From: Candidatus Latescibacterota bacterium
GTDB lineage: Bacteria > Latescibacterota > UBA2968 > UBA8231
NCBI GenBank assembly: GCA_965203355.1
Contig: OZ241889.1
Coordinates: 2,784,001 to 2,848,000, forward strand
Direction: 5' to 3'
Length of the DNA stretch: 64,000 nt
Shown here one piece after another: positions 1 through 64,000 of this stretch (positions are counted from its first letter, which is position 1; every line of letters begins with the position of its first letter). Under the pieces are notes generated by a model. The model was not told the DNA's origin. It ran no database searches and saw only the letters and a list, made by a program, of their open reading frames with translations. A program made the position numbers and the translations under genes.

Positions 1-1272
1 AGGGACTTCGGCGTGTTCACTTACGTACAGAGCGTCGCAGGGATATTTGTCGATAATGGTGCGCGCGTGTTCGGGTGCGCGGGCTAGCGCTTCCGATGGC
101 TTGAGCAAATAGATATCGGGTCCGGTCGGGGCTGGGCTACCGTCGGCGAGTTGGGCTGCCAATTCGGGCTGCCAACAGGAACTGGTAGAGGCGATATGGC
201 GATAGTTGACCAAGAGGCTGGTTTGGTAGCCCAACTCGGACAGGGCATCGAGGTACTCGTCGAGGGCGTCTTCGCCGCCTTTAGCCTCGGCTCCTTCCAC
301 CACGAGCGTGGCGTCGCCGTCGCCATCGTGCCAAGTTTCGCTGGGGTGGTTGATCAGCAACTGATCAAGGCCCATCCGTTTGAGCTGGCACATGCTTTCG
401 TATAACTCGACGTAACTTTCTTGGGTTGCGTCGATATAGGGAATGTTGTACCAGACCCAATCGGCGAGTGCTTCGCCTGACTCGGCCTCGGCCGTGGAAA
501 AAGTGGGGAGGACTTCTTCGTATTGAGTGGAGACCGTTATGAGCCAGCGCTCTTGAAAATCGCTGCGCTTGCCGTCGCTTTGGCTAGCGTAGCGACAGCC
601 GCCGTTGAGTTGGACGAGGTGCTGAGATTCTGCTTCGGGCAGGGCGTACAGAGAGGAAGCATGCGAGTAGTGCCAATCCACAAAGCTAGACAGGAAGTAG
701 CCCGAGGTACAGAGGATTTGCGGGTAATTATCGCCGAAGTTGAAATAGGGAATGGTGATCAGGCGTGGGTGCAAGGCCCCGGAGACTCGGCCGAGCGCGA
801 GACCGGTGCCTTTGCCTTGCCCGCCCTCGATTTCTACGACGAGCGACTTGCCGAGGATGCGGATGCGGTAGAGGAAGTTGGCTTGTTCCTCTCCTAGTTT
901 CCACTGCCAGCGGGCCTCGACGCAATCGCCGACTTGCTCGCAGGAGGTGAAGTGTCGCTCTACTTCTTCACTGTCAGGCCGCCAAATCGCACCGCCCATT
1001 TCTACGGCAATCCCGCCGTCTTCGGCCGGTGTGATTGGGTCGCTATTGTTGACTTCTACCTCGATATCGGCGAAGGTCCCATCAATGGGCGTGTAGATGA
1101 AGCGGACGACGGCCGAGACGGAGCGGCTTTCAAAGACAAAGGAAATACCTTCTTTGCGAATGGAGGTTTCGACTTCTTCGTGGAGCGTGGGAAAAATCGA
1201 GGGTTGGCTTTGGTTAGCGGATGTGGGCTGTTGCTCACCCTGAACCGTCGCCACCCTTGTTTGGTCTGCCAT
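1..1272 (-). CDS. Hypothetical protein, truncated by the window edge (>424 aa); possible glycoside-hydrolase-like TIM barrel
   Basis: Not in the ORF track. Hand translation from ATG at 1272 (MADQTRVATVQGEQ...KGGEDALDEYLDALSELGY...KYPCDALYVSEHAEVP) is open to position 1. The fold guess is from memory only. Confidence 0.75.
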   Translation of the reverse strand, partial: MADQTRVATVQGEQQPTSANQSQPSIFPTLHEEVETSIRKEGISFVFESRSVSAVVRFIYTPIDGTFADIEVEVNNSDPITPAEDGGIAVEMGGAIWRPDSEEVERHFTSCEQVGDCVEARWQWKLGEEQANFLYRIRILGKSLVVEIEGGQGKGTGLALGRVSGALHPRLITIPYFNFGDNYPQILCTSGYFLSSFVDWHYSHASSLYALPEAESQHLVQLNGGCRYASQSDGKRSDFQERWLITVSTQYEEVLPTFSTAEAESGEALADWVWYNIPYIDATQESYVELYESMCQLKRMGLDQLLINHPSETWHDGDGDATLVVEGAEAKGGEDALDEYLDALSELGYQTSLLVNYRHIASTSSCWQPELAAQLADGSPAPTGPDIYLLKPSEALARAPEHARTIIDKYPCDALYVSEHAEVP

Positions 1273-1362
1273 GGAACGTCCTGACTCAGCTTGTTTTTAC
1301 CATTGCCAAAGTAAAATAACATAGAGAATAAACGAGGGTGTGTCAAGCTGAAGGCGTTTGGT

Positions 1363-1391
1363 TTGACCGGGTGATAAAACCGTTCTATATT
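1363..1391 (+). promoter_or_regulatory. Sigma70-type promoter
   Basis: TTGACC-N17-TATATT in the AT-rich divergent intergenic region upstream of the 1428 CDS. Confidence 0.55.
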
Positions 1392-1427
1392 ATTGTTTTT
1401 AATAATTTTAGTGGTGTGTAAACCAGC

Positions 1428-2663
1428 TTGGAATCAAGGAATTGCATAGTGGTCGGCGGTGGGGCCGCCGGGATGTTGGCGGCCATTGTCGCCGCCGAGG
1501 CGGGTGAGCGGGTGACTCTGCTCGAAGGCCGTGAGAAATTGGGGCGGAAGATATTGATTTCGGGCAATGGGCGCTGCAACCTGACGAATAGGGCGGCCGA
1601 CGACCTCAGCCACTACCACGGCGCGCATCCGCGCTTTGTCCGCAGTGCGCTGGACCAATTCCGCCTAGACGAAACCTTGGCGTTTTTTGCCGATCTGGGG
1701 ATCGAGTTCCGCGAGGAGAAGCGGCAGCGCCTCTTTCCGGTGTCGGATCAAGCGCAGTCGGTCGTCGATTTGCTCGCGGACCGCATGAACTGTCTAGGGG
1801 TTCGCGTCGAAACCAATGCCAAGGTGGTCGGCATGGGTCGCGCCTCCGGCGCGGCGCGCTTTGAACTGCGCGATGCCGAGGGGCAGTGCTACACCGGGGG
1901 ACGGGTGATATTGGCCAGCGGCGGCGTCAGCCTCGCCCGCTTGGGCACCGATCGCTCGGGCCTGGATTTAGCCGTGGCCATGGGGCATCAGCTCACCGAG
2001 CTCAAGCCCGGATTGGTGCCGCTAATCAGCCCGGAGAAATACCTCGCTCGCCTGCAAGGGCTTAAGGTGAGGGCCGAAGTGCGCGTCGGACTCAAAGGAG
2101 GACGCGAGGCCGTTGATACAGATGACGTACTCTTTACAAAATACGGGGTTTCCGGGTTTGCCATATTAAATCTCAGTGCCCGTTTGGTGCCCGAGTTGGG
2201 GGCGCAGCAAGTCGTACTGCGGGTCAATTTCTTTCCCGGTCGCCGCCCGGAAGCAATCAGCCAATTGCTCAAAGAGCGCTGGCAGCGCCATCCCCACCGC
2301 TCGCTCGAGCTGAGTTTCGCCGGTCTGCTTTCCGGCAAATTGGTGCGGCCTCTCTTGGATCATTTGGGGTTTGACGCGGCACAGCGGGTCGATCAGCTTG
2401 GCAAGGGGGCGCGCTGGCAACTTGCCCAGCGTCTGACGGATTGGCCGATTGCGGTCAGCGGCCCGAGGCCCTTTGACTACGCCGAAGTGACCATCGGGGG
2501 CGTGCGCACTGAAGACATCAATCCCGACACGCTCGAATCCTTTTTGGTGCCCGGCCTGTACTTTGCCGGTGAGATGGTCGATGTCCACGCTGATTTGGGA
2601 GGATTCAACTTCCAATGGGCTTGGGCCAGCGGCGTTCTCGCTGGTCGTCGGTTGGGTTCGTGA
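1428..2663 (+). CDS. HI0933/YhiN (BaiN-like) family flavoprotein
   Basis: VVGGGAAGM FAD motif, GRKILISGNGRCNLTN, C-terminal GLYFAGEMVDV..GGFNFQWAWASG. Confidence 0.93.
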   Translation: MESRNCIVVGGGAAGMLAAIVAAEAGERVTLLEGREKLGRKILISGNGRCNLTNRAADDLSHYHGAHPRFVRSALDQFRLDETLAFFADLGIEFREEKRQRLFPVSDQAQSVVDLLADRMNCLGVRVETNAKVVGMGRASGAARFELRDAEGQCYTGGRVILASGGVSLARLGTDRSGLDLAVAMGHQLTELKPGLVPLISPEKYLARLQGLKVRAEVRVGLKGGREAVDTDDVLFTKYGVSGFAILNLSARLVPELGAQQVVLRVNFFPGRRPEAISQLLKERWQRHPHRSLELSFAGLLSGKLVRPLLDHLGFDAAQRVDQLGKGARWQLAQRLTDWPIAVSGPRPFDYAEVTIGGVRTEDINPDTLESFLVPGLYFAGEMVDVHADLGGFNFQWAWASGVLAGRRLGS

Positions 2664-2693
2664 GAACTGGCGCGATGGGGCGGTGGCCGTAGA

Positions 2694-3308
2694 TTGAAAA
2701 AGATGAAAGCCGATGAAACAAGCCGGGTGGCCGGCATCATTTTGGCGGCGGGCGCGTCCACCCGCATGGGGCCGCTCAAACAGCTCTTGCCCTTGGGCGA
2801 GCGGGCGGCCATTGAATGGATCGCCGAAGTGGTGGGGCAGCGGTTAGATGAGGTAGTGGTCGTACTGGGCCACCGCGCCGAGGATATTGCCCCAGTCCTC
2901 GCTGGTTATCCAGTCCGCTGCGTTGTGAATTCCGCGTACCGCACGGGCATGCTTTCTTCCGTGCAGTGCGGATTGCGGGCGGTGGAGCCAGCAGCCGATT
3001 ACTTGATTTGCCTCGGCGATCAACCTCGGTTGAGTGGAGTCGTAGTAGAGCAGGTTTTGCAGGCGAGAAAAGAGGTCAGCGCCGGCATCATCATACCTAC
3101 CGCCAACCGGAAAAGGGGCCATCCTGTATTGATTCGCAACGCCTACCGGGCGGAAATTTTGGGCTTGCCGATAGATGCGGGATTGAACGCGGTGACGCGG
3201 GGCCATCCCGAGGATACGTGCGAATTACCTGTGGCCGAGGTCGCGATTTTGACTGACATGGATACGCCAGCCGACTACCAGCGCGAACTGGAGCAGTGGC
3301 CAGAGTAA
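2694..3308 (+). CDS. mocA: Molybdenum cofactor cytidylyltransferase-like nucleotidyltransferase
   Basis: ILAAGASTRMG..KQLL, LGDQP, GHPV, DMDTPADY motifs; adjacent to xdhC. Confidence 0.8.
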   Translation: MKKMKADETSRVAGIILAAGASTRMGPLKQLLPLGERAAIEWIAEVVGQRLDEVVVVLGHRAEDIAPVLAGYPVRCVVNSAYRTGMLSSVQCGLRAVEPAADYLICLGDQPRLSGVVVEQVLQARKEVSAGIIIPTANRKRGHPVLIRNAYRAEILGLPIDAGLNAVTRGHPEDTCELPVAEVAILTDMDTPADYQRELEQWPE

Positions 3309-3311
3309 ATT

Positions 3312-4412
3312 ATGGACGACATACTCACAGAAATTGTCCGGCGCAAGGAGCAAGGCGAGCGCATGGCGTTGGCCTCGCTCGTGTGGAGTACTGGCTCGAT
3401 TCCCATGAGCGAGCGGGCCAAGATGATCGTCGCCGAGGAAGGCGATGTCGTCGGCACCATCGGCGGTGGATGCCTCGAAGCCGAGGTCCTGAGTGCCGGC
3501 CGCATCGCGCTGGCGACCGGAGAAAATCAACTCATGCGCTACACCATGACGGAAAAACAAGCGGGGGAGAGCGGCTTAAATTGCGGCGGCAGTGTGCGGA
3601 TTTACACCGAGGTCATCGAGCCAGCCGCGTCCGCCGACTTTTACAGCCGTGTGCTAGCGGCCCGTCAGGAGCGCAGCCGTTGTGTGCTGGCGACCCTGCT
3701 CAAGCGTCGTTTTGACGCTACCAGAGAGGGGCGATTGTGGTTAGGGGCCGATGGCAGCACCTGCGGTTCGCTGGGTACGCCCGCCGCCGACCGCGAGGTG
3801 GAGCAGCGCTTGCCCGAAGTGATTGCATGCGAGCGCGGCCTAGTGTGGATGCTGGATCCGAATGCCGAATTAGGCGAGGCCGCGGAAGTATTTATCGAGC
3901 CGTTTCTGCCCGAACCGGTGCTTTACGTCTTCGGCGGTGGCCATGTGGGCGGGCAGATTTGCACACTGGCCAAAAACGTGGGCTTCCGCGTCGTTCTCGT
4001 CGACGACCGACCGGCGTTTGCCAATCCCGAGCGGCATCCCCAAGCCGACGAGTGCCTAGTCTCCGGCATGGAGGAGGTGTTCGCCGAGTTGCCCATTGAC
4101 GACCAGTCCTATATCGTCGCAGCCACGCGCGGCCACCAGCACGACGAAATCGTCGTCGAAGCGGCGATCAAGACGCCAGCACGCTATATCGGAATGCTGG
4201 GCAGCGAGCGCAAGAAGCTCATTTTGTGGCGGCGGATCGCCGAGCGCGGCGGTGACCCACAACGCTTGGCCGCTGTCTTTGCGCCAGTTGGGTTCAACAT
4301 CGGGGCGGACACGCCGGCCGAGATCGCGGTCAGCGTCGTCGCCGAACTGATCGAGCAGCGGCGCGGAACGCCCAAAGTGTGGAAGACGAAAAGAAAAACC
4401 CATGGAAGATGA
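3312..4412 (+). CDS. xdhC: XdhC/CoxI family molybdoenzyme accessory protein
   Basis: GTIGGGCLE, GLNCGG, VFGGGHVG, YIGMLGS, APVGFNIGADTPAEIAVSVVAE. Confidence 0.9.
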   Translation: MDDILTEIVRRKEQGERMALASLVWSTGSIPMSERAKMIVAEEGDVVGTIGGGCLEAEVLSAGRIALATGENQLMRYTMTEKQAGESGLNCGGSVRIYTEVIEPAASADFYSRVLAARQERSRCVLATLLKRRFDATREGRLWLGADGSTCGSLGTPAADREVEQRLPEVIACERGLVWMLDPNAELGEAAEVFIEPFLPEPVLYVFGGGHVGGQICTLAKNVGFRVVLVDDRPAFANPERHPQADECLVSGMEEVFAELPIDDQSYIVAATRGHQHDEIVVEAAIKTPARYIGMLGSERKKLILWRRIAERGGDPQRLAAVFAPVGFNIGADTPAEIAVSVVAELIEQRRGTPKVWKTKRKTHGR

Positions 4413-5406
4413 ACTGCGCTACGGGGTAGCGGCCTGTCAGGTGGCCCAACCCAACCCCATTGACCGCGCTGAAATGGCGCGCAACACGGCGCGCATGGTC
4501 GAAATGGTCGATATGGCTGTTGAAGGATATGGGCCGTTTATGGATGTCAAGCTGCTGGCCTTTCCCGAGTTTGGGCACGCCGCGCCGATCTATCCCACCG
4601 CCCAGAGCTTGCTAGCCAAATTGGCCGTTCCCGTTCCCAACGAGCATACGGCCCGCTTGGAAGACAAGGCGCGCGAATTGGGCGTGTACATCCAAACAGC
4701 CACTTTTCTCGAAGCGGATCCTCAGTGGCCTAATAAGGTGTTCAACACGACCTGCCTGCTCGGGCCGGAAGGGCTTTGGTACAAGTACCGCAAGGTAAAC
4801 CCTTGGATCCCTTGGGAAGTTCACGCTAGCCCCCACGACTTGACCGACTACGAGGACGAACTGTTCCCGGTGGCCCAGACGCCCATCGGCTGTATTGGCG
4901 CGGCGATTTGCTACGACTGGCTCTTTCCCGAACCCCTGCGCCAACTCACAGCCCACGGTGCAGAAATCCTCGTCCGCGTCTCGGCCTATATGGACCCTTG
5001 GGGGGCGTCGCCGCCGCTGGATTGGTGGACGACGGTCAATCGCTGCCGTGCTTTGGAAAATACGGCGTACGTGCTCGCCGCCAATCAAGGGGCCGAGCTG
5101 AGGCACTATCCTCCCTTTTCTTGGCCGGGCGGCTCAATGGTGGTTGATTTCGACGGCCGCATCCTCGCCCAAGCCGACCCGGGGCCAGGGGAAAAAATCG
5201 TCGTCGCGGAAGTCGATATCGGGGCCTTGCGGCACATCCGCCAGCGGCGCGCCGGCCACCACACCTTGGCCCACCTGCGCAGTGAGGCTTACCCTGTGTA
5301 CGGACAGCCTTACTATCCGCAGGGCAGTTTCTCGGCCGAGGATAATCACACCGTCGCCATGAACCAAGATCGCATCGCCAAAGTTAAGCAGCGGATGGTT
5401 GACTAG
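4402..5406 (+). CDS. Carbon-nitrogen hydrolase (nitrilase/amidase superfamily)
   Basis: Glu-Lys-Cys triad motifs FPEF, YRKVNPW, ICYDWLFPE. Confidence 0.9.
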   Translation: MEDELRYGVAACQVAQPNPIDRAEMARNTARMVEMVDMAVEGYGPFMDVKLLAFPEFGHAAPIYPTAQSLLAKLAVPVPNEHTARLEDKARELGVYIQTATFLEADPQWPNKVFNTTCLLGPEGLWYKYRKVNPWIPWEVHASPHDLTDYEDELFPVAQTPIGCIGAAICYDWLFPEPLRQLTAHGAEILVRVSAYMDPWGASPPLDWWTTVNRCRALENTAYVLAANQGAELRHYPPFSWPGGSMVVDFDGRILAQADPGPGEKIVVAEVDIGALRHIRQRRAGHHTLAHLRSEAYPVYGQPYYPQGSFSAEDNHTVAMNQDRIAKVKQRMVD

Positions 5407-5508
5407 TGTCTCGCAAGCGCGTCGCCGACGCCACTCGAGGCCGCCAATAATAGGATTGGGTTGGGATAATTCACAACGCTATCGCTAGCTAAAGGAGTTG
5501 CAGCCTCT

Positions 5509-6474
5509 ATGGCAGAATTTGACGCGATTTCCAAAGACCTGATTCAGACCTATCCGCAGGACTTCGCCCGCTTCGCGCTGGCTCAAGACGACGTCGAAGT
5601 GCTCGAAGTGCTCGACACCGAGCAACCCACCATAGAGACGCATCGGATGGACAGCCTCATGCGCGTGCGCCTCGACGGCACCGAAGTGCTGGTACATAGC
5701 GAATTTCAAACGACTGATAGTACGCACTCGGCCATGCCACTGCGGATGGCTGGGTACATTGGGCGGGCCTTGGCGCAGCATGGCCTGCCGATCTATTCCC
5801 ATGTCATCTACCTGAGACCGGACGCCGGACGCGACGACCGCGGCGAATACGTGCAAGACCGTTTGGGCTATCGCGTGGTTATCCAATACAAGGTGATTCA
5901 CCTGAGTCAACTGGCCGGGCAGGCCATTCTCGACGGTGGCTATACGGGCTTGTTGCCCTTTGCGCCGTTGATGCAGCCGCCGGTCGGGCGGACGGCCGAG
6001 CAGTGGTTGCAACAGTGTGTGCAGCGAGCCGAAACCCTGCCGATGGCCGCGGCGACCAAGGCCAATTTTTTGACGGATTTGGCCATTTTGAGTGGTTTAG
6101 TGTATGATTATCAAATCATTCAACGCATCATACCGGAGGACATCATGTACGAATCGTCCGTTATTCAGCACTTTGCCGAGCAAGGCCGGGAAGAAGGCCG
6201 GGAAGAAGGCCGGGAAGAAGGCCGGGAAGAAGGCCGGGAAGAAGGCCGGGAAGAAGGCCGGGAAGAAGGCCGGGAAGAAGGCCGGGAGCGAATGCTGCGG
6301 GAGGACGTCCAAGAGGTGTTGGAGCTTCGCTTTGGGGTGGAGCAGACGCGGCCGTTGGTGAACCGTATTGCGGCAGTGGACCGGGTGGAGAAGCTCAGGT
6401 ACTTGCATCAGGCGGCGGTGCAAGTGGCGGATATGGCGGAGTTTTGCGCGGCGTTAGACAGCAACACGGCGTAA
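5509..6474 (+). CDS. Rpn/YhgA-like PD-(D/E)xK protein (recombination-promoting nuclease family)
   Basis: N-terminal FDAISKDL..YPQDF, RMDSL..VHSEFQT, MPLRMAGY, GLLPFAPL; C-terminal (EGRE)n tract and LELRFG helix. Confidence 0.85.
   Translation: MAEFDAISKDLIQTYPQDFARFALAQDDVEVLEVLDTEQPTIETHRMDSLMRVRLDGTEVLVHSEFQTTDSTHSAMPLRMAGYIGRALAQHGLPIYSHVIYLRPDAGRDDRGEYVQDRLGYRVVIQYKVIHLSQLAGQAILDGGYTGLLPFAPLMQPPVGRTAEQWLQQCVQRAETLPMAAATKANFLTDLAILSGLVYDYQIIQRIIPEDIMYESSVIQHFAEQGREEGREEGREEGREEGREEGREEGREEGREEGRERMLREDVQEVLELRFGVEQTRPLVNRIAAVDRVEKLRYLHQAAVQVADMAEFCAALDSNTA
6181..6288 (+). repeat. 12-bp coding tandem repeat (GAAGGCCGGGAA) x9, encoding (EGRE)n
   Basis: Directly visible; seven perfect units, with one mismatch each in the first and last. 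Confidence 0.97.
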
Positions 6475-6499
6475 GCGGCAGCCCCGATCCTGTCTATCC

Positions 6500-7228
6500 G
6501 TGTTGCAGGCTACATCGGCAGTCGTGAGGCACTATGGCGACCGGCAGATTCGACGCACCCTGAGCAAGTACAACACTCGGGCGGTACGGCACACCTTGGC
6601 AGCCGGCCGCGATCTACACCTGATCGAAGTCAGCGATGTAGATGCCTTGGTGGACCGCATGATTGAGCGCGAAGGACGGCTCCAGCGGGTTGAGCGCTTT
6701 CCCTATTGGGCCGAGCTGTGGCCGACGGCGTTGGCCATGGCCCGGTGGTTTTGCCATGCCAAAGAGCCAATTCCCAGCGGTTGGACTTGTGAATTAGGCT
6801 GTGGTTTGGGGCTTTTGGGCATTGCCTTAGTCAAGTTAGGTTGGTGCGTCGAAGCGACCGATTTCGTGGAGGACGCGCTGATTTTTGCCGCCCACAATGC
6901 CCGAATCAACCGAGTCCAGCACAATCACCGGGTAGCCTATTTGGACTGGCGAAATCCCGGGGGCGCGCCGTGCGAGTGCTTGGTGGGGTCGGACATTATT
7001 TACGAAAAAAAGAATCACCGCTATCTCGAACGCATTCTGCACAAGCTACTGCTGCCCGGCGGCCGCTTTTACCTCGGGGATCCGCAGCGCAAAGACGCCG
7101 ATGATTTCGTCGCTCGGCTCGTCGCCCAAGGCTATAGTCGGCGGCGCGAAACGCACGTCGAGACGTGCCATTCAGTCACTATCCACGTGTTTACCAAGCC
7201 TCAAGCCGCCAGCAGGGCACGTAGGTGA
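6500..7228 (+). CDS. Class I SAM-dependent methyltransferase (Methyltransf_16/METTL21-like)
   Basis: PYWAELWPTALAMA, ELGCGLGL, ATDF, LDWR, GSDIIYE. Confidence 0.85.
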   Translation: MLQATSAVVRHYGDRQIRRTLSKYNTRAVRHTLAAGRDLHLIEVSDVDALVDRMIEREGRLQRVERFPYWAELWPTALAMARWFCHAKEPIPSGWTCELGCGLGLLGIALVKLGWCVEATDFVEDALIFAAHNARINRVQHNHRVAYLDWRNPGGAPCECLVGSDIIYEKKNHRYLERILHKLLLPGGRFYLGDPQRKDADDFVARLVAQGYSRRRETHVETCHSVTIHVFTKPQAASRARR

Positions 7229-8145
7229 GCAGCCACCGAAGCGGCGGTCCCCTCTAAGTCATATCCACCCTCTAGCAGGGAGACGAAGCGGCCCTCGCAG
7301 TGGCGGATGGCTAGCTGGAGCACTAACTCGGTTAGCTGACCATAGCCCTCTGCGCTAAGTAGGATTTGCCCTAGGGGGTCGCTGCGATGGGCATCAAAAC
7401 CGGCCGACAGGAGGATAAAGTCGGGTTGGAACTGGTCGATGGCTGGAATGATGGTGTCGGTGAAGTGGCGGAGGTAATCGGCGTCGGTGCTGCCAGCCGG
7501 GACTGGGATATTCAAGGTTTGGCCGCGTCCTGCTCCGATCCCGCGCTCGTCGGCTGCACCAGTGCCCGGATAGAGGGGAGATTGGTGAATGCTAGCAAAA
7601 AACACCGAGCCGTCGGCCTCAAAAATGTGCTGTGTGCCATTGCCGTGATGGACGTCCCAGTCGATAATCGCCACTTTGTCACAGCCGCATTCGGCCCGCA
7701 AGTAGTGAGCGGCCACGGCCGCGTTGTTGAAAAAGCAAAAGCCCATGATTTCCTCAGCTTCGGCGTGATGGCCCGGGGGTCTCATGCAGCAGAAAGCATG
7801 GTCGGCGTGGCCGGCGAGTAGGGCGTCGATGGCGGTTAAGGGGGCGCCAGCCGCTAAGACAGCGGCACGGTACGTGCCTGGAGAGAATGCGGTGTCTTGA
7901 CTCACATAGACGGACTGCTCGACCTGGGCGAGGGCCGCTACTCGGTCCAAGTGGACGGGCGAGTGGGCTCTGAGCAGGGCGCGACGCGGTGCTGGCTGCG
8001 GCTGAAGGTGCAGCACTTCGTCCCACAGCGAACGGTCTTTTAAGTGTTGGACAATGGATTCCAAGCGGGCGCGGCACTCTGGATGTCCTTCGCTCGTGTC
8101 GTGCAACAAGGCGTCGGAGTGATAGATCAAAGCGGTCCTAGCCAC
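7201..8145 (-). CDS. Histone deacetylase family amidohydrolase
   Basis: GHPE..RL, RPPGHHAE, GFCFFNN, IDWDVHHGNGTQ, SAGFDAH, LEGGY. Confidence 0.95.
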   Translation of the reverse strand: MARTALIYHSDALLHDTSEGHPECRARLESIVQHLKDRSLWDEVLHLQPQPAPRRALLRAHSPVHLDRVAALAQVEQSVYVSQDTAFSPGTYRAAVLAAGAPLTAIDALLAGHADHAFCCMRPPGHHAEAEEIMGFCFFNNAAVAAHYLRAECGCDKVAIIDWDVHHGNGTQHIFEADGSVFFASIHQSPLYPGTGAADERGIGAGRGQTLNIPVPAGSTDADYLRHFTDTIIPAIDQFQPDFILLSAGFDAHRSDPLGQILLSAEGYGQLTELVLQLAIRHCEGRFVSLLEGGYDLEGTAASVAAHLRALLAA

Positions 8146-8599
8146 AGTTTATCATCTCGCCGGCGTTGATGGATGCAATGGCGCGGCGTCCGAGGATGCG
8201 GATGTCCTCGGCGATCGCCGCATCGCCCAAGGCAGCGTGGTCGCACCAGCGCAATTGCGTGGATTCACGAGGATTGACGCGGGCCTGCCCACTTACTACG
8301 CGGCTAAAGTAAATAAGATCTATGTGCTGATGGCCCGGTTCAATGTGCTCTAGGAGGATACACGCGGGTTGGTACAGGACGGCGACCTGGCCCCATTGCT
8401 CTTGGCGACCTAACAACTCAACGGTCAGGCCGGTTTCTTCGCGCACTTCGCGGAGGGCGGCTTCTTCGGGCAGTTCGCCCGGATCAATGTGGCCACCCGG
8501 GGGCAACCAAGCCTGCATTTTCTTGTGCCACAGCAAGAGGGTGGCTCCCTCGTGGACGACAAAGGTCGTCGCAGTAAAGTCGCGGGTGATTGCCGCCAA
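8138..8599 (-). CDS. NUDIX hydrolase
   Basis: Nudix box GGHIDPGELPEEAALREVREETG. Confidence 0.93.
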   Translation of the reverse strand: MAAITRDFTATTFVVHEGATLLLWHKKMQAWLPPGGHIDPGELPEEAALREVREETGLTVELLGRQEQWGQVAVLYQPACILLEHIEPGHQHIDLIYFSRVVSGQARVNPRESTQLRWCDHAALGDAAIAEDIRILGRRAIASINAGEMINCG

Positions 8600-8784
8600 G
8601 GTTTGCTCGTTGTGCGTTTAATCAAAAGAGGAAAAGCCAAGGGCGTTTGCGGTGCGTCGGCGAGTCAATATAGCCGGTCGCTTGGCGGAACGAAAGCCCG
8701 CGGTCGATGCGTACGCATTGACCAACTCTGCTCGCTAATTATTTTAACAAGTTTTGCTTTGCATCCTTTCAGACTGAGAGAAAT

Positions 8785-9984
8785 ATGGCTACTGAGATCG
8801 TCATGCCCAAGTTGGGGTTGACCATGGAAAGCGGCGCAATCAGCGCTTGGTTGGTAGAAGAAGGCCAGGAAGTACAAAAGGGCCAAGCCCTGTTGGAAAT
8901 CGCCACCGACAAGGTGACGATGGAAGTCGAGGCTCAGGCCAATGGAGTCTTGCGCAAAATTCTGGTGCAGGCTGGCCAAGAAGTACCCGTATCGACGACG
9001 ATCGGCGTCATCGCAGCTGCGGACGAAGACATCGGCTCGTACGGTGCCACCGATCCCTTGACGCCGCCCGCTCTGGTGGCAGCTCCCTCGCCAGCTCCGG
9101 TCGCGTCAGGCCCGGCTCCCTCGGCGGCTTCCGATGGACGGCGACCGCATAAGACTTCGCCCAAAGCGCGCAAAATAGCTGCCGAGCACGGCCTCGACCT
9201 GTCCGGCGTCAACGGCCGTGGCCCGGGAGGCCGGATCGTCAGTGCCGATGTACTGGCCTTGGTTGAGCAGGCGCGGCTAACCTCGGTTCCGGCACCGGCC
9301 GCCTCGGTCGCCGAAGGGCTGGTTGAGCTGAGTCGGGCCGAGCAAGTGGCCGCCGAGCGGTTGACGGCCAGCTACCAACAGATCCCCCATATTCACCTCA
9401 GCATGGACGTGTCGGCGGTGTGGTTGCAGCAATTCCGCACCGGCTACCAACTCGAAGGCAAAAAAATCTCCTTCAACGATCTGATCGTCAAAGCCACCGC
9501 CCGCACCCTCAGCGAGTTTCCCCGCGTCAACAGCTTGGCCGAGGGAGGGCATTTCCGCTACGCTTCCCCAATCAACGTCGGCGTTGCGGTAGCGGCCGAA
9601 CAGGGCTTAGTGGTTCCAGTCATTCGCGATGCCGCCGAAAAGACGATCGAAGAAATCGCCTTAGAAGGGACGCGATTGATCGACGCGGCGCGCCGCGGCC
9701 AGCTGCATCCCGACGACATGCTGGGCGGTACCTTTACCATCTCGAATTTGGGCATGTTCGGCGTATCTCGCTTTACTGCGATCATCAATCCCCCCCAAGT
9801 GGCGATCTTGGCCGTTGGGGCTATAGAGAACAGGGTAGTAGCTGCGGGAGCAGACGCATTTGCCGTGCGTCCGCAACTGACCTTGACGCTGGCCGCCGAT
9901 CATCGCGTCGTCGATGGTGCGCTGGCTGCTCGCTTCCTCGCGCGGCTCAAAGAGGTACTAGAAACGCCCGGCTTGCTCGGTTAG
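8785..9984 (+). CDS. 2-oxoacid dehydrogenase E2 (dihydrolipoamide acyltransferase)
   Basis: Lipoyl domain ATDKVTMEV, E3-binding SPKARKIA..GRGPGGRI, catalytic DHRVVDG. Confidence 0.93.
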   Translation: MATEIVMPKLGLTMESGAISAWLVEEGQEVQKGQALLEIATDKVTMEVEAQANGVLRKILVQAGQEVPVSTTIGVIAAADEDIGSYGATDPLTPPALVAAPSPAPVASGPAPSAASDGRRPHKTSPKARKIAAEHGLDLSGVNGRGPGGRIVSADVLALVEQARLTSVPAPAASVAEGLVELSRAEQVAAERLTASYQQIPHIHLSMDVSAVWLQQFRTGYQLEGKKISFNDLIVKATARTLSEFPRVNSLAEGGHFRYASPINVGVAVAAEQGLVVPVIRDAAEKTIEEIALEGTRLIDAARRGQLHPDDMLGGTFTISNLGMFGVSRFTAIINPPQVAILAVGAIENRVVAAGADAFAVRPQLTLTLAADHRVVDGALAARFLARLKEVLETPGLLG

Positions 9985-9996
9985 CAGCTATTCACC

Positions 9997-10025
9997 TTGA
10001 CCCCATCTAGGCCGCCTTCTATCTT
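9997..10025 (+). promoter_or_regulatory. Sigma70-type promoter for ftsH
   Basis: TTGACC-N17-TATCTT about 80 nt upstream of the ATG. Confidence 0.45.
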
Positions 10026-10104
10026 CAAAACCACAAAAGTCAAGCCCTTTTATCCTGAGTGTACCGAGGGTAGAAAAGAGCGTCTTGGCATTGGAAAATA
10101 ACGC

Positions 10105-12000
10105 ATGAAACTCGAGAAAAAGACTCAGCTTTCCATTGCGTACGCCGTCCTTACGCTGCTCCTGCTCCTGAGTCTGCAAAACTACTTCGCCGGCCAAGTT
10201 GAAACGCTTCCGTACAACCAATTTCGGCAATGGGTCGAAAGCGGGCAGGTCATTGAGTGTACCTTCAGCGGCGAGTTTATCCACGGTCGCGCCCAGGTCG
10301 ATGGCCGGGAGATTAGCTTTCGCACTGCGTCCGTCGACGATCCCGAGCTCATTGGCCTGCTCGTAGAACATCAAGTCGAGTTTACCCGCGAGCCCAGCAA
10401 CAATTGGTTCACCCAACTTCTGTCGTGGATCTTGCCCGCGCTGATCTTCGTGGGGATCTGGCTATTTATCATCCGGCGCATGAGCGGCGGTAGCGGTGGT
10501 CTGATGTCCATCGGCAAGAGCAAGGCCAAGGTGTACATGGAGAAGGGAACGGGCATTACCTTCGACGACGTGGCTGGCATTGAAGAAGCCAAAGAAGAAC
10601 TGCTGGAGATCGTCGAGTTTTTGCGCACCCCCGAGCGGTTTCAAGCCCTCGGTGGCCGGATCCCACGCGGCGTCTTGCTCGTGGGGCCGCCGGGTACGGG
10701 TAAGACGCTGTTGGCCAAGGCCGTTGCCGGCGAGGCGAGCGTACCTTTTTTCTCGCTCAGCGGCTCGGATTTTGTCGAGATGTTTGTCGGCGTCGGGGCC
10801 GCACGCGTACGCGACCTTTTTGAACAGGCCAAAAAACACGCCCCGGCCATTATCTTCATCGACGAACTCGACGCCTTGGGCAAGGCCCGGGGGGCCGGCT
10901 CGTTGGGCGGGCACGACGAGCGCGAGCAGACGCTCAATCAGCTTCTCACCGAGCTCGACGGTTTTGACACCAACGCCGGCGTAATCCTCATGGCCGCGAC
11001 CAACCGACCGGAAATCCTCGACCCGGCCTTGCTGCGCCCCGGCCGCTTCGACCGCACTGTGGCCGTGGATCGGCCCGATGTCAAGGAGCGTGCGGCCATC
11101 CTCCAGATCCACGCCAAGGAAGTCAAGCTGGCCGCGGATGTAGATCTATACAAACTGGCCGTGCGCACGCCGGGTTTCGCCGGCGCGGACTTGGCCAATG
11201 TCGTCAACGAAGCGGCTCTCTTGGCAGCGCGGCGAGATAAAAATTCCATCACCATGTCCGAATTGGAAGAGGCCATAGAGCGCTCGGTGGCTGGGCTGGA
11301 GCGCAAAAGCCGCGTACTCAACGAAAAGGAGCGCCGGATCGTTGCGTACCACGAGGCCGGACATGCCATCGTCGGCGAGATTTTGCCCGAAGCCAATCCC
11401 GTGCAGAAAATCTCCATTGTATCGCGAGGCATTGCGGCCTTGGGCTACACCCTGAATATGCCGCTGGAAGATCGCTATCTAATGACCAAGGCGGAATTGC
11501 GGGATACCTTGGCGGCGATTGTGGGAGGTCGGGCGGCCGAGGAGATCGTCTTTGGCGAAATATCTACTGGTGCGGCCAACGACTTGCAGCAGGCCACGCA
11601 AATGGCCGAGCGGATGGTCAAAGAGTTCGGCATGAGCCAGCGCATCGGCTTGGTATCCCACCGGGCTGACCGATCGCAACCGTTGCTGAGCATGACCCCG
11701 GCCGATCGCCCGTACAGCGACGAGACCGCCAAGCTCATCGACGAAGAGGTCAAGGCCATCATCGACGCGGAGTACGCGCGGTCTAAGGCCCTGCTCGCTC
11801 AGCATCGTCAGGCGTTGGAGGATGTCGTCGAGATTCTCTTTGAGAACGAGGTGATGGACGGCGACCAACTGCGCAACGTACTCGCAGAGAACGGAATAGA
11901 CCTGCCACCGAGGCCCAAGCAAGAGGCTGCGCCCGCCCACCCCCCCGAGCCGCCGACCAACGGCAATGCTCCGAAGTCGGAAGAGCGAGAGGTCTCCTAG
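10105..12000 (+). CDS. ftsH: ATP-dependent zinc metalloprotease FtsH
   Basis: Two TM segments, [31 protein letters not shown]. Confidence 0.97.
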
Positions 12001-12452
12001 CCTACGGCGGCGATGACTTCCAATTCGACGGCGGCACCCAGTGGCAGGCTGGCGACGCCGACGGCCAAGCGCGCGTGTATCCCCTTATCTCCCAAGACGG
12101 AGGCCAGCAAATCGGAAGCACCGTTGACCACGCTGGCGTGGGCCGTAAAACCGGGGGTTGCCGCTACATATCCTCCCAAGCGGACTAGGGAGACCGCGTC
12201 GAGGTCGCCGGTTTCGGCTTTGAGAACACTCAAGGCGTTCAGGGCGCACAACTTGGCGGCCGCATATCCCGCTTCGACATCCAAATCCTCGCCCACGATT
12301 CCCGCATATTGGATCTGGCCGGCTAGCAGGGGCAACTGGCCTGAGACGAAGATCAAAGGACCGCTTTGCACGGCGCGGGTATAGGTACCGGCCGGTGATG
12401 GCGGCGGGGGAAGTTGCAGGTTGAGGTCTCTTAGTTTTTCCTCTACAACCAT
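11997..12452 (-). CDS. RidA/YjgF family protein
   Basis: [34 protein letters not shown]. Confidence 0.92.
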
Positions 12453-12522
12453 GTTGAATTTCCCATAGCTTAGGGTGGGTTGGCACTAATATAGGACGCC
12501 TGATGACGCCAGCAAGAGAGCG

Positions 12523-13749
12523 ATGCGCAGCATAAAATTCGTCAAAGGGAGTCTCTTAGAGCCCTTGAGCAACAGCGATTTCGTGCGCCTGTGGCTGGCC
12601 AATGGCCTTTGGTGGCAGGCCATGTGGATGGAGATGCTGGCTCTGGGGTGGCTGGCTTTGGAGCTGACGAATTCTCCGTGGTGGGTACAAGTTATCGGCT
12701 TTTACCGAGCCATCCCGCTGCTGATTATGGGTTTGTTCGGCGCGGCGATTACCGATCGCTTTAAGCGGCGCTACATCGTTTGGACCCTTCAGTTGGTCAA
12801 TGTGCTGGGGACGGGGGTGTTGGCACTGCTGCTCTTTTGGGGGCGGCTTGAGCTGTGGCATTTGTCGGTGGTGTCGCTGGCGTTGGGAGCGTCTTGGGCG
12901 TTGGATTGGCCGACCCGGCGTAGCATGGTACCCGATCTAGTCGGCAAGGCTCGCACGGTGGATGCCATGGTGCTGGAGAACGTCATTCAGGGATTTACGC
13001 GCATTTCTGGCCCGATAGCGGCCGGCTATGTCACCGCGGCCTATGGCAGCTTGGGTGCGCTGTTGGTCTTGGTCGGCTTGGGCACTTTGGCGTTGGTCTT
13101 GTTGGCCGGCCTCAAGACAGACTCCAAAGCACCTAGTGCCGGTACGTGGGCGGCGGGATGGGGCGGGCGGCAGGGGTGGGCCAGGATGCGCGCTTCTGCG
13201 CCGATATTCGGCGTTTTTCTCATTACGATCTTTATGAACGTTTGGGCTTTTCCCTACATGAACCTGCTGCCGGTTTTCGCACGCGATGTATTCGGCCGCG
13301 GCCCCGAAGCTATGGGATGGTTGGGCGCGGCTAGTGGAGGCAGGGCGATTGTAGGTTTGGCTGCGGTCCAGCTAAGCCGCCGGAAGCTGAGCAACGAATG
13401 GCTCTTTGTCGCTGGCTCGCTGCTTGCGTGTACGGGCATCGCCGCCTTTGCCTTTAGCGGGACTTTTGGCCTCGCCTTGCTCATGCTGTTTTGCGCTGGG
13501 TTGGGGCAGGCCGGCTTCAGCATTATGCAGAGTAGCATCATCTTGGTCGAATCCTCAGATGAGATGCGGAGCCGGGCGATGAGCACCTTGGTCGTGGCCA
13601 TTGGCGTCGGTCCTTTTGGCCGCTTGCAGAGCGGGGCAATGGCTGAGGCTTGGGGCGCACAAGGCGCGGCCGGCGTCATGGCACTGCTAGCGGGAATAGG
13701 GACGGTGGGAACGGCGGTTTTGGTGCGGGGATTTTTGGGTAAGAGATAA
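12523..13749 (+). CDS. MFS transporter
   Basis: About 12 hydrophobic segments, motif A GAAITDRFKRR, C-terminal EMRSRAMS. Confidence 0.9.
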   Translation: MRSIKFVKGSLLEPLSNSDFVRLWLANGLWWQAMWMEMLALGWLALELTNSPWWVQVIGFYRAIPLLIMGLFGAAITDRFKRRYIVWTLQLVNVLGTGVLALLLFWGRLELWHLSVVSLALGASWALDWPTRRSMVPDLVGKARTVDAMVLENVIQGFTRISGPIAAGYVTAAYGSLGALLVLVGLGTLALVLLAGLKTDSKAPSAGTWAAGWGGRQGWARMRASAPIFGVFLITIFMNVWAFPYMNLLPVFARDVFGRGPEAMGWLGAASGGRAIVGLAAVQLSRRKLSNEWLFVAGSLLACTGIAAFAFSGTFGLALLMLFCAGLGQAGFSIMQSSIILVESSDEMRSRAMSTLVVAIGVGPFGRLQSGAMAEAWGAQGAAGVMALLAGIGTVGTAVLVRGFLGKR

Positions 13750-13836
13750 CGCTGGACAGATGCCCAATTGCCTGGTTCGGCTAGCGTATCTACCTTGCAC
13801 GTGCTTTGATCGAATCTCATTAGAGGAGAGTGTTCC

Positions 13837-15132
13837 ATGTCCGAATCTTTGCTTAGCGACGCCAGTCAACGGCTCGAGGAAGCGCTCGCGTATGCGTCCA
13901 TTTCCGACGACGCCATTGAGCGGCTCAAGTTGCCCAAGTCGAGTTTGAAAGTCTCCATCCCCGTGCGCATGGACGACGGTACGTTGTCCATTTTTCAGGG
14001 CTACCGGGTGCGCTACGACGACACCCGAGGCCCGACCAAAGGCGGCATTCGCTACCACCCAGACGTGTCCATCGACGAGGTGCAATCCTTGGCTTTCTGG
14101 ATGACCTTCAAATGCGCCGTGGCCAATTTGCCTTTTGGCGGCGGTAAAGGCGGTATCACGGTCAATCCCAAGGAACTGTCTCCTTTTGAACTGGAACGAC
14201 TCAGCCGGGGCTACATCGAAGCCGTGGCCGACTTCATCGGCCCGGACATCGACATTCCGGCGCCGGATGTTTATACCAATCCGATGATCATGGGCTGGAT
14301 GATGGATGAATACAGCATTATCAAGCGGCAGATTACACCTGCGGTCATCACGGGCAAGCCTTTGACCATGGGGGGCAGTCTAGGGCGCGATACAGCGACC
14401 GCGATGGGGGCCTTTTTCACTATCGAGGCGACTTGGCCCAAGCTCGGCTTGAGCGGTGGGCCGGCCGACACGACTGTGGCCGTGCAGGGCTTTGGCAATG
14501 CCGGGGCGATCATCGCCGAATTGCTCTTTAAGGCTGGGTATAAGGTCGTCGCCGTAAGCGACTCGAAAGGAGGTATTTACCGGCGCGAAGGACTCGATAT
14601 TCCCAGTGTGCGCCAGTTCAAGGATTCGACTCGCACCCTCAAGGCGGTGTACTGCGAAGGCACGGTGTGCAACATTGTCGAGCACGACACGATCACCAAC
14701 GAGGAATTGCTCGCGCTCGATGTCGATATTCTGGCTCCAGCGGCCCTGGAAAATCAGATCACCGAGGCCAATGCCCGCGACATTAAGGCCCAGGCCGTGT
14801 ACGAACTGGCCAACGGCCCCACCACGCCGGGGGCCGACGCGATTCTGCGTGCGCGGGACGTGATCGTATTTCCCGACATCTTGGTCAATGCCGGCGGCGT
14901 GACCGTGAGCTATTTCGAATGGGTGCAGAATCGCCAGGGGCTGTATTGGACGCTAGCAGAGGTCAACCGGCGGCTCAAGCAGATGATGGTCGCGGAGACC
15001 GAGCGCGTTTGGGCCATCGCCGAGGGGCAAGCAATCGCGCCGCGCACGGCCGCGTACGTTCATGCGCTAAACCGGATCGGCGACGCCGTCCAAGCCAAGG
15101 GCACCAAAGATTACTTCACAAATGGGCGGTGA
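13837..15132 (+). CDS. gdhA: Glutamate dehydrogenase (Glu/Leu/Phe/Val family)
   Basis: GPTKGGIRYHP, LPFGGGKGG, DIPAPD, VQGFGNAG, NAGGVTVSYFEWVQN. Confidence 0.93.
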   Translation: MSESLLSDASQRLEEALAYASISDDAIERLKLPKSSLKVSIPVRMDDGTLSIFQGYRVRYDDTRGPTKGGIRYHPDVSIDEVQSLAFWMTFKCAVANLPFGGGKGGITVNPKELSPFELERLSRGYIEAVADFIGPDIDIPAPDVYTNPMIMGWMMDEYSIIKRQITPAVITGKPLTMGGSLGRDTATAMGAFFTIEATWPKLGLSGGPADTTVAVQGFGNAGAIIAELLFKAGYKVVAVSDSKGGIYRREGLDIPSVRQFKDSTRTLKAVYCEGTVCNIVEHDTITNEELLALDVDILAPAALENQITEANARDIKAQAVYELANGPTTPGADAILRARDVIVFPDILVNAGGVTVSYFEWVQNRQGLYWTLAEVNRRLKQMMVAETERVWAIAEGQAIAPRTAAYVHALNRIGDAVQAKGTKDYFTNGR

Positions 15133-15176
15133 CAAACGCCCCTTTCTTGCCACGACTCAATGCGGCTGCCCCTGAA

Positions 15177-15205
15177 TTGACGCTAGGGGGTACGGCGGCT
15201 ATATT
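15177..15205 (+). promoter_or_regulatory. Sigma70-type promoter for the epimerase-LarA-SDR operon
   Basis: TTGACG-N17-TATATT, followed by an AAGGAG RBS before ATG 15236. Confidence 0.55.
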
Positions 15206-15235
15206 GCGCGGGGTTCAGCAACCAAAGGAGACGAC

Positions 15236-16000
15236 ATGCCCACTTCAGCGATTGGCGCACAATTGTTCACCGTGCGCAATTATACCAAAACCCCGGATGA
15301 CATTCGCCAAACCTTTGCTAAGGTGCGAGCCCTCGGCTATGAGGCCGTGCAGGCCTCGGCCTTTGGATCGATCACGCCAGCCGAACTGGCCGCGATAAGC
15401 AAGGCCGAAGGAGTGCAGATCGCGGCTACGCACACCAGTTACCAGCGCATCTGCGACGAGCCACAAGCTGTCGTCGAGGAGCATCAGATGTGGGGGTGTC
15501 GCCACGTGGCCATTGGCGGCTTGCCCGAGGAATACCGCAACCGCGAAGGGTTTGTCCGCTTTGCCGCCGAGGCTTCGGCGGCCGCGGGTCCGCTCATTGA
15601 CGCGGGTTTGACCTTTAGCTACCACAACCACAGCTTCGAACTGGAGCGTTTCGCCGGATGCACCGGACTAGACATCCTCCGCCAAGAGAGCGACCCAGCC
15701 GTTTTTTCCTTTGAAATAGACACCTATTGGATTCAACACGGCGGCGGCAACCCAGTTTCGTGGTTGGACAAGTTCCGCGACCGCATGCACATCGTCCATC
15801 TCAAAGACCTGAGCATGGCGGGCTCCAAGCAGTGCTTCGCCGAAGTAGGGGAGGGGAACTTGGAATGGGAACCTATTCTCGCCGCCTGTAAAAGAGCCCA
15901 GATTGAATGGTACTTGGTCGAACAAGATACCTGCCCGGGCGACCCGTTTGATAGCTTGGGTCTGAGCCTGCGCAACCTGCGGGCCATGGGCTTGGATTAG
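15236..16000 (+). CDS. Sugar phosphate isomerase/epimerase (IolE-like TIM barrel)
   Basis: AQLFTVR, YHNHSFE, EIDTYW, VHLKD, EVGEG, VEQD. Confidence 0.88.
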   Translation: MPTSAIGAQLFTVRNYTKTPDDIRQTFAKVRALGYEAVQASAFGSITPAELAAISKAEGVQIAATHTSYQRICDEPQAVVEEHQMWGCRHVAIGGLPEEYRNREGFVRFAAEASAAAGPLIDAGLTFSYHNHSFELERFAGCTGLDILRQESDPAVFSFEIDTYWIQHGGGNPVSWLDKFRDRMHIVHLKDLSMAGSKQCFAEVGEGNLEWEPILAACKRAQIEWYLVEQDTCPGDPFDSLGLSLRNLRAMGLD

Positions 16001-16010
16001 GAGGAAAGTC

Positions 16011-17192
16011 ATGCAGGAAATTTTCGTCCCGTGGGCCGCTTGGTACGGCAAGGACCCGTTCAAAATGGAATTTCCCGAGCACTGGGACGTGGCGGTGCAT
16101 CCCCTGCGGGGTGGGCCGGACATCGGCGACGCTGGCATTCGCCGGGCACTGCAAGAAGCCATTGGTGCCCCGCCCCTGCGCGAATTCGCCCGCGGCCGGT
16201 CTTCGGCGGCCATCCTGGTCGACGATCTCTCACGCCCCACGCCGGCTTTTCGGCTCTTGCCCTATGTCCTGGAGGAATTGGCGGCGGCCGGGATCCGGGC
16301 CGATGCCGTAAAGATCATCTGCGCGCTGGCCGCCCACCGCCCGATGACGCGCGACGATTTGGTCAAGAAGGTCGGATTGGACATCGTCGATACCATGCAG
16401 GTGCTCAACCACAATGCCTATGAGAACTTGGAATTCCTCGGTTATTCCAGCCGCGGGATTCCGATTTGGGTCAACCGCGATATGACCTCTTGCGAGGTCC
16501 GCATCGCCTTGGGCATGATCACGCCGCGTGGGGGGATGTTTGGCGGCGGAGCCAAATTGCTCATCCCCGGTGCTTGTGGGCAGCAGACCATTTTGCTCAA
16601 CCACCGCCACGTGCGCGAAAATTTTCGCGCCCATCTGTCCGAAGTGGCGAAAATGGCCGGGGTCGCGTATATCGTCAATCCGCTGCTCAACGCGGACTTG
16701 CAGATTACCGGCTTGGTCGCTGGGGACGTGGACGCGGCCTTTGCGCGGGGCTGTGAGTTGGGGCGCGAGCAGTACGCTACTCAAGTTCCCGATGCTTTCG
16801 ACATTGGCGTGTTCAACGCCTTCCCCAAGGATACGGAACTGTGCCAAGCCGGGTTGGCGATGACGCCGTTGAGCGGCACCCAGAAAAATCCCTTCAACGA
16901 AAACTCGACTACTGTCCTGTGCTCGGCTAGCCCGGAGGGGCTGGGCTGGCACTCGGTGTTGGGGCCAGGTACCGCCCTGAGAGGAAAGGCCGGGCCGCCT
17001 GCCCGGCGCACCATTCTATTTTCGCCTGGGGTCAATAAGTGGGATGCGGCTTCGCTTTTTGGCGAGGGGGTTATTTTTTGTAAAACTTGGGCGGCCGTAT
17101 TGAGCGAATTAGAAAAATACCACGGGGCCAGCGCAAAAGTTTCGGTCTTTCCGGCTGGCGTGCTACAACGGGCGGCCGACGCCAACTACTAA
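16011..17192 (+). CDS. LarA-like (DUF2088) nickel-pincer racemase/epimerase homolog
   Basis: ILVDDLSRPTP, ALAAHRPM, NHN, FGGGAKLLIPG, NH motifs. Confidence 0.8.
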   Translation: MQEIFVPWAAWYGKDPFKMEFPEHWDVAVHPLRGGPDIGDAGIRRALQEAIGAPPLREFARGRSSAAILVDDLSRPTPAFRLLPYVLEELAAAGIRADAVKIICALAAHRPMTRDDLVKKVGLDIVDTMQVLNHNAYENLEFLGYSSRGIPIWVNRDMTSCEVRIALGMITPRGGMFGGGAKLLIPGACGQQTILLNHRHVRENFRAHLSEVAKMAGVAYIVNPLLNADLQITGLVAGDVDAAFARGCELGREQYATQVPDAFDIGVFNAFPKDTELCQAGLAMTPLSGTQKNPFNENSTTVLCSASPEGLGWHSVLGPGTALRGKAGPPARRTILFSPGVNKWDAASLFGEGVIFCKTWAAVLSELEKYHGASAKVSVFPAGVLQRAADANY

Positions 17193-17203
17193 AGAGGAAA
17201 AAG

Positions 17204-17980
17204 ATGCCACCGCTCGTGCGTTTTGGTCTAGAGGGCAAAATTGTCCTTGTAACTGGGGCTGGCCGGGGGATTGGCCGGACGATTGCTTTAGAATGCGCCC
17301 AGTCCGGGGCAAACGTCGCCGTTGGCAGCCGCACCCCGGCCGAGCTGGAAACGCTGGCTGCGGAGATTGAGGCCACCGGCCGGGCGTGTTTCTACCACCA
17401 CCTCGACGTGACGGACGTACGCTCTATCGAGCGTTTTATGGCGGCGGTAGTAGCGCACTGCGGGCGGATTGACGTGCTGATCAACAACGCCGGCTACAAC
17501 AAGGTCGGCAAAATCCTCGACTACGACGAAGCGCTTTACGACTTGATCGTCGATGCCAACCTGAAGAATGTGTTTTTTTGTAGCCAGATTGCCGCGCGGC
17601 AGATGATCGCCCAAGGCGGGGGAGGCAATATCATCAATATCTCGTCTCAAGCTGGCGTAGTCGGCGCGCCCGAGCGCGGTCCTTATTCAGGTGCCAAAGC
17701 AGGCGTAAACAACCTAACGCGGACTATGGCCGCCGAATGGGCCGAATACCAGATACGGGTCAACGCGGTGGCCCCAACCGTGACCCGCTCGCCACTGGCC
17801 GAGACCGCCATGCGGGAAAGCCAAACCTTCGCCAATGCGGTGAAGACCAAGAATTTGCTGCGCGGTGCCTTGGCCGAACCAGAGGAAATGTCAGCACCGG
17901 TGATCTTTTTGGCGTCGGATGCCGCGTCGATGATCACCGGGCACACGCTGGTGGTGGATGGGGGATGGACCATCGTCTAG
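17204..17980 (+). CDS. Short-chain dehydrogenase/reductase
   Basis: TGAGRGIG, NNAG, YSGAK, VDGG; start moved to ATG 17204 after an AAGAGGA RBS. Confidence 0.93.
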   Translation: MPPLVRFGLEGKIVLVTGAGRGIGRTIALECAQSGANVAVGSRTPAELETLAAEIEATGRACFYHHLDVTDVRSIERFMAAVVAHCGRIDVLINNAGYNKVGKILDYDEALYDLIVDANLKNVFFCSQIAARQMIAQGGGGNIINISSQAGVVGAPERGPYSGAKAGVNNLTRTMAAEWAEYQIRVNAVAPTVTRSPLAETAMRESQTFANAVKTKNLLRGALAEPEEMSAPVIFLASDAASMITGHTLVVDGGWTIV

Positions 17981-18324
17981 CGATCCGGCGAAACGCCGCG
18001 GCCGACTGAGACTGGCTGATCGTCTATCGCTCGTCCGCTCAAGCACCGACCTCGCACCCGAAAAGCCCCGCCCCTTGTAGCCTGCCGCGTACTGCGGATC
18101 TTTCAGCCCTTCTTCCACAAATTCGCGGAGAGCCTTTGGACTCTAGGCCGCTCAACTGCGAGTGTGCGCGATACCAAAAGGGCTGTGGGGCGCGAAGTAG
18201 CGGCTTGGCGATCGGGAGAAAGTCGAGTTCCGCACCCCAGAAAAAGCCCCCAATGCCCAGGCCGTCAACTCGCGTTGTCCCAATCGGTTAAGCTGCTTAT
18301 TATAACACGCCAAAGGGACGCTAC

Positions 18325-20481
18325 TTGCTAAGACGCTTGCCGACTCACTACCTAGACCACCTTGCCGGGCGCGATCAGGCTCTGCTGGCCCCGCCCGGTA
18401 CCCAGCAGCTAACCATGCGTGCGTTTTGGGTGGGCGCGTTCCTCAGCTTTTTTCTCGCCATCGGTGCTCCATATGGCAACATGATCATCCGCGGCTCCTA
18501 TATGGCCTTGGACTTCAGTACGCCAGGGGCCATTTTTTTGTTTCTCGTCCTCATTGGGCTGCTCAATGTGCTGTTCAAGATCGCCGCTAGCCCGGCGGGC
18601 GCGGTGGTTTGGGCCTTGGTCTCGGGTGCGCTCTATGGCTTCTATTATGGCTGGGAGGCTCCGCTCGATCTCTTTGCCCCGGGTTTTTTCTTTGCCTCCT
18701 TCATCGTCGCCTCGTCCCTGCTCAATATGGTATTGGTCTTTTGTGGGCGGAGTTTGGTCCTCAACCGGGCCGAGCTGATTCTCGTGTACGTCATGCTGTT
18801 GATCGTCTCGGCTTTGTGTACGATGGGTTTGAGCGAACAAATCCTGCCGATGATCACGGCGGTGTTTTACTTTGCCTCGCCGGAAAATAAGTGGCAGGAA
18901 ATGCTCTTTCCCCATTTTTCGGCCCGAGAAGTCCTAGTCAACGACGGGAGCGATAACAAGACCTTTTACGAAGGGTTGGCACCGGGGGAAGCGATTCCCT
19001 ACGCAGCATGGGTAGAGCCTTTGTGCTGGTGGGCGGTCTTTCTCTTGGCACTATACCTGACCATGGTGTCGGTCGCGGTTATCATCCGCCGGCAGTGGAT
19101 GGAGCGCGAGCGATTGCCCTATCCGATCACGCAGGTGGGACTGGCGATGGTGCGGGGCGAGGAACGCGAGTTTAAGATCAATACCTTTTTTCGCCAGCCG
19201 ACCATGTGGGCCGGTTTTATGTTGCCGATTTTCTTTGGCAGCTTGAAGGCCCTGCATTTCTACAACCCGGCTTTTCCGGTTTTCGCGCTGACTTGGTGGA
19301 TACCCTTAGTGGGCAAGCAGACCTTGCAAATGACCGTCAGCTTCGCCATAGTCGGCTTTTCGTACTTCATCAATGCTAATATCGCGGCTGGCATCTGGTT
19401 CTTTCACCTTTTGGCCAAGTTTGAAAAGGAGTTCTTCGCGGTCGCTGGCGTGACGTCCGAGCAGAAGGTCACCTTTGGCGTGGCCGATTTTCCCCTGATG
19501 GCCTACCAAGGGGTTGGCGCCTTGCTGGCAATGGTTGTGGTTGGCTTGTGGGTGGGCCGGGAACACTTTGGCAATGTGTGCAAAAAGGCCCTCGGCTTGG
19601 CCCCAGCGGTGGAGGACGGGGATGAAATCATGTCCTATCGCTGGTCTTTTTTTGGCGCGTTGGGCGGGATTTTGGTCATGTCGTGTTGGCTGTGGATCAT
19701 GGGGACGCCGCTGTGGGTGGCGTTTGCTTTTGTCGTCTTGGCTTTGCTCATCTTCCTCGGTGTGACGCGAATCGTCGCCGAAGCCGGTCTAGCGGCCGTG
19801 CGCGCCCCGATGACGGCTCCAGACTTGGTAATTTTGGGGTTGGGGACCGACTTGGTGACGCGGGCTGGGGTGTGGAACTTGTCGTTGGCTTATATGTGGG
19901 GTGCGGACGTGCGGGTGTTCGTCCTGGCCACCTGCACCAACGCCCTCAAGCTAATTGAAGAGATGGAGCCGAGGCTGCGGCGGCTGGTGTTTTGGGCCAT
20001 TATCCTCGCGCTTTTCATTGGGGTCCTCGGTGCGTTTTGGATGATTTTCCATATGGCCTATCAGCACGGCGGTGTGAATCTCAATAGTTGGTTTTTTAAG
20101 GGCGCACCCGAAACCGCGTACAATAATGCGCTCCGCAATATAGAGCCGACGGGCATCCATTGGCCGGGGCTGGGGTTTTTGTCCGGCGGTGCCCTGGTGA
20201 TGGGGGCGATGATGTGGGCGCGGCAGCGCCTGCCGTGGTGGCCGGTGCATCCCATCGGCTTTCCCATTGGGGCCAATGGCTTGCTCAACTACGTGTGGTT
20301 TAGCGTGTTCTTGGCTTGGTTTATCAAGAAGCTGATCATGCGCTTTGGCGGGGTAGCCTTGTATCGCCGCAGTCAGATGTTCTTTTTGGGGCTGATCTGC
20401 GGGCAGGTTTCGTGTAATGGACTGTGGTTGGTCCTAGATTACTTCACCGGCAAAGTGGGGAATTCCATTTTTTGGGCATGA
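18325..20481 (+). CDS. DUF6785/DUF6784-like polytopic membrane protein
   Basis: About 18 TM segments; recalled family motifs RRQWMERERLPYPI, TRIVAEAG, PWWPVHPIGF, FFLGLICG. Confidence 0.75.
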   Translation: MLRRLPTHYLDHLAGRDQALLAPPGTQQLTMRAFWVGAFLSFFLAIGAPYGNMIIRGSYMALDFSTPGAIFLFLVLIGLLNVLFKIAASPAGAVVWALVSGALYGFYYGWEAPLDLFAPGFFFASFIVASSLLNMVLVFCGRSLVLNRAELILVYVMLLIVSALCTMGLSEQILPMITAVFYFASPENKWQEMLFPHFSAREVLVNDGSDNKTFYEGLAPGEAIPYAAWVEPLCWWAVFLLALYLTMVSVAVIIRRQWMERERLPYPITQVGLAMVRGEEREFKINTFFRQPTMWAGFMLPIFFGSLKALHFYNPAFPVFALTWWIPLVGKQTLQMTVSFAIVGFSYFINANIAAGIWFFHLLAKFEKEFFAVAGVTSEQKVTFGVADFPLMAYQGVGALLAMVVVGLWVGREHFGNVCKKALGLAPAVEDGDEIMSYRWSFFGALGGILVMSCWLWIMGTPLWVAFAFVVLALLIFLGVTRIVAEAGLAAVRAPMTAPDLVILGLGTDLVTRAGVWNLSLAYMWGADVRVFVLATCTNALKLIEEMEPRLRRLVFWAIILALFIGVLGAFWMIFHMAYQHGGVNLNSWFFKGAPETAYNNALRNIEPTGIHWPGLGFLSGGALVMGAMMWARQRLPWWPVHPIGFPIGANGLLNYVWFSVFLAWFIKKLIMRFGGVALYRRSQMFFLGLICGQVSCNGLWLVLDYFTGKVGNSIFWA

Positions 20482-23400
20482 AGCACTCGGTTTACTGCAT
20501 CCTCGGCATGCTCGCGCTGGCCGCCGATAGCGGTTGGGCGCGCGAGGACGGTTTGCGCGAAACCGTTGCTTATCTGTCGTCGCTCGGCTCTCGGGTCAGC
20601 GGCTATCCTGGGGCCGCGGTCGCCGCAGAGTACGTTGAGCAGCGCCTGCGTGCGATCGGCTTGCCCGAGCTGACCCGCGAATCCTTTGAAGTCACTGTGC
20701 CCATCGACCAAGGCGGCGAACTGCTGCTCACCGAGAGCGGGGAGCGCTACGCCCTCTACGGCCTGTGGCCCAACTTGGTCCGCACCTCGACCTTGCCCGA
20801 GTACGAGGGCGAGATGATCTACGGCGGGGACGGCGAGTGGGAGGATTTCGCGGGCTTTGAACTCGCGGGCCGGGTGGTGCTGATGGAATTCAATAGCTGG
20901 AGCCGGTGGTTGCAGGCCGCTTCGCTGGGGGCGCGTGCCATCGTCTTCATCGCTCCGGAGGAGACCACGGCCAACCAAGCTATGACCAAGTATTCCACTG
21001 CGCCGTTGGACATCCCGCGCTTTTGGCTTGAAAGAGCGGCCGGATTACAACTCAAAGAGCGGCTGCGCCAACACCCGACTGCTGTGGTGCTCAAGGGGCG
21101 GATGGACTGGCAGCGCAAGCAGGCTTGGAATATCTGGGGCCGGCTTCCCGGCACCGACCCGGCGCTGGCCGACGAGACCATTGTCATCGAAAGCTACTAC
21201 GACGGCATGTCGGTGGTTCCGGCCTTGGCGCCGGCCGCCGAAGCGACCAGCGGCATGGCTGCGTTGCTGGCGTTGGCCGAGCACCTAGTGCGGCACCCGC
21301 CGCGCCGGCCGGTCGTGCTGGTGGCCACGGGCGCGCATTTCCAAGCCCAGCAGGGGATCGTCCACTTCCTCGAGCGCCACGCCCGCCGCCATCCCTACTA
21401 TGCCGAGCGGATGGCCGAGCCGCTCAAGCCCAAGCTCTTCATCTGCATTGACCTGACGAGTCAGTCCGACGGACTGGGAATTTGGAACAATACCGCTAGC
21501 TATGATCTCAAGCGATTCTTCGTGCCTTTTGGCCGGCGTTTTACGGCCTATGCCGAGGAGGAGTCCGCGCGGTTGGGGCTACAGCAGCAACGACCGCTGG
21601 CCAATGGGATTAGCCCGATTCGCGGCATGGACTGGTCGACCTTCGTGCCGGGTGGGGTCTCGGTCAGTGGGGTGCAGGCCCTGACCGCGGGGATTGTCTC
21701 GCTGTCGTTGGCGACCGTCAACGACGCCCGCTACATCGTCGATACCCCGCTCGATACGCCCGAGCGGATGAATATCGACAATGTGTCCCGCCAAAGCCGC
21801 CTGCTCAACGCCATGCTGTCGCGGGCCGTCAACGACGAGGAGCTGTTTGCCGATCTCGAAGATTTTGGCCCGGTGCTCAAGGACAAATTGCGCTCCCTGC
21901 GGGTCAAGGTCCGTTCGTTTCCGCGCCACAGCCAAGTGCCGGACCGGCCCATCGCCGACGCCCTCGTCGTAGTGAATCCTTGGTTCAAGTCGCACAAAGG
22001 CGTGCGCTGGGCGCAGTACCACCTCACGGACGACCAAGGCATCGCCGATATCGCTGGATTGCGCACCGGGGCCTATCCGGTGGTAGCCTATCAAGTCAAG
22101 TCGGAAACTGGGGCGATCGCGTTTGCGCCCGACCTTTCGGAACGGGCGCAAAAATTCAGTGGCGCGGTCGTGAACGGGTGGATGATCGACAGCAAAATTC
22201 GCTGGAATATCAACGAAAAGACCATCGTCGTCTTTCCCGCCATTTCGCGGCCCTTCTACAGCATGATTGACCCGCGCTATCTCCGGTCGTTCAAGGGGAT
22301 CAAGATCGTCGATCACAGCGGAGTGGCCCCCCGCCAGTTCGGACTGGCGCGGGGGATTGACGAAGGCGAGGCCGTCGGTGTGGTGTTCGGAGCGCAGGAC
22401 GCCGACGAGGACGACGGCATCAAAATGATCATCGACAACCGCCTACTCCTGCTCAATAGCGAGGGCGACGAAAACGAGACGCAGGCTCGAGGGCGGGGCT
22501 ACGCGCTCAGAGAGGACTCGCTCGTCCGCACCGGGATGTTGGCGGTCGAGGACATGTGGCAGCTTAATGAGGCGCGGCTGCGCACCCTGCGCGAACACGC
22601 CATTGAAAATCAACGCCTAGCCCGGCTACACCAGCGCGGCAAGGCCCTGATCGAAAAGGCGCGGCAGGCCGAAGAGACCAAGGATTGGGCGCGCTATGTC
22701 GAGCACGTCCGGGCCGCGCTAGGCGTGACGTCTCGCGCGTACCCCGAAGTGCTACAGACGCTCAACGACGTCATCAGAGGAATGGTGTTTTTTCTCGCCT
22801 TGGTCATCCCGACGGCCTTTCTGGGGGAGCGGTTGCTGTTTGCAGCAGCCGATATTCGCCGACAGCTAGCTGGGTTTGGGGTGTTGCTGCTGTTGATTTG
22901 GCTTGCCATCTCTCAGGTTCACCCGGCCTTTGCCATCGCCCATCCACTGGTGATTTTGCTGGCCTTTGCCATCATGGCGATGGCGGCGTTTGTCTTGGCC
23001 ATGATCAGCGCCCGCTTCAACCGCTATATGAAAGCCTATCAGGCGCGGGAGGCCCACGTCCACGAGACGGATATCAGCCGCGCCAGTGCCAGTTACGCGG
23101 CCTTCATGCTCGGTATTTCCAACATGCGGCGGCGCAAGCTGCGCACCGGGCTGACCTTGCTGACCTTGGTCCTGCTCACCTTTACCGTGCTCTCCTTCAC
23201 CTCGTTCAATACCCAAGTTCGCTACATGGCCTTTGCCATGGACCACGAGGGGACCTACGAAGGTGTGCTGATCCGCGACCGCAACTGGAATGTGCTGAAT
23301 CGCCCGACGCTCGACTACGCCCACTCGCACTTCGCTGCCGAGGGCGTGGTCGTGCCGCGCAACTGGTATGTCGCCTTTGACGACGAGCAGAAGAAGTACA

Positions 23401-24881
23401 TCGAGGTCTTCGGCGATACCGCGGTGGTGCGGGCGACCGGGATGCTGGGGCTGATGCCGGAAGAAGCGCGCGTCACTGGCATCGACCAAGCCCTGGTGGG
23501 CGGGCGTTTCTTTGCGAGCGAGGACGAGGCGTCCTGCCTGATGGCCGAGGGCATGGCCGAGGCGCTGGGCATTGGTCTGGCGGAGTTGGGCACGGCAACG
23601 GTGCGGGTGTTCGGCCGGGACTTGGTGGTGCGGGGCGTGTTCGATCCCGAGCGCTTTGAGGATATTCGCGATCTCGACGACGAGCCGCTGACGCCGGCAG
23701 ATTTCCAGCTGTCGAGTGCCCAAGCCCTCGGGCCGGTAGCTCAAGACAATATGAGCATCGCCCTAGAGGAAGCCGCGCTCGACATTCGTCCCTTCATCCA
23801 CCTAGAATCCGACAACGTGCTGGTCTTGCCCTATGGAACGCTACAGGAGGCCGGGGGCACGTTGCGCTCCGTGGCGGTGCGAATGGAGGATGGAGTGCGC
23901 GGGCAGGCCATGATCGAGGATTTTCTCCTGCGTCTGGCCATTACGCTTTTTGCTGGCCTGCAAGAACCGGGCGAATCCGCCATTAAGGTGTTTTCCTATA
24001 CCTCAATTGGGTTGACCGATGTCGAGGGCTTGGGGGCCTTGGTGATACCGATGTTTATCGCCGCGCTGATTGTGCTCAATGCAATGATGGGGGCCGTCTA
24101 TGAGCGCTTCCGCGAGATCGGCATTTATTCGTCGGTGGGATTAGCGCCGCTGCACATTGCCCTGCTTTTCGTGGCCGAGGCCTGTGTCTATGCGATTATT
24201 GGCGTTACCTTGGGCTATATCCTCGGCCAGAGTTTGGGCAAAGTGCTCATCGCACTGGACCTGCTACAGGGAATAAGCCTCAATTACTCGTCGATGGCGG
24301 CGATTGTCTCGTCGCTGATCGTGATGGCCGTGGTCTTGCTTTCGACTATCTATCCGGCCAGGGTAGCGGCCCGCACGGCCGTGCCCGATACGGTCCGGCG
24401 CTGGACGCCGCCGGATCCTGACGGAGACCGCTGGGAAATGGAATTTCCCTTTATGGTCAGCGAGGGGGAAGTGCGGGGCTTGTGCGGATTCTTAGCCAGT
24501 TATTTCAGTGCCTATAGCGAGGAGTCCATCGGCGACTTCTACGCCGAGAAGGTCCAGTTGGTCGAGGAAGCCGGCGCGCGCGGGCCGGAGTACGCGGTGC
24601 AGCTTTTGCTGTGGCTGGCGCCATTCGACATGGGGGTGAGCCAGTTCATGCAGCTCGAATTTTTGCCCACCGAAGTCAAATCAGTCTATACCGTAGAAAT
24701 CTACATTGAGCGGATCAGTGGGCAGGACACCTTCTGGCAGCGGGTCAACTACCGATTTATCAATGGGTTGCGGAAAGAGTTCCTGCTCTGGCACACCCTC
24801 GCCGCCGAGTCCAAGGCCCACCATCTCGGGGTCGCTGAGCAGCTATTGGCCGCGGCAGCCGAAGCCGAGCAAGTGGAATGA
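20478..24881 (+). CDS. Fusion of a degenerate M28/PA-like ectodomain and an FtsX/MacB-type permease
   Basis: Signal peptide MKHSVYCILGMLALAA (ATGA overlap with upstream stop); SRVSGYPG, TIVIESYYDG..APAAEATSG; later RRRKLRTGLTLLTL and VYERFREIGIYSSVGLAP FtsX motifs. Confidence 0.8.
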   Translation: MKHSVYCILGMLALAADSGWAREDGLRETVAYLSSLGSRVSGYPGAAVAAEYVEQRLRAIGLPELTRESFEVTVPIDQGGELLLTESGERYALYGLWPNLVRTSTLPEYEGEMIYGGDGEWEDFAGFELAGRVVLMEFNSWSRWLQAASLGARAIVFIAPEETTANQAMTKYSTAPLDIPRFWLERAAGLQLKERLRQHPTAVVLKGRMDWQRKQAWNIWGRLPGTDPALADETIVIESYYDGMSVVPALAPAAEATSGMAALLALAEHLVRHPPRRPVVLVATGAHFQAQQGIVHFLERHARRHPYYAERMAEPLKPKLFICIDLTSQSDGLGIWNNTASYDLKRFFVPFGRRFTAYAEEESARLGLQQQRPLANGISPIRGMDWSTFVPGGVSVSGVQALTAGIVSLSLATVNDARYIVDTPLDTPERMNIDNVSRQSRLLNAMLSRAVNDEELFADLEDFGPVLKDKLRSLRVKVRSFPRHSQVPDRPIADALVVVNPWFKSHKGVRWAQYHLTDDQGIADIAGLRTGAYPVVAYQVKSETGAIAFAPDLSERAQKFSGAVVNGWMIDSKIRWNINEKTIVVFPAISRPFYSMIDPRYLRSFKGIKIVDHSGVAPRQFGLARGIDEGEAVGVVFGAQDADEDDGIKMIIDNRLLLLNSEGDENETQARGRGYALREDSLVRTGMLAVEDMWQLNEARLRTLREHAIENQRLARLHQRGKALIEKARQAEETKDWARYVEHVRAALGVTSRAYPEVLQTLNDVIRGMVFFLALVIPTAFLGERLLFAAADIRRQLAGFGVLLLLIWLAISQVHPAFAIAHPLVILLAFAIMAMAAFVLAMISARFNRYMKAYQAREAHVHETDISRASASYAAFMLGISNMRRRKLRTGLTLLTLVLLTFTVLSFTSFNTQVRYMAFAMDHEGTYEGVLIRDRNWNVLNRPTLDYAHSHFAAEGVVVPRNWYVAFDDEQKKYIEVFGDTAVVRATGMLGLMPEEARVTGIDQALVGGRFFASEDEASCLMAEGMAEALGIGLAELGTATVRVFGRDLVVRGVFDPERFEDIRDLDDEPLTPADFQLSSAQALGPVAQDNMSIALEEAALDIRPFIHLESDNVLVLPYGTLQEAGGTLRSVAVRMEDGVRGQAMIEDFLLRLAITLFAGLQEPGESAIKVFSYTSIGLTDVEGLGALVIPMFIAALIVLNAMMGAVYERFREIGIYSSVGLAPLHIALLFVAEACVYAIIGVTLGYILGQSLGKVLIALDLLQGISLNYSSMAAIVSSLIVMAVVLLSTIYPARVAARTAVPDTVRRWTPPDPDGDRWEMEFPFMVSEGEVRGLCGFLASYFSAYSEESIGDFYAEKVQLVEEAGARGPEYAVQLLLWLAPFDMGVSQFMQLEFLPTEVKSVYTVEIYIERISGQDTFWQRVNYRFINGLRKEFLLWHTLAAESKAHHLGVAEQLLAAAAEAEQVE

Positions 24882-27800
24882 TGGAAGCGTTTTTTCAGAG
24901 ACTGTCTGGGTCTTTGCAGCAGCTGTTTGGCCGCGAGCAAAAGCACAAGCGCCAGTGGGCCGAGGTCGATGAATACCGCGCTTTGCTCGAACCCCCCAAT
25001 CGCTTTGACGAAGGTTTTACGATCCGCACCATTATCGGCGTACTCTTCATCTCGCTGATTATGACCCCGGGCGAGATGTTCCTCGGGCTCTATACGGGAG
25101 GCAGCGTTGGCCCAGCAGCGCAATGGGTGACGGTGATCCTCTTTTTGGAAGTCGCCAAACGCTCGTTTACCTCGCTCAAGCGCCAAGAGATTTACCTGCT
25201 GGTGTACGTGGCCTCGGCCTTGGTCGCCCGCGAGGAAGGCGCGTTCCTCGATTTGCTTTGGCGTCAGTACTTCGTGCGTTCCGCCGAGGCTGAACAGTTT
25301 GGGATTTCGCGCATTTTGCCGTGGTGGTGGGTGCCCTCACCCGATTCGGAGGCCATTGCCGAGCGGACCTTTATCCACCGCGATTGGTTGGCGCCCATCC
25401 TGTTGTTGGTGATCGGGACGATCATGGGCCGCATCGCTTGGTTCACGTCCGGCTACATGCTCTTCCGGCTCACCTCCGACCGCGAGCAATTGCCCTTTCC
25501 GACCGCGCCGATGTCGGCGTTGAGCGCCATGGCACTGGCCGAGGATTCCGGGGCCGAGCAGGAGACGTGGAAGTGGCCGGTGTTCAGTATTGGTGCGGCC
25601 ATCGGTGCGTCATTCGGGGTCGTCTATGTAGGGATCCCGGTCATCACGGAACTTTGGGGTTCCAAAGTGACTATCTTGCCGATTCCTTTCTGGGATTTGA
25701 CCCCCTATTTCGGCAATATCATACAGGCTGCGCCGCTGGGGATCGCCACGAGTCTGGGGTCGGTGTTCGCGGGGTTGTTCATGCCCTTCTGGTCGGTGAT
25801 CGGCTCCTTTGCCGGCGTGATGCTGCACACGGCCATCAGCCCCTTTCTATATACGTGGGGCTATCTGCCGCGCTGGGAAGTCGGCATGGACACCATCCAA
25901 ACCTCCATCGTCACTGGAATCGACTTTTGGATAGCCTTTTCCATTGGCATTACCATCGCAGTTACCATCGTCAGTTTTTACCAGCTTTTTTCCACTGGCC
26001 GAGAAAAGCAGGCCGAATTGCGGGAGAAGCTCCAGATCCAAGGGGACGATCCGTCGAGGATGTGCAAGCACTCGGACTGCCTCCGCCCGGCCGAAGTGAG
26101 GGGATATTGCTTAAAACACCTCGGCCGCGGCGATTTTAACATGTGGATTTGCGCTTCGCTGTTTTGCGTAGCGGCGATTTATCCGATCGTCTTGGCCAAG
26201 ACCTTATTCCCCACTTTGGTCAGCACCGGCCTGTTGGTGCTTTTCGTGCTCATCGCCTTTGTCTATGCGCCGATCATGTCCTTTGTCAGCGCCCGGCTCG
26301 ACGGCTTGGTCGGGCGAGAGATTTCGATTCCCTATGTCAATGAGGCCATCCGCTTTATGACGGGCTTTCGCGGGGTTGAAATCTGGTTCGTGCCCTTTCC
26401 AGCCCGCAACTTCGGCGGCCACGCCGAGGGGTTTAGGATAGTAGAGTTGACCGGGATGAAGTTTACCAGCCTGCTCAAGGCCGAGCTCTTTATGTTGCCC
26501 ATCGTCTTTGGGGTGAGTCTGATGTACTGGACCTTTCTCTGGCGCTTGGCTCCCATCCCCTCGGAGAGCTACCCATACGCGCAAATCATGTGGCCGCGCC
26601 AGGCTTTTGACCAAGCACTCGTACTATCCAGTACGATGTACAACAAAATGTGGCACGCCGGCGAGGAGTTGGAAGGGGATATTGTGCCCCGCGGCCAAGT
26701 CGGGTGGAGCCCGAGCAATTTGCAGGACGGTCGTTGGTGGTACTGGCGGGTGAGTACCACCAGGGATTTAGCGGTGCCCGATCCGGTAAAGCGCACCTAT
26801 GGTCCTTGGTCGCAGACCGGCTACTTCTACACGGACTTCAGCGGCGGGGACGCACCACCGCCTCCGGAGGTCGCCCAAAGGATCGACGCTGCCGCGGGTA
26901 CGCCATCGGACCGCCCCCAGCTCCTGTGGCCGCCCAACGGCATGGCCCTTGCCACGCCCAATCCCAACTTCCGGGCGGCGGTCGAGCTAGCCCTAGGCGA
27001 TTCGGTTGACTTCTATTTTGAAGTAGATCTCCTGCCCAGCTTTGACGGCGAATTTTTGCAGCGCTCCTCGGATGTACCCTTGCTCTTTAAGGTCCTGTGG
27101 CATGACATGCGCTTTACGGGCAACCGCAAAGACGACGACGGCGACCGCAATGTCGCGGCTATAGTCGAGCGGGTGGAGCCGGAGGGGTTGGGCGATCAAC
27201 TCGGACTGGTGGAAGGCGACCGGCTCCGCGTGGTAAACGGCGTCGAACTCCGCGTCCCGCAATGGGATGCTGAGCGGATCGATCGGTATTTTACCCAAGG
27301 AGCGGACTCGGTGTTTGTCGCTTGGGCACGGGATGAGCAGACCATGCGTCGAGCGGTGGTGCGCCGACCGGGGGAAGCACTGGGGCTTGAGTTTGCAGCG
27401 GACACGTCATTCGTCGAGCGTTGGACCGAATACGACGCGGTGCGCGTCGCGGCCGTAGCCGAAGCCGGGCTAGGCCACCGTTTGGGCTTGCAAGCTGGCG
27501 ACCATCTTATGGCGATCAACGGCCAAAGCATTGAGCAGGATACGTGGCGCAGCGAGGAGGTAAGGGCCGCCTTTTCCGCGGTCGTGGAAGAGACCGCGAC
27601 CACCGTGCTAGTCGAGTGGGAACGGGATGGAGACCGGCTTCGAGGTTGGGTGGCCGATGCGTCGTCTCGCCCGCTAGGCCTGACCTATCGGGCCGGGGCC
27701 ATCGAGGGCATTGACGAAGAGCTGGTCAACAACCGCGACGACGATGGCGACGGCCTGATCGACGAGGATACGCACCATCCCCTCGGCGGTAAGAAGTGGC

Positions 27801-28105
27801 CCATCATCATGGGCGCGGCGGGCTTCGGCTTGGCCGCGTACTTTGCCATGGCCTTTTTGGGAATGCCGATCTTTATGATCTTTGGCTACGTCCAAAGCGT
27901 CAACGGCATTCCGCATTTTCTCATTCCGCAAATCATTGGTGCCCTGATCGCCAGACATTACTTCTGGAAGCGGTACGGCAAGCAGCAATGGCGGCAATAC
28001 GCCATGGTCTTGAGCGTGGGCTTCGGGGTTGGCATGTCGCTGATCGGCATGTTCAGCGCAGCCTTGTTGATGATTAAAAAAGCCGTTTCTTCCCTCGCCT
28101 ATTGA
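24878..28105 (+). CDS. OPT-like peptide transporter with large soluble insertions
   Basis: FDEGFTIRT, AAQWVTVILF, REQLPFPTAP, LAPIPSESYP; many TM segments; ATGA overlap with upstream stop. Confidence 0.7.
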   Translation: MMEAFFQRLSGSLQQLFGREQKHKRQWAEVDEYRALLEPPNRFDEGFTIRTIIGVLFISLIMTPGEMFLGLYTGGSVGPAAQWVTVILFLEVAKRSFTSLKRQEIYLLVYVASALVAREEGAFLDLLWRQYFVRSAEAEQFGISRILPWWWVPSPDSEAIAERTFIHRDWLAPILLLVIGTIMGRIAWFTSGYMLFRLTSDREQLPFPTAPMSALSAMALAEDSGAEQETWKWPVFSIGAAIGASFGVVYVGIPVITELWGSKVTILPIPFWDLTPYFGNIIQAAPLGIATSLGSVFAGLFMPFWSVIGSFAGVMLHTAISPFLYTWGYLPRWEVGMDTIQTSIVTGIDFWIAFSIGITIAVTIVSFYQLFSTGREKQAELREKLQIQGDDPSRMCKHSDCLRPAEVRGYCLKHLGRGDFNMWICASLFCVAAIYPIVLAKTLFPTLVSTGLLVLFVLIAFVYAPIMSFVSARLDGLVGREISIPYVNEAIRFMTGFRGVEIWFVPFPARNFGGHAEGFRIVELTGMKFTSLLKAELFMLPIVFGVSLMYWTFLWRLAPIPSESYPYAQIMWPRQAFDQALVLSSTMYNKMWHAGEELEGDIVPRGQVGWSPSNLQDGRWWYWRVSTTRDLAVPDPVKRTYGPWSQTGYFYTDFSGGDAPPPPEVAQRIDAAAGTPSDRPQLLWPPNGMALATPNPNFRAAVELALGDSVDFYFEVDLLPSFDGEFLQRSSDVPLLFKVLWHDMRFTGNRKDDDGDRNVAAIVERVEPEGLGDQLGLVEGDRLRVVNGVELRVPQWDAERIDRYFTQGADSVFVAWARDEQTMRRAVVRRPGEALGLEFAADTSFVERWTEYDAVRVAAVAEAGLGHRLGLQAGDHLMAINGQSIEQDTWRSEEVRAAFSAVVEETATTVLVEWERDGDRLRGWVADASSRPLGLTYRAGAIEGIDEELVNNRDDDGDGLIDEDTHHPLGGKKWPIIMGAAGFGLAAYFAMAFLGMPIFMIFGYVQSVNGIPHFLIPQIIGALIARHYFWKRYGKQQWRQYAMVLSVGFGVGMSLIGMFSAALLMIKKAVSSLAY

Positions 28106-28146
28106 GGGGTGGACAAAGGCCACGATCCCCTGTATTTTCGCCACTT

Positions 28147-28452
28147 ATGGACTTACTTGGGCGCCTATTCCGCGTCGTGCAGGCGCACACTGCGGCCAGC
28201 GAGCCGAGCCGGCCCCCGGTGCCGCCGCCTGAACCGGCTGAAGACCCGGTCCTCGCCGAGTATTACGCCAATCTAGAGCTGCCCTATGGAGCCAGTCTGG
28301 AGGCGGTAAAGACGGCGTGGAAGCGGTTGATGAAGCAGTATCATCCCGACCGCCACGCCCAAGAGCCGGCCAAGCGCGAGGTTGCCAACGCGCTGTGTAC
28401 CCAGTTGACGCACGCCTATAAAGAGATAGAGAAGTCCCTAACTACCCATTAA
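28147..28452 (+). CDS. Small J-domain protein
   Basis: YYANLEL..ASLEAVKTAWKRLMKQYHPD (HPD motif); ATG 28147 preferred as start. Confidence 0.88.
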   Translation: MDLLGRLFRVVQAHTAASEPSRPPVPPPEPAEDPVLAEYYANLELPYGASLEAVKTAWKRLMKQYHPDRHAQEPAKREVANALCTQLTHAYKEIEKSLTTH

Positions 28453-28472
28453 ACTAGCATTGGAGGAAGCTT

Positions 28473-28865
28473 ATGGCAGATTTTACCACCGTAAAGGAGT
28501 ACGCCCTCGATCTTGGCTTGGCCATCGCCGAGGAAATACCCGACGAGGAAATCATCATCGTCAACGCCGAGGAACGGGGAGTGCAAAACTTAGTTATTGA
28601 TTGCGAAGATACGGTGCTCGTAATGGAGCAGCTTATCATCGAGATCGCTGCTGAAACCGCCGAGACCTACAAGCGGATCTTGCAGATGAACCGCGACTTG
28701 GTCTTTGGCGCCTTCGTCCTCAACGAGGCCGGCGATTCGCTGCTCTATCGCAATACGCTGGCACTGGAGAATTTGGACTTAAACGAACTCGAAAGCACGA
28801 TCAACTCCCTCGGGCTTGGCTTGGCCGAGCACGGGGAGGAATTACTGGGATTCGCCGCCCAATAA
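28473..28865 (+). CDS. YbjN/YjfI-like (CesT-fold) chaperone
   Basis: Small acidic protein, LQMNRDLVFGAFVL..LYRNTLALENLDLNELE; GGAGG RBS; directly before pspA. Confidence 0.75.
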   Translation: MADFTTVKEYALDLGLAIAEEIPDEEIIIVNAEERGVQNLVIDCEDTVLVMEQLIIEIAAETAETYKRILQMNRDLVFGAFVLNEAGDSLLYRNTLALENLDLNELESTINSLGLGLAEHGEELLGFAAQ

Positions 28866-28877
28866 GGAGGATAGGAC

Positions 28878-29588
28878 ATGGCAGGTATATTTCAACGTTT
28901 GTTTAAAACGGGGCAGGCTGAAGCCCACGCCTTGGTGGATAAGCTCGAAGACCCGATCAAGATGAGCGAGCAAGCGATCCGCGACTTAAAAAAGGACTTG
29001 CAGGACAGTCTCAAAGCCCTCGCCGAGGTCAAGGCGATCGCCATCCGGCTCAGCCGCGAGTCCGAAGACCACCGGCGGCGCGCCGAAGACTACGAGCGCA
29101 AGACCATGCTGCTGTTGCAAAAGGCCGAATCCGGCCAGATGGACGAAGCCGAAGCCGACCGCTTGGCCCGCGAAGCCTTAACCCGCGTTGAGGAAGCCCA
29201 GAGCCGGCACGCAGAAACTTCCCAACAGGCCCAGGCCCAACAGGCGATGGCCAACAAGCTACAGAGCAATGTCAACGATCTGAAGTCGAAAATCGCTTCG
29301 TACGAAAACGATCTGATAACGCTCAAGGCGCGCACCAAAACCGCCAACGCCACCCGCAAGATCAACCAGCATTTGTCCAACATTGACTCAAAGGGGACTA
29401 CGGCCCTGCTCGAGCGGATGAAGGAAAAGGCCGAAGAGCAGGAAGCACTCGCCGAAGCCTATGGCGATATGGGGGATGCGGCGATAGCTATTGACGACGA
29501 GATCGACAAGGCCCTCGCCGACGGCAAAAAGGCCAAGGTCGATGATTCGCTGGCCCAGCTCAAGGCCAGAATGAAGGCGGCAAAATAA
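28878..29588 (+). CDS. pspA: PspA/IM30 family protein
   Basis: MAGIFQRLFK..DKLEDPIKMSEQAIRDLK, long coiled coil, C-terminal LAQLKARM. Confidence 0.93.
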   Translation: MAGIFQRLFKTGQAEAHALVDKLEDPIKMSEQAIRDLKKDLQDSLKALAEVKAIAIRLSRESEDHRRRAEDYERKTMLLLQKAESGQMDEAEADRLAREALTRVEEAQSRHAETSQQAQAQQAMANKLQSNVNDLKSKIASYENDLITLKARTKTANATRKINQHLSNIDSKGTTALLERMKEKAEEQEALAEAYGDMGDAAIAIDDEIDKALADGKKAKVDDSLAQLKARMKAAK

Positions 29589-29600
29589 GGGCTGCCGCCC

Positions 29601-31265
29601 GTGGCGCGTGGGATGAAGATCCTTAGCCGCCGGCAATTTTTCGGTGCGCTCGCCGCGGCTGGTAGCTGGGCCGCTTGGAGCGGTTGCTCTTCCGATCCCC
29701 ACCAGCGGACGGTCCCCGGGCGGATCGTCAACGAGGGACCGCCGCGTGGGCACCTGCTGCGCGATGTGCATTCTTGGGCGGATTTTGCCGCGGCAGACCA
29801 CGCCTGCGATGTCGCCATTGTCGGCGGGGGGATCTCTGGCTTGTCGGCGGCTTGGAAATTGCGTCGGTCCGGGATAGAGCGCATCCTCCTGCTCGATCTC
29901 GAAGACCAGCTAGGGGGCACTAGTCGCAGTGGCCAATGGGGCGACCGGGTGTTTCCTTGGGGTGCTCACTACATCAACATCCCGCCTGCCGAAGCCGACT
30001 GCATCCACGAAATACTGCGCGATCTAGGCGTCATCGACGGCTACGACGCGGCGAATAAGCCGATGGTTGCCGCTGGAGCAATGCTGCGCTGGCCGCACGA
30101 GCGGCTCTTTTACCGGGGTCGCTGGGTCGCCGAGCTGGACCCATTTGTCGACGCATCGGGCCGAGCGCGCGAAGCCTTGTTGCGCTTTGAAGACGAGATG
30201 CTGCGCTGGGCTTTACACCGCGGTCGGGACGGTCGCCGGGCCTTTGCCATGCCCTTGCGCTACAGCACGCGTGATGTCAAGGTGCGGCGCTTGGACCAAA
30301 TCAGCATGGCCCAGTACCTGCGCGAAGAAGGCTGGCACGACGACCGGCTTGGCTGGCTGGTCGACTATGCCTGTCGCGACGACTACGGCAGCACGGCAGC
30401 CCAAGTCTCGGCGTGGGCCGGGATTCACTACTATGCTTGTCGGTTCTACGACTACCGATTGCACGAAGCCTATCCAGCACACACGCTGACGTGGCCCGAG
30501 GGCAATGGGCACCTCGTTGCGAAACTCGCTAATAGGTTGGGGAAGAACGAGATAAAGCGACAGGCTATGGTGGCGCGTCTAGCCGAGGAGCGATCGCAGG
30601 TGCGGTTGGGATACATCGACTTGGCCACCGGAGAAAAGCGGCAATTGACCGCTCGGGCCGTGGTGTACGCCGGCAAGCTCCACACGGCTCCCTATGCGAT
30701 CGCGGGCCTGCCGGATGCCCAGGCTCAGGCTATGACAGCTATCGAATACAGCCCGTGGTTGGTGGCGGCGCTTTTTCTCAAAGCACCGCTCGCGGCCTCG
30801 CACACGACGTGGGACAACGTCTTGTACGACAGTCCGTCACTGGGATACGTGGTCGCGGACCACCAGCAGGGTACGGGAGGCCGCGTGTTGCTGTACTATT
30901 GGCCTTTTGTCGATCAACTCGCGGAAGCCCGGGAGGCTTTGCTCGCGCAAGACCATTCATTCTGGGCCGAACAGATCATGGCCGATTTGCGCCGAGTCCA
31001 CCCAGAACTCGACGACCTCGTCGAGCGCATTGACCTGTATCGCTGGGGGCACGGAATGATGCGGCCCAGTCCGGGGTCGCTATGGGGGCCGATGGCTGCT
31101 TGGCGGCAGCAGCCAATGGAGCGGATATTTTTTGCTTCGTGCGATGCGACGGGCCTGCCCTTATGCGAGGAAGCGATCTTTGCCGGTACGCTGGCGGCAG
31201 AGCAAGCCATGGACTGCCTCGGCGTGGCGTATTCTTCCTCGCTGGGGGGGCTTGCGGATGCCTAG
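29601..31265 (+). CDS. FAD-dependent amine oxidase-like protein with Tat signal
   Basis: SRRQFF Tat motif then WSGC; IVGGGISGLSAAW, GGTSRSG, WGAHY, RWGHGM; true start may be ATG 29613. Confidence 0.85.
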   Translation: MARGMKILSRRQFFGALAAAGSWAAWSGCSSDPHQRTVPGRIVNEGPPRGHLLRDVHSWADFAAADHACDVAIVGGGISGLSAAWKLRRSGIERILLLDLEDQLGGTSRSGQWGDRVFPWGAHYINIPPAEADCIHEILRDLGVIDGYDAANKPMVAAGAMLRWPHERLFYRGRWVAELDPFVDASGRAREALLRFEDEMLRWALHRGRDGRRAFAMPLRYSTRDVKVRRLDQISMAQYLREEGWHDDRLGWLVDYACRDDYGSTAAQVSAWAGIHYYACRFYDYRLHEAYPAHTLTWPEGNGHLVAKLANRLGKNEIKRQAMVARLAEERSQVRLGYIDLATGEKRQLTARAVVYAGKLHTAPYAIAGLPDAQAQAMTAIEYSPWLVAALFLKAPLAASHTTWDNVLYDSPSLGYVVADHQQGTGGRVLLYYWPFVDQLAEAREALLAQDHSFWAEQIMADLRRVHPELDDLVERIDLYRWGHGMMRPSPGSLWGPMAAWRQQPMERIFFASCDATGLPLCEEAIFAGTLAAEQAMDCLGVAYSSSLGGLADA

Positions 31266-32778
31266 GCTGGGTGCGCTGTTTTTGCTGGTGGCCATTTTCT
31301 CGGCCGCGGTCTGCGCCATCGTCTATCAGCTCCTCATCGGCAGTGTTTCGTCCTACTTCCTCGGCAATAGCGTTGAGCAGTTTTCCCTGACGATTGGCTT
31401 TTTCCTCGCGGCGATGGGGCTTGGCTCTTGGCTTTCGCGCTTTGTCGCCGACGACTTGCTGTTGACGCGGCTAGCTCAACTGGAGATTTGGCTGGGGCTT
31501 TTGGGTGGAATTTCCGTTGTCGTACTCTATGTGCTCTACGGATACACCGATCACTTTAGGGTTGGTATGCTGGCGTTGAGCACGGCGATCGGCGCATTGA
31601 TCGGCCTAGAAGTGCCCCTAATTACCCGGCTTTTGCGCGGGCACGGTACGCTGCGGGCGGCCTTATCTACTGTTTTGTCCCTCGATTATTTAGGAGCCTT
31701 ATTGGCCTCGTTGCTCTTCCCGTACATCCTATTGCCTTTCCTCGGCAGTCTGCATACGGCGTTGGTCGCCGGTTTGGTCAATGCTGGTCTCGGGCTCGGC
31801 GTGGTGTTCGCGTTTAAGGGGACGTTGCTATCCTCGGGTGCCTTCCGCTCGCTAGGCGTGCAAGCGCTGATGGTTATTGCGGGGCTAGGAGTACTGGCTT
31901 GGCAAGGGGAAAGGCTGCGGGCGCGGTGGGAAAGCGATCTGTACGAAGACCGCATCGTCCACAGCGAGCAATCGACCTACCAGCAAATCGTCCTGACCCA
32001 GCGCGACGAACACCTGCGGCTCTATCTCAACGGGCACTTGCAATTCGCCTCCATTGACGAGTACCGCTACCACGAAGCCCTAGTCCATCCGGCGATGGCG
32101 CTAGTACCATCCCGTGAAAGGGTCCTCATCATCGGGGGCGGCGACGGTCTGACGGCGCGAGAAGTGCTCAAGTACGCGGAGGTCGAGCACGTTGATTTAG
32201 TCGATCTCGACCCGGCGGTAACGCGGTTGGCCCAGCGCAATATCCACCTGACTCGGATCAATGACAATGCCTTGAACCGCCGCCAAGTCCACGTGGTCAA
32301 CGAAGATGGCTTTGTCTTTTTGCAGCGCGCGCATGTGCCGTATGATGCGATACTAATCGACTTGCCCGATCCCCGCGAAGAGAGCTTGGCCAAGCTCTAT
32401 TCGGTCGAAGCCTATAGGCTGTGCCGCAAGGTGCTCAGCCCGCAAGGTGTCTTGGCAACCCAGGCTTCCAGCCCGTACCACGTCCGCGAGGCGTATTGGA
32501 GCATTGCCGCGGCCTTGGAGGAAACGGGCTTTGCCGTCCACTCCTATCACTTGCACGTACCCTCTTTTGGCCAGTGGGGATTCCACTTGGCGGGACCCGC
32601 CGGATTGGATCCGACCGCGGTCGATTTTGCCGTTCCCACGCGCTATCTCGACCGCCAAATCTGGAGTACCCTCGCGGTATTCGACAGCGACATGAGCCGC
32701 CTGCCCGTGCAGGCGAACCGACTTGATAAGCCGGTGCTAGCGCGTTATTATCGACAAGGTTGGGGGCCTCAGTTTTGA
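31258..32778 (+). CDS. speE: Membrane-anchored polyamine aminopropyltransferase
   Basis: About 7 N-terminal TM segments, LYLNGHLQF..DEYRYHEALVHP, IIGGGDG, IDLPDP, VPSFGQWG; start set at ATG 31258. Confidence 0.88.
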   Translation: MPRLGALFLLVAIFSAAVCAIVYQLLIGSVSSYFLGNSVEQFSLTIGFFLAAMGLGSWLSRFVADDLLLTRLAQLEIWLGLLGGISVVVLYVLYGYTDHFRVGMLALSTAIGALIGLEVPLITRLLRGHGTLRAALSTVLSLDYLGALLASLLFPYILLPFLGSLHTALVAGLVNAGLGLGVVFAFKGTLLSSGAFRSLGVQALMVIAGLGVLAWQGERLRARWESDLYEDRIVHSEQSTYQQIVLTQRDEHLRLYLNGHLQFASIDEYRYHEALVHPAMALVPSRERVLIIGGGDGLTAREVLKYAEVEHVDLVDLDPAVTRLAQRNIHLTRINDNALNRRQVHVVNEDGFVFLQRAHVPYDAILIDLPDPREESLAKLYSVEAYRLCRKVLSPQGVLATQASSPYHVREAYWSIAAALEETGFAVHSYHLHVPSFGQWGFHLAGPAGLDPTAVDFAVPTRYLDRQIWSTLAVFDSDMSRLPVQANRLDKPVLARYYRQGWGPQF

Positions 32779-32791
32779 AAGGATATGCCAG

Positions 32792-33340
32792 ATGGGTTTA
32801 AGGAAATGGTTCGGTGGTCGCCTAGACGAGGATGAACCGACCTATCAGGAGTACTCACTCAGCACCATGAAAGTGGGGTTCTTGGTCGATTACGACCTCA
32901 AAACGTGGCAAGTCACAGGCTGTGGAAGCTATGACTACGAAGGCTATACTACCGAGGAATGGGAGTTGCAGGCCGATGATCAGGTGCGCTTTTTGGAGTG
33001 CGCGGTAGAAGACGGCAAAGCCTATTGGACCTTGACGCGGGCGATTGGCATCGACGAAATCGAAGGCGATGTTGCGGCGGCGATCCTCGCCGATGACGAC
33101 CCGCCTGAAGTGGTGCGGTTTGCGGGCGACGAGTACGTGGGGAGCACGAGCGACGCGGGCTTGTACCGCAAAGACGGCACCGACGCCGAGCGCGAATTTG
33201 TCAATTGGTCGTTTGAAGGGGAAGAGGGCAAGGTGCTTTTTATCAGCCAGTGGGGGGCGCGCGACTTTGCCGCGTATGTTGGATGCTACGTAGAGGAATA
33301 CCAATTCACCGATATTCTGCCGGTGGAGGAGGGAGCCTAA
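32792..33340 (+). CDS. DUF4178 (YjfK-like) protein
   Basis: Acidic beta-rich protein, KVGFLVDYDLKTWQVTG..EEWEL; typical pspA-speE context. Confidence 0.7.
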   Translation: MGLRKWFGGRLDEDEPTYQEYSLSTMKVGFLVDYDLKTWQVTGCGSYDYEGYTTEEWELQADDQVRFLECAVEDGKAYWTLTRAIGIDEIEGDVAAAILADDDPPEVVRFAGDEYVGSTSDAGLYRKDGTDAEREFVNWSFEGEEGKVLFISQWGARDFAAYVGCYVEEYQFTDILPVEEGA

Positions 33341-33341
33341 A

Positions 33342-34049
33342 ATGCTTCGGCGTTTGGCCGTACTCTCCCTGTTCGCGCTGGTGGCCTGTGGGCGGGCTAA
33401 CGATCCGGTGAAGGAGTTGGTGCGCGACCTCGATCGCTATCCCGAGTACTCCTTGATCGTCGATGATACCCGCATTGAAGATAGCTCGTTTTTTCCCGAT
33501 TACTTTCTCCGCTTTCAGATATTGACCGCGTCCGGGCAGCGCGTCGCCGGCCGCGATACCATCGTCTATCAGGAGCGTCGCACCGATTGGATGGAAGTCG
33601 GTGAAGATAGCTTTTACCGCTACGACAACTACGTCGGCATGGTCGTGGCCTCCAAGTCGCTTGACGGCCGTCGCACTGGTGCCAGTCAAGCGCACCCGCC
33701 TGGCTACCAATACGTAGGCAATCCCCAATACGGGTTTTGGGGCGGCGGTGGATTTTGGCAATTCTACGGCCAGTACGCGCTGATGCGCGACTTAATGGGG
33801 GGATGGAACGTGGGTCGCGGCGATTGGGAAGGCTACCGCCGCAACCGAGAACGAGGTCGCCCGTACTACGGTCCGGTACAGGGCGGGCAGCCTACTTTTG
33901 GGTCGCGCGGCTCGCAAACCCAAAAGACGCGACCGCAATTCTACCAACGCCAGCAAAGCCGTCGCCAAGCCTTTAGCGGCCAGGTCAAAAACCGCATGGG
34001 ACGCACTTCGTCTGGGTGGGGACGCGGTGCCTCGCGCTTTGGAAAATAG
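33342..34049 (+). CDS. Conserved lipoprotein with Gly/Arg-rich tail
   Basis: Lipobox LVAC; PPGYQYVGNPQYGFW..FWQFYGQY; tail ends RGASRFGK. Confidence 0.7.
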   Translation: MLRRLAVLSLFALVACGRANDPVKELVRDLDRYPEYSLIVDDTRIEDSSFFPDYFLRFQILTASGQRVAGRDTIVYQERRTDWMEVGEDSFYRYDNYVGMVVASKSLDGRRTGASQAHPPGYQYVGNPQYGFWGGGGFWQFYGQYALMRDLMGGWNVGRGDWEGYRRNRERGRPYYGPVQGGQPTFGSRGSQTQKTRPQFYQRQQSRRQAFSGQVKNRMGRTSSGWGRGASRFGK

Positions 34050-34059
34050 GGGGAACGCA

Positions 34060-34905
34060 GTGGACAATATAATGGTGCAGATGGCCCAGTCCTTAGTCTA
34101 TCTCGTAGAGGCTTTCGTCCTGCTCTTTGTCGCCAAGCAGGTCTATGCCCGAGTATTTCGCCGAGTCCGTCTCAAAGACGAACTCTTCGGCCGCAACAAC
34201 CACGCGTTGGCCGTTGCGGTGGGCGGCTATTTTTTGGGGATTTGCTTGGCGTTAGGGGGGGCGTTGAGCGGCCCTTCGCTCGGCTGGCAAGCCGACCTGC
34301 TAGGCATCGCCCAGTACGGTCTCTTGGCGATTGTTTTGATGATCATCGCTGGCGTTCTCTGTGAGCGGGCGCTCCTGTTCCACTTTGACAACCGCAAGGA
34401 GGTCATCGAGGATCACAATATGGGGACGGCCTTTGTCGAGGCGGGGATGCACATTGCCAATGGCCTGATCGTTTTGGCCATTATACTGGGGGAAGGGCCG
34501 CTGTGGAGCGGCGTGGTCTTCTGGCTGCTGGCGCAAGTGGTGCTGGTGGTGGCTGGGCTGCTCTACGAGTGGATCACCCCCCATTCGATTCACCGCGAAC
34601 TAGAGCGCGACAATGCCGCGGTTGGCTTGGCCTTTGGCGGCGTACTGGTGGGCATGGGCAATATCGTCAGCATCGCCGCGGCCGGCGACTACGCCGGGTG
34701 GATCGAAAGCCTCAAAATTTTTGGCTTGGACGTGGCCTTTGGTTTTGTCGCGCTCTACGTCATCCACAAGTTGACCGATATGCTCTTGGCACCGAGCGTG
34801 CGCTTGGGTGCCGAACAGGTTGAGGAGCAGCCGAATGTGGGAGCCGGGCTGATCGAAGCCTTCGGCTATGTGGGGGGATCGATCCTAATCGTCTGGATCT
34901 TCTGA
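34060..34905 (+). CDS. Tandem DUF350 (YjfL-like) membrane protein
   Basis: Repeated KDELFGRNNHALAV / KEVIEDHNMGTA / RELERDNAAVG motifs; GTG 34060 after a GGGGG RBS. Confidence 0.78.
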   Translation: MDNIMVQMAQSLVYLVEAFVLLFVAKQVYARVFRRVRLKDELFGRNNHALAVAVGGYFLGICLALGGALSGPSLGWQADLLGIAQYGLLAIVLMIIAGVLCERALLFHFDNRKEVIEDHNMGTAFVEAGMHIANGLIVLAIILGEGPLWSGVVFWLLAQVVLVVAGLLYEWITPHSIHRELERDNAAVGLAFGGVLVGMGNIVSIAAAGDYAGWIESLKIFGLDVAFGFVALYVIHKLTDMLLAPSVRLGAEQVEEQPNVGAGLIEAFGYVGGSILIVWIF

Positions 34906-35919
34906 ACTACTCCGCCGGTTTCGCTGCCACTGCCACAGCAGGGTTGGGCCGCCGAGAAAGACATAGGTCAGCGTGGCCAAAGCATGGGTCAACGTGGCGC
35001 AGGCCAAGGCGGTGGCGAGAGGCACCGAGTAGAGGCGGTGCATGGCTTCGCCGAAGAAATAGTGATACGAACCAATCGCCCCAGGCGTCGGAATGATCAC
35101 CCCGATGGATGAGATAGCCATGACCGCCAGCGCTGCTGCTGCGTCGAGGTCGTATGTTTGATGCAAGCCCATGCCGATAAAAGCCGCGTACACAATGAAT
35201 ACATAGACTGCGTTGAGTAAGACCGAACTGACGAGGATTTCAAGGTACGCGGTCGGCTGTTGCCGCAGGGCGGAAAGCCCGCCGATGAAGGTCTCGATAA
35301 TTTCAAGTACCCGCTCGCCGCGTCCCCAAGCGCACCGGGCGAGCAGCGGGCGAATGCTCGCCAAGATTTTTTCCCGATAAACCGATACCGATACCAAGAC
35401 ACTCAGCGCGAGCAAGCAGCCGGCTAGGGCTAGCAGGCCGATGGTATCCCGGTCGGCACCGCCCGGCAGCCAAAGTACGGGCAGGGCAATGTCGATATAG
35501 ACGATGAGCCAGAACAAGACGATGAGCCAAAACAGATCGAGAATGCGCTCCACCACTATCGTGGCCATCAAGGCACTGATGCTCGCCCCGCTGGTCCACT
35601 TGAGGCTGATGCACCGCAGAACCTCGCCCGAGCGCGGTATGGCCACATTGGCCGCATAGCATATAGCTAAGGCGAGCGACGCGTTGAGATTGCTCACGTG
35701 CGGCGCAAAGGGCCGCATCAGGACCTGCCAGCGCCAAGCCCGCAAGACCAAGGTCCCCAGCGTTCCGATGCACATGACCGCGGCCCCAACCGGTGAAATG
35801 CCGGTCATGGTAGCCCAGAGTTCGCCGCGGTTTATCCCCTCAAAGGCCCACTTAATAAAAAGCCCCATCAGGCCCAAGCTCAGTCCGTACTGGAGGATTT
35901 GCTTCAGGAGCTTGTGCAT
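34885..35919 (-). CDS. Lysylphosphatidylglycerol synthase TM-like (UPF0104) protein
   Basis: LRAWRWQ, NVAIPRSGEVLR, IVVERILD, PTPGAIGSY. Confidence 0.88.
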   Translation of the reverse strand: MHKLLKQILQYGLSLGLMGLFIKWAFEGINRGELWATMTGISPVGAAVMCIGTLGTLVLRAWRWQVLMRPFAPHVSNLNASLALAICYAANVAIPRSGEVLRCISLKWTSGASISALMATIVVERILDLFWLIVLFWLIVYIDIALPVLWLPGGADRDTIGLLALAGCLLALSVLVSVSVYREKILASIRPLLARCAWGRGERVLEIIETFIGGLSALRQQPTAYLEILVSSVLLNAVYVFIVYAAFIGMGLHQTYDLDAAAALAVMAISSIGVIIPTPGAIGSYHYFFGEAMHRLYSVPLATALACATLTHALATLTYVFLGGPTLLWQWQRNRRSSSEDPDD

Positions 35920-35995
35920 TGCGTTGGCAAACGCAAAACAGGGGCTCTGGCGAACCCCTGATACCTAGCGAAAAGAATAGGCTGGGTGGGTTTGT

Positions 35996-36616
35996 TCAAG
36001 CCGATATGGGTTGAATTTTGCCCATTTTCTCTAACAGGTTGATGACCTGCGCGGCCGCGGCCGAGGGCGTTGTGGTGGCGGATTCGATGACCAATTCAGG
36101 CTTTTCAGGTTCTTCATAGGGGTCTGAAATACCCGTAAAATTGAGTATCTCACCGGCTCGGGCTTTTTTGTAGAGGCCCTTGGGATCGCGCTCTTCACAC
36201 AGCTCAACTGGGGTATTGACAAAAATTTCGACAAAATCGTCCTCTGCCATCAGGGCCCGCACTCGGTCGCGGTCGGCTCGATAGGGGCTGACAAAGCTGG
36301 CGAGGGTCAGGAACCCCCCATCGACAAAGAGCTTTCCCACCTCGCCGATCCGCCGGATATTTTCCGCCCGGTCGTCAGCGGAAAAGCCCAAGTTCTTGTT
36401 GAGCCCAAAGCGGATGTTGTCGCCGTCTAGCACATAGGCCAAATGGCCACGAGCAGCTAAGGCGTGTTCGACGGTATAGGCAATCGTGCTTTTGCCCGAA
36501 CTCGGCAAGCCCGTCAGCCAGATCAAGGTCCCTTGTTGGCGCAACAGGCTTTCGCGCTGCTGGCGGCTGACGTGCCCCTCATGTCGGACGATATTAGTCG
36601 CTTTAATAGCAGTCAA
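35996..36616 (-). CDS. cysC: Adenylyl-sulfate kinase
   Basis: WLTGLPSSGKST, LDGDNIR, RDPKGLY, FTGISDPYE; TTG start with GAGGTG RBS. Confidence 0.96.
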   Translation of the reverse strand: MTAIKATNIVRHEGHVSRQQRESLLRQQGTLIWLTGLPSSGKSTIAYTVEHALAARGHLAYVLDGDNIRFGLNKNLGFSADDRAENIRRIGEVGKLFVDGGFLTLASFVSPYRADRDRVRALMAEDDFVEIFVNTPVELCEERDPKGLYKKARAGEILNFTGISDPYEEPEKPELVIESATTTPSAAAAQVINLLEKMGKIQPISA

Positions 36617-36711
36617 AATTCACCTCGTGAGTTTGTAGATAGAAAACTCATAATAACGACCATACGGCCTTGATTCGTCAAGGAAGTGGCCTAGGGTGCG
36701 ATACTATTTTA

Positions 36712-36741
36712 TTGACGGTTGATAGTCTGTGTATTTATAAT
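36712..36741 (+). promoter_or_regulatory. Near-consensus sigma70 promoter
   Basis: TTGACG-N18-TATAAT, followed by an AGAGGAGG RBS before ATG 36790. Confidence 0.65.
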
Positions 36742-36789
36742 ATGAAAATACATTACAAGCGCATCTCACCAAGCAGAGGAGGCAAGCGT

Positions 36790-37716
36790 ATGAAAATTGC
36801 AATTAGCATCACTTGTGCTGCCCTGCTGGCAACGGCCAGCGAGGGGGTTGTCAACATTCAGAATGTAGGCTCTGGCGCCCGTGCTCAGGGGTTGGGCAAC
36901 AGCTTTGTGGCGGTGGCCGACAACGCCGATGCGGTGTTCGCCAATCCGGCGGGGTTGGGTCAAGTTTCCCAGCGTCAGGTGGCCTACACCAATGTGTCGC
37001 TTTTGTATGCTGGCATTGAAGGGGACGATCTGGGTCAGCACGTGGTGTCCTATGCTCAGTCGTTGGGAGATCGGTTGGGCTTGGGCTTGGGCTATGAGCG
37101 GATCGGCTCGTCGCTGATGAGCGAGAATGGGGCGTTTGTCTCGCTGTCGTATCAGGTGGCGCGTCGGCTGCAGGTAGGTTTTTCGGCCAAGTATCTGTTT
37201 TGGAGTGTAGGGTCGATTCCCGATGATGCGGGGCGTGCCGATCCGCTGTCGAACCAAGGGGCGGGCAACGTTGGGGTTGATTTGGGCTTGCTGTGGCAGA
37301 GTCCGGTGTCGGGGGCGCAGGTGGGGGTGTTGTTGAAGAATATCAATCAGCCGAATGTGGCCTATGGGGAGGTGGCTGGCGATGCGGATGCGGGTGGGTT
37401 GCCGATGGATGTGCATGTGGGTGTGGGGTATCGTCTGAGCGGTGAGTCGTTGGTTTCGGTTGAGTATGTTCGTCGCGATTTGACGGGTGCTGGTTCGTCG
37501 GATGGGTTGGTGGTTGGTGGGGAGACGGAGTTGGTAGAGGGCTTGTTGTTGCGCGGCGGGGGGCGTCGTATGTTGTCGGAGGACGCTGGGGCAGGGTTGA
37601 ATGCGGGGTTGGGGTATCAGTGGAACCAGTTGGTGTTTGATTATGCCTATGACATTGGTTTGGATTTGACGGAGACCAATGGCGCCCATCGCTTCTCATT
37701 CGCATACGAATTCTAA
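36790..37716 (+). CDS. PorV/PorQ-like (UPF0164) outer-membrane beta-barrel
   Basis: Signal peptide; GSGARAQGLGNSFVAVADNADAVFANPAGL; FDYAY..HRFSFAYEF with terminal Phe. Confidence 0.8.
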   Translation: MKIAISITCAALLATASEGVVNIQNVGSGARAQGLGNSFVAVADNADAVFANPAGLGQVSQRQVAYTNVSLLYAGIEGDDLGQHVVSYAQSLGDRLGLGLGYERIGSSLMSENGAFVSLSYQVARRLQVGFSAKYLFWSVGSIPDDAGRADPLSNQGAGNVGVDLGLLWQSPVSGAQVGVLLKNINQPNVAYGEVAGDADAGGLPMDVHVGVGYRLSGESLVSVEYVRRDLTGAGSSDGLVVGGETELVEGLLLRGGGRRMLSEDAGAGLNAGLGYQWNQLVFDYAYDIGLDLTETNGAHRFSFAYEF

Positions 37717-37736
37717 AAAATAAACACCCTAATGAG

Positions 37737-37768
37737 AAAAGGCCGTCCCCCGAGCGGGACGGCCTTTT
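37737..37768. terminator. Bidirectional intrinsic terminator
   Basis: AAAAGGCCGTCCC-ccgagc-GGGACGGCCTTTT perfect hairpin between convergent genes. Confidence 0.9.
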
Positions 37769-37771
37769 TGT

Positions 37772-38506
37772 TTATTCTACGATATCTTCATCCACATCTG
37801 CCACCAAAGTGCCGATGTCTTGGCCGCGGCAGATGCACTCTATGGTTCCCTTGTCAGAGAAGTCAAAAAAGTGCATGGGCATCTTGTGATCGCGCGCCAA
37901 CAAGACGGAGGATTGGTCGGCAATGGTGAGGTCTTTTTGGATGATCGTGTTGTAGTGCATTCGCCGGTACAGCCTCGAGTGGGGATCGACGTGAGGGTCG
38001 GAAGTAAAGATGCCGCTGACTTGATTCTTGGCAAAAAGCAGGGCTTGGGACCGCGTCTCAATCGCGCGCTGGGCCGCGGTGTAGTCCGTAGTGACGTATG
38101 GATTGCCAATGCCGGCGGCAAAGATGACGATGTAGTGCTTTTCTAGGTGGCGAATCGCGCGCAACCGAATAAAAGACTCGGCTACTGTGTTGATGGGAAT
38201 GGCACTCATCACCCGAACCTCTACCTCGGATTTAGAGGTGAGAACCCCGCGCAGCATCAGACTATTGATCACCGTGCCCAAGGTCCCGATGTTATCGGCT
38301 TCGGCTCGTTCAATGCCCCACTGACTGGCGAGTGTGCCACGGAATATATTGCCGCCGCCAATGACGATGGATATTTCGACCCCACAGGCGTGCAAGTTGA
38401 GGACTTCGTCGGCAATATGTTCTAAGGATTCGGGATCAAAGCCCACGTCGTGCGGGCCGGATATAGCTTCTCCGCTCAGCTTGATCAGGACTCGATTGTA
38501 GCGCAT
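37772..38506 (-). CDS. pyrH: UMP kinase
   Basis: RVLIKLSGEA, VIGGGNIFRG, GIGNPYVTTD, DP motif. Confidence 0.9.
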   Translation of the reverse strand: MRYNRVLIKLSGEAISGPHDVGFDPESLEHIADEVLNLHACGVEISIVIGGGNIFRGTLASQWGIERAEADNIGTLGTVINSLMLRGVLTSKSEVEVRVMSAIPINTVAESFIRLRAIRHLEKHYIVIFAAGIGNPYVTTDYTAAQRAIETRSQALLFAKNQVSGIFTSDPHVDPHSRLYRRMHYNTIIQKDLTIADQSSVLLARDHKMPMHFFDFSDKGTIECICRGQDIGTLVADVDEDIVE

Positions 38507-38511
38507 AGAGG

Positions 38512-39960
38512 TTATAGCAGCCGCCCCTTTTCAATGGTGTGCGCCGCTGGATGGGCTGCGGCCAATTTCTCTATCCGGCCGACGAAAAGCTCGACTTGTT
38601 GGGTGGCTGCGCCCGTGAGGTGACGACTGCGGGAGATTGCGTCGGCGATCTCTGCTTCGCTAAGCGGAAAGCGAGAATCCACGCCCAAGCGATGGGCCAA
38701 TTCGCTGGTATTCTGGCCTTGTTCGCGCAGGTCGATAGCCGCGGCTATCGCGTGCTCTCTAAGAGCGGCGTGGGCCTCTTCGCGGCCAGCACCGCGTTGG
38801 ATAGCTGCCATCAGCAGCGTCGTGGTGGCGAGGAAGGGCAGATAGCGGTCGAGGTCGCGGGCAATGACCGTTTCATAGACGCCCATATCGTCGAGGATGT
38901 GGAGCGTGGTTTCGATCATGCCATCAAAGGCGAAACACCCATCGGGCAGGGCTACGCGGCGCACGACCGAGCAGGAGACGTCGCCTTCAAACCACTGATC
39001 GCCAGCCAGTGCGCCCAGCATGTGGACGTAGCCGCCGAGGACGACCTGTAACCCATTGACGCGCTCGCTGCTGCGGGAGTTCATTTTGTGCGGCATGGCC
39101 GAAGAGCCGACTTGTCCGGCGGCAAAGCCCTCGGTGAGCATGTCGTGGCCGGCCATCAGGCGAATCGCCCGAGCCAAATTGGCAACGCCAGCCCCGAGTT
39201 GGTAGAGGCAACTCAACACCTCAAAGTCGAGACTGCGGGGATAAATCTGGCCGACGGCCCCTAGCTCCCGTTGGAAGCCGAGATGGTGCCGCACTCGGCT
39301 TTGGAGTTGGCCGAGTTTGTCGGCGTCGTCGGCGAGCAAGGTCAGTTGGTCAACGGCTGTGCCAACCGCGCCTTTTAGGCCCCGCAGGGGATAGCGCTGG
39401 ACGAGCGCGTCAAGGCGGTCCAAGGCGACTAGCATTTCCTCGCCGAACATGGCAAGGCGCTTGCCAAGTGTCGTGGGTTGGGCGGCCGCGTAGTGGGTCC
39501 GGCCCGCGACGGCAAGTTCCTTCCATTGCCGGGCGCGCTGGCCTAGACGCGAGAGGAGGGCCACGTACTTGACCTGCATGTGCTGCAAGGAGCGGAGAAT
39601 CTGATACTGCTCGACATTGTCGGTCAGGTCGCGGCTGGTCATTCCCTTGTGAATGTGCTCGCAGCCGGCTAAGCTGCAAAATTCTTCAATACGCGCTTTG
39701 ACATCGTGCCGCAAAACGGCTTCGCGTCGCGCGATGGATTCGAGGTCAACTTGATCCTTGACGCACTCGTAGGCACTTATGGCTGCGGTGGGCACATCGA
39801 GTCCTAAGTCTCGCTGTGCTTTGAGGATGGCAATCCACAGCTCGCGCTCGATGATGATGCGACCACGCTCAGACCACAGGTCTTGGATTGCTTGGCTGGC
39901 ATAGCGCTGGGCGAGAACATTGGCAATGGCTGTAGGCATGACGCGATTTATCATAAGCAT
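38512..39960 (-). CDS. purB: Adenylosuccinate lyase
   Basis: RHDVKA, IHKGMTSRD, GRTH..AQPTT, GSSAMPHKMN. Confidence 0.95.
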   Translation of the reverse strand: MLMINRVMPTAIANVLAQRYASQAIQDLWSERGRIIIERELWIAILKAQRDLGLDVPTAAISAYECVKDQVDLESIARREAVLRHDVKARIEEFCSLAGCEHIHKGMTSRDLTDNVEQYQILRSLQHMQVKYVALLSRLGQRARQWKELAVAGRTHYAAAQPTTLGKRLAMFGEEMLVALDRLDALVQRYPLRGLKGAVGTAVDQLTLLADDADKLGQLQSRVRHHLGFQRELGAVGQIYPRSLDFEVLSCLYQLGAGVANLARAIRLMAGHDMLTEGFAAGQVGSSAMPHKMNSRSSERVNGLQVVLGGYVHMLGALAGDQWFEGDVSCSVVRRVALPDGCFAFDGMIETTLHILDDMGVYETVIARDLDRYLPFLATTTLLMAAIQRGAGREEAHAALREHAIAAAIDLREQGQNTSELAHRLGVDSRFPLSEAEIADAISRSRHLTGAATQQVELFVGRIEKLAAAHPAAHTIEKGRLL

Positions 39961-40087
39961 TGTGCATCATCAACGCCAATGGTGCGTCAAATTAGCCCTA
40001 GCCATCGCCAATAGGGCAAAAAATAAAAAGCCCCGAATTTTGAAAAGAGCGACCTAAACCTATTATTTTGCATAGAGGATACGTGCA

Positions 40088-41518
40088 ATGGCTCAACTGA
40101 AGTCCATCCGCCTGCGCTTAGACAAGCCTTTGACCGGGCCGTACGATCGCCTTTTGCGTCGTCCTGGTCCCGAAGTCGCCGCCTTGGTAGCGGGCGAAAC
40201 GGTGGCGATCCTTCGCGGTACGCGGCTGCTGAAAGCCATGCCCTTATGGGAAAGCGAGGTCGCATGTTATCGCACCAGCGGGAAGTGGAGCAGCGGGTGG
40301 TCGCCGGAAGAGTTTAGCAACGCCCAGCAAGCCGAGGGCTGGGCCGAGAAGGGGCTGGTGGATTCGCTGGCCGTGCCCATCGGCTACTTCAAGCTGCCCA
40401 ATGCCGCTTGGGTCGGTGCATTGGCCGCCGAACTGACGCCGTGGACGGCCGAGGCGGTCGAAGCATGGCGGGCGGGGATTGAGCGGGACCTTTGGCTGAC
40501 GGTGCTGAGGGTATATCGCTGTGCGCCCGTGCAACCGAAATTTTTGCGACAAACAGACTCGTACCTTCGCGTTAGGCCCTTTGAGGTCGAGCAATTGCAA
40601 CCAGTCGTTTTAGCCAGTGAACTCGAACAGCGCATGGAACAGGTACAAGAGGTGGTAGAACGGTACGCGCGCGGCGGTACCCGGGTGGACGCAAGCTACG
40701 ACCCCGAAGCCTTCACGGCCGAGACCGGCTACAGTGCGGATCAGCTAAAGGGCTGGATTGACCAATGGCGGCGCAAACAGCAACTCATCCTATACGGCCC
40801 GCCCGGCACCGGCAAGACGTACTTGGCTGAGCGCCTAGCGCGCTATCTGGTCAATGGCGGTGGTTTTAGCGAACTCGTGCAATTCCACGCCTCGTACGCG
40901 TATGAGGATTTCGTCCAAGGGATTCGGCCTCAAGTGATAGAAGGCGCATTGCACTACGAATTGGCGGCGGGGCACTTTCGGCGGTTTTGTGCCAAGGCGC
41001 ACCAAGCTGGAGAAAGCCCCTGCGCGTTGATCATCGACGAAATCAACCGCGCAAACCTCGCGCGTATTTTCGGCGAGCTAATGTATTTGCTGGAATACCG
41101 CCACCGCTCAATCGCGCTGGCCGCTGGCGGTCCCGAATTTTCGATCCCGGCCAACGTCTATCTCATCGGCACGATGAACACGGCCGATCGCTCAATCGCC
41201 TTGGTTGACCAAGCCATGCGGCGGCGATTCAGCTTTATCCGTCTGCGGCCCAACTACCAGCTTTTGGCCAATCATCTCGATAACAGGGGGATAGCCCCAG
41301 AGAAATGGGTCGCGCTACTAAAAGAAATAAATCAATCCATCGGAGACGCGGACTGCGCTCTAGGCATTTCTTTCTTTATGGTTGCCGATATCGCAACGGC
41401 GCTGGCGCCTATTTGGCAAGGTGAGGTAGAGCCGTATCTGGAGGAGGTGTTTTTTGATCGCCCAGACCAGATGGCTCGCTTTCGCTGGTCTAAAGTCGCT
41501 GGGCGGTTGCAGGATTGA
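40088..41518 (+). CDS. mcrB: McrB-family AAA+ GTPase with an atypical N-terminal domain
   Basis: [29 protein letters not shown], signature MNTADRS, MRRRF. Confidence 0.92.
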   Translation: MAQLKSIRLRLDKPLTGPYDRLLRRPGPEVAALVAGETVAILRGTRLLKAMPLWESEVACYRTSGKWSSGWSPEEFSNAQQAEGWAEKGLVDSLAVPIGYFKLPNAAWVGALAAELTPWTAEAVEAWRAGIERDLWLTVLRVYRCAPVQPKFLRQTDSYLRVRPFEVEQLQPVVLASELEQRMEQVQEVVERYARGGTRVDASYDPEAFTAETGYSADQLKGWIDQWRRKQQLILYGPPGTGKTYLAERLARYLVNGGGFSELVQFHASYAYEDFVQGIRPQVIEGALHYELAAGHFRRFCAKAHQAGESPCALIIDEINRANLARIFGELMYLLEYRHRSIALAAGGPEFSIPANVYLIGTMNTADRSIALVDQAMRRRFSFIRLRPNYQLLANHLDNRGIAPEKWVALLKEINQSIGDADCALGISFFMVADIATALAPIWQGEVEPYLEEVFFDRPDQMARFRWSKVAGRLQD

Positions 41519-42681
41519 GCATGCGACGCTATAAGCTGATCGAAGAAGAAGTGGCCGCGATTCCGGCACCCGAATTGGCGGTCGAACAGGCTCTGCATCT
41601 ACACGCCCAATATCCCAAAGAGCTGGAGGTCGGCTTCCCCAGCCCGCTCAATAGTCAGTGTTATCAACTCAGGTCGCGGAGCTATGTCGGCGTGGTGCCA
41701 TTGGGCGCGAATGCCGCCTTGGAAATCAATCCCAAAATACGCTGCTCACTGCTCATGCCCATGCTGGAGTACGCCTACCAGTTGCCCAAGATCAGCGAGC
41801 ACAAGGCCCCGGCCACGATGGGGGATATTTACGAGTTTTGGGCCGAGGTCCTGGCGCGCAAGGTCTTGCAACGGGTGCGGCGTGGGCTGTTTTGGGATTA
41901 CCAAACCCGCGAAGGCCCCGGTCGGTGGGTGCGGGGGCGCATGTACCCCGAGCGCAGCGGGCTGGGTATTCATCCCTACTGTCGTTTTGCCGAGCACACG
42001 CCCGATATCCTCGACAACCGCATCTTGGCCAACGCGCTGTCCGGCCTGCGGTGCTTTGCCTTTCGCCGCGCCAGCGTTCGGCAGATGGTCGGTCGGGCTT
42101 GGTGGACGCTGAGCGAGCTAAATTACCGCCACATTCGCCCCGCTGACTGCCTCGGCGTCGCGTACCATCGGCTCAACGAGGACTACCGCCCCATGCATGC
42201 CCTGTGTTATCCCTTGCTCCAACAGCGCAGTCCAGCTTGGGGGGTAGGGGACGAGGACGGGCCAGCATACCTGTTGCACATGCCGACCTTATTCGAGCGG
42301 TTTTGCACGGCGTTTATTGACCACAAGCTCAATCACCAAGTCGAACTAAAAGCCCAGTATCACACGCGACTAAAGGGAACAGAGCGGCTTTCCTTTCGCT
42401 TAGATATGGCCCTATTTTCGGCGGCAACCGGGCAACCGCTGGCGGTAGTGGATGCAAAATACAAGGCCGATGGTCCCTCGGAACGCGATGTGCAACAAGT
42501 AGTTGCCTATGCAGTACAACTCGGCGTCCGCCGCGCCTTTTTGCTCTATCCCAGTAGCGATATAGACGAGCAGTTCGGGGTTGGTCCGGTCGCCGTGCAA
42601 GCACTCGGGTACGACCTTGCAGCCGAAGATATAGAGCAAGCAGGTCAGCACGTGATTCGCAAGATAGAATGTGTCCTATAA
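41515..42681 (+). CDS. mcrC: McrC-family nuclease subunit
   Basis: YVGV..INPKI, DILDNRIL, MPTLFERF, PD-(D/E)xK RLDM..VDAKYK, DVQQVVAY; overlaps mcrB stop. Confidence 0.9.
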   Translation: MSMRRYKLIEEEVAAIPAPELAVEQALHLHAQYPKELEVGFPSPLNSQCYQLRSRSYVGVVPLGANAALEINPKIRCSLLMPMLEYAYQLPKISEHKAPATMGDIYEFWAEVLARKVLQRVRRGLFWDYQTREGPGRWVRGRMYPERSGLGIHPYCRFAEHTPDILDNRILANALSGLRCFAFRRASVRQMVGRAWWTLSELNYRHIRPADCLGVAYHRLNEDYRPMHALCYPLLQQRSPAWGVGDEDGPAYLLHMPTLFERFCTAFIDHKLNHQVELKAQYHTRLKGTERLSFRLDMALFSAATGQPLAVVDAKYKADGPSERDVQQVVAYAVQLGVRRAFLLYPSSDIDEQFGVGPVAVQALGYDLAAEDIEQAGQHVIRKIECVL

Positions 42682-42713
42682 AATTTAATATGTAAATAAA
42701 CAGATAAAAAATT

Positions 42714-43967
42714 TTAAGACTCAACGAGAAACAAACTCAAATCAGCCCAGTACGTAATCACGACCAAACAAGCCAACAGAATGAACAAAAAAGGTAAAGA
42801 GACTCGGTAGAGCCGATGGACGGGCTGTTCAAAGCGGATACTGGCAATGAAGAGGTTGAGGCCAACAGGCGGCGTTGAATAGCCAATTTCCAAGTTAGTT
42901 AAAAAAATGATCCCGAGGTGAATGGGATGCACATCGTATGCTTCGGCGATGGGCAGAATTAAGGGCACGACGATGAGGAGGGCCGAGAACATGTCGATCA
43001 TACAGCCAACCACTAGTAGAAACACATTGAGAAGAATCAAGAACAGCAAGCGACTGCTGATGTGAGTCTCTATATAGGCAAGCAAGCGCGTTGGAATTTC
43101 CGCATCAATCAGATAATTGGTATAGGCCATAGCCGCAGCCAAGACGACGAAAATGCCGCCGAAGAGGACCATGCTGTCGCAGATGATCTTCGGCAGTTGC
43201 CCAATGGAGATCTCGCGGCGAATGAGCACCACTACCACCAATGCGTATAGGGCACTCAAGGCTGCGGCTTCGCTAACGGCGATGATCCCCCCGAAGATCC
43301 CCCCGAAGATCACTACCGGCAACAGCAACTCCCAACTACACGCAACAAAGGCCTGCGGCAATTGACGCCATCCAGTGGGGGGGGCGGGCGCAGCACTGCG
43401 CCGCCCTTGAAACAGACTGTAGCAAGACAGAGCACCCACCAGAAGCAAGCCGGGGGCAATGCCGGCCATGAAAAGCTGGTCTATCGGCGTCTCGGATACA
43501 ATCCCGTAGATGATCAGCGGCAAACTCGGTGGAAAGAGTAACCCCAAGCTGCCCGAAGTGGTAATCAGCCCGAGGGAAAACGAATCGGGCAGGTGCTGTT
43601 GGCGCAGAGCGGGCAACAACAGCCCACCGAGCGCGACAATTGTCATCCCCGAAGCCCCGGTCAAAGCCGTGAAGAGGGCACAGACGACAATGGCCATAAT
43701 GGCCAGCCCGCCTGGTAACCAGCCGAGCAAAGCTTGAGAGAAACGCACCAGCCGGGACGGTGCGCCGCTTTCAGCGAGGAGAAAACCCGTGATGGCAAAG
43801 AGCGGAATAGCCGTTAAGGTCGGGGTTTCGGCTATCCGGTACATCTCGATAAAGACGACGGTTAAATCGATCTCAGCGAGGGAGAAATGCAAAATGGCCA
43901 TCGCGCTGATGACCACAAAAAGCGGGACGCCGGCTAGGGCGGCTAGGGCGGCTAGGAGGCTGCTCAC
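42714..43967 (-). CDS. dctM: TRAP transporter large permease
   Basis: LTAIPLF, FTALTGASG, GSLGLLFPPS, TPPVGLNLF; start moved to GTG 43967, overlapping the dctQ stop. Confidence 0.92.
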   Translation of the reverse strand: MSSLLAALAALAGVPLFVVISAMAILHFSLAEIDLTVVFIEMYRIAETPTLTAIPLFAITGFLLAESGAPSRLVRFSQALLGWLPGGLAIMAIVVCALFTALTGASGMTIVALGGLLLPALRQQHLPDSFSLGLITTSGSLGLLFPPSLPLIIYGIVSETPIDQLFMAGIAPGLLLVGALSCYSLFQGRRSAAPAPPTGWRQLPQAFVACSWELLLPVVIFGGIFGGIIAVSEAAALSALYALVVVVLIRREISIGQLPKIICDSMVLFGGIFVVLAAAMAYTNYLIDAEIPTRLLAYIETHISSRLLFLILLNVFLLVVGCMIDMFSALLIVVPLILPIAEAYDVHPIHLGIIFLTNLEIGYSTPPVGLNLFIASIRFEQPVHRLYRVSLPFLFILLACLVVITYWADLSLFLVES

Positions 43968-44440
43968 GGGGGTTCTGCCGGAATGCGAAGGCGGCGTACG
44001 CCCTGCAAGAGGAAGCGCAGGGCCATCAGCCCAAAGGCGAGGGGAAAGCACAGTTGGGCAATCCAAGCGGGGGTGGCAAAGAAAGCCGTTGTGCCGAATG
44101 CGCGTTCGTCGAGCACAAAGCGGATAGCGATATAGGATAGATAGGAGCAAAGCACGGCGGCAAAAAAATCCGCGCAACTCAGGGTAATAGCTCGCACCCG
44201 GGCGGGTAGCAGACGCAACGCAGCGTCAATGCGGATGTGTTTATCGAGCCGGGTGGCCACCAAAGCACCCACTAATCCAATCCACAATACAAGGTGCCGC
44301 ACGAGACTTTCGGTGCCTAAGAAGGTGATGGAGAACAGATTGCGGATGATGATCTGCCCGCAGGTTAGCACCAGTAAGCAGGCGACCAAAAGGACGAGGA
44401 AGCCGGCTTCAAGGCGATGGAGGAAGGGCGGGTCGCTCAA
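43964..44440 (-). CDS. dctQ: TRAP transporter small permease
   Basis: Four TM segments, QIIIRN, LVLWIGLVGA..KHIRID. Confidence 0.9.
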   Translation of the reverse strand: MSDPPFLHRLEAGFLVLLVACLLVLTCGQIIIRNLFSITFLGTESLVRHLVLWIGLVGALVATRLDKHIRIDAALRLLPARVRAITLSCADFFAAVLCSYLSYIAIRFVLDERAFGTTAFFATPAWIAQLCFPLAFGLMALRFLLQGVRRLRIPAEPP

Positions 44441-45441
44441 GGAGAAGCCCGGCGAAAGTCTTGGAGATGCCGCGCTATTTGTTCGTGGGCTTCGCGGGAA
44501 AAGGCCCGACCTACGAGTTTGGCTTCGGCTCTATCGACGAGTGTCTTGAAGTTCTCTACGGCTTTAGGGGCAACCTCGACCAAGGATAGGCCATTGGCCT
44601 GTAACACGGCCATAGCTTCGTCGTTTTCTTGGCGGTTGCGCTGCCCTAGAGCGATCATGTGCTGCTGCGTTATGCGGCGGATGTGCTCGCGGTCTTCAGC
44701 GGGAATTTTGTCGAAAGAGCCCTTGTCGATCAAGAGCGCACCTAGGGTGTAGTTAATCGGCAGTTGGGTGACGAATTTTGCACGGGTAAACCATTGGAGG
44801 ACAATGGTCGCCGACGGCGAGGCGTACACCACATCGATCAGATTGGTCTGCAACCCGAGGAGGACGTCCGGGATGTTGAGGGGAACCGAAGTGACGTCGG
44901 CTAAGCGGAATAGCACAGAGGTCAGCGGTTCATCAGGTAACTGCCATACCTTTTGTGTGCGCATGTCCGCGACAGTAGCTACGGGTTGCTGCGAGAGAAT
45001 GTGGACAAAGCCGATGTCGGCCCAACCGAGAAAGACATAGCCCCGTTCCTCGTATCCCTGTCGGTAAAATGCATCCATTTTCTCAAGCACGTAATCCACT
45101 TCGGCATAGTTGTCGAAGAGAAAGGGCATTTGCAACGCGAGCACATCAGGCAAGGTTTGGCTGACGCCTTGGCCACCAAAATTTCCGCCGTGGAGCTGGC
45201 CGATGCGCATCTTGCGCAAGACCACCTTCTCGTCGCCTTGGACGCCCCCGGGATAGATTTTGAACCCCACGTTGCCCCGGGTCTCGCGCCGCACCTCCGC
45301 ATCAATGGTGCGGAGGACATTGGCCCAGCTGCTGCCCTCCGGGGCGAGGGTGGCAATTTTGAGGAGGTGATTGGGTTGGGCCGCGACAGAGCTGGCTATG
45401 AGTGCGGCGACGACCGCCAAAAGTCCCTTAAAAGAAATCAT
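44437..45441 (-). CDS. dctP: TRAP substrate-binding protein (TatP-type)
   Basis: LKIATLAPEGSSW, IYPGGVQGDE..RKMRIGQLHG. Confidence 0.9.
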   Translation of the reverse strand: MISFKGLLAVVAALIASSVAAQPNHLLKIATLAPEGSSWANVLRTIDAEVRRETRGNVGFKIYPGGVQGDEKVVLRKMRIGQLHGGNFGGQGVSQTLPDVLALQMPFLFDNYAEVDYVLEKMDAFYRQGYEERGYVFLGWADIGFVHILSQQPVATVADMRTQKVWQLPDEPLTSVLFRLADVTSVPLNIPDVLLGLQTNLIDVVYASPSATIVLQWFTRAKFVTQLPINYTLGALLIDKGSFDKIPAEDREHIRRITQQHMIALGQRNRQENDEAMAVLQANGLSLVEVAPKAVENFKTLVDRAEAKLVGRAFSREAHEQIARHLQDFRRASP

Positions 45442-46297
45442 CAGCTTGGTCTAAGAGGATCTGCGCCTGTTTTTGGGCGGCGATGTTTTGCAAGGTAAGC
45501 TCCGGTACGACGTCTGCCGGGCTGTTTAGGGCTTGGTTGAGCAGGGATTCGTATAGCGTCCGGTCAAAAGTGCTCCGGGCATAGAATTTGGCCTTGGCTA
45601 CGTACACCATGAGCACCTGTCCTTTGCTGATGGCCACGGCGCGGTCGAAGTGTGCGGCGGCTTTTGCTGGGTTGCCGCCCAACATCGGCGGCAGGGCCGC
45701 GTAATAGGATCCCAAGAAGACATGGGAAGTCCCATATTGAAAGGTCTCGTCTTGATCCACGATCCACTGCATGAGTTTAATGACCTTGGGCAACTCGGCT
45801 AGTGCCGCCATGGATTCAATGTTGGCACTAATCCAAGCGCCCCAACTCGAGGCGGCCCAAAACACGACGGGCAGGTCTGAAGCATCTAAGTCGTCAGCAA
45901 CGTGGATAAATTCAACATACGGGGCTTGGAGTAACTCAGGTTGACTCAGGCGTAGAGCAAGGGCTTTGAGGCCGTTGACTTTGCCGCGGTGATATAGGTG
46001 CTTGGCTCGTTCGGGATCGTCGACTTCGACCAAAGTGGCATAAGAAGTATAGATTTCAGCAGCACTTAAGAGCAATTGCGGGTCTTGGGGATTGGCCACC
46101 AGCAGCCCTTCTAATAAGAGCAAGAAGGTCGGCACGCCCGAGGCGACCAAATCCAAGTCGTCGTGGCGAGCGGTGGCCGCGCTGACGTCCTCGATCAGCG
46201 ACCCCACCAGCGCGGCTTGCAACCTCGCGGCGCATCCCATTGGGCCAAAGGCGAGAATCGCGAGCAAGACAGTTGTCAAAATGTGTTTAGCTACCAT
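45428..46297 (-). CDS. TRAP TatT component lipoprotein (TPAT system)
   Basis: Lipobox-like MGC, DDLDLVASGVPTFLLLLEGL, PPMLGGNP..AHFDRA; directly upstream of dctPQM. Confidence 0.85.
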   Translation of the reverse strand: MVAKHILTTVLLAILAFGPMGCAARLQAALVGSLIEDVSAATARHDDLDLVASGVPTFLLLLEGLLVANPQDPQLLLSAAEIYTSYATLVEVDDPERAKHLYHRGKVNGLKALALRLSQPELLQAPYVEFIHVADDLDASDLPVVFWAASSWGAWISANIESMAALAELPKVIKLMQWIVDQDETFQYGTSHVFLGSYYAALPPMLGGNPAKAAAHFDRAVAISKGQVLMVYVAKAKFYARSTFDRTLYESLLNQALNSPADVVPELTLQNIAAQKQAQILLDQADDFF

Positions 46298-47367
46298 GCG
46301 GACCCAAGAGATTGACTACCCACTTCCTCCTCCTCTGTCTTGACGCGCAAACACTGCCACGGGTTGCCGACTTTAGCGCAGGCCGCAAAAATTTCCAAGG
46401 CCCTGGCCAAGTCCTCGCCGTAGGAGCGATAAAGCGCGGAAAAAAGCGTTAGATTGGCGTTGTAGCGACGATAAGACAAAAGCCGCGCATTGTTTAGCTC
46501 CCACTGGAGGAACCCATCGTACTGGTTGTGGCTAAACTCTGCTTTAATGAGGGCGAAATCGCGCTGGCACTGGGCAAAAACAACCTGTCGGTCGCGCAGT
46601 ACAACGCTGCGAGGCAAATTCAGTGAGTAGAGGCTGTCAAGTGCTGCAACCGTCTCGGCCATGAAGCGCCGGAAGCGATCTGCGTCCGCTCGGCGTACTT
46701 CGGCCTGTTGCAAAAGCGGGGTATCGGGGCCGAAGTGTTGCGCTAAGAAGAGCAGCGACCCTTGGCGGCCAATGAAGGTCGCCAAGTTTTCGTTATAATC
46801 GGTCTTACCCGGGGCATAGACGAGGGCATGCGTCAGTTCGTGGAGGATCAAATCGGCTAGCTGATCGGGCGCGTAGTCGAGCATTGAACTGAGAATTGGA
46901 TCGGAAAAAATCCCCAAAGTACTGTAGGCACTGACCGGGCGAACAATGGCATCGTATCCCTCGGCGACGAGGGCATCGCGCTGCGCATCGGCCAAATCGC
47001 GGCGGAAGAAACCTTTGTAGGGTACTTCGCCGACGAGTGGAAAATCCCAAGTATAGGGCGATAAGCGATCGGGTGGACAGGCGCTGACATTCCAACTGAT
47101 CGGGCCACCGCCCGTATCGTAGAAAGTCGTGTAATGATCGTCTGTTTGCAGCCCCACGCTTTTGGCGTAGCGGAGAATGGCTTGAATCAGCACTAGCTGT
47201 GTCCGAGTTTGCGCGGCCAAGTTGGGGCGGGCGAGGAGGGTTTGGACTGATATGCGCTTGTACAGTACGCGGCTTTGGCCGCGGGCTAGATGCCAATAGT
47301 AATTGAGGTTGCAGCCACAAATGCCCAATAGGCCAAGCCCGATGAGAACTCGAAATAAAAGAGACAT
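46291..47367 (-). CDS. Putative zinc aminopeptidase lipoprotein (DUF2265-like)
   Basis: CGC lipobox, WDFPLVGEVPYKGFF, AYSTLG.FSDP, HELTH + NENLATF. Confidence 0.85.
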   Translation of the reverse strand: MSLLFRVLIGLGLLGICGCNLNYYWHLARGQSRVLYKRISVQTLLARPNLAAQTRTQLVLIQAILRYAKSVGLQTDDHYTTFYDTGGGPISWNVSACPPDRLSPYTWDFPLVGEVPYKGFFRRDLADAQRDALVAEGYDAIVRPVSAYSTLGIFSDPILSSMLDYAPDQLADLILHELTHALVYAPGKTDYNENLATFIGRQGSLLFLAQHFGPDTPLLQQAEVRRADADRFRRFMAETVAALDSLYSLNLPRSVVLRDRQVVFAQCQRDFALIKAEFSHNQYDGFLQWELNNARLLSYRRYNANLTLFSALYRSYGEDLARALEIFAACAKVGNPWQCLRVKTEEEEVGSQSLGSAW

Positions 47368-47406
47368 CCGCGGCCAACAGCCACTTAGGAGCGTGCGCGA
47401 GCCAAT

Positions 47407-47892
47407 CTAGGATTTGCTGACGATCTTTTCTCCATCGAAGATCACATTGCCTTCTTTGTCGAGGACGCGACCATCGCTGGTAAACTCATACTTCATGGAT
47501 TGACCTAAGGTCAGATGGCGTTGTACTTCTTCTAAGTTTTGGTATTTCTCGATTAGCTTTTCAATCGGCCCCTCAAACGAAGTCTGCTGCCACTTAGGTC
47601 GGTTCTTGTTGTGGTCGGCCCGCTCTTCTGCCGTCATAATGGGCAGCCGCTCGGCAGCCGGGGTAAACCGGCCGGCCATGGCCTGTTGGCGGCGATACTT
47701 CTCGTGGCGCTTTTCCGACTCGGTCAGCATTTCCTCGGGAATAGTTTCGAAACTGGTATCTTGCTCCGCTCCTTGTTCCTGGCGTTTTTGCTGCTCTTCT
47801 TGGACCTCGCGCGAAAGGCGCTCTTGGCGCTCTTGGTCCAAACTAGTGTCGGTACCTAGTCTCCGCAGTACATGTCGTGCGGCCTTGTTCAT
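47407..47892 (-). CDS. Hypothetical charged protein
   Basis: 161-aa ORF fills the gap; AGGGGG RBS-like site upstream; Glu/Gln-rich helical N-half. Confidence 0.7.
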   Translation of the reverse strand: MNKAARHVLRRLGTDTSLDQERQERLSREVQEEQQKRQEQGAEQDTSFETIPEEMLTESEKRHEKYRRQQAMAGRFTPAAERLPIMTAEERADHNKNRPKWQQTSFEGPIEKLIEKYQNLEEVQRHLTLGQSMKYEFTSDGRVLDKEGNVIFDGEKIVSKS

Positions 47893-48093
47893 AGAAATGG
47901 GCTACCCCCTGAGAATGTACGTACAGTGTGTGCAGAATTAGCTAGCACTAAAAAATATAAGGGGGTGGGTGATTTGGCAAATTCAAATCACCTTGGTTAT
48001 TATAGATAGGCAGCAAGGGATGCTCTCGCATGCCGGGGAGCTCAACACCAAGACTATAAAGTCGAGATTTAACTTCTTGGATGGAGATATAGC

Positions 48094-49113
48094 ATGAGCG
48101 TTTTTTCGCGTTTTTTTTCGCATGAAATAGGCATAGACTTGGGCACCGCCAATACCTTGGTGTATGTCAAAGGCAAGGGAATCGTCCTCAACGAACCCTC
48201 GGTTGTCGCCCGCCAAGTCTCTACTCAAAAAGTCATTGCCGTTGGTGCGGAGGCCAAGGAAATGATAGGGCGTGAGAACGCTGGGATTCAAGTAATTCGC
48301 CCTTTGAAAGACGGCGTTATCGCTGACTTTGAAGTTACCGAAGAGATGATTCGCAGTTTTATCCGCAAAGTGAAAAAGAACAAACTTTTCGTGCGGCCCA
48401 AGATCGTAGTAGCGGTCCCGGCAGGCAGCACTGAAGTAGAGACGCGGGCCGTACGAAACTCCTGCGAGCGCGTGGGAGCCAGAGAAGTCCATCTGGTTAG
48501 CGAGCCGATGGCCGCGGCTATCGGCATGGGATTGCCCGTTCATCAGGCCGTCGGCTCAATGGTTGTCGATATTGGTGGCGGGACGACGGAGGTCGCCGTA
48601 ATTGCCCTTTCCGGTCTAGTCGAACACGAGTCGCTGCGGGTGGCTGGGGAAGCTATGGATTTGTCAATTTCCGAGTGGATGCGCAGAAAGCACAACCTGC
48701 TTATTGGCGTCCAAGGTGCCGAGAGCATCAAGTGGAAAATCGGGTCGGCGAGGGAATTGGAAACAGAAGAGAGGATGCCGGTGCGCGGTCGCGACACCGT
48801 AGCCGGGCTACCCAAAGTTATGCAGGTAGATTCTGTTGAGATACGAAAAGCCCTATCCGGTTCCGTGGATCAAATCGTCGCCAGCGTACGCCGAGTGCTG
48901 GAGAGGATGCCGCCCGAATTGGCGGGCGATATCCTCGATAGGGGCATGGTGCTTTGCGGTGGTGGGAGTATGCTACGGGGGTTGAGAGAACACCTACTTG
49001 AGGCGACGAATTTGCCTACGTATATCGATAGTGAAGATCCCCTCTCGGCCGTAGTGCGGGGCAATGCCCGCATTCTCGAAGAGTTTGATAACTATCGCCA
49101 AGTTTTGCTCTAA
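48094..49113 (+). CDS. mreB: Rod shape-determining protein MreB
   Basis: IGIDLGTANT, NEPSVVA, EPMAAAIG, VDIGGGTTE. Confidence 0.96.
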   Translation: MSVFSRFFSHEIGIDLGTANTLVYVKGKGIVLNEPSVVARQVSTQKVIAVGAEAKEMIGRENAGIQVIRPLKDGVIADFEVTEEMIRSFIRKVKKNKLFVRPKIVVAVPAGSTEVETRAVRNSCERVGAREVHLVSEPMAAAIGMGLPVHQAVGSMVVDIGGGTTEVAVIALSGLVEHESLRVAGEAMDLSISEWMRRKHNLLIGVQGAESIKWKIGSARELETEERMPVRGRDTVAGLPKVMQVDSVEIRKALSGSVDQIVASVRRVLERMPPELAGDILDRGMVLCGGGSMLRGLREHLLEATNLPTYIDSEDPLSAVVRGNARILEEFDNYRQVLL

Positions 49114-49120
49114 CTGAGTT

Positions 49121-49882
49121 ATGACCAATACTCGGGAGCTCATCGTCATTGGACTCGCTTTTGCCTGCGCCTTGATCTTGATGGGCTTACCTACATCCTA
49201 TAAGACCGCTATTGCCGAGCACTGCCAAGCCGGTTTGGCGGCATCGGGACAAGCACTGTTTTCGCGAGTCATCCGCTCTACGCGCCACGAGGAAAAGAGC
49301 CATTTTCTTCTGACTCAAAACGTAGCTCTAGCCCTTGACAACATGCAGCTCCAAGAAGCGGGATGGGAAAATATGCGCCTGCGCAAGGCGCTATCTTTTA
49401 GGCCGCTAGACGGGGGTACGCGTGTTATTTCTGCCGAGGTGATCGGCCGCGACCCCGACCACATCTACGACGTGATAGTCATCAACGTGGGGCGCGACCA
49501 CGGCGTGGATAAAGATATGCCCGTGATGACACCTGAAGGGCTCGTCGGGTACATTGCCCAAGTCGGCGGATCGGACTCAGTCGTGCAGCTGTTGATGCGC
49601 ACTAGAGTGAGTGCTTTGATCCAAGCGACGCGTGCCCAAGGCATCGTCTCGTGGAGCGACGGCCAGTTCCGGTTGCGATTCGTCGAATCGAGCAACTTGG
49701 TGCGGGAGGGCGATTTAGTCGTATCATCAGGGTTGGGCGGGCGATACCCCAAGGGCATACCGATCGGCACGGTGGTGGAGGTGAATCAGGAGAAACGAGC
49801 TCCAGTTTTTTTGCGGGTTATACTCAAGTCGATTGTGGATTTCTCTGCCCTCGAAGAGGTTTTCGTGCTCGGCAGAGACTAA
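49121..49882 (+). CDS. mreC: Rod shape-determining protein MreC
   Basis: N-terminal TM, ENMRLRKAL, EGLVG, VSSGLGGRYPKGIPIG. Confidence 0.92.
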   Translation: MTNTRELIVIGLAFACALILMGLPTSYKTAIAEHCQAGLAASGQALFSRVIRSTRHEEKSHFLLTQNVALALDNMQLQEAGWENMRLRKALSFRPLDGGTRVISAEVIGRDPDHIYDVIVINVGRDHGVDKDMPVMTPEGLVGYIAQVGGSDSVVQLLMRTRVSALIQATRAQGIVSWSDGQFRLRFVESSNLVREGDLVVSSGLGGRYPKGIPIGTVVEVNQEKRAPVFLRVILKSIVDFSALEEVFVLGRD

Positions 49883-49898
49883 GAGAATGCCACTCACC

Positions 49899-49927
49899 TT
49901 GACAGAGCATAAGCCGTGCCATATTCT
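49899..49927 (+). promoter_or_regulatory. Sigma70 promoter for the HU-bS22-tRNA unit
   Basis: TTGACA-N17-TATTCT. Confidence 0.65.
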
Positions 49928-49983
49928 CTAAAGCTATCTATTGGCGTGATAGTTACGCAATTTCAACCCATCCGAATGAGAGT

Positions 49984-50331
49984 GTGGTCTTGACGAAAGC
50001 TGACATCGTGCGTCTAATCGCCGAGAGAACAGGGCTTACCAAGACAGATACTGAGGCTGTGGTCAATGGCTTTATTGAATCCGTAGTCGAGGCTTTGGAA
50101 CGGGAGGATCCTATTGAAATTCGCGGTTTTGGCACCTTCAAAGTCGTCGTGCGCGCACCGCGTACCGGTCGCAATCCACGCACGGGTGCCGAAGTAAAAA
50201 TCGCCAGTCGCAAGGCCCCGATATTTAAGCCCTCAAAGGAATTGCGGGCGAGCGTCAATGGGGAAAACGCAGAGGACAAAGGTCCAGGAGATAAAAAAGA
50301 TGCCCTGTGGCAGGAAGAGAAAGCGGCATAA
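49984..50331 (+). CDS. hup: HU/IHF family DNA-binding protein
   Basis: TKADIV, IEIRGFGTF, RTGRNPRTG, FKPSKEL. Confidence 0.92.
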   Translation: MVLTKADIVRLIAERTGLTKTDTEAVVNGFIESVVEALEREDPIEIRGFGTFKVVVRAPRTGRNPRTGAEVKIASRKAPIFKPSKELRASVNGENAEDKGPGDKKDALWQEEKAA

Positions 50332-50392
50332 GATCGCTACGCACAAGCGCAAGAAGAGACTGCGCAAGAATCGACATAAGAAGAAGGTCTAG
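50300..50392 (+). CDS. bS22/mS38-like (AURKAIP1/COX24 domain) small ribosomal protein
   Basis: Not in the ORF track. MPCGRKRKRHKIATHKRKKRLRKNRHKKKV*, with an AGGAG RBS at 50286-50290. Confidence 0.88.
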   Translation: MPCGRKRKRHKIATHKRKKRLRKNRHKKKV

Positions 50393-50397
50393 GCTAG

Positions 50398-50474
50398 GGG
50401 CTAATAGCTCAGCTGGATAGAGCGCCGGTCTCCGGAACCGGAGGTCCCAGGTTCGAATCCTGGTTAGCTCACCA
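50398..50474 (+). tRNA. tRNA-Arg(CCG)
   Basis: GGGCTAA/TTAGCTC acceptor stem, CCGGT-CT-CCG-GA-ACCGG anticodon arm, GTTCGAATC, CCA end. Confidence 0.96.
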
Positions 50475-50507
50475 TTTTGTCACCAGACTATGGTCGGATA
50501 ATTGTGT

Positions 50508-50585
50508 CGGGGTGTGGCGCAGCCCGGCTAGCGCGCTTCCTTGGGGTGGAAGAGGTCGCTGGTTCAAATCCAGTCACCCCGACCA
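50508..50585 (+). tRNA. tRNA-Pro(GGG)
   Basis: CGGGGTG/CACCCCG acceptor stem, CTTCC-TT-GGG-GT-GGAAG, GTTCAAATC, CCA end. Confidence 0.96.
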
Positions 50586-50619
50586 TTTTTTGTAGGTAGA
50601 TAGAGATGCTTGCCCACGT

Positions 50620-50697
50620 CGGGGTGTAGCGCAGCCCGGCTAGCGCACCTGCTTCGGGAGCAGGGGGTCGCCGGTTCAAATCCGGCCACCCCGACCA
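50620..50697 (+). tRNA. tRNA-Pro(CGG)
   Basis: CGGGGTG/CACCCCG acceptor stem, CCTGC-TT-CGG-GA-GCAGG, GTTCAAATC, CCA end. Confidence 0.96.
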
Positions 50698-50700
50698 CTA

Positions 50701-50745
50701 TTAAGTCCCTGTGAGCTTTTGACTTACAGGGGCTTAATTTTATTT
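50701..50745 (+). terminator. Hairpin/terminator after the tRNA cluster
   Basis: TTAAGTCCCTGTGAG...CTTACAGGGGCTTAA stem with G-U pairs, followed by TTTTATTT. Confidence 0.7.
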
Positions 50746-50757
50746 GCGATATGAAGT

Positions 50758-51837
50758 ATGGCTCTTTCCATCGGCATAATCGGCTTGCCCAATGTGGGCA
50801 AATCAACGCTCTTCAATGCGCTGACAGGAGATGGGGCTGAGGTATCTAATTACCTATTTTGCACAGTGGCCCCCAATATAGGTACTGTTGAAGTGCCGGA
50901 TTCGCGCTTGGAGCGGTTAAGCGAGGTCATTCAGCCGCAATCGACAACGCCTACGAGCCTCGGCTTTGTCGATATTGCCGGGCTGGTGCGGGGCGCAAAC
51001 CAAGGGGCCGGGTTGGGCAATCAATTCCTCTCCCACATCAGAGACGTCGATGCCCTAGTTCACGTGGTGCGCTGTTTTGACGACCCGCAAACAAGCCATG
51101 TAGATGGGGCGATTGACCCCTTCCGCGATATTGAGACTATTGAAACGGAGTTGCTGCTCGCTGATTTGGCGGTGATGGAAAAGGCCGTGCCCTATCTAGA
51201 CAAAGTGGTCCGCTCTGAGCCGCGTAGCACACGAGCACACGAGCTGGCGGCCTGCGTCAAGGTCTTAGCGGGATTGCAGCGTGGAATAGGCGCGATGGCG
51301 ATGGGGTTGACCCCAGCAGAAAGGGACGCGCTCACTACGTATAGCTTGCTGACGGCCAAACCAGTGCTTTATGCGGCCAACGTTGGAGAAGTAGAAGGGC
51401 CGTGGGTGAATCGGCTAGTCGAACGCTATGGAGAGGACCAAGTACGGGTCGTCTCGGCGCGATTCGAGGAGGAAATGGCCGGTTTGAGCCCAGAGGAGAG
51501 AGCGGAATTCGTCCGGGAATTGGGGCTGGAGCACAAGGGGATAGAGTCCCTAGTCCAGGCCGGGTACAAGCTGCTGGATCTGATTACCTTCTATACGCTC
51601 GCCAATGGCAAGCTACAGGCTTGGCAGTTGCCGCGCGGGGAAAAGGCACCTAAAGCGGCCGCGCGGATCCACACGGATATGGAGCAGGGGTTCATCCGCG
51701 CCGAGCTAGCCTCAGGTGAGCAGCTCATTACTATGGGGGGCTGGGCACCGCTGAAAGCAGCCGGACAACTGCGGAGCGAAGGCCGGGATTACATCGTCGC
51801 TGATGGGGATGTAATCACCTTTCTTTTTAAGACTTGA
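50758..51837 (+). CDS. ychF: Redox-regulated ATPase YchF
   Basis: GLPNVGKSTLFN, VDIAGLVRGA..GLGNQFL, IHTDMEQGFIRAE, EGRDYIVADGD. Confidence 0.95.
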   Translation: MALSIGIIGLPNVGKSTLFNALTGDGAEVSNYLFCTVAPNIGTVEVPDSRLERLSEVIQPQSTTPTSLGFVDIAGLVRGANQGAGLGNQFLSHIRDVDALVHVVRCFDDPQTSHVDGAIDPFRDIETIETELLLADLAVMEKAVPYLDKVVRSEPRSTRAHELAACVKVLAGLQRGIGAMAMGLTPAERDALTTYSLLTAKPVLYAANVGEVEGPWVNRLVERYGEDQVRVVSARFEEEMAGLSPEERAEFVRELGLEHKGIESLVQAGYKLLDLITFYTLANGKLQAWQLPRGEKAPKAAARIHTDMEQGFIRAELASGEQLITMGGWAPLKAAGQLRSEGRDYIVADGDVITFLFKT

Positions 51838-51964
51838 GGCCCAGAAGAATCGTCTGGCGGAACGCTTTTTGGGTTTTGACGGAAGGTACTAGGTCGCCTA
51901 TCTTCTGCCGTCTAAACAAGATTGAAACTCGTGGCTAGGTGGCTATGGTCGAAGCGGCAGACGC

Positions 51965-52795
51965 ATGGTAATTTGGGCAAAAATCATCTTGGCAGTGACC
52001 CTACTGGGCTGGGCTGCATGGTATCTCGATCCGGTTGAGTTACTTGCGGCCCTGGGGCAGGTTGGGAGGAATAAAGTGCTCATTTGCGGAGTCATTGCCC
52101 TAGTGGGTATCGGCGTACAATGGATGAAATGGCAGCTATTGTTGCGCGATCAAATCCCGCAGACCAACGGGCGCGATGCGCTCTATTCGCTGCTGGGCGG
52201 TGCCGCCCTCGGCTTGGTGACACCGAGCCGTTTGGGCGAGTTGGGCCGCGGCATTTTCTTGGGCCGTAGCCGGGCCAAGGCCGCCTGGCTGACAGTCGTG
52301 GACAAGTTGAGTTCGGCCGCGGTCACGTTGGGTTTGGGGGCCGTAGCCGCCTGGATTTTATGGCCCCAGTTTAGGGGCTTTTTGCTGTTGCTGTTGTGTA
52401 TCCTCGGCGCACTGCTGTATTGGGGCTGGTGCCGCCGGAAAGCGAGCGGGCCCGTTGCATGGGGGGCTATCGCCGGGTTATCCGTCTTGTTTAACGTGGT
52501 ATTCATGGCGCAATTTTTCTATCTAGTCACCGCCAGTGTGGCTGTCAACTCAGCCGTTGTATTGGCGGTGCCAGTGATATTTGCTCTGAAAACGCTGCTG
52601 CCCTTGGGATTTTTGGATCTAGGAGTCCGCGAGGCCGCGGCCATTCTGGTGTTTAGCAGCTTGGGCTTAGAGCCGCAATCTGCTTTTGTGGCCAGTATCC
52701 TGATTTTTATCTGCAATGTGTGCTTGCCGGCTGGCTTGGGCTGGCTGTGGATTGGTGGCCGCCGATGGCGGATGATGGGAAAGGTCGCCTTATGA
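51965..52795 (+). CDS. Lysylphosphatidylglycerol synthase TM-like (UPF0104) protein
   Basis: QWMKWQ, VTPSRLGELGR, VVDK, LGVREAA; TTGACG-N17-TATCTT upstream at 51876-51904. Confidence 0.82.
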   Translation: MVIWAKIILAVTLLGWAAWYLDPVELLAALGQVGRNKVLICGVIALVGIGVQWMKWQLLLRDQIPQTNGRDALYSLLGGAALGLVTPSRLGELGRGIFLGRSRAKAAWLTVVDKLSSAAVTLGLGAVAAWILWPQFRGFLLLLLCILGALLYWGWCRRKASGPVAWGAIAGLSVLFNVVFMAQFFYLVTASVAVNSAVVLAVPVIFALKTLLPLGFLDLGVREAAAILVFSSLGLEPQSAFVASILIFICNVCLPAGLGWLWIGGRRWRMMGKVAL

Positions 52796-53514
52796 ATTCG
52801 GCGTATGCAATAAAAAAAGAAATATGCGAAGTAGGGCACAGAGTCTATCAGCGCGGATACGTAGCGGCCAACGACGGCAATATCAGCGTCCGCATAGAGG
52901 ACGACCTAGTGCTGTGTACGCCGACCGGAGTCAGCAAGGGCTATCTGAGTGCAGACATGCTAGCCACCTGCGATATGCAGGGCCAGCAAGTAGCGGGATC
53001 GCTGAAAATATCGTCGGAAATCCGCATGCACCTCGAAATCTACAAGTTGCGACCCGATGTCCGTGCCGTCGTCCACGCCCATCCGCCGACCGCGACCGGT
53101 TTTGCCGTCGCTGGCCTAGATCTGACTCAGTGCGTATTGCCCGAAGTTATCGTCAGTCTCGGGGGCATTCCACTCGCGGATTACGGCACGCCCGGTGGGC
53201 CCGATATCGTCGAACCGATGAAGCCGCTGTTGCGGCAATATGACGCTGTTCTAATGGCCAATCACGGAGTGGTAACCGTGGGCCAACACGTCATGGACGC
53301 CCATTTCAAGATGGAGACTGTCGAACACTTTGCCCAGATCGCCTTGGTGGCGCACCAACTCGGCCGGGTCCGCACACTGGCGGGCAAAGAGGTGGAAGAT
53401 CTCACGAATCTGAGAAAGCGCTTTGGAATTGGGGATCGGCCGTCCTGTGAGGTGGCCGGAGCAAGCGATCTAGTCGAGCGGATTACCGAGGAAGTTTTGC
53501 GCCAGCTACGCTAG
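52792..53514 (+). CDS. Class II aldolase/adducin family (fuculose-1-phosphate aldolase-like)
   Basis: ANDGNISVR, TPTGVSK, SSEIRMH, VHAHPP, MANHG; start set at ATG 52792. Confidence 0.9.
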   Translation: MNSAYAIKKEICEVGHRVYQRGYVAANDGNISVRIEDDLVLCTPTGVSKGYLSADMLATCDMQGQQVAGSLKISSEIRMHLEIYKLRPDVRAVVHAHPPTATGFAVAGLDLTQCVLPEVIVSLGGIPLADYGTPGGPDIVEPMKPLLRQYDAVLMANHGVVTVGQHVMDAHFKMETVEHFAQIALVAHQLGRVRTLAGKEVEDLTNLRKRFGIGDRPSCEVAGASDLVERITEEVLRQLR

Positions 53515-53525
53515 CTTCGTACGCG

Positions 53526-54536
53526 ATGCGAGGGAGTATGAGGTTTATAGGACTAATCGCCGCGGTAATCGGGATCGTAGCTCCGGCCAGTGGCCAAGCC
53601 ATTGTCGAGGCGGTCCAGCGCGGCGATTCCCTGTTGACGCAGGGTCAACCTAAGCAGGCGTTAGCCGAATACGAAAAGGCGCGTGTATTAGGGGCTGGCA
53701 GCGCGATATTTCTCTATCGCTTAGCCAACCTTTACATGCAGACCGGCGGCTATCGTCAGGCGGCTGAATCGCTGCAAAAATCGCTCGCTGAAGACCCTAG
53801 GCAGCTTCCCGTATATTCGGCGTTAGGGGAGGCTTTTTTGGCCATGGGCCAGCTAGATTCGTCCATTTTTTACGTCGAACAAGCAAGTATTCTGGCCCCG
53901 TCCTCAACTCAAGTCCACAGTACCCTTGGTGATCTCTACATGCAGGCTGGTCAGAGCGAAAGGGCGCGAGAACGCCTCGAGCGGGCCTTGGCACTAGATG
54001 CCAAAAACGCCGAAGCCTATCGCTTATATGGATATTACTACGCGGAAAAGGACTCGATAGATCAAGCTATCGAACACTTTCAAAAATTGGCGGAGTTGGC
54101 GCCGGACCAGATCGAAGCCTACAATAACATCGCCTTTCTCCTCGCCGGTGCCGGACGCTATGCCGAAGCACTTGAGTACTACAAACGAGCTGAAGATCTG
54201 GCGCAGGATCCCTATCTGGCCCAAGCAATTACGGCCAAAATCGAAGAGATACAGGCGCGGCTGGCCGGTGAGATGCGGGCACGCTACATATTGGTCAAAA
54301 CAGAAGCATCCGCACGCGGAATCCTCGCAAAGATGGCTCGAGGAGCCGATTTTTCCCAATTAGCGCAGCAGCTTTCCATTGCACCTAACGCCAATCAAGG
54401 CGGGGATTTGGGGTTTTTTGGGCCGGGTGAACTCAGGCCCGAAATTGAAGAAGTCGTAGTGAGACTGAAAGTTGGGGAACTAAGCCCGGTCGTGGAATTG
54501 CCCATAGGATACATTGTAGTACAGAGATTGAACTAA
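53526..54536 (+). CDS. Exported TPR protein with C-terminal PpiC-type parvulin domain
   Basis: Signal peptide, about 6 TPR units, RARYILV..FSQLAQQLS..GGDLGFF. Confidence 0.85.
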   Translation: MRGSMRFIGLIAAVIGIVAPASGQAIVEAVQRGDSLLTQGQPKQALAEYEKARVLGAGSAIFLYRLANLYMQTGGYRQAAESLQKSLAEDPRQLPVYSALGEAFLAMGQLDSSIFYVEQASILAPSSTQVHSTLGDLYMQAGQSERARERLERALALDAKNAEAYRLYGYYYAEKDSIDQAIEHFQKLAELAPDQIEAYNNIAFLLAGAGRYAEALEYYKRAEDLAQDPYLAQAITAKIEEIQARLAGEMRARYILVKTEASARGILAKMARGADFSQLAQQLSIAPNANQGGDLGFFGPGELRPEIEEVVVRLKVGELSPVVELPIGYIVVQRLN

Positions 54537-54767
54537 AATAAGTCGCGGCCAGGGCACCCTTGGATGCACCTGACCGCTGAGGGAGGGATACGAACCATAA
54601 CCAGAATGGCTCGCATAGCTTAAACGCCCTAAGAAGATAGAGGTTCCACGTTAGTGCTATTTTTTTGCATTTTCAATACGCGACGACGAGCCAGCCGAAA
54701 ACAAGGACGAAATAAATGCCCCTTTTGGCTGAACAAGCCCTGATTCACCCCAACGGAGCGAGTTGGC

Positions 54768-56132
54768 ATGCCCTATTACTATGATGCCTGGTTCCAGTGT
54801 CTCAATTGCGACGACGAGTACTACCGGCTAAACGAAATAGTCTATCACTGTCAAAGGTGTGGGGGGCTGCTCGAAGTACGCCACAACATGGAAGCCTTAC
54901 AGCGGCGCTCGGGCGGCGAGTGGCGGACGCTATTTGATCAGCGCTACATGAGTTCGGTGCATCCGTATGGGAGTTCGGTTTGGGGAAAAAAAGAGATCGT
55001 TTGCCCCCTCGTCGAAGACGAAAACGTGGTCTCTATGTACGAAGGGGGAAGCAATCTGCTTTGGGCCGAGCGCTTGGGGGCCGAACTGGGCATGGAAGAT
55101 CTGTGGATAAAGCAATGCGGCAATAGCCACACGGGTTCGTTTAAGGATTTGGGTATGACCGTATTGGTTTCCATGGTCAACCAGATGATTGCCGAGGGCC
55201 AGTCTATACCGGCAATAGCCTGTGCTTCAACCGGGGACACCTCGGCGGCACTGGCCGCGTATTGCGCGGCTGCCGGCATTCCGGCAATCGTGTTGTTGCC
55301 CAAAGACATGGTCTCTACCGCCCAACTCATTCAGCCCATAGCCAATGGTGCGTTGACGCTCGCTCTGCGCACCGATTTCGACGGGTGCATGGCCTTAGTG
55401 CAGGAAATCTGTCGCCGCGACCAAATCTATCTGGCCAACTCGATGAACTCACTCCGCATTGAGGGGCAGAAGACCATCGCGATAGAGCTGTTACAGCAAT
55501 TTCACTGGGAGGTTCCCGACTGGGTCGTTATTCCGGGCGGCAATCTGGGCAATGTCAGTGCCTTGGGGAAGGGGTTTATCGAGGCCAAGCAAATGGGGCT
55601 TATCAACAAACTGCCGCGCCTTGCCGTCGCCCAATCCGCTCAGGCCAATCCGCTCTATCTCAGTTATCTGGACAGGTTCCGCACCTTTGAGCCCCAAACG
55701 GCCCGCGATACCTTGGCCAGTGCCATCAAGATCGGCAATCCCGTAAGCCGGGAGCGGGCCATTCGCACCTTGCAGTCGTTTGACGGCATCGTCGAAGAAG
55801 CCACGGAAGACGAGTTGGCCAATGCCTGTGCCAGGGCCGATCGCAATGGGCTGTTCACCTGTCCGCACACAGGCGTCGCCTTAGCCGCACTAGAGAAAAT
55901 GATCGCAGCCGGGCAAATCGAATCCGAGAGCCGGGTGATCGTAATCTCCACGGCGCACGGGCTGAAGTTTCCAGATTTCAAGGTGAAATACCACGAAGAC
56001 CAATTGCGGGAATTTCACGTCGAGCCGAAACATCGCAATAGGCCCATCGAGATCGAAGCCGAATACGAAGCCGTGCGACGGGCTGTCCTCGAAGCCATAG
56101 AGCAGCGGCCGCTGGCTACGGCCCTCCACTGA
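54768..56132 (+). CDS. thrC: Threonine synthase (plant-like subtype)
   Basis: N-terminal CxxC/Cxx[51 protein letters not shown]. Confidence 0.95.
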
Positions 56133-56144
56133 AAGAGCAATAGA

Positions 56145-57326
56145 ATGAGCCACGATGATTTTGCCGGAGAATCGACCCGTTCGGTACACGGAGGGGTGGA
56201 ACGGGATAAGTTTGCCCAGTCCCTCATAGATCCGATCGCCCAGACAGCTACCTATACCTTTGCCGATCTAGATGAATTTGCCGCCTTTAAGGCCGGCGGA
56301 AAATCGCTCTACGAATACGGGCGCTATGGCAATCCGACCCAGCGGGCGGCCGAGCGTCGAATAGCCGCTTTAGAAAACGCCGAAACCGCTTTACTCTTTC
56401 CGTCGGGCATGAGCGCGATTACCTCGGTGCTCTATGCAATGCTGCGCAGCGGGCAGCACTTGGTGCTGATGGAAGATTGCTATCGCATGACGGCCAAGTT
56501 CTGCGGAGTCTTGGCCAAATTCGGGATTGAATCGACCGTAGTTAAGCCCGGTAACATGGATGCGTTGGCGGCTGCGGTGCGCCCGGCGACTCGCTTGATC
56601 TTTACCGAGTCGCCGACCAACCCCCATTTGCACGTCCTCGATTTGGAACAACTCGTCGCTTTTGCCAAACAGCATCGTCTCAAGGTTATCATCGACAGCA
56701 CCTTGGCCACGCCGGTCAATCAGCGGCCGCTCGATTTTGGGGTTGATTTGGTCATCCACAGTGCCACCAAATACCTCGGTGGGCACAACGATCTGATGGC
56801 GGGTGCCATCTGCGGCAAGGCTCCTTTAGTCGAGGCGATTGGCGAATACCAACGGATATCGGGTGGGATCGTCGATCCCAACACCTCATTCTTGTTGATC
56901 CGAGGGCTGAAGACGCTGGCATTACGCGTTCTGCGGCAAAACGATACAGCCTTGACAGTAGCTCGGTTTCTAGAATCTCATCCCAAGATTCGCGCCGTCT
57001 TTTACCCGGGCCTCGAAAGCCACGTTGATCACCGCGTCGCCAAAGAGCAAATGCGCGGTTTTGGCGGATTGATCAGCTTTGAAATCGACGGCACCCCCGA
57101 GCAGACGCGGAATTTCGTCCATCGGCTAGCCCTGCCTTATATCGCACCGAGCTTGGGTGGGGTGGAGACGCTGGTCTCGCATCCAGCGACTGTTTCCTAT
57201 TACGATTTAAGCCGGAAGGAGCGGCTGGCTATTGGTATCACCGACCAATTGGTGCGCTATGCCGTGGGCATTGAGGACGCCGATGAGCTAATCGGCGATA
57301 TAGAGAGGGCGCTTGCAGAGGTCTAA
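56145..57326 (+). CDS. metB: Cystathionine gamma-synthase (plant-like)
   Basis: YEYGRYGNPT, DCYR, FTESPTNP, HSATKYLGGHND, PYIAPSLGG, SYYDLS. Confidence 0.85.
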   Translation: MSHDDFAGESTRSVHGGVERDKFAQSLIDPIAQTATYTFADLDEFAAFKAGGKSLYEYGRYGNPTQRAAERRIAALENAETALLFPSGMSAITSVLYAMLRSGQHLVLMEDCYRMTAKFCGVLAKFGIESTVVKPGNMDALAAAVRPATRLIFTESPTNPHLHVLDLEQLVAFAKQHRLKVIIDSTLATPVNQRPLDFGVDLVIHSATKYLGGHNDLMAGAICGKAPLVEAIGEYQRISGGIVDPNTSFLLIRGLKTLALRVLRQNDTALTVARFLESHPKIRAVFYPGLESHVDHRVAKEQMRGFGGLISFEIDGTPEQTRNFVHRLALPYIAPSLGGVETLVSHPATVSYYDLSRKERLAIGITDQLVRYAVGIEDADELIGDIERALAEV

Positions 57327-57330
57327 GCAG

Positions 57331-57759
57331 TCAGAAGTTCAAGTCGGCCAAAAGCACGGTCCAAGGAAGGGAAGCGACTTTGCGGTACAAGTCCCTGTCG
57401 CTGGTCACGGCTTGGCAGCGCAGATGGGCGCCTAAGGCAATGAAGCCAGCGGCGTACATGCTGATGGAATGCTCAAAGGCGATTTGTGTGGCTTTGCGGG
57501 TAATCTCGGCATTGTAGGGCACAATATCCAAGTGCATGTACTCCAAGCTGGCCAAGGCATCGTCGATATGGGTGCGGTCGAATTGACGGCTTTCTTTGAG
57601 GACATGGGCTAGTTCGTATATAGATTGATCGAGCACGGTCAGCCCTATTCTTTCCGCTAGCTGCTCTTGGCGAAGGCCAAGTGCCCTGTGGGTATCCACA
57701 TCCTGCGCTGGAGAAAACCACCTCAGCATAATGGAGGTATCTAGCGCGTAGCGAATCAC
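57331..57759 (-). CDS. vapC: PIN domain (VapC-like) toxin
   Basis: LDTSIMLRWF, YELAHVL, VTSDRDL; overlaps the upstream RHH gene. Confidence 0.82.
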   Translation of the reverse strand: MIRYALDTSIMLRWFSPAQDVDTHRALGLRQEQLAERIGLTVLDQSIYELAHVLKESRQFDRTHIDDALASLEYMHLDIVPYNAEITRKATQIAFEHSISMYAAGFIALGAHLRCQAVTSDRDLYRKVASLPWTVLLADLNF

Positions 57760-58013
57760 CGCGCTTTCCTTTCCGCACGTAGGATCTTAAGAGGCTCCCA
57801 AGGCAGTGCCTTTTCGCGCAAGCTGTCTTGGAGGGCCATTCCGTGTTCAATAGCGGCCTGTTTTCGCTGGTACTCATAGGTTGCTTCTCGTTGCTGGCAG
57901 TACGCCATAAAAGCTAGGCGCAGGAGTTTGCTGCGGCTGACGCCTTCCTGCTGCGCAACTTGATCGATGCGTTTGAGCAGATCGTCCGGCAGCATGATAT
58001 TTACGCGCGCCAT
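57756..58013 (-). CDS. CopG/RHH antitoxin (VapB-like)
   Basis: RVNIMLPDDLLKRIDQVAQQEGVSRSKLLR; 4-nt overlap with the PIN gene. Confidence 0.85.
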   Translation of the reverse strand: MARVNIMLPDDLLKRIDQVAQQEGVSRSKLLRLAFMAYCQQREATYEYQRKQAAIEHGMALQDSLREKALPWEPLKILRAERKAR

Positions 58014-58140
58014 AAGCCCCTTTCCTTTTATCTGACAAGCGACGCGAAGTTGCCAAATTAGCCTTGCCCCAATCGGCTGTCAAGACGGTCCTCTTGCCTT
58101 AGTTTGGGCCGGTCTTTAATGTTACAATTGGGATTAGAGC

Positions 58141-59091
58141 ATGAAAAATCATCTGAAAATATTGTCGGGTTCCAGCAATCCACAGCTAGCCCAAGAAATA
58201 TGTGATTACTTAGACATCGCGCCCGCGCGCCGCCAGATCGTCCGGGCACCAAACGACAATATAAAGGTTAAAATCGAGGAGAACGTGCGCGAAGATGACG
58301 TCTTCGTCGTCCAGACCTCATCATCTCCAGTCAATCATCATTTTGTTGAGTTGCTGTTGCTAATTGACGCGCTCAAATACGCGTCGTCGCGCCGAATCAC
58401 GGCGGTGTTGCCCTATTATCCGTATGTGCGCTCCGACAAAAAGGACGAACCGCGCATTTCCATTAGCGCCCGTCTCGTCGCCGACTTGCTCCAAGCCGCC
58501 GGGGCCGACCGGATCTTGACCATTGCCTTGCACAGTCCGCAAATCGCAGCGTTCTCGCGCATTCCGGTGGACCAATTGTGGGCGACAAGCCTCCTGTGCC
58601 ATTTTATGCGGCTGAAGGGCCTCGGTAACGCCGTGGTGGTGTCGCCCGACGTGGGCAGTGCCGATGAAGCTAGCGCGTACGCGCGCCGGCTAGGTTTGCC
58701 GTTGGCCATTATGGACAAACGCCGCCACGCGGACGACGAAAAAGCCGAGATTAAAAGCATGATAGGCGAGGTCGCCGGTCGCGATGCCTTGCTTTTTGAC
58801 GACGAGGTGCTGACCGGGGGCTCCATGATGCAGTCGATCGAGGTGCTCAAAGAAAGGGGAGCACACCGCATACTGGCGGGCTGTACGCACGGCGTTTTTT
58901 CCGGACAGGCCTTAGCGAGAATAGACGCCTCACCCGTAGAATTATTCGCCACTACGAATACCATTCCCTTGCCTGCGGACAAGCCAAGGCGCAAAATCGC
59001 CGTGCTGAGCGTCGCTCGGTTGTTGGGGGATGCAATCAAAGCCATTCACCATGGCGAGTCAGTGAGCCGCTTGATTGAATGGGGGGACTAA
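58141..59091 (+). CDS. prs: Ribose-phosphate pyrophosphokinase
   Basis: ENVREDDVF, PYYPYVRSDKK, VSPDVG, MDKRR, DDEVLTGGS, CTHG. Confidence 0.92.
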   Translation: MKNHLKILSGSSNPQLAQEICDYLDIAPARRQIVRAPNDNIKVKIEENVREDDVFVVQTSSSPVNHHFVELLLLIDALKYASSRRITAVLPYYPYVRSDKKDEPRISISARLVADLLQAAGADRILTIALHSPQIAAFSRIPVDQLWATSLLCHFMRLKGLGNAVVVSPDVGSADEASAYARRLGLPLAIMDKRRHADDEKAEIKSMIGEVAGRDALLFDDEVLTGGSMMQSIEVLKERGAHRILAGCTHGVFSGQALARIDASPVELFATTNTIPLPADKPRRKIAVLSVARLLGDAIKAIHHGESVSRLIEWGD

Positions 59092-59094
59092 TTG

Positions 59095-59256
59095 ATGGCC
59101 AGCAAATTGAGTATATTAGCTGAGTTATGGGATTTTATGAAGGTGCGTAAAAAGTGGTGGTTGGGGCCGATATTTTTCACTTTGATTCTGTTGGGATTGT
59201 TAATAGTCTCGACCCAAGGGTCGGCTGTGGCTCCCTTTATTTACGCGCTGTTTTAA
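59095..59256 (+). CDS. DUF5989 (SxtK-like) small membrane protein
   Basis: Not in the ORF track. MASKLSILAELWDFMKVRKKWWLGPIFFTLILLGLLIVSTQGSAVAPFIYALF*. Confidence 0.87.
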   Translation: MASKLSILAELWDFMKVRKKWWLGPIFFTLILLGLLIVSTQGSAVAPFIYALF

Positions 59257-59280
59257 GTTCTATAACCTATAATATGTAAA

Positions 59281-59793
59281 ATGAAAATAAAAAGCCTAAT
59301 CCGAGAAATCCCCAATTTCCCGCAAGACGGCGTCTCCTACAAAGACATCACGCCGCTGCTCAAAGACCCCGCTGGTTTATCCGCTGCGGTCCAAGCGATG
59401 CTCGGCCCCTTTGTGGACGCCGAAGTGGACCTAGTCGTCGGCATAGAGGCCCGCGGATTCGTATTCGCGGCGCCTATGGCACTCGAATTGGGCTGCGGTT
59501 TTGTGCCGGTGCGCAAAGTAGGTAAGCTGCCGGCGGCTACGCTGAGTCGCGATTACGCCCGCGAATACGGCGCGGCGACCTTAGAAATCCACACTGATGC
59601 CCTCGCATCGGGGCAAAAGGTGTTGGTTGTGGATGACGTTTTGGCCACCGGCGGGACCTTGGCGACGACGTGTCAAGTACTCAAAGAACTAGGAGCGGTT
59701 GTCGCGGGTATCAGCGTTTTGGCCGAGTTGAGCTTTCTGTCGGGCCGCGACCGCTTGGCTGGGTACAAATTGGAAAGCACTATCGTCTATTGA
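59281..59793 (+). CDS. apt: Adenine phosphoribosyltransferase
   Basis: IPNFPQDGVSYKDITPLL, GIEARGF, RKVGKLP, VVDDVLATGGT. Confidence 0.95.
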   Translation: MKIKSLIREIPNFPQDGVSYKDITPLLKDPAGLSAAVQAMLGPFVDAEVDLVVGIEARGFVFAAPMALELGCGFVPVRKVGKLPAATLSRDYAREYGAATLEIHTDALASGQKVLVVDDVLATGGTLATTCQVLKELGAVVAGISVLAELSFLSGRDRLAGYKLESTIVY

Positions 59794-59829
59794 AACCCGA
59801 ACCTAAAACAATGGAGACACTATACTTTC

Positions 59830-60498
59830 ATGTCGAGTGAACGCCGTAAACTGAGCAAGAGCGAACTCCGCGAAGATGAGTTCGTCGAAAGGATCATGGA
59901 AGCGGTCGAATACGTCAAAGAACACGCCCGGCTGTTTGTCTATGGGGCTGTTGCCGCGATCGCGGTCATTGTGGCCATCCATTATTTTATCGAATCCAAG
60001 GAGGCCGATCGGCTCAAAGCGGCCGCCCTGCTCGGCGATGTGCTGATGGTCGAACAGGGCGGCGAGCTGACCGAAGCGATCGGCCTAGCCGAAGAGTTGG
60101 TTTCCTCCTACGCCGGGACCCCGGCCGCAGCCCAAGGGACCGTGCTCTTGGCCAATCTTCACTACGCGCAGGGCCGTTATGTTGAGGCTCGGGGCTATTA
60201 CCAAAGCTATTTGGACAACTACGATCCTTTGGATGTGTTAGCCTATGCAGCCCAAAGCGGCCTAGGGGCCTGCCTCGAAGCCGAAGGGCAGCTTGCGGCT
60301 GCGGCTCAGCACTACGAAACCTATGCAGCCGCGCAAGCCGGGACCATCCGCGAGGCCATGGCGCGGATGGAAGCAGCCCGCATATATGGGTTGGCCGGCG
60401 AAAGCGGCAAGCAACAGGCCCTACTCGAACAGGTCAGTCGCACGTTCGCCCAGTACCCAATTGCCGCGCAAGCCCGAGCGGCACTAGCCCTGTTCTAA
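59830..60498 (+). CDS. YfgM-like membrane-anchored TPR protein
   Basis: ELREDEF N-terminus, one TM segment, YAGTPAA, TPR helices. Confidence 0.75.
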   Translation: MSSERRKLSKSELREDEFVERIMEAVEYVKEHARLFVYGAVAAIAVIVAIHYFIESKEADRLKAAALLGDVLMVEQGGELTEAIGLAEELVSSYAGTPAAAQGTVLLANLHYAQGRYVEARGYYQSYLDNYDPLDVLAYAAQSGLGACLEAEGQLAAAAQHYETYAAAQAGTIREAMARMEAARIYGLAGESGKQQALLEQVSRTFAQYPIAAQARAALALF

Positions 60499-60503
60499 AG
60501 GAG

Positions 60504-61433
60504 TTGTTGATGGGCCGTGCTGATCTCAAGGTTTTCGCCGGGCGGAGCAATCCCGCACTAGCTGAGGGCATTTATCAGTCGTTAGCCATTGAGCCAGGGC
60601 GCATCGATTTTATCGACTTTAGCAACGAAAACATAAAGGTGAAGATTTGCGAAAACGTGCGCGGCCGCGATGTGTTCTTTATCCAAACTTCGTGTCCGCC
60701 CGTTAGCGATCATTTGATGGAGTTGCTCATAGCGCTCGACGCCCTAAAATACGCCTCGGCTGGCCGCATCACCGCGGTCTTGCCCTATTATCCGTATGCG
60801 CTGGCCGATAGCAAGGACGAGCCGAGAATTTCCGTGACGGGTCGCTTAGTGGCCGACCTGATTGCCGAGGCCGGGGCGGACCGCATTCTCACCATGACTT
60901 TACATAGCCCGCAGACTATGGGTTTTAGCCGGATTCTAGTGGATCAGCTAAGCGGCGTCCCGGCCATATGCTCCTACTACGCCGACCTCGACCGCGGTAA
61001 TTTGGTCGTGGCCGCCCCGGACATCAGCCGCGCCAAGGTCTCCGAAATCTACGCCCAGCGGCTGGGGTTGCCCCTCGTGGTCGTCGACCAAGCGGCCGGG
61101 GAAAACAGGGTTATTGGCGACGTGGCGGACCGCGATGTCGTATTCTTCGACGATGCGATTATTACTGGTGATTCCATCCTCAAGGGAGCGACCGCGGTCA
61201 AGGAACACGGGGCGCACAAAGTCTATGCTGGCTGCGTCCACGGGACCTTAACCAAAGAGACGATAGCGCGGCTGGATACATTCAACTTCCAAGCCTTAGC
61301 CATTACCGATACGATCCCCTTGCCGACAGCCGCCCGCACCCCTATGGTGCAGGTGTGCTCCGTAGCCTCGCTCTTTGCCAGGGCCATCCGCGCCATTCAC
61401 GAAGAAACGTCCATCAGCGCACTATTCAACTGA
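60504..61433 (+). CDS. Second, degenerate PRPP synthetase paralog
   Basis: ENVRGRDVF, ALKYASAGRITAVLPYYPY, ITDTIP; the catalytic-loop KR residues are absent. Confidence 0.85.
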   Translation: MLMGRADLKVFAGRSNPALAEGIYQSLAIEPGRIDFIDFSNENIKVKICENVRGRDVFFIQTSCPPVSDHLMELLIALDALKYASAGRITAVLPYYPYALADSKDEPRISVTGRLVADLIAEAGADRILTMTLHSPQTMGFSRILVDQLSGVPAICSYYADLDRGNLVVAAPDISRAKVSEIYAQRLGLPLVVVDQAAGENRVIGDVADRDVVFFDDAIITGDSILKGATAVKEHGAHKVYAGCVHGTLTKETIARLDTFNFQALAITDTIPLPTAARTPMVQVCSVASLFARAIRAIHEETSISALFN

Positions 61434-61438
61434 GGCAG

Positions 61439-62167
61439 GTGCCCTTGAAGATCGCAGTGCTTGCCGATATTCACGCCAATCTCGAAGCGCTAGAGGCCGT
61501 ATTAATCGCTGCGGCCAACGCCGGGGCCGAGCGCATTATTTGCTTGGGGGACATCGTGGGATATGGTCCCGACCCTTTGGGTTGTATCTATCGGCTCAAG
61601 GAGGTAGAAGCCCAGCTCGTATTGGGCAACCACGACCAAGCGATGCTAGAGCCGGTGCGCATTCAGTCTTTTAATCTGTTGGCCCGTCCTTCGCTCTACC
61701 AAGCCTGCGAGATGTTGGGGGAAGAAGAACGCGATTTTTTGCGGCAAGGAACCTTTCGGCGCGTGGAGCGCAACGCGGCTTTGTCCCACGCCAACCCCCT
61801 TAAGCCCGAAGAATGGGAACCCCTTCTCCTGTACGAGCGCGTCGCTTGGTGTATGCGCCATCTCAAATGGCCCTTGGCTTTTGTCGGCCACACGCACGAG
61901 GCGCGCATTTACTGCAAAATGAGAGACGCTCCCATACCGCTGACTTCGGCTATGGCTGCCGTCGGCAATCACCAGTTCTTGGTTTCCGTCGGCAGTGTCG
62001 GTCAACCTCGCGATGGCGACTGGCGGTCGGCATACACCCTGTGGGATACCGACGAACAATGGGTCGAACTCCAGCGCGTCGAATACCCGGTCCAGATGAC
62101 CCAGCAGAAGATCGACAACCTTGGCTATCCCAGCTACCTAGCCTGGCGCCTCGCCAAAGGGGAGTAG
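61439..62167 (+). CDS. Metallophosphoesterase (YfcE-like)
   Basis: DIHAN, GDIVGYG, GNHD, GHTH, GSVGQPRDG; start at GTG 61439 or TTG 61445. Confidence 0.92.
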   Translation: MPLKIAVLADIHANLEALEAVLIAAANAGAERIICLGDIVGYGPDPLGCIYRLKEVEAQLVLGNHDQAMLEPVRIQSFNLLARPSLYQACEMLGEEERDFLRQGTFRRVERNAALSHANPLKPEEWEPLLLYERVAWCMRHLKWPLAFVGHTHEARIYCKMRDAPIPLTSAMAAVGNHQFLVSVGSVGQPRDGDWRSAYTLWDTDEQWVELQRVEYPVQMTQQKIDNLGYPSYLAWRLAKGE

Positions 62168-62184
62168 GCAGGGGCTGGTCGCAC

Positions 62185-63090
62185 ATGCGGGGCCGCATCA
62201 TCAGAGTTTCTGGGTTACAGTGCCTCGTCGAGGTTGAGCAAAGTCACTGGCAGTGCAAAATTAGGGGCCGTCTCAAGGCCGGGGACCGCAAGACGAGCTC
62301 GCCGGTCGTTGCCGGCGACTGGGTTGAGATCGCGCCTATAGCTGAACGGACGGGCATCATTGAAGCGGTACACACTCGCTCTTCCAAGTTCTCGCGTGGG
62401 GCCAGCGGAACGCGCCCGTTTGAGCAGATCCTCTTTGTCAACATGGAGCAATTGTTCGTCGTCGTAGCGGCCAGTCAACCCAAGCCCCGCCGCGGCTTTA
62501 TCGACCGTGCGATTGTCATGGCCATAAAAGGGAATCTCCAGCCCGTAGTCTGCATCAACAAGGTTGATTTAGTCTCCCAAGAAGCGGTGAACGCGCTGAC
62601 GGGCCCCTACGAGGCACTTGGTTATCCAATCTATCGCACTAGTGCTCTACGAGGCGATGGCATGGATTCATTCAAAGCAGCCCTGATCAACCGCAGCACA
62701 GCCGTGGTCGGCCAATCTGGGGTCGGCAAATCGACCTTGCTCAACAGCGTTGAGCCGAGGTTGGGGCTAAAGACCAAAGAAATAATGACGCGCCACGACC
62801 GGGGCCGACACACGACCCCGGTCGTGCATTTGTTTAAGTTGCAACAAGGCGGCTATGTGGCCGATACACCAGGGGTTAAAGAACTCCGCTTATGGGGGGT
62901 AAAATCCGCTGAACTAGCCGAGTACTATCCCGAATTAGAACCCCTGCGCGGCCAGTGCCAATTTGGCGATTGTAGCCACTTGCACGAACCTGGTTGTGCG
63001 GTCCGGGTGGCGGTGGCAACCGGCCGCATCGCGAAGGCGCGCTACGAAGGGTATCGGCGCATCTTCGAAAGCTTGAGTAGCGATGAGTGA
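62185..63090 (+). CDS. rsgA: Ribosome small subunit-dependent GTPase A
   Basis: VAGDWV, NKVD, GQSGVGKST, GRHTT, DTPG, CQFGDCSHLHEPGC; start set at ATG 62185. Confidence 0.95.
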   Translation: MRGRIIRVSGLQCLVEVEQSHWQCKIRGRLKAGDRKTSSPVVAGDWVEIAPIAERTGIIEAVHTRSSKFSRGASGTRPFEQILFVNMEQLFVVVAASQPKPRRGFIDRAIVMAIKGNLQPVVCINKVDLVSQEAVNALTGPYEALGYPIYRTSALRGDGMDSFKAALINRSTAVVGQSGVGKSTLLNSVEPRLGLKTKEIMTRHDRGRHTTPVVHLFKLQQGGYVADTPGVKELRLWGVKSAELAEYYPELEPLRGQCQFGDCSHLHEPGCAVRVAVATGRIAKARYEGYRRIFESLSSDE

Positions 63091-64000
63091 ACTGACCATC
63101 GAGGATCTGCTGGCCACCTACGGGCAGCAACTACGGCTGAAGCTCAGTGCCGGTGCTGAGGGACTACCGCGAACTATCAACAACAGCGACATCCACCGCC
63201 CTGGTTTGGCCCTAATGGGTTTTGTCGAGCTGTTTACTCTCGATCAAGTACAGCTCTTGGGCAATACGGAAGCAGAGTACTTGCGCACCTTGTCCGCAGA
63301 CAGACGGCGGCAGGCACTCAAAATCATATATCAATTTGATATTCCATGCGTGGTTTGGACCGGTAGGGGACGGATGTTTCCCGAGTTGCGACAGCTCGCC
63401 GACGAGTGTGCGGTGCCCCTGCTGAAGTCTGGATTCAACACAGCCGAGTTCACCCATCTTATCCGTTTTTACCTCGACGAGGTGTTCGCGCCCCAAATAT
63501 CCATGCACGGGACACTCGTGGATGTCTCTGGGGTAGGGTTGCTCTTTCGCGGTCGCAGCGGCATTGGCAAAAGTGAGGTCGCCTTGGATTTGGTCGAGCG
63601 CGGACATCGGCTGGTAGCCGACGATGTGGTCATCATCAATCGCAAGCCCCAAGGCATTCTGGTGGGCTGTAGCTCGGAAATGCTCCAAGACCACATCGAA
63701 ATTCGCGGCATCGGTATCCTAGATGTAAAAAAGATGTTTGGCGCGTGGAGGACTCGGCGGCAGAAGCGGGTGGAGCTAGTGGTCAACCTCGTTGATTGGG
63801 ACGAAAAATACGCCTACGAACGCCTTGGTCTTGAAGACAATAAGGTGGCAATCCTCGGCGTCGAGGTGCCCGAGGTCTTTATCCCGCTGTTTCCGGGTAA
63901 AAATATCACGGTGCTCGCCGAGACCATAGCGATAGATTATCTCTTGCGTTTGGACGGGGAGTACGCGGCACGGACCTTGAGCGACCGGCTCCAAGAGCGG
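63083..64000 (+). CDS. hprK: HPr kinase/phosphorylase, truncated by the window edge
   Basis: Not in the ORF track. MSELTIEDLL..IHRPGLALMGF..HGTLVDVSGVG..GRSGIGKSEVALDLVERGHRLVADD..IEIRGIGI. Confidence 0.95.
   Translation, partial: MSELTIEDLLATYGQQLRLKLSAGAEGLPRTINNSDIHRPGLALMGFVELFTLDQVQLLGNTEAEYLRTLSADRRRQALKIIYQFDIPCVVWTGRGRMFPELRQLADECAVPLLKSGFNTAEFTHLIRFYLDEVFAPQISMHGTLVDVSGVGLLFRGRSGIGKSEVALDLVERGHRLVADDVVIINRKPQGILVGCSSEMLQDHIEIRGIGILDVKKMFGAWRTRRQKRVELVVNLVDWDEKYAYERLGLEDNKVAILGVEVPEVFIPLFPGKNITVLAETIAIDYLLRLDGEYAARTLSDRLQER

Follow-up and report, generated by a model that had tools for sequence, protein, structure and literature searches.

An M28-fold ectodomain with an altered zinc site on a bacterial FtsX-family permease: a probable binding head and an unlikely relative of nicalin and nicastrin

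Introduction

Does the loss of zinc ligands from a membrane-anchored M28-like ectodomain in Candidatus Latescibacterota mark it as a prokaryotic relative of nicalin and nicastrin, and what would such a domain do on a permease? The question was raised by a 64,000-nucleotide stretch of contig OZ241889.1 (the window, meaning the whole stretch analyzed), in which the initial annotation had read 3 degenerate M28 motifs and had suggested kinship with the 2 eukaryotic proteins. Pseudo-peptidases of membrane complexes, namely nicastrin, nicalin, transferrin receptor 1 (TfR1) and EnvC, are each important, and the use of such heads is still debated. Literature searches found no publication on the giant M28-FtsX family described here, none on DUF6785 or DUF6784, and none tying nicalin to prokaryotic aminopeptidases; queries on pseudopeptidases, M28, nicalin and nicastrin, on Latescibacter, FtsX and M28, and on FtsX, peptidase M28 and OPT returned nothing relevant.

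Results

Gene layout and domain architecture

The segment containing the 3 motifs (21177-21356, + strand) translates exactly to TIVIESYYDGMSVVPALAPAAEATSGMAALLALAEHLVRHPPRRPVVLVATGAHFQAQQG and lies entirely within an ORF spanning 20424-24881. Translation probably starts from the ATG at 20478, the point at which close homologues also begin. This ATG overlaps the upstream stop codon as ATGA, and the stop codon of the gene itself overlaps the downstream ATG in the same manner. The features of the gene are listed below.

20478..24881, + strand: gene for a giant FtsX-family protein of 1,467 aa (ORF 20424-24881; start placed by homologue starts)
20478..20540, + strand: N-terminal hydrophobic signal or anchor segment, residues 1-21 (sequence; AF2 helix at 2-15, low pLDDT at 15-21)
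20544..21893, + strand: PA-bearing M28-fold ectodomain, residues 23-472
20841..21053, + strand: PA (protease-associated) insert (Pfam PF02225 match below cut-off)
21177..21356, + strand: segment with the 3 rewritten motifs, residues 234-293, translation TIVIESYYDGMSVVPALAPAAEATSGMAALLALAEHLVRHPPRRPVVLVATGAHFQAQQG
21894..22772, + strand: middle periplasmic region and helical stalk, residues 473-765, without family match
22773..23012, + strand: 3 extra transmembrane (TM) helices, residues ~766-845 (hydropathy scan)
23145..23726, + strand: MacB-like periplasmic core domain, after TM1 (PF12704, E 5.7e-7)
24039..24377, + strand: FtsX C-terminal permease domain, TM2-4, with the ERFREIG coupling-helix motif (PF02687)
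24378..24878, + strand: conserved C-terminal domain, residues 1301-1467, presumed cytoplasmic, without family match

Residues 1-21 are predicted to be a signal or anchor from the sequence together with the AF2 model, and the ectodomain is located outside the membrane behind this predicted signal peptide. The middle region and stalk (residues 473-765) are conserved across the giant-protein family; Pfam returned 0 families at E<=10 for 21951-23000. According to hydropathy, the 3 extra TM helices lead the chain to the cytoplasm ahead of the MacB-type module. A cut-off of E<=1e-30 gave 1,041 representatives of the family; with E<=1e-3 there were 5,561, a count that will take in ordinary M28 enzymes. 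The organisms that carry it are uncultured members of Latescibacterota and of allied lineages from sediment and soil.

Fold and descent of the ectodomain

The AF2 model of the ectodomain (pLDDT 88.1, pTM 0.88) had the M28 alpha/beta fold. The best Foldseek matches were the bacterial M28 enzymes 2ek8, PaAP, BSAP and 3iib (E 1e-24 to 1e-21), which ranked above TfR1 and GCPII, and a whole-domain profile searched against the PDB matched 2ek8 at E 4.9e-13 and YwaD at E 3.1e-10. Of these, 2ek8 is the Aneurinibacillus AM-1 aminopeptidase, 6hc6 is Bacillus subtilis BSAP/YwaD, and 8acg is Pseudomonas PaAP. Pfam PF04389 (M28) scored 22.9 bits against a gathering score of 21.3 on a 491-aa cut, a match to the window protein that is above threshold yet marginal; the 450-aa cut of the same protein had no match at E<=0.01 and the whole protein had none either, and 29 of 35 homologues matched, the best at 9.7e-10. 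The PA insert matched PF02225 at E 2.9e-4 with 21.4 bits, under the cut-off of 23.9, and 9 of 35 homologues matched that family. Structural alignments extended over approximately 380 residues with PA-containing enzymes vs approximately 258 with the PA-less AAP. These data suggest that residues 23-472 descend from bacterial PA-M28 aminopeptidases and keep the PA-bearing M28 aminopeptidase fold of these enzymes. A loop specific to the family, GISPIRGMDW, is nearly invariant.

Substitutions in the zinc site

Active M28 enzymes have 5 positions that hold the zinc ligands (His, Asp, Glu, Asp and His) and a Glu as the general base; in the present data the PDB title of 2anp anchors one of the site positions, residue 151. 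The residues found at these positions are listed below.

21195..21203, + strand: Tyr240-Tyr241-Asp242, replacing His-x-Asp (Y240 in 280/318 proteins, D242 in 316/318)
21240..21242, + strand: Glu255, replacing the bridging Asp (E in 268/318, D in 32/318)
21336..21341, + strand: His287-Phe288, replacing Glu-Glu, the general base and a ligand (H287 in 303/318)
21450..21452, + strand: Asp325, the retained fourth ligand position (D in 285 of 291 proteins with a residue there)
21741..21743, + strand: Asp422, replacing the fifth ligand His in an HTPxD motif (D in 223, N in 41)

The 3 motif readings of the initial annotation were borne out by alignment with active enzymes, as was its description of an M28 fold without the canonical binuclear zinc ligands. 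SYYD aligned with SHHD of 2ek8, AHYD of YwaD and GHLD of AAP; AAEATSG aligned with ANDDASG, ANDNGSG and ADDDASG; and AHFQ aligned with AEEL or AEEV, as well as with AHEV of 2anp, titled in the PDB as a functional Glu151-to-His mutant of AAP. Glu255 falls opposite the ligand Asp in the 2ek8, YwaD and MAFFT alignments, which place the gap so, whereas a one-residue gap in the single HMMER alignment to AAP sets it opposite the Asp preceding the ligand. Two ligand positions can be added to those read earlier: the fourth, kept as the invariant Asp325, and the fifth, Asp422, which is Asn in some relatives. Both were assigned by a MAFFT alignment and by HMMER sub-alignments that are not significant alone. 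The protein therefore has Tyr240, Glu255, Phe288, Asp325 and Asp422 where active M28 enzymes have their 5 ligands, and His287, aligned with residue 151 of 2anp, in place of the general-base Glu.

Among the 318 proteins aligned, the commonest pattern at the site was Y-D-E-H-F-D-D (133/318), and the canonical H-D-D-E-E pattern was present solely in 5 outgroup enzymes. Position 288 was Phe in 227, His in 29, Tyr in 20, Cys in 12 and Gly in 10. In more distant metagenome loci, Y-D-E-H-F-D-D was again the commonest pattern (36/69) and the canonical pattern was found in 0/69. The mean top-residue frequency over the 7 site positions was 0.89, compared to 0.55 for the domain, in 313 family proteins; the substituted columns ranked 4, 18, 23, 51, 68, 88 and 111 of 448, and this conservation spans the family from Latescibacterota to members approximately 35% identical. 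Only 4 of 20,000 random sets of 7 positions reached 0.89, so the conservation is more than chance. Taken together, the alignments suggest that the zinc site was rewritten to Tyr240/Asp242/Glu255/His287-Phe288/Asp325/Asp422 and then held fixed. The ectodomain would be read as non-catalytic from its sequence. The conserved replacements (Tyr, Glu, His, Asp and Asp) could nevertheless still hold a metal, and Glu255, His287, Asp325 and Asp422, joined by His288 in 29 of 318 proteins, could form such a site.

Nicalin and nicastrin

The initial annotation had likened this segment to a motif of nicalin and nicastrin, a likeness that was borne out in part. A profile of residues 226-312 matched nicalin marginally, at E 1.6e-3 and 4.1e-3 over 40 residues (TIVIVAHYDAFGVAPWLS.GADSNGSG) with a loop of equal length to that of the ectodomain, while nicastrin, at E 0.74, was not significant. 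The same profile matched AAP-E151H at 7e-4, about equal to nicalin, and YwaD at 0.014, weaker than nicalin. A PDB search with the single 86-aa segment of the window gave chance-level matches only. With the whole-domain profile, nicalin (E 0.018) stood level with TfR1 (E 0.017) and nicastrin was absent at E<=10, so that neither protein was favored over other M28 folds as the closest in sequence. In the Foldseek comparison that had been proposed as a check, the best matches were bacterial M28 enzymes; neither protein was among the best 50 matches listed there, nor among the best 50 structural matches of a PDB search and of a wider PDB search. Nicalin and nicastrin have an ectodomain followed by a single C-terminal TM helix and are subunits of a eukaryotic membrane complex. 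Here, 7 predicted TM helices follow the ectodomain, as do MacB_PCD and FtsX domains.

It is thus very improbable, in our judgment, that the ectodomain is a prokaryotic relative of nicalin and nicastrin descended from a specific non-catalytic ancestor common to all three, as had been proposed. The segment profile, in which nicalin scored better than YwaD or 2ek8, and the shared length of the loop from xYD to GA[DE] speak for such an ancestor, and nicalin, like the ectodomain, is an M28 fold tethered to the membrane and no ordinary peptidase. However, the whole domain preferred 2ek8 by many orders of magnitude (4.9e-13 vs 0.018), nicastrin failed even with the segment profile, the segment alone matched nothing in the PDB, and the PA insert and overall architecture agree with bacterial PA-M28 enzymes. 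Nicalin also keeps His and Asp at 2 ligand positions where the giant family has Tyr and Glu; the substitutions of the family are therefore not common to nicalin. The likeness is probably convergent or confined to the most conserved stretch of M28 motifs; what the ectodomain has in common with the 2 proteins would be no more than a non-canonical M28 fold that arose independently and is part of a membrane complex.

FtsX/MacB module and its ATPase

The fusion of the ectodomain to a permease, also part of the initial annotation, was confirmed, and Pfam and hydropathy indicate an FtsX/MacB type. PF02687 (FtsX) scored 45.9 bits against a cut-off of 25.5 (E 6.7e-12 for the whole protein and 2e-12 for the C-terminal piece), PF12704 (MacB_PCD) scored 30.5 bits against 27 on the C-terminal piece, and a profile search of PDB chains matched MacB (4.3e-9), LolC, YtrF and LolF. 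An FtsX domain with a MacB-type core between TM1 and TM2 is the arrangement of a type VII ABC permease. NCBIfam gave no equivalog, solely far-sub-threshold matches to MacB (31.7 vs a cut-off of 966), LolC (25.3 vs 473), ADOP (19.1 vs 622) and FtsX.

No ABC ATPase was found within the 64-kb window, and just 2 of 72 loci of its clade had an ATPase-like ORF within 9 kb. In more distant metagenome loci, a same-strand ABC-ATPase-like ORF was present in 33 of 80; a second filter retained 30 of 74, 24 of them with an adjoining small FtsX ORF, and the figure for metagenome loci with long flanks was 11 of 18. Pfam confirmed ABC_tran in 5/5 and FtsX in 4/4 of the metagenome partner ORFs tested. All 3 close Latescibacterota genomes, which are relatives carrying an approximately 90% identical orthologue of the window protein, had a single orthologue of the small FtsX protein (E ~1e-37) next to an ATPase gene, the pair being distant from the giant genes. 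This in-trans ATPase was 68% identical to the operon-encoded ATPase of locus L092. The small FtsX and ATPase are encoded in cis in sister lineages and as one pair in trans in the closest complete genomes.

OPT-fold partner genes

The giant gene is flanked in the window by 2 genes for membrane proteins.

18325..20481, + strand: upstream partner, DUF6785+DUF6784 membrane protein with an OPT/Yellow-Stripe fold
24878..28105, + strand: downstream partner, 1,075-aa polytopic membrane protein with 2 PDZ domains in an outer loop (PDZ_6, 5.8e-12)

Both were placed with the OPT/YSL transporter fold, the downstream protein marginally: its last 134 aa matched Pfam OPT at E 4.5e-6 (26.1 bits vs a cut-off of 25.8), a match obtained with the C-terminal piece only, and 0 of 18 whole proteins of its family matched. 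The DUF6785 protein had no Pfam OPT match, and a sequence search of the PDB returned nothing for it and only the PDZ domains for the downstream protein. No homology was detected between the 2 families by hhalign (probability 3.4%), and BLASTP between the 2 window proteins found nothing.

An OPT-fold partner adjoined the giant gene in 68 of 72 loci, and the downstream-protein family did so in 42 of 72 loci from genomes and in 65 of 80 from metagenomes. Eight loci had single-ORF fusions of giant and OPT-fold proteins (2,088-2,135 aa), and at least 7 fused proteins were among the 120 matches listed. A candidate DUF6785-giant fusion at locus L072 (2,122-aa ORF) was rejected; the DUF6785 match is in another frame, and the long ORF is therefore merely an upstream extension.

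Discussion

We consider it somewhat better than an even chance that a single explanation covers these results: a fold of PA-M28 descent, with a site rewritten and then fixed, heads the large subunit of an ABC complex of the MacB/LolCDE type (type VII, mechanotransmission) on the periplasmic side, beside OPT-fold partners, and is likely a binding module. Its function is probably that of an ATP-controlled, non-hydrolytic binding head of an ABC-type envelope machine. The head would no longer cut peptides but would bind a ligand or partner, our best guess being a peptide or a protein N-terminus. Movements of the FtsX module driven by ATP may control access to the head or its position, as FtsEX does with the zinc-less LytM domain of EnvC, and the head may serve the OPT-fold partners in handling peptides in the envelope. 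The peptide theme is suggested by the fold family of the partner proteins, whereas HvYS1, the one solved structure matched, carries an iron chelate.

Alternatively, the head could still be an enzyme, in which a new center, mono-metal or non-zinc, built from Glu255, His287, Asp325, Asp422 and perhaps Tyr240, trims peptides or another amide or ester substrate, with the OPT-fold partners taking up the products. His287 occupies the general-base position in 303 of 318 proteins, the 3 carboxylates are conserved along with a site far above the domain average, 29 proteins have His-His at 287-288, and among AAP-type chains the profile best matches the mutant titled as functional, with His at residue 151. 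We nonetheless regard this as doubtful. Both canonical His ligands are lost (position 240 has Tyr, position 422 Asp or Asn), 227 of 318 proteins have a hydrophobic Phe in place of the Glu ligand, and no known M28 enzyme with an equal ligand set appeared in the profile and structural searches of the PDB. A conserved degenerate site is also equally expected of a binding groove, as in EnvC. A dead peptidase might also be retained on the FtsX subunit as an inert relic, a bulky spacer or a scaffold for folding whose site does nothing specific; this would explain the lost ligand set, and structural roles are common among pseudo-enzymes. This alternative is improbable when the substituted positions are among the best-conserved columns from Latescibacterota to members approximately 35% identical and the GISPIRGMDW loop is nearly invariant.

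A bolder reading is a hybrid machine, of a kind not yet described, in which Tyr/Asp/Glu/His/Phe/Asp/Asp is a new functional center on the M28 scaffold, either a metal-free receptor for free peptide N-termini or a new mono-metal catalytic site. We hold this reading to be unlikely. The ATP-driven MacB/Lol-type motor would mechanically feed or gate the proton-coupled OPT-fold transporters, and one small-FtsX/ATPase motor per genome would be common to several giant paralogues. If true, it would be a direct coupling of primary and secondary transporters.

With 1,041 clusters at E<=1e-30, the giant family is a large bacterial example of a pseudo-peptidase, its head linked in cis to an ABC module of the mechanotransmitting kind as well as to OPT-fold transporters. 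If the head is an ATP-controlled binding module, the principle of FtsEX-EnvC would extend beyond cell-wall hydrolases and DUF6785/DUF6784 would gain a first function. A part in peptide scavenging, if there is one, would matter for how the abundant Latescibacterota and allied lineages feed. The link to gamma-secretase and the BOS complex, attractive as it is, is not supported, and the results correct it.

Comparison with known systems

The bacterial PA-M28 enzymes (2ek8, YwaD 6hc6, PaAP 8acg and Shewanella 3iib) have the same 2-part fold, with the PA domain inserted in the M28 core, and share the Asp of the HxD-type motif, the fourth-ligand Asp and the TPxD motif. However, they are soluble, secreted, di-zinc enzymes with His/Asp/Glu-Glu/Asp/His, whereas the ectodomain has Tyr/Glu/His-Phe/Asp/Asp, an extra conserved GISPIRGMDW loop, and a covalent connection to approximately 1,000 more residues that include the FtsX/MacB module. 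Nicalin (7tm3, 6w6l), nicastrin (4uis), TfR1 and a GPI-transamidase subunit (7w72_A, presumably GPAA1) are likewise M28 folds with a membrane tether and are no ordinary peptidases, yet these non-catalytic eukaryotic folds have no preferential similarity to the ectodomain (0.017-0.018 for TfR1 and nicalin, none for nicastrin). Nicastrin, nicalin and TfR1 partner with gamma-secretase, NOMO/TMEM147 and transferrin, respectively; the ectodomain protein, unlike these complexes, partners with FtsX and OPT-fold proteins. Known OPT proteins act alone as proton-coupled importers, in contrast to the partners here, which are coupled or fused to an ABC-type permease. The DUF6785 protein is approximately 10% identical to barley HvYS1 (7wst), the only solved OPT-fold match, which carries an iron chelate and not a peptide.

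MacB and LolCDE also have an FtsX domain, a MacB-type periplasmic core between TM1 and TM2, and the coupling-helix motif, and sister lineages add a second small FtsX subunit and one ATPase gene, resembling the LolC/LolE-LolD heterodimer. The giant protein differs from these systems in having 3 more TM helices, an N-terminal ectodomain of 750 residues and a C-terminal domain of 167 residues, in having a nearby ATPase gene in just 2 of 72 loci of its clade, and in the absence of MacA/TolC or LolA/B-type partners among the neighbor ORFs scanned with Pfam.

We offer FtsEX-EnvC as the best working analogy. It too couples an FtsX-family permease and cytoplasmic ABC ATPase to a periplasmic metallopeptidase-fold domain. 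As described in PMC11627006, this domain is driven by FtsEX, has no hydrolase activity, and has a regulated binding groove with its zinc ligands replaced partly by aromatic residues (W320, V324 and Y401). EnvC is a separate protein of M23/LytM fold that is bound through a coiled coil and activates amidases, whereas the giant protein has M28 and PA domains fused in cis. Unlike that of FtsEX-EnvC, the operon of the giant gene contains no peptidoglycan hydrolase, and its conserved partners are OPT-fold membrane proteins.

Operon and domain layout

Translation of 21177-21356 (+) was identical, letter for letter, to the peptide quoted in the initial annotation, and the segment lies inside an open reading frame at 20424-24881. 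The start of the giant FtsX-family protein is probably the ATG at 20478 (MKHSVYCILGMLALAADSGWA...), which is shared with the starts of its closest homologues and gives 1,467 aa. ATGA overlaps join the upstream stop to the giant ATG and the giant stop to the downstream ATG; 18325-28105 therefore reads as a three-gene operon.

Features of the operon
18325-20481 (+), DUF6785 and DUF6784 protein with an OPT/Yellow-Stripe fold
20478-24881 (+), giant FtsX-family protein; residues 23-472 are the PA-bearing, M28-fold ectodomain (the head)
21894-22772 (+), head-to-membrane region of ~290 residues, conserved, without a family match
24378-24878 (+), C-terminal domain of 167 residues, presumed cytoplasmic, conserved, without a family match
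24878-28105 (+), polytopic protein of 1,075 aa

Upstream, at 15236-17980, are a xylose-isomerase-like TIM barrel, a LarA-like protein (nickel-pincer racemase family) and an SDR, metabolic genes apparently unrelated to the operon. Immediately 3' of the operon, 28878-32778 encodes PspA/IM30, a flavin amine oxidase and a protein with a spermidine-synthase domain, which could be an envelope-stress and polyamine neighborhood. An AAA_5 ATPase and McrBC-component pair at 40088-42681 is a McrBC-type restriction system.

By hydropathy, the giant protein runs from a signal segment through a ~750-residue ectodomain and three TM helices to a MacB-type module (TM1, periplasmic core, TM2-4) and the C-terminal domain. 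Pfam matched FtsX in the whole protein (E 6.7e-12), with PA below threshold. When pieces were searched separately, Peptidase_M28 (E 7.7e-5, 22.9 bits against a cut-off of 21.3), MacB_PCD (30.5 bits against 27) and FtsX were matched, and the middle piece had no match. The proposed fusion of the ectodomain to a permease was thus borne out, as an FtsX/MacB module in the same chain. The M28 signal in the sequence appears real but weak, since a 450-aa cut of the ectodomain had no Pfam match at E<=0.01 while Peptidase_M28 was matched in 29 of 35 homologues (PA in 9 of 35).

Substitution of the metal site

Site equivalences were read from alignments with solved enzymes and with five canonical M28 proteins from the database. 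We use the numbering of AAP, a PA-less canonical M28 aminopeptidase, whose listed residues we take to be the Zn ligands and general base; for residue 151 alone, this assignment is tied to the title of PDB entry 2anp.

Equivalent positions in AAP and the giant protein
His97 (ligand): Tyr240
Asp99 (Asp of HxD): Asp242
Asp117 (bridging ligand): Glu255
Glu151 (general base): His287
Glu152 (ligand): Phe288
Asp179 (ligand): Asp325
His256 (ligand): Asp422

One HMMER alignment to AAP shifted Glu255 by one residue within ADDD, and the remaining alignments match the table. The Asp325 and Asp422 equivalences come from MAFFT and from HMMER fragments that are not significant singly. The canonical ligand set is lost, as had been claimed: three of the five ligand positions are taken by non-equivalent residues, another carries a conservative change and the remaining one is retained, and the general base is replaced by His.

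Among the query and its 120 best homologues (n = 121), Tyr240 was present in 119, Asp242 in 121, Glu255 in 120, His287 in 121 and Phe288 in 119. A set of 318 proteins comprised family matches from the searches, the query and the five canonical outgroup enzymes. Its commonest pattern was Y-D-E-H-F-D-D (133/318); canonical H-D-D-E-E occurred in 5/318, solely the outgroup enzymes. In 69 more distant metagenome loci the counts were 36 and 0, respectively. Mean conservation was 0.89 at the seven positions and 0.55 over the domain; of 20,000 position sets drawn at random, only 4 reached 0.89. This near-invariance, the pattern counts and the difference in conservation argue that the replacements are not drift; judged from alignments, the site appears to have been rewritten and then constrained.

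Structural relatives of the head

An AlphaFold2 model of residues 1-491 (48-sequence alignment; pLDDT 88.1, pTM 0.88) has an M28 fold. Its best Foldseek matches were bacterial PA-containing M28 aminopeptidases (2ek8 at 6.7e-24, then PaAP, BSAP and 3iib), with TfR1 and GCPII below them. A second search, independent of Foldseek and covering 48,161 representative chains, gave the same order, with glutaminyl cyclases at ~23, M20/M42 enzymes at 18-21 and a human GPI-transamidase chain at 18.2 (rank 50). Nicalin and nicastrin, the proposed kin, were both missing from the best 50 matches listed in each search.

A profile of the whole head matched 2ek8 (4.9e-13), YwaD (3.1e-10) and AAP-E151H (8.9e-4) among solved chains, followed by TfR1 (0.017), nicalin (0.018) and wild-type AAP (0.026); nicastrin was unmatched at E<=10. 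The 86-aa segment searched alone against the PDB gave nothing. With a profile of residues 226-312, nicalin ranked second (E 1.6e-3 and 4.1e-3), aligning TIVIVAHYDAFGVAPWLS.GADSNGSG..LLELAR on the family consensus with a gap-free loop; nicalin keeps His and Asp in this stretch. Nicastrin (4uis_A) scored 0.74. The motif likeness proposed in the initial annotation is therefore real but marginal for nicalin, where it does not extend beyond the best-conserved stretch of the M28 fold, and was not significant for nicastrin. Kinship of the head with either protein is highly improbable.

Conserved partners and the ATPase

In a word-indexed search, 472 proteins matched at E<=1e-3. Of the 120 listed, nearly all were 1,430-1,516 aa long, and seven were ~2,105-2,143 aa with DUF6784/DUF6785 in the same chain. 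With an exhaustive profile search, 1,041 representatives of 50% clusters matched at E<=1e-30. Named family records were Latescibacterota, 'Gemmatimonadota' and Handelsmanbacteria MAGs. In three representatives of 2,769-3,053 aa (P0242, P0277, P0322), the M28-like domain lies only past residue ~1,100, so another part is fused N-terminal to it.

The giant protein is paired obligately with OPT-fold proteins. A DUF6785/6784 homologue adjoins the giant gene on the same strand in 68 of 72 genome loci of this clade (exceptions L030, L051 and the short L060 and L070), and in 8 genome loci it is fused C-terminally in a single ORF of 2,088-2,135 aa. Upstream (5') of one fused gene, L058:3044-7235 encodes a HamA-domain protein and then a DEAD/Helicase_C/HIRAN protein, a Hachiman-like defense pair. 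The downstream-type protein was found in 42/72 genome loci. In the window it has two Pfam PDZ domains, a pair seen in long forms only (5 of 18 family members), and a marginal OPT match to its last 134 residues. Two further features of this protein are invariant: a Cys/His cluster (C396, H398, C401, C411, H414) in a loop following the first TM block, and an Asp-rich acidic run (D946...D964, DDDGDG-like) directly ahead of the last.

No ABC ATPase was present within the 64-kb window. ATPase-like ORFs occurred in the flanks of 2 of the 72 clade loci, one confirmed by Pfam; L047 belongs to the one sub-lineage of this clade in which an ABC ATPase has stayed close to the giant gene; its upstream part (L047:106-2869) codes for a DDE transposase and for a reverse transcriptase/maturase of a group II intron. 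Among 80 more distant loci, 33 had a same-strand ATPase-like ORF. A stricter count gave 30 of 74, with a small FtsX-only ORF directly adjoining in 24 of the 30; among long-flank loci it was 11/18. Pfam confirmed ABC_tran in 5/5 and FtsX in 4/4 tested ORFs. One distant locus, L092, is a five-gene operon of small FtsX, ATPase, DUF6785, giant and third protein.

Three complete genomes with an orthologue ~90% identical to the window protein each encode one small-FtsX orthologue (E ~1e-37), adjoined by an ATPase 68% identical to that of L092 and far from the giant genes. A single pair of this type per genome was seen in these close genomes (G001-G003, those of L002, L009 and L017; loci L153-L155). 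In each of them, 5-6 open frames of 1,477-2,143 aa match the FtsX query, and these numbers suggest one motor common to several giant paralogues. Given the operonic pair in distant loci and the unlinked pair in close genomes, the simplest reading of the system is a heterodimeric type VII ABC complex resembling LolCDE, with its motor in trans in this clade. Judging from these relatives, the same would apply to the window's own genome.

Function and comparison with known systems

The main rival to a head without catalysis is a functional metal centre formed by the new Glu/His/Asp/Asp set. The constraint on the site would suit it, Tyr and Phe at two ligand positions would not, and we consider it unlikely. 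Ligand loss would also fit an inert relic, against which the same constraint speaks; this seems less likely still.

By analogy with FtsEX-EnvC, we favor a head that would serve as a binding module without hydrolysis, with ATP-driven mechanotransmission moving or gating it. Its ligands may be peptides, as suggested by descent from aminopeptidases, by the PDZ domains and by the partners with an OPT fold. DUF6785 and DUF6784 were not found in any paper of the library searched, nor did further literature searches bring up the giant-protein architecture. The likeness to FtsEX-EnvC is that both heads are FtsX-linked and lack the canonical Zn ligands: according to PMC11627006, the EnvC LytM domain has lost these (W320, V324 and Y401 stand in their place) and works as a regulated binding groove. 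Both components are modified forms of familiar systems, one a probable M28 pseudo-peptidase and the other a type VII ABC system.
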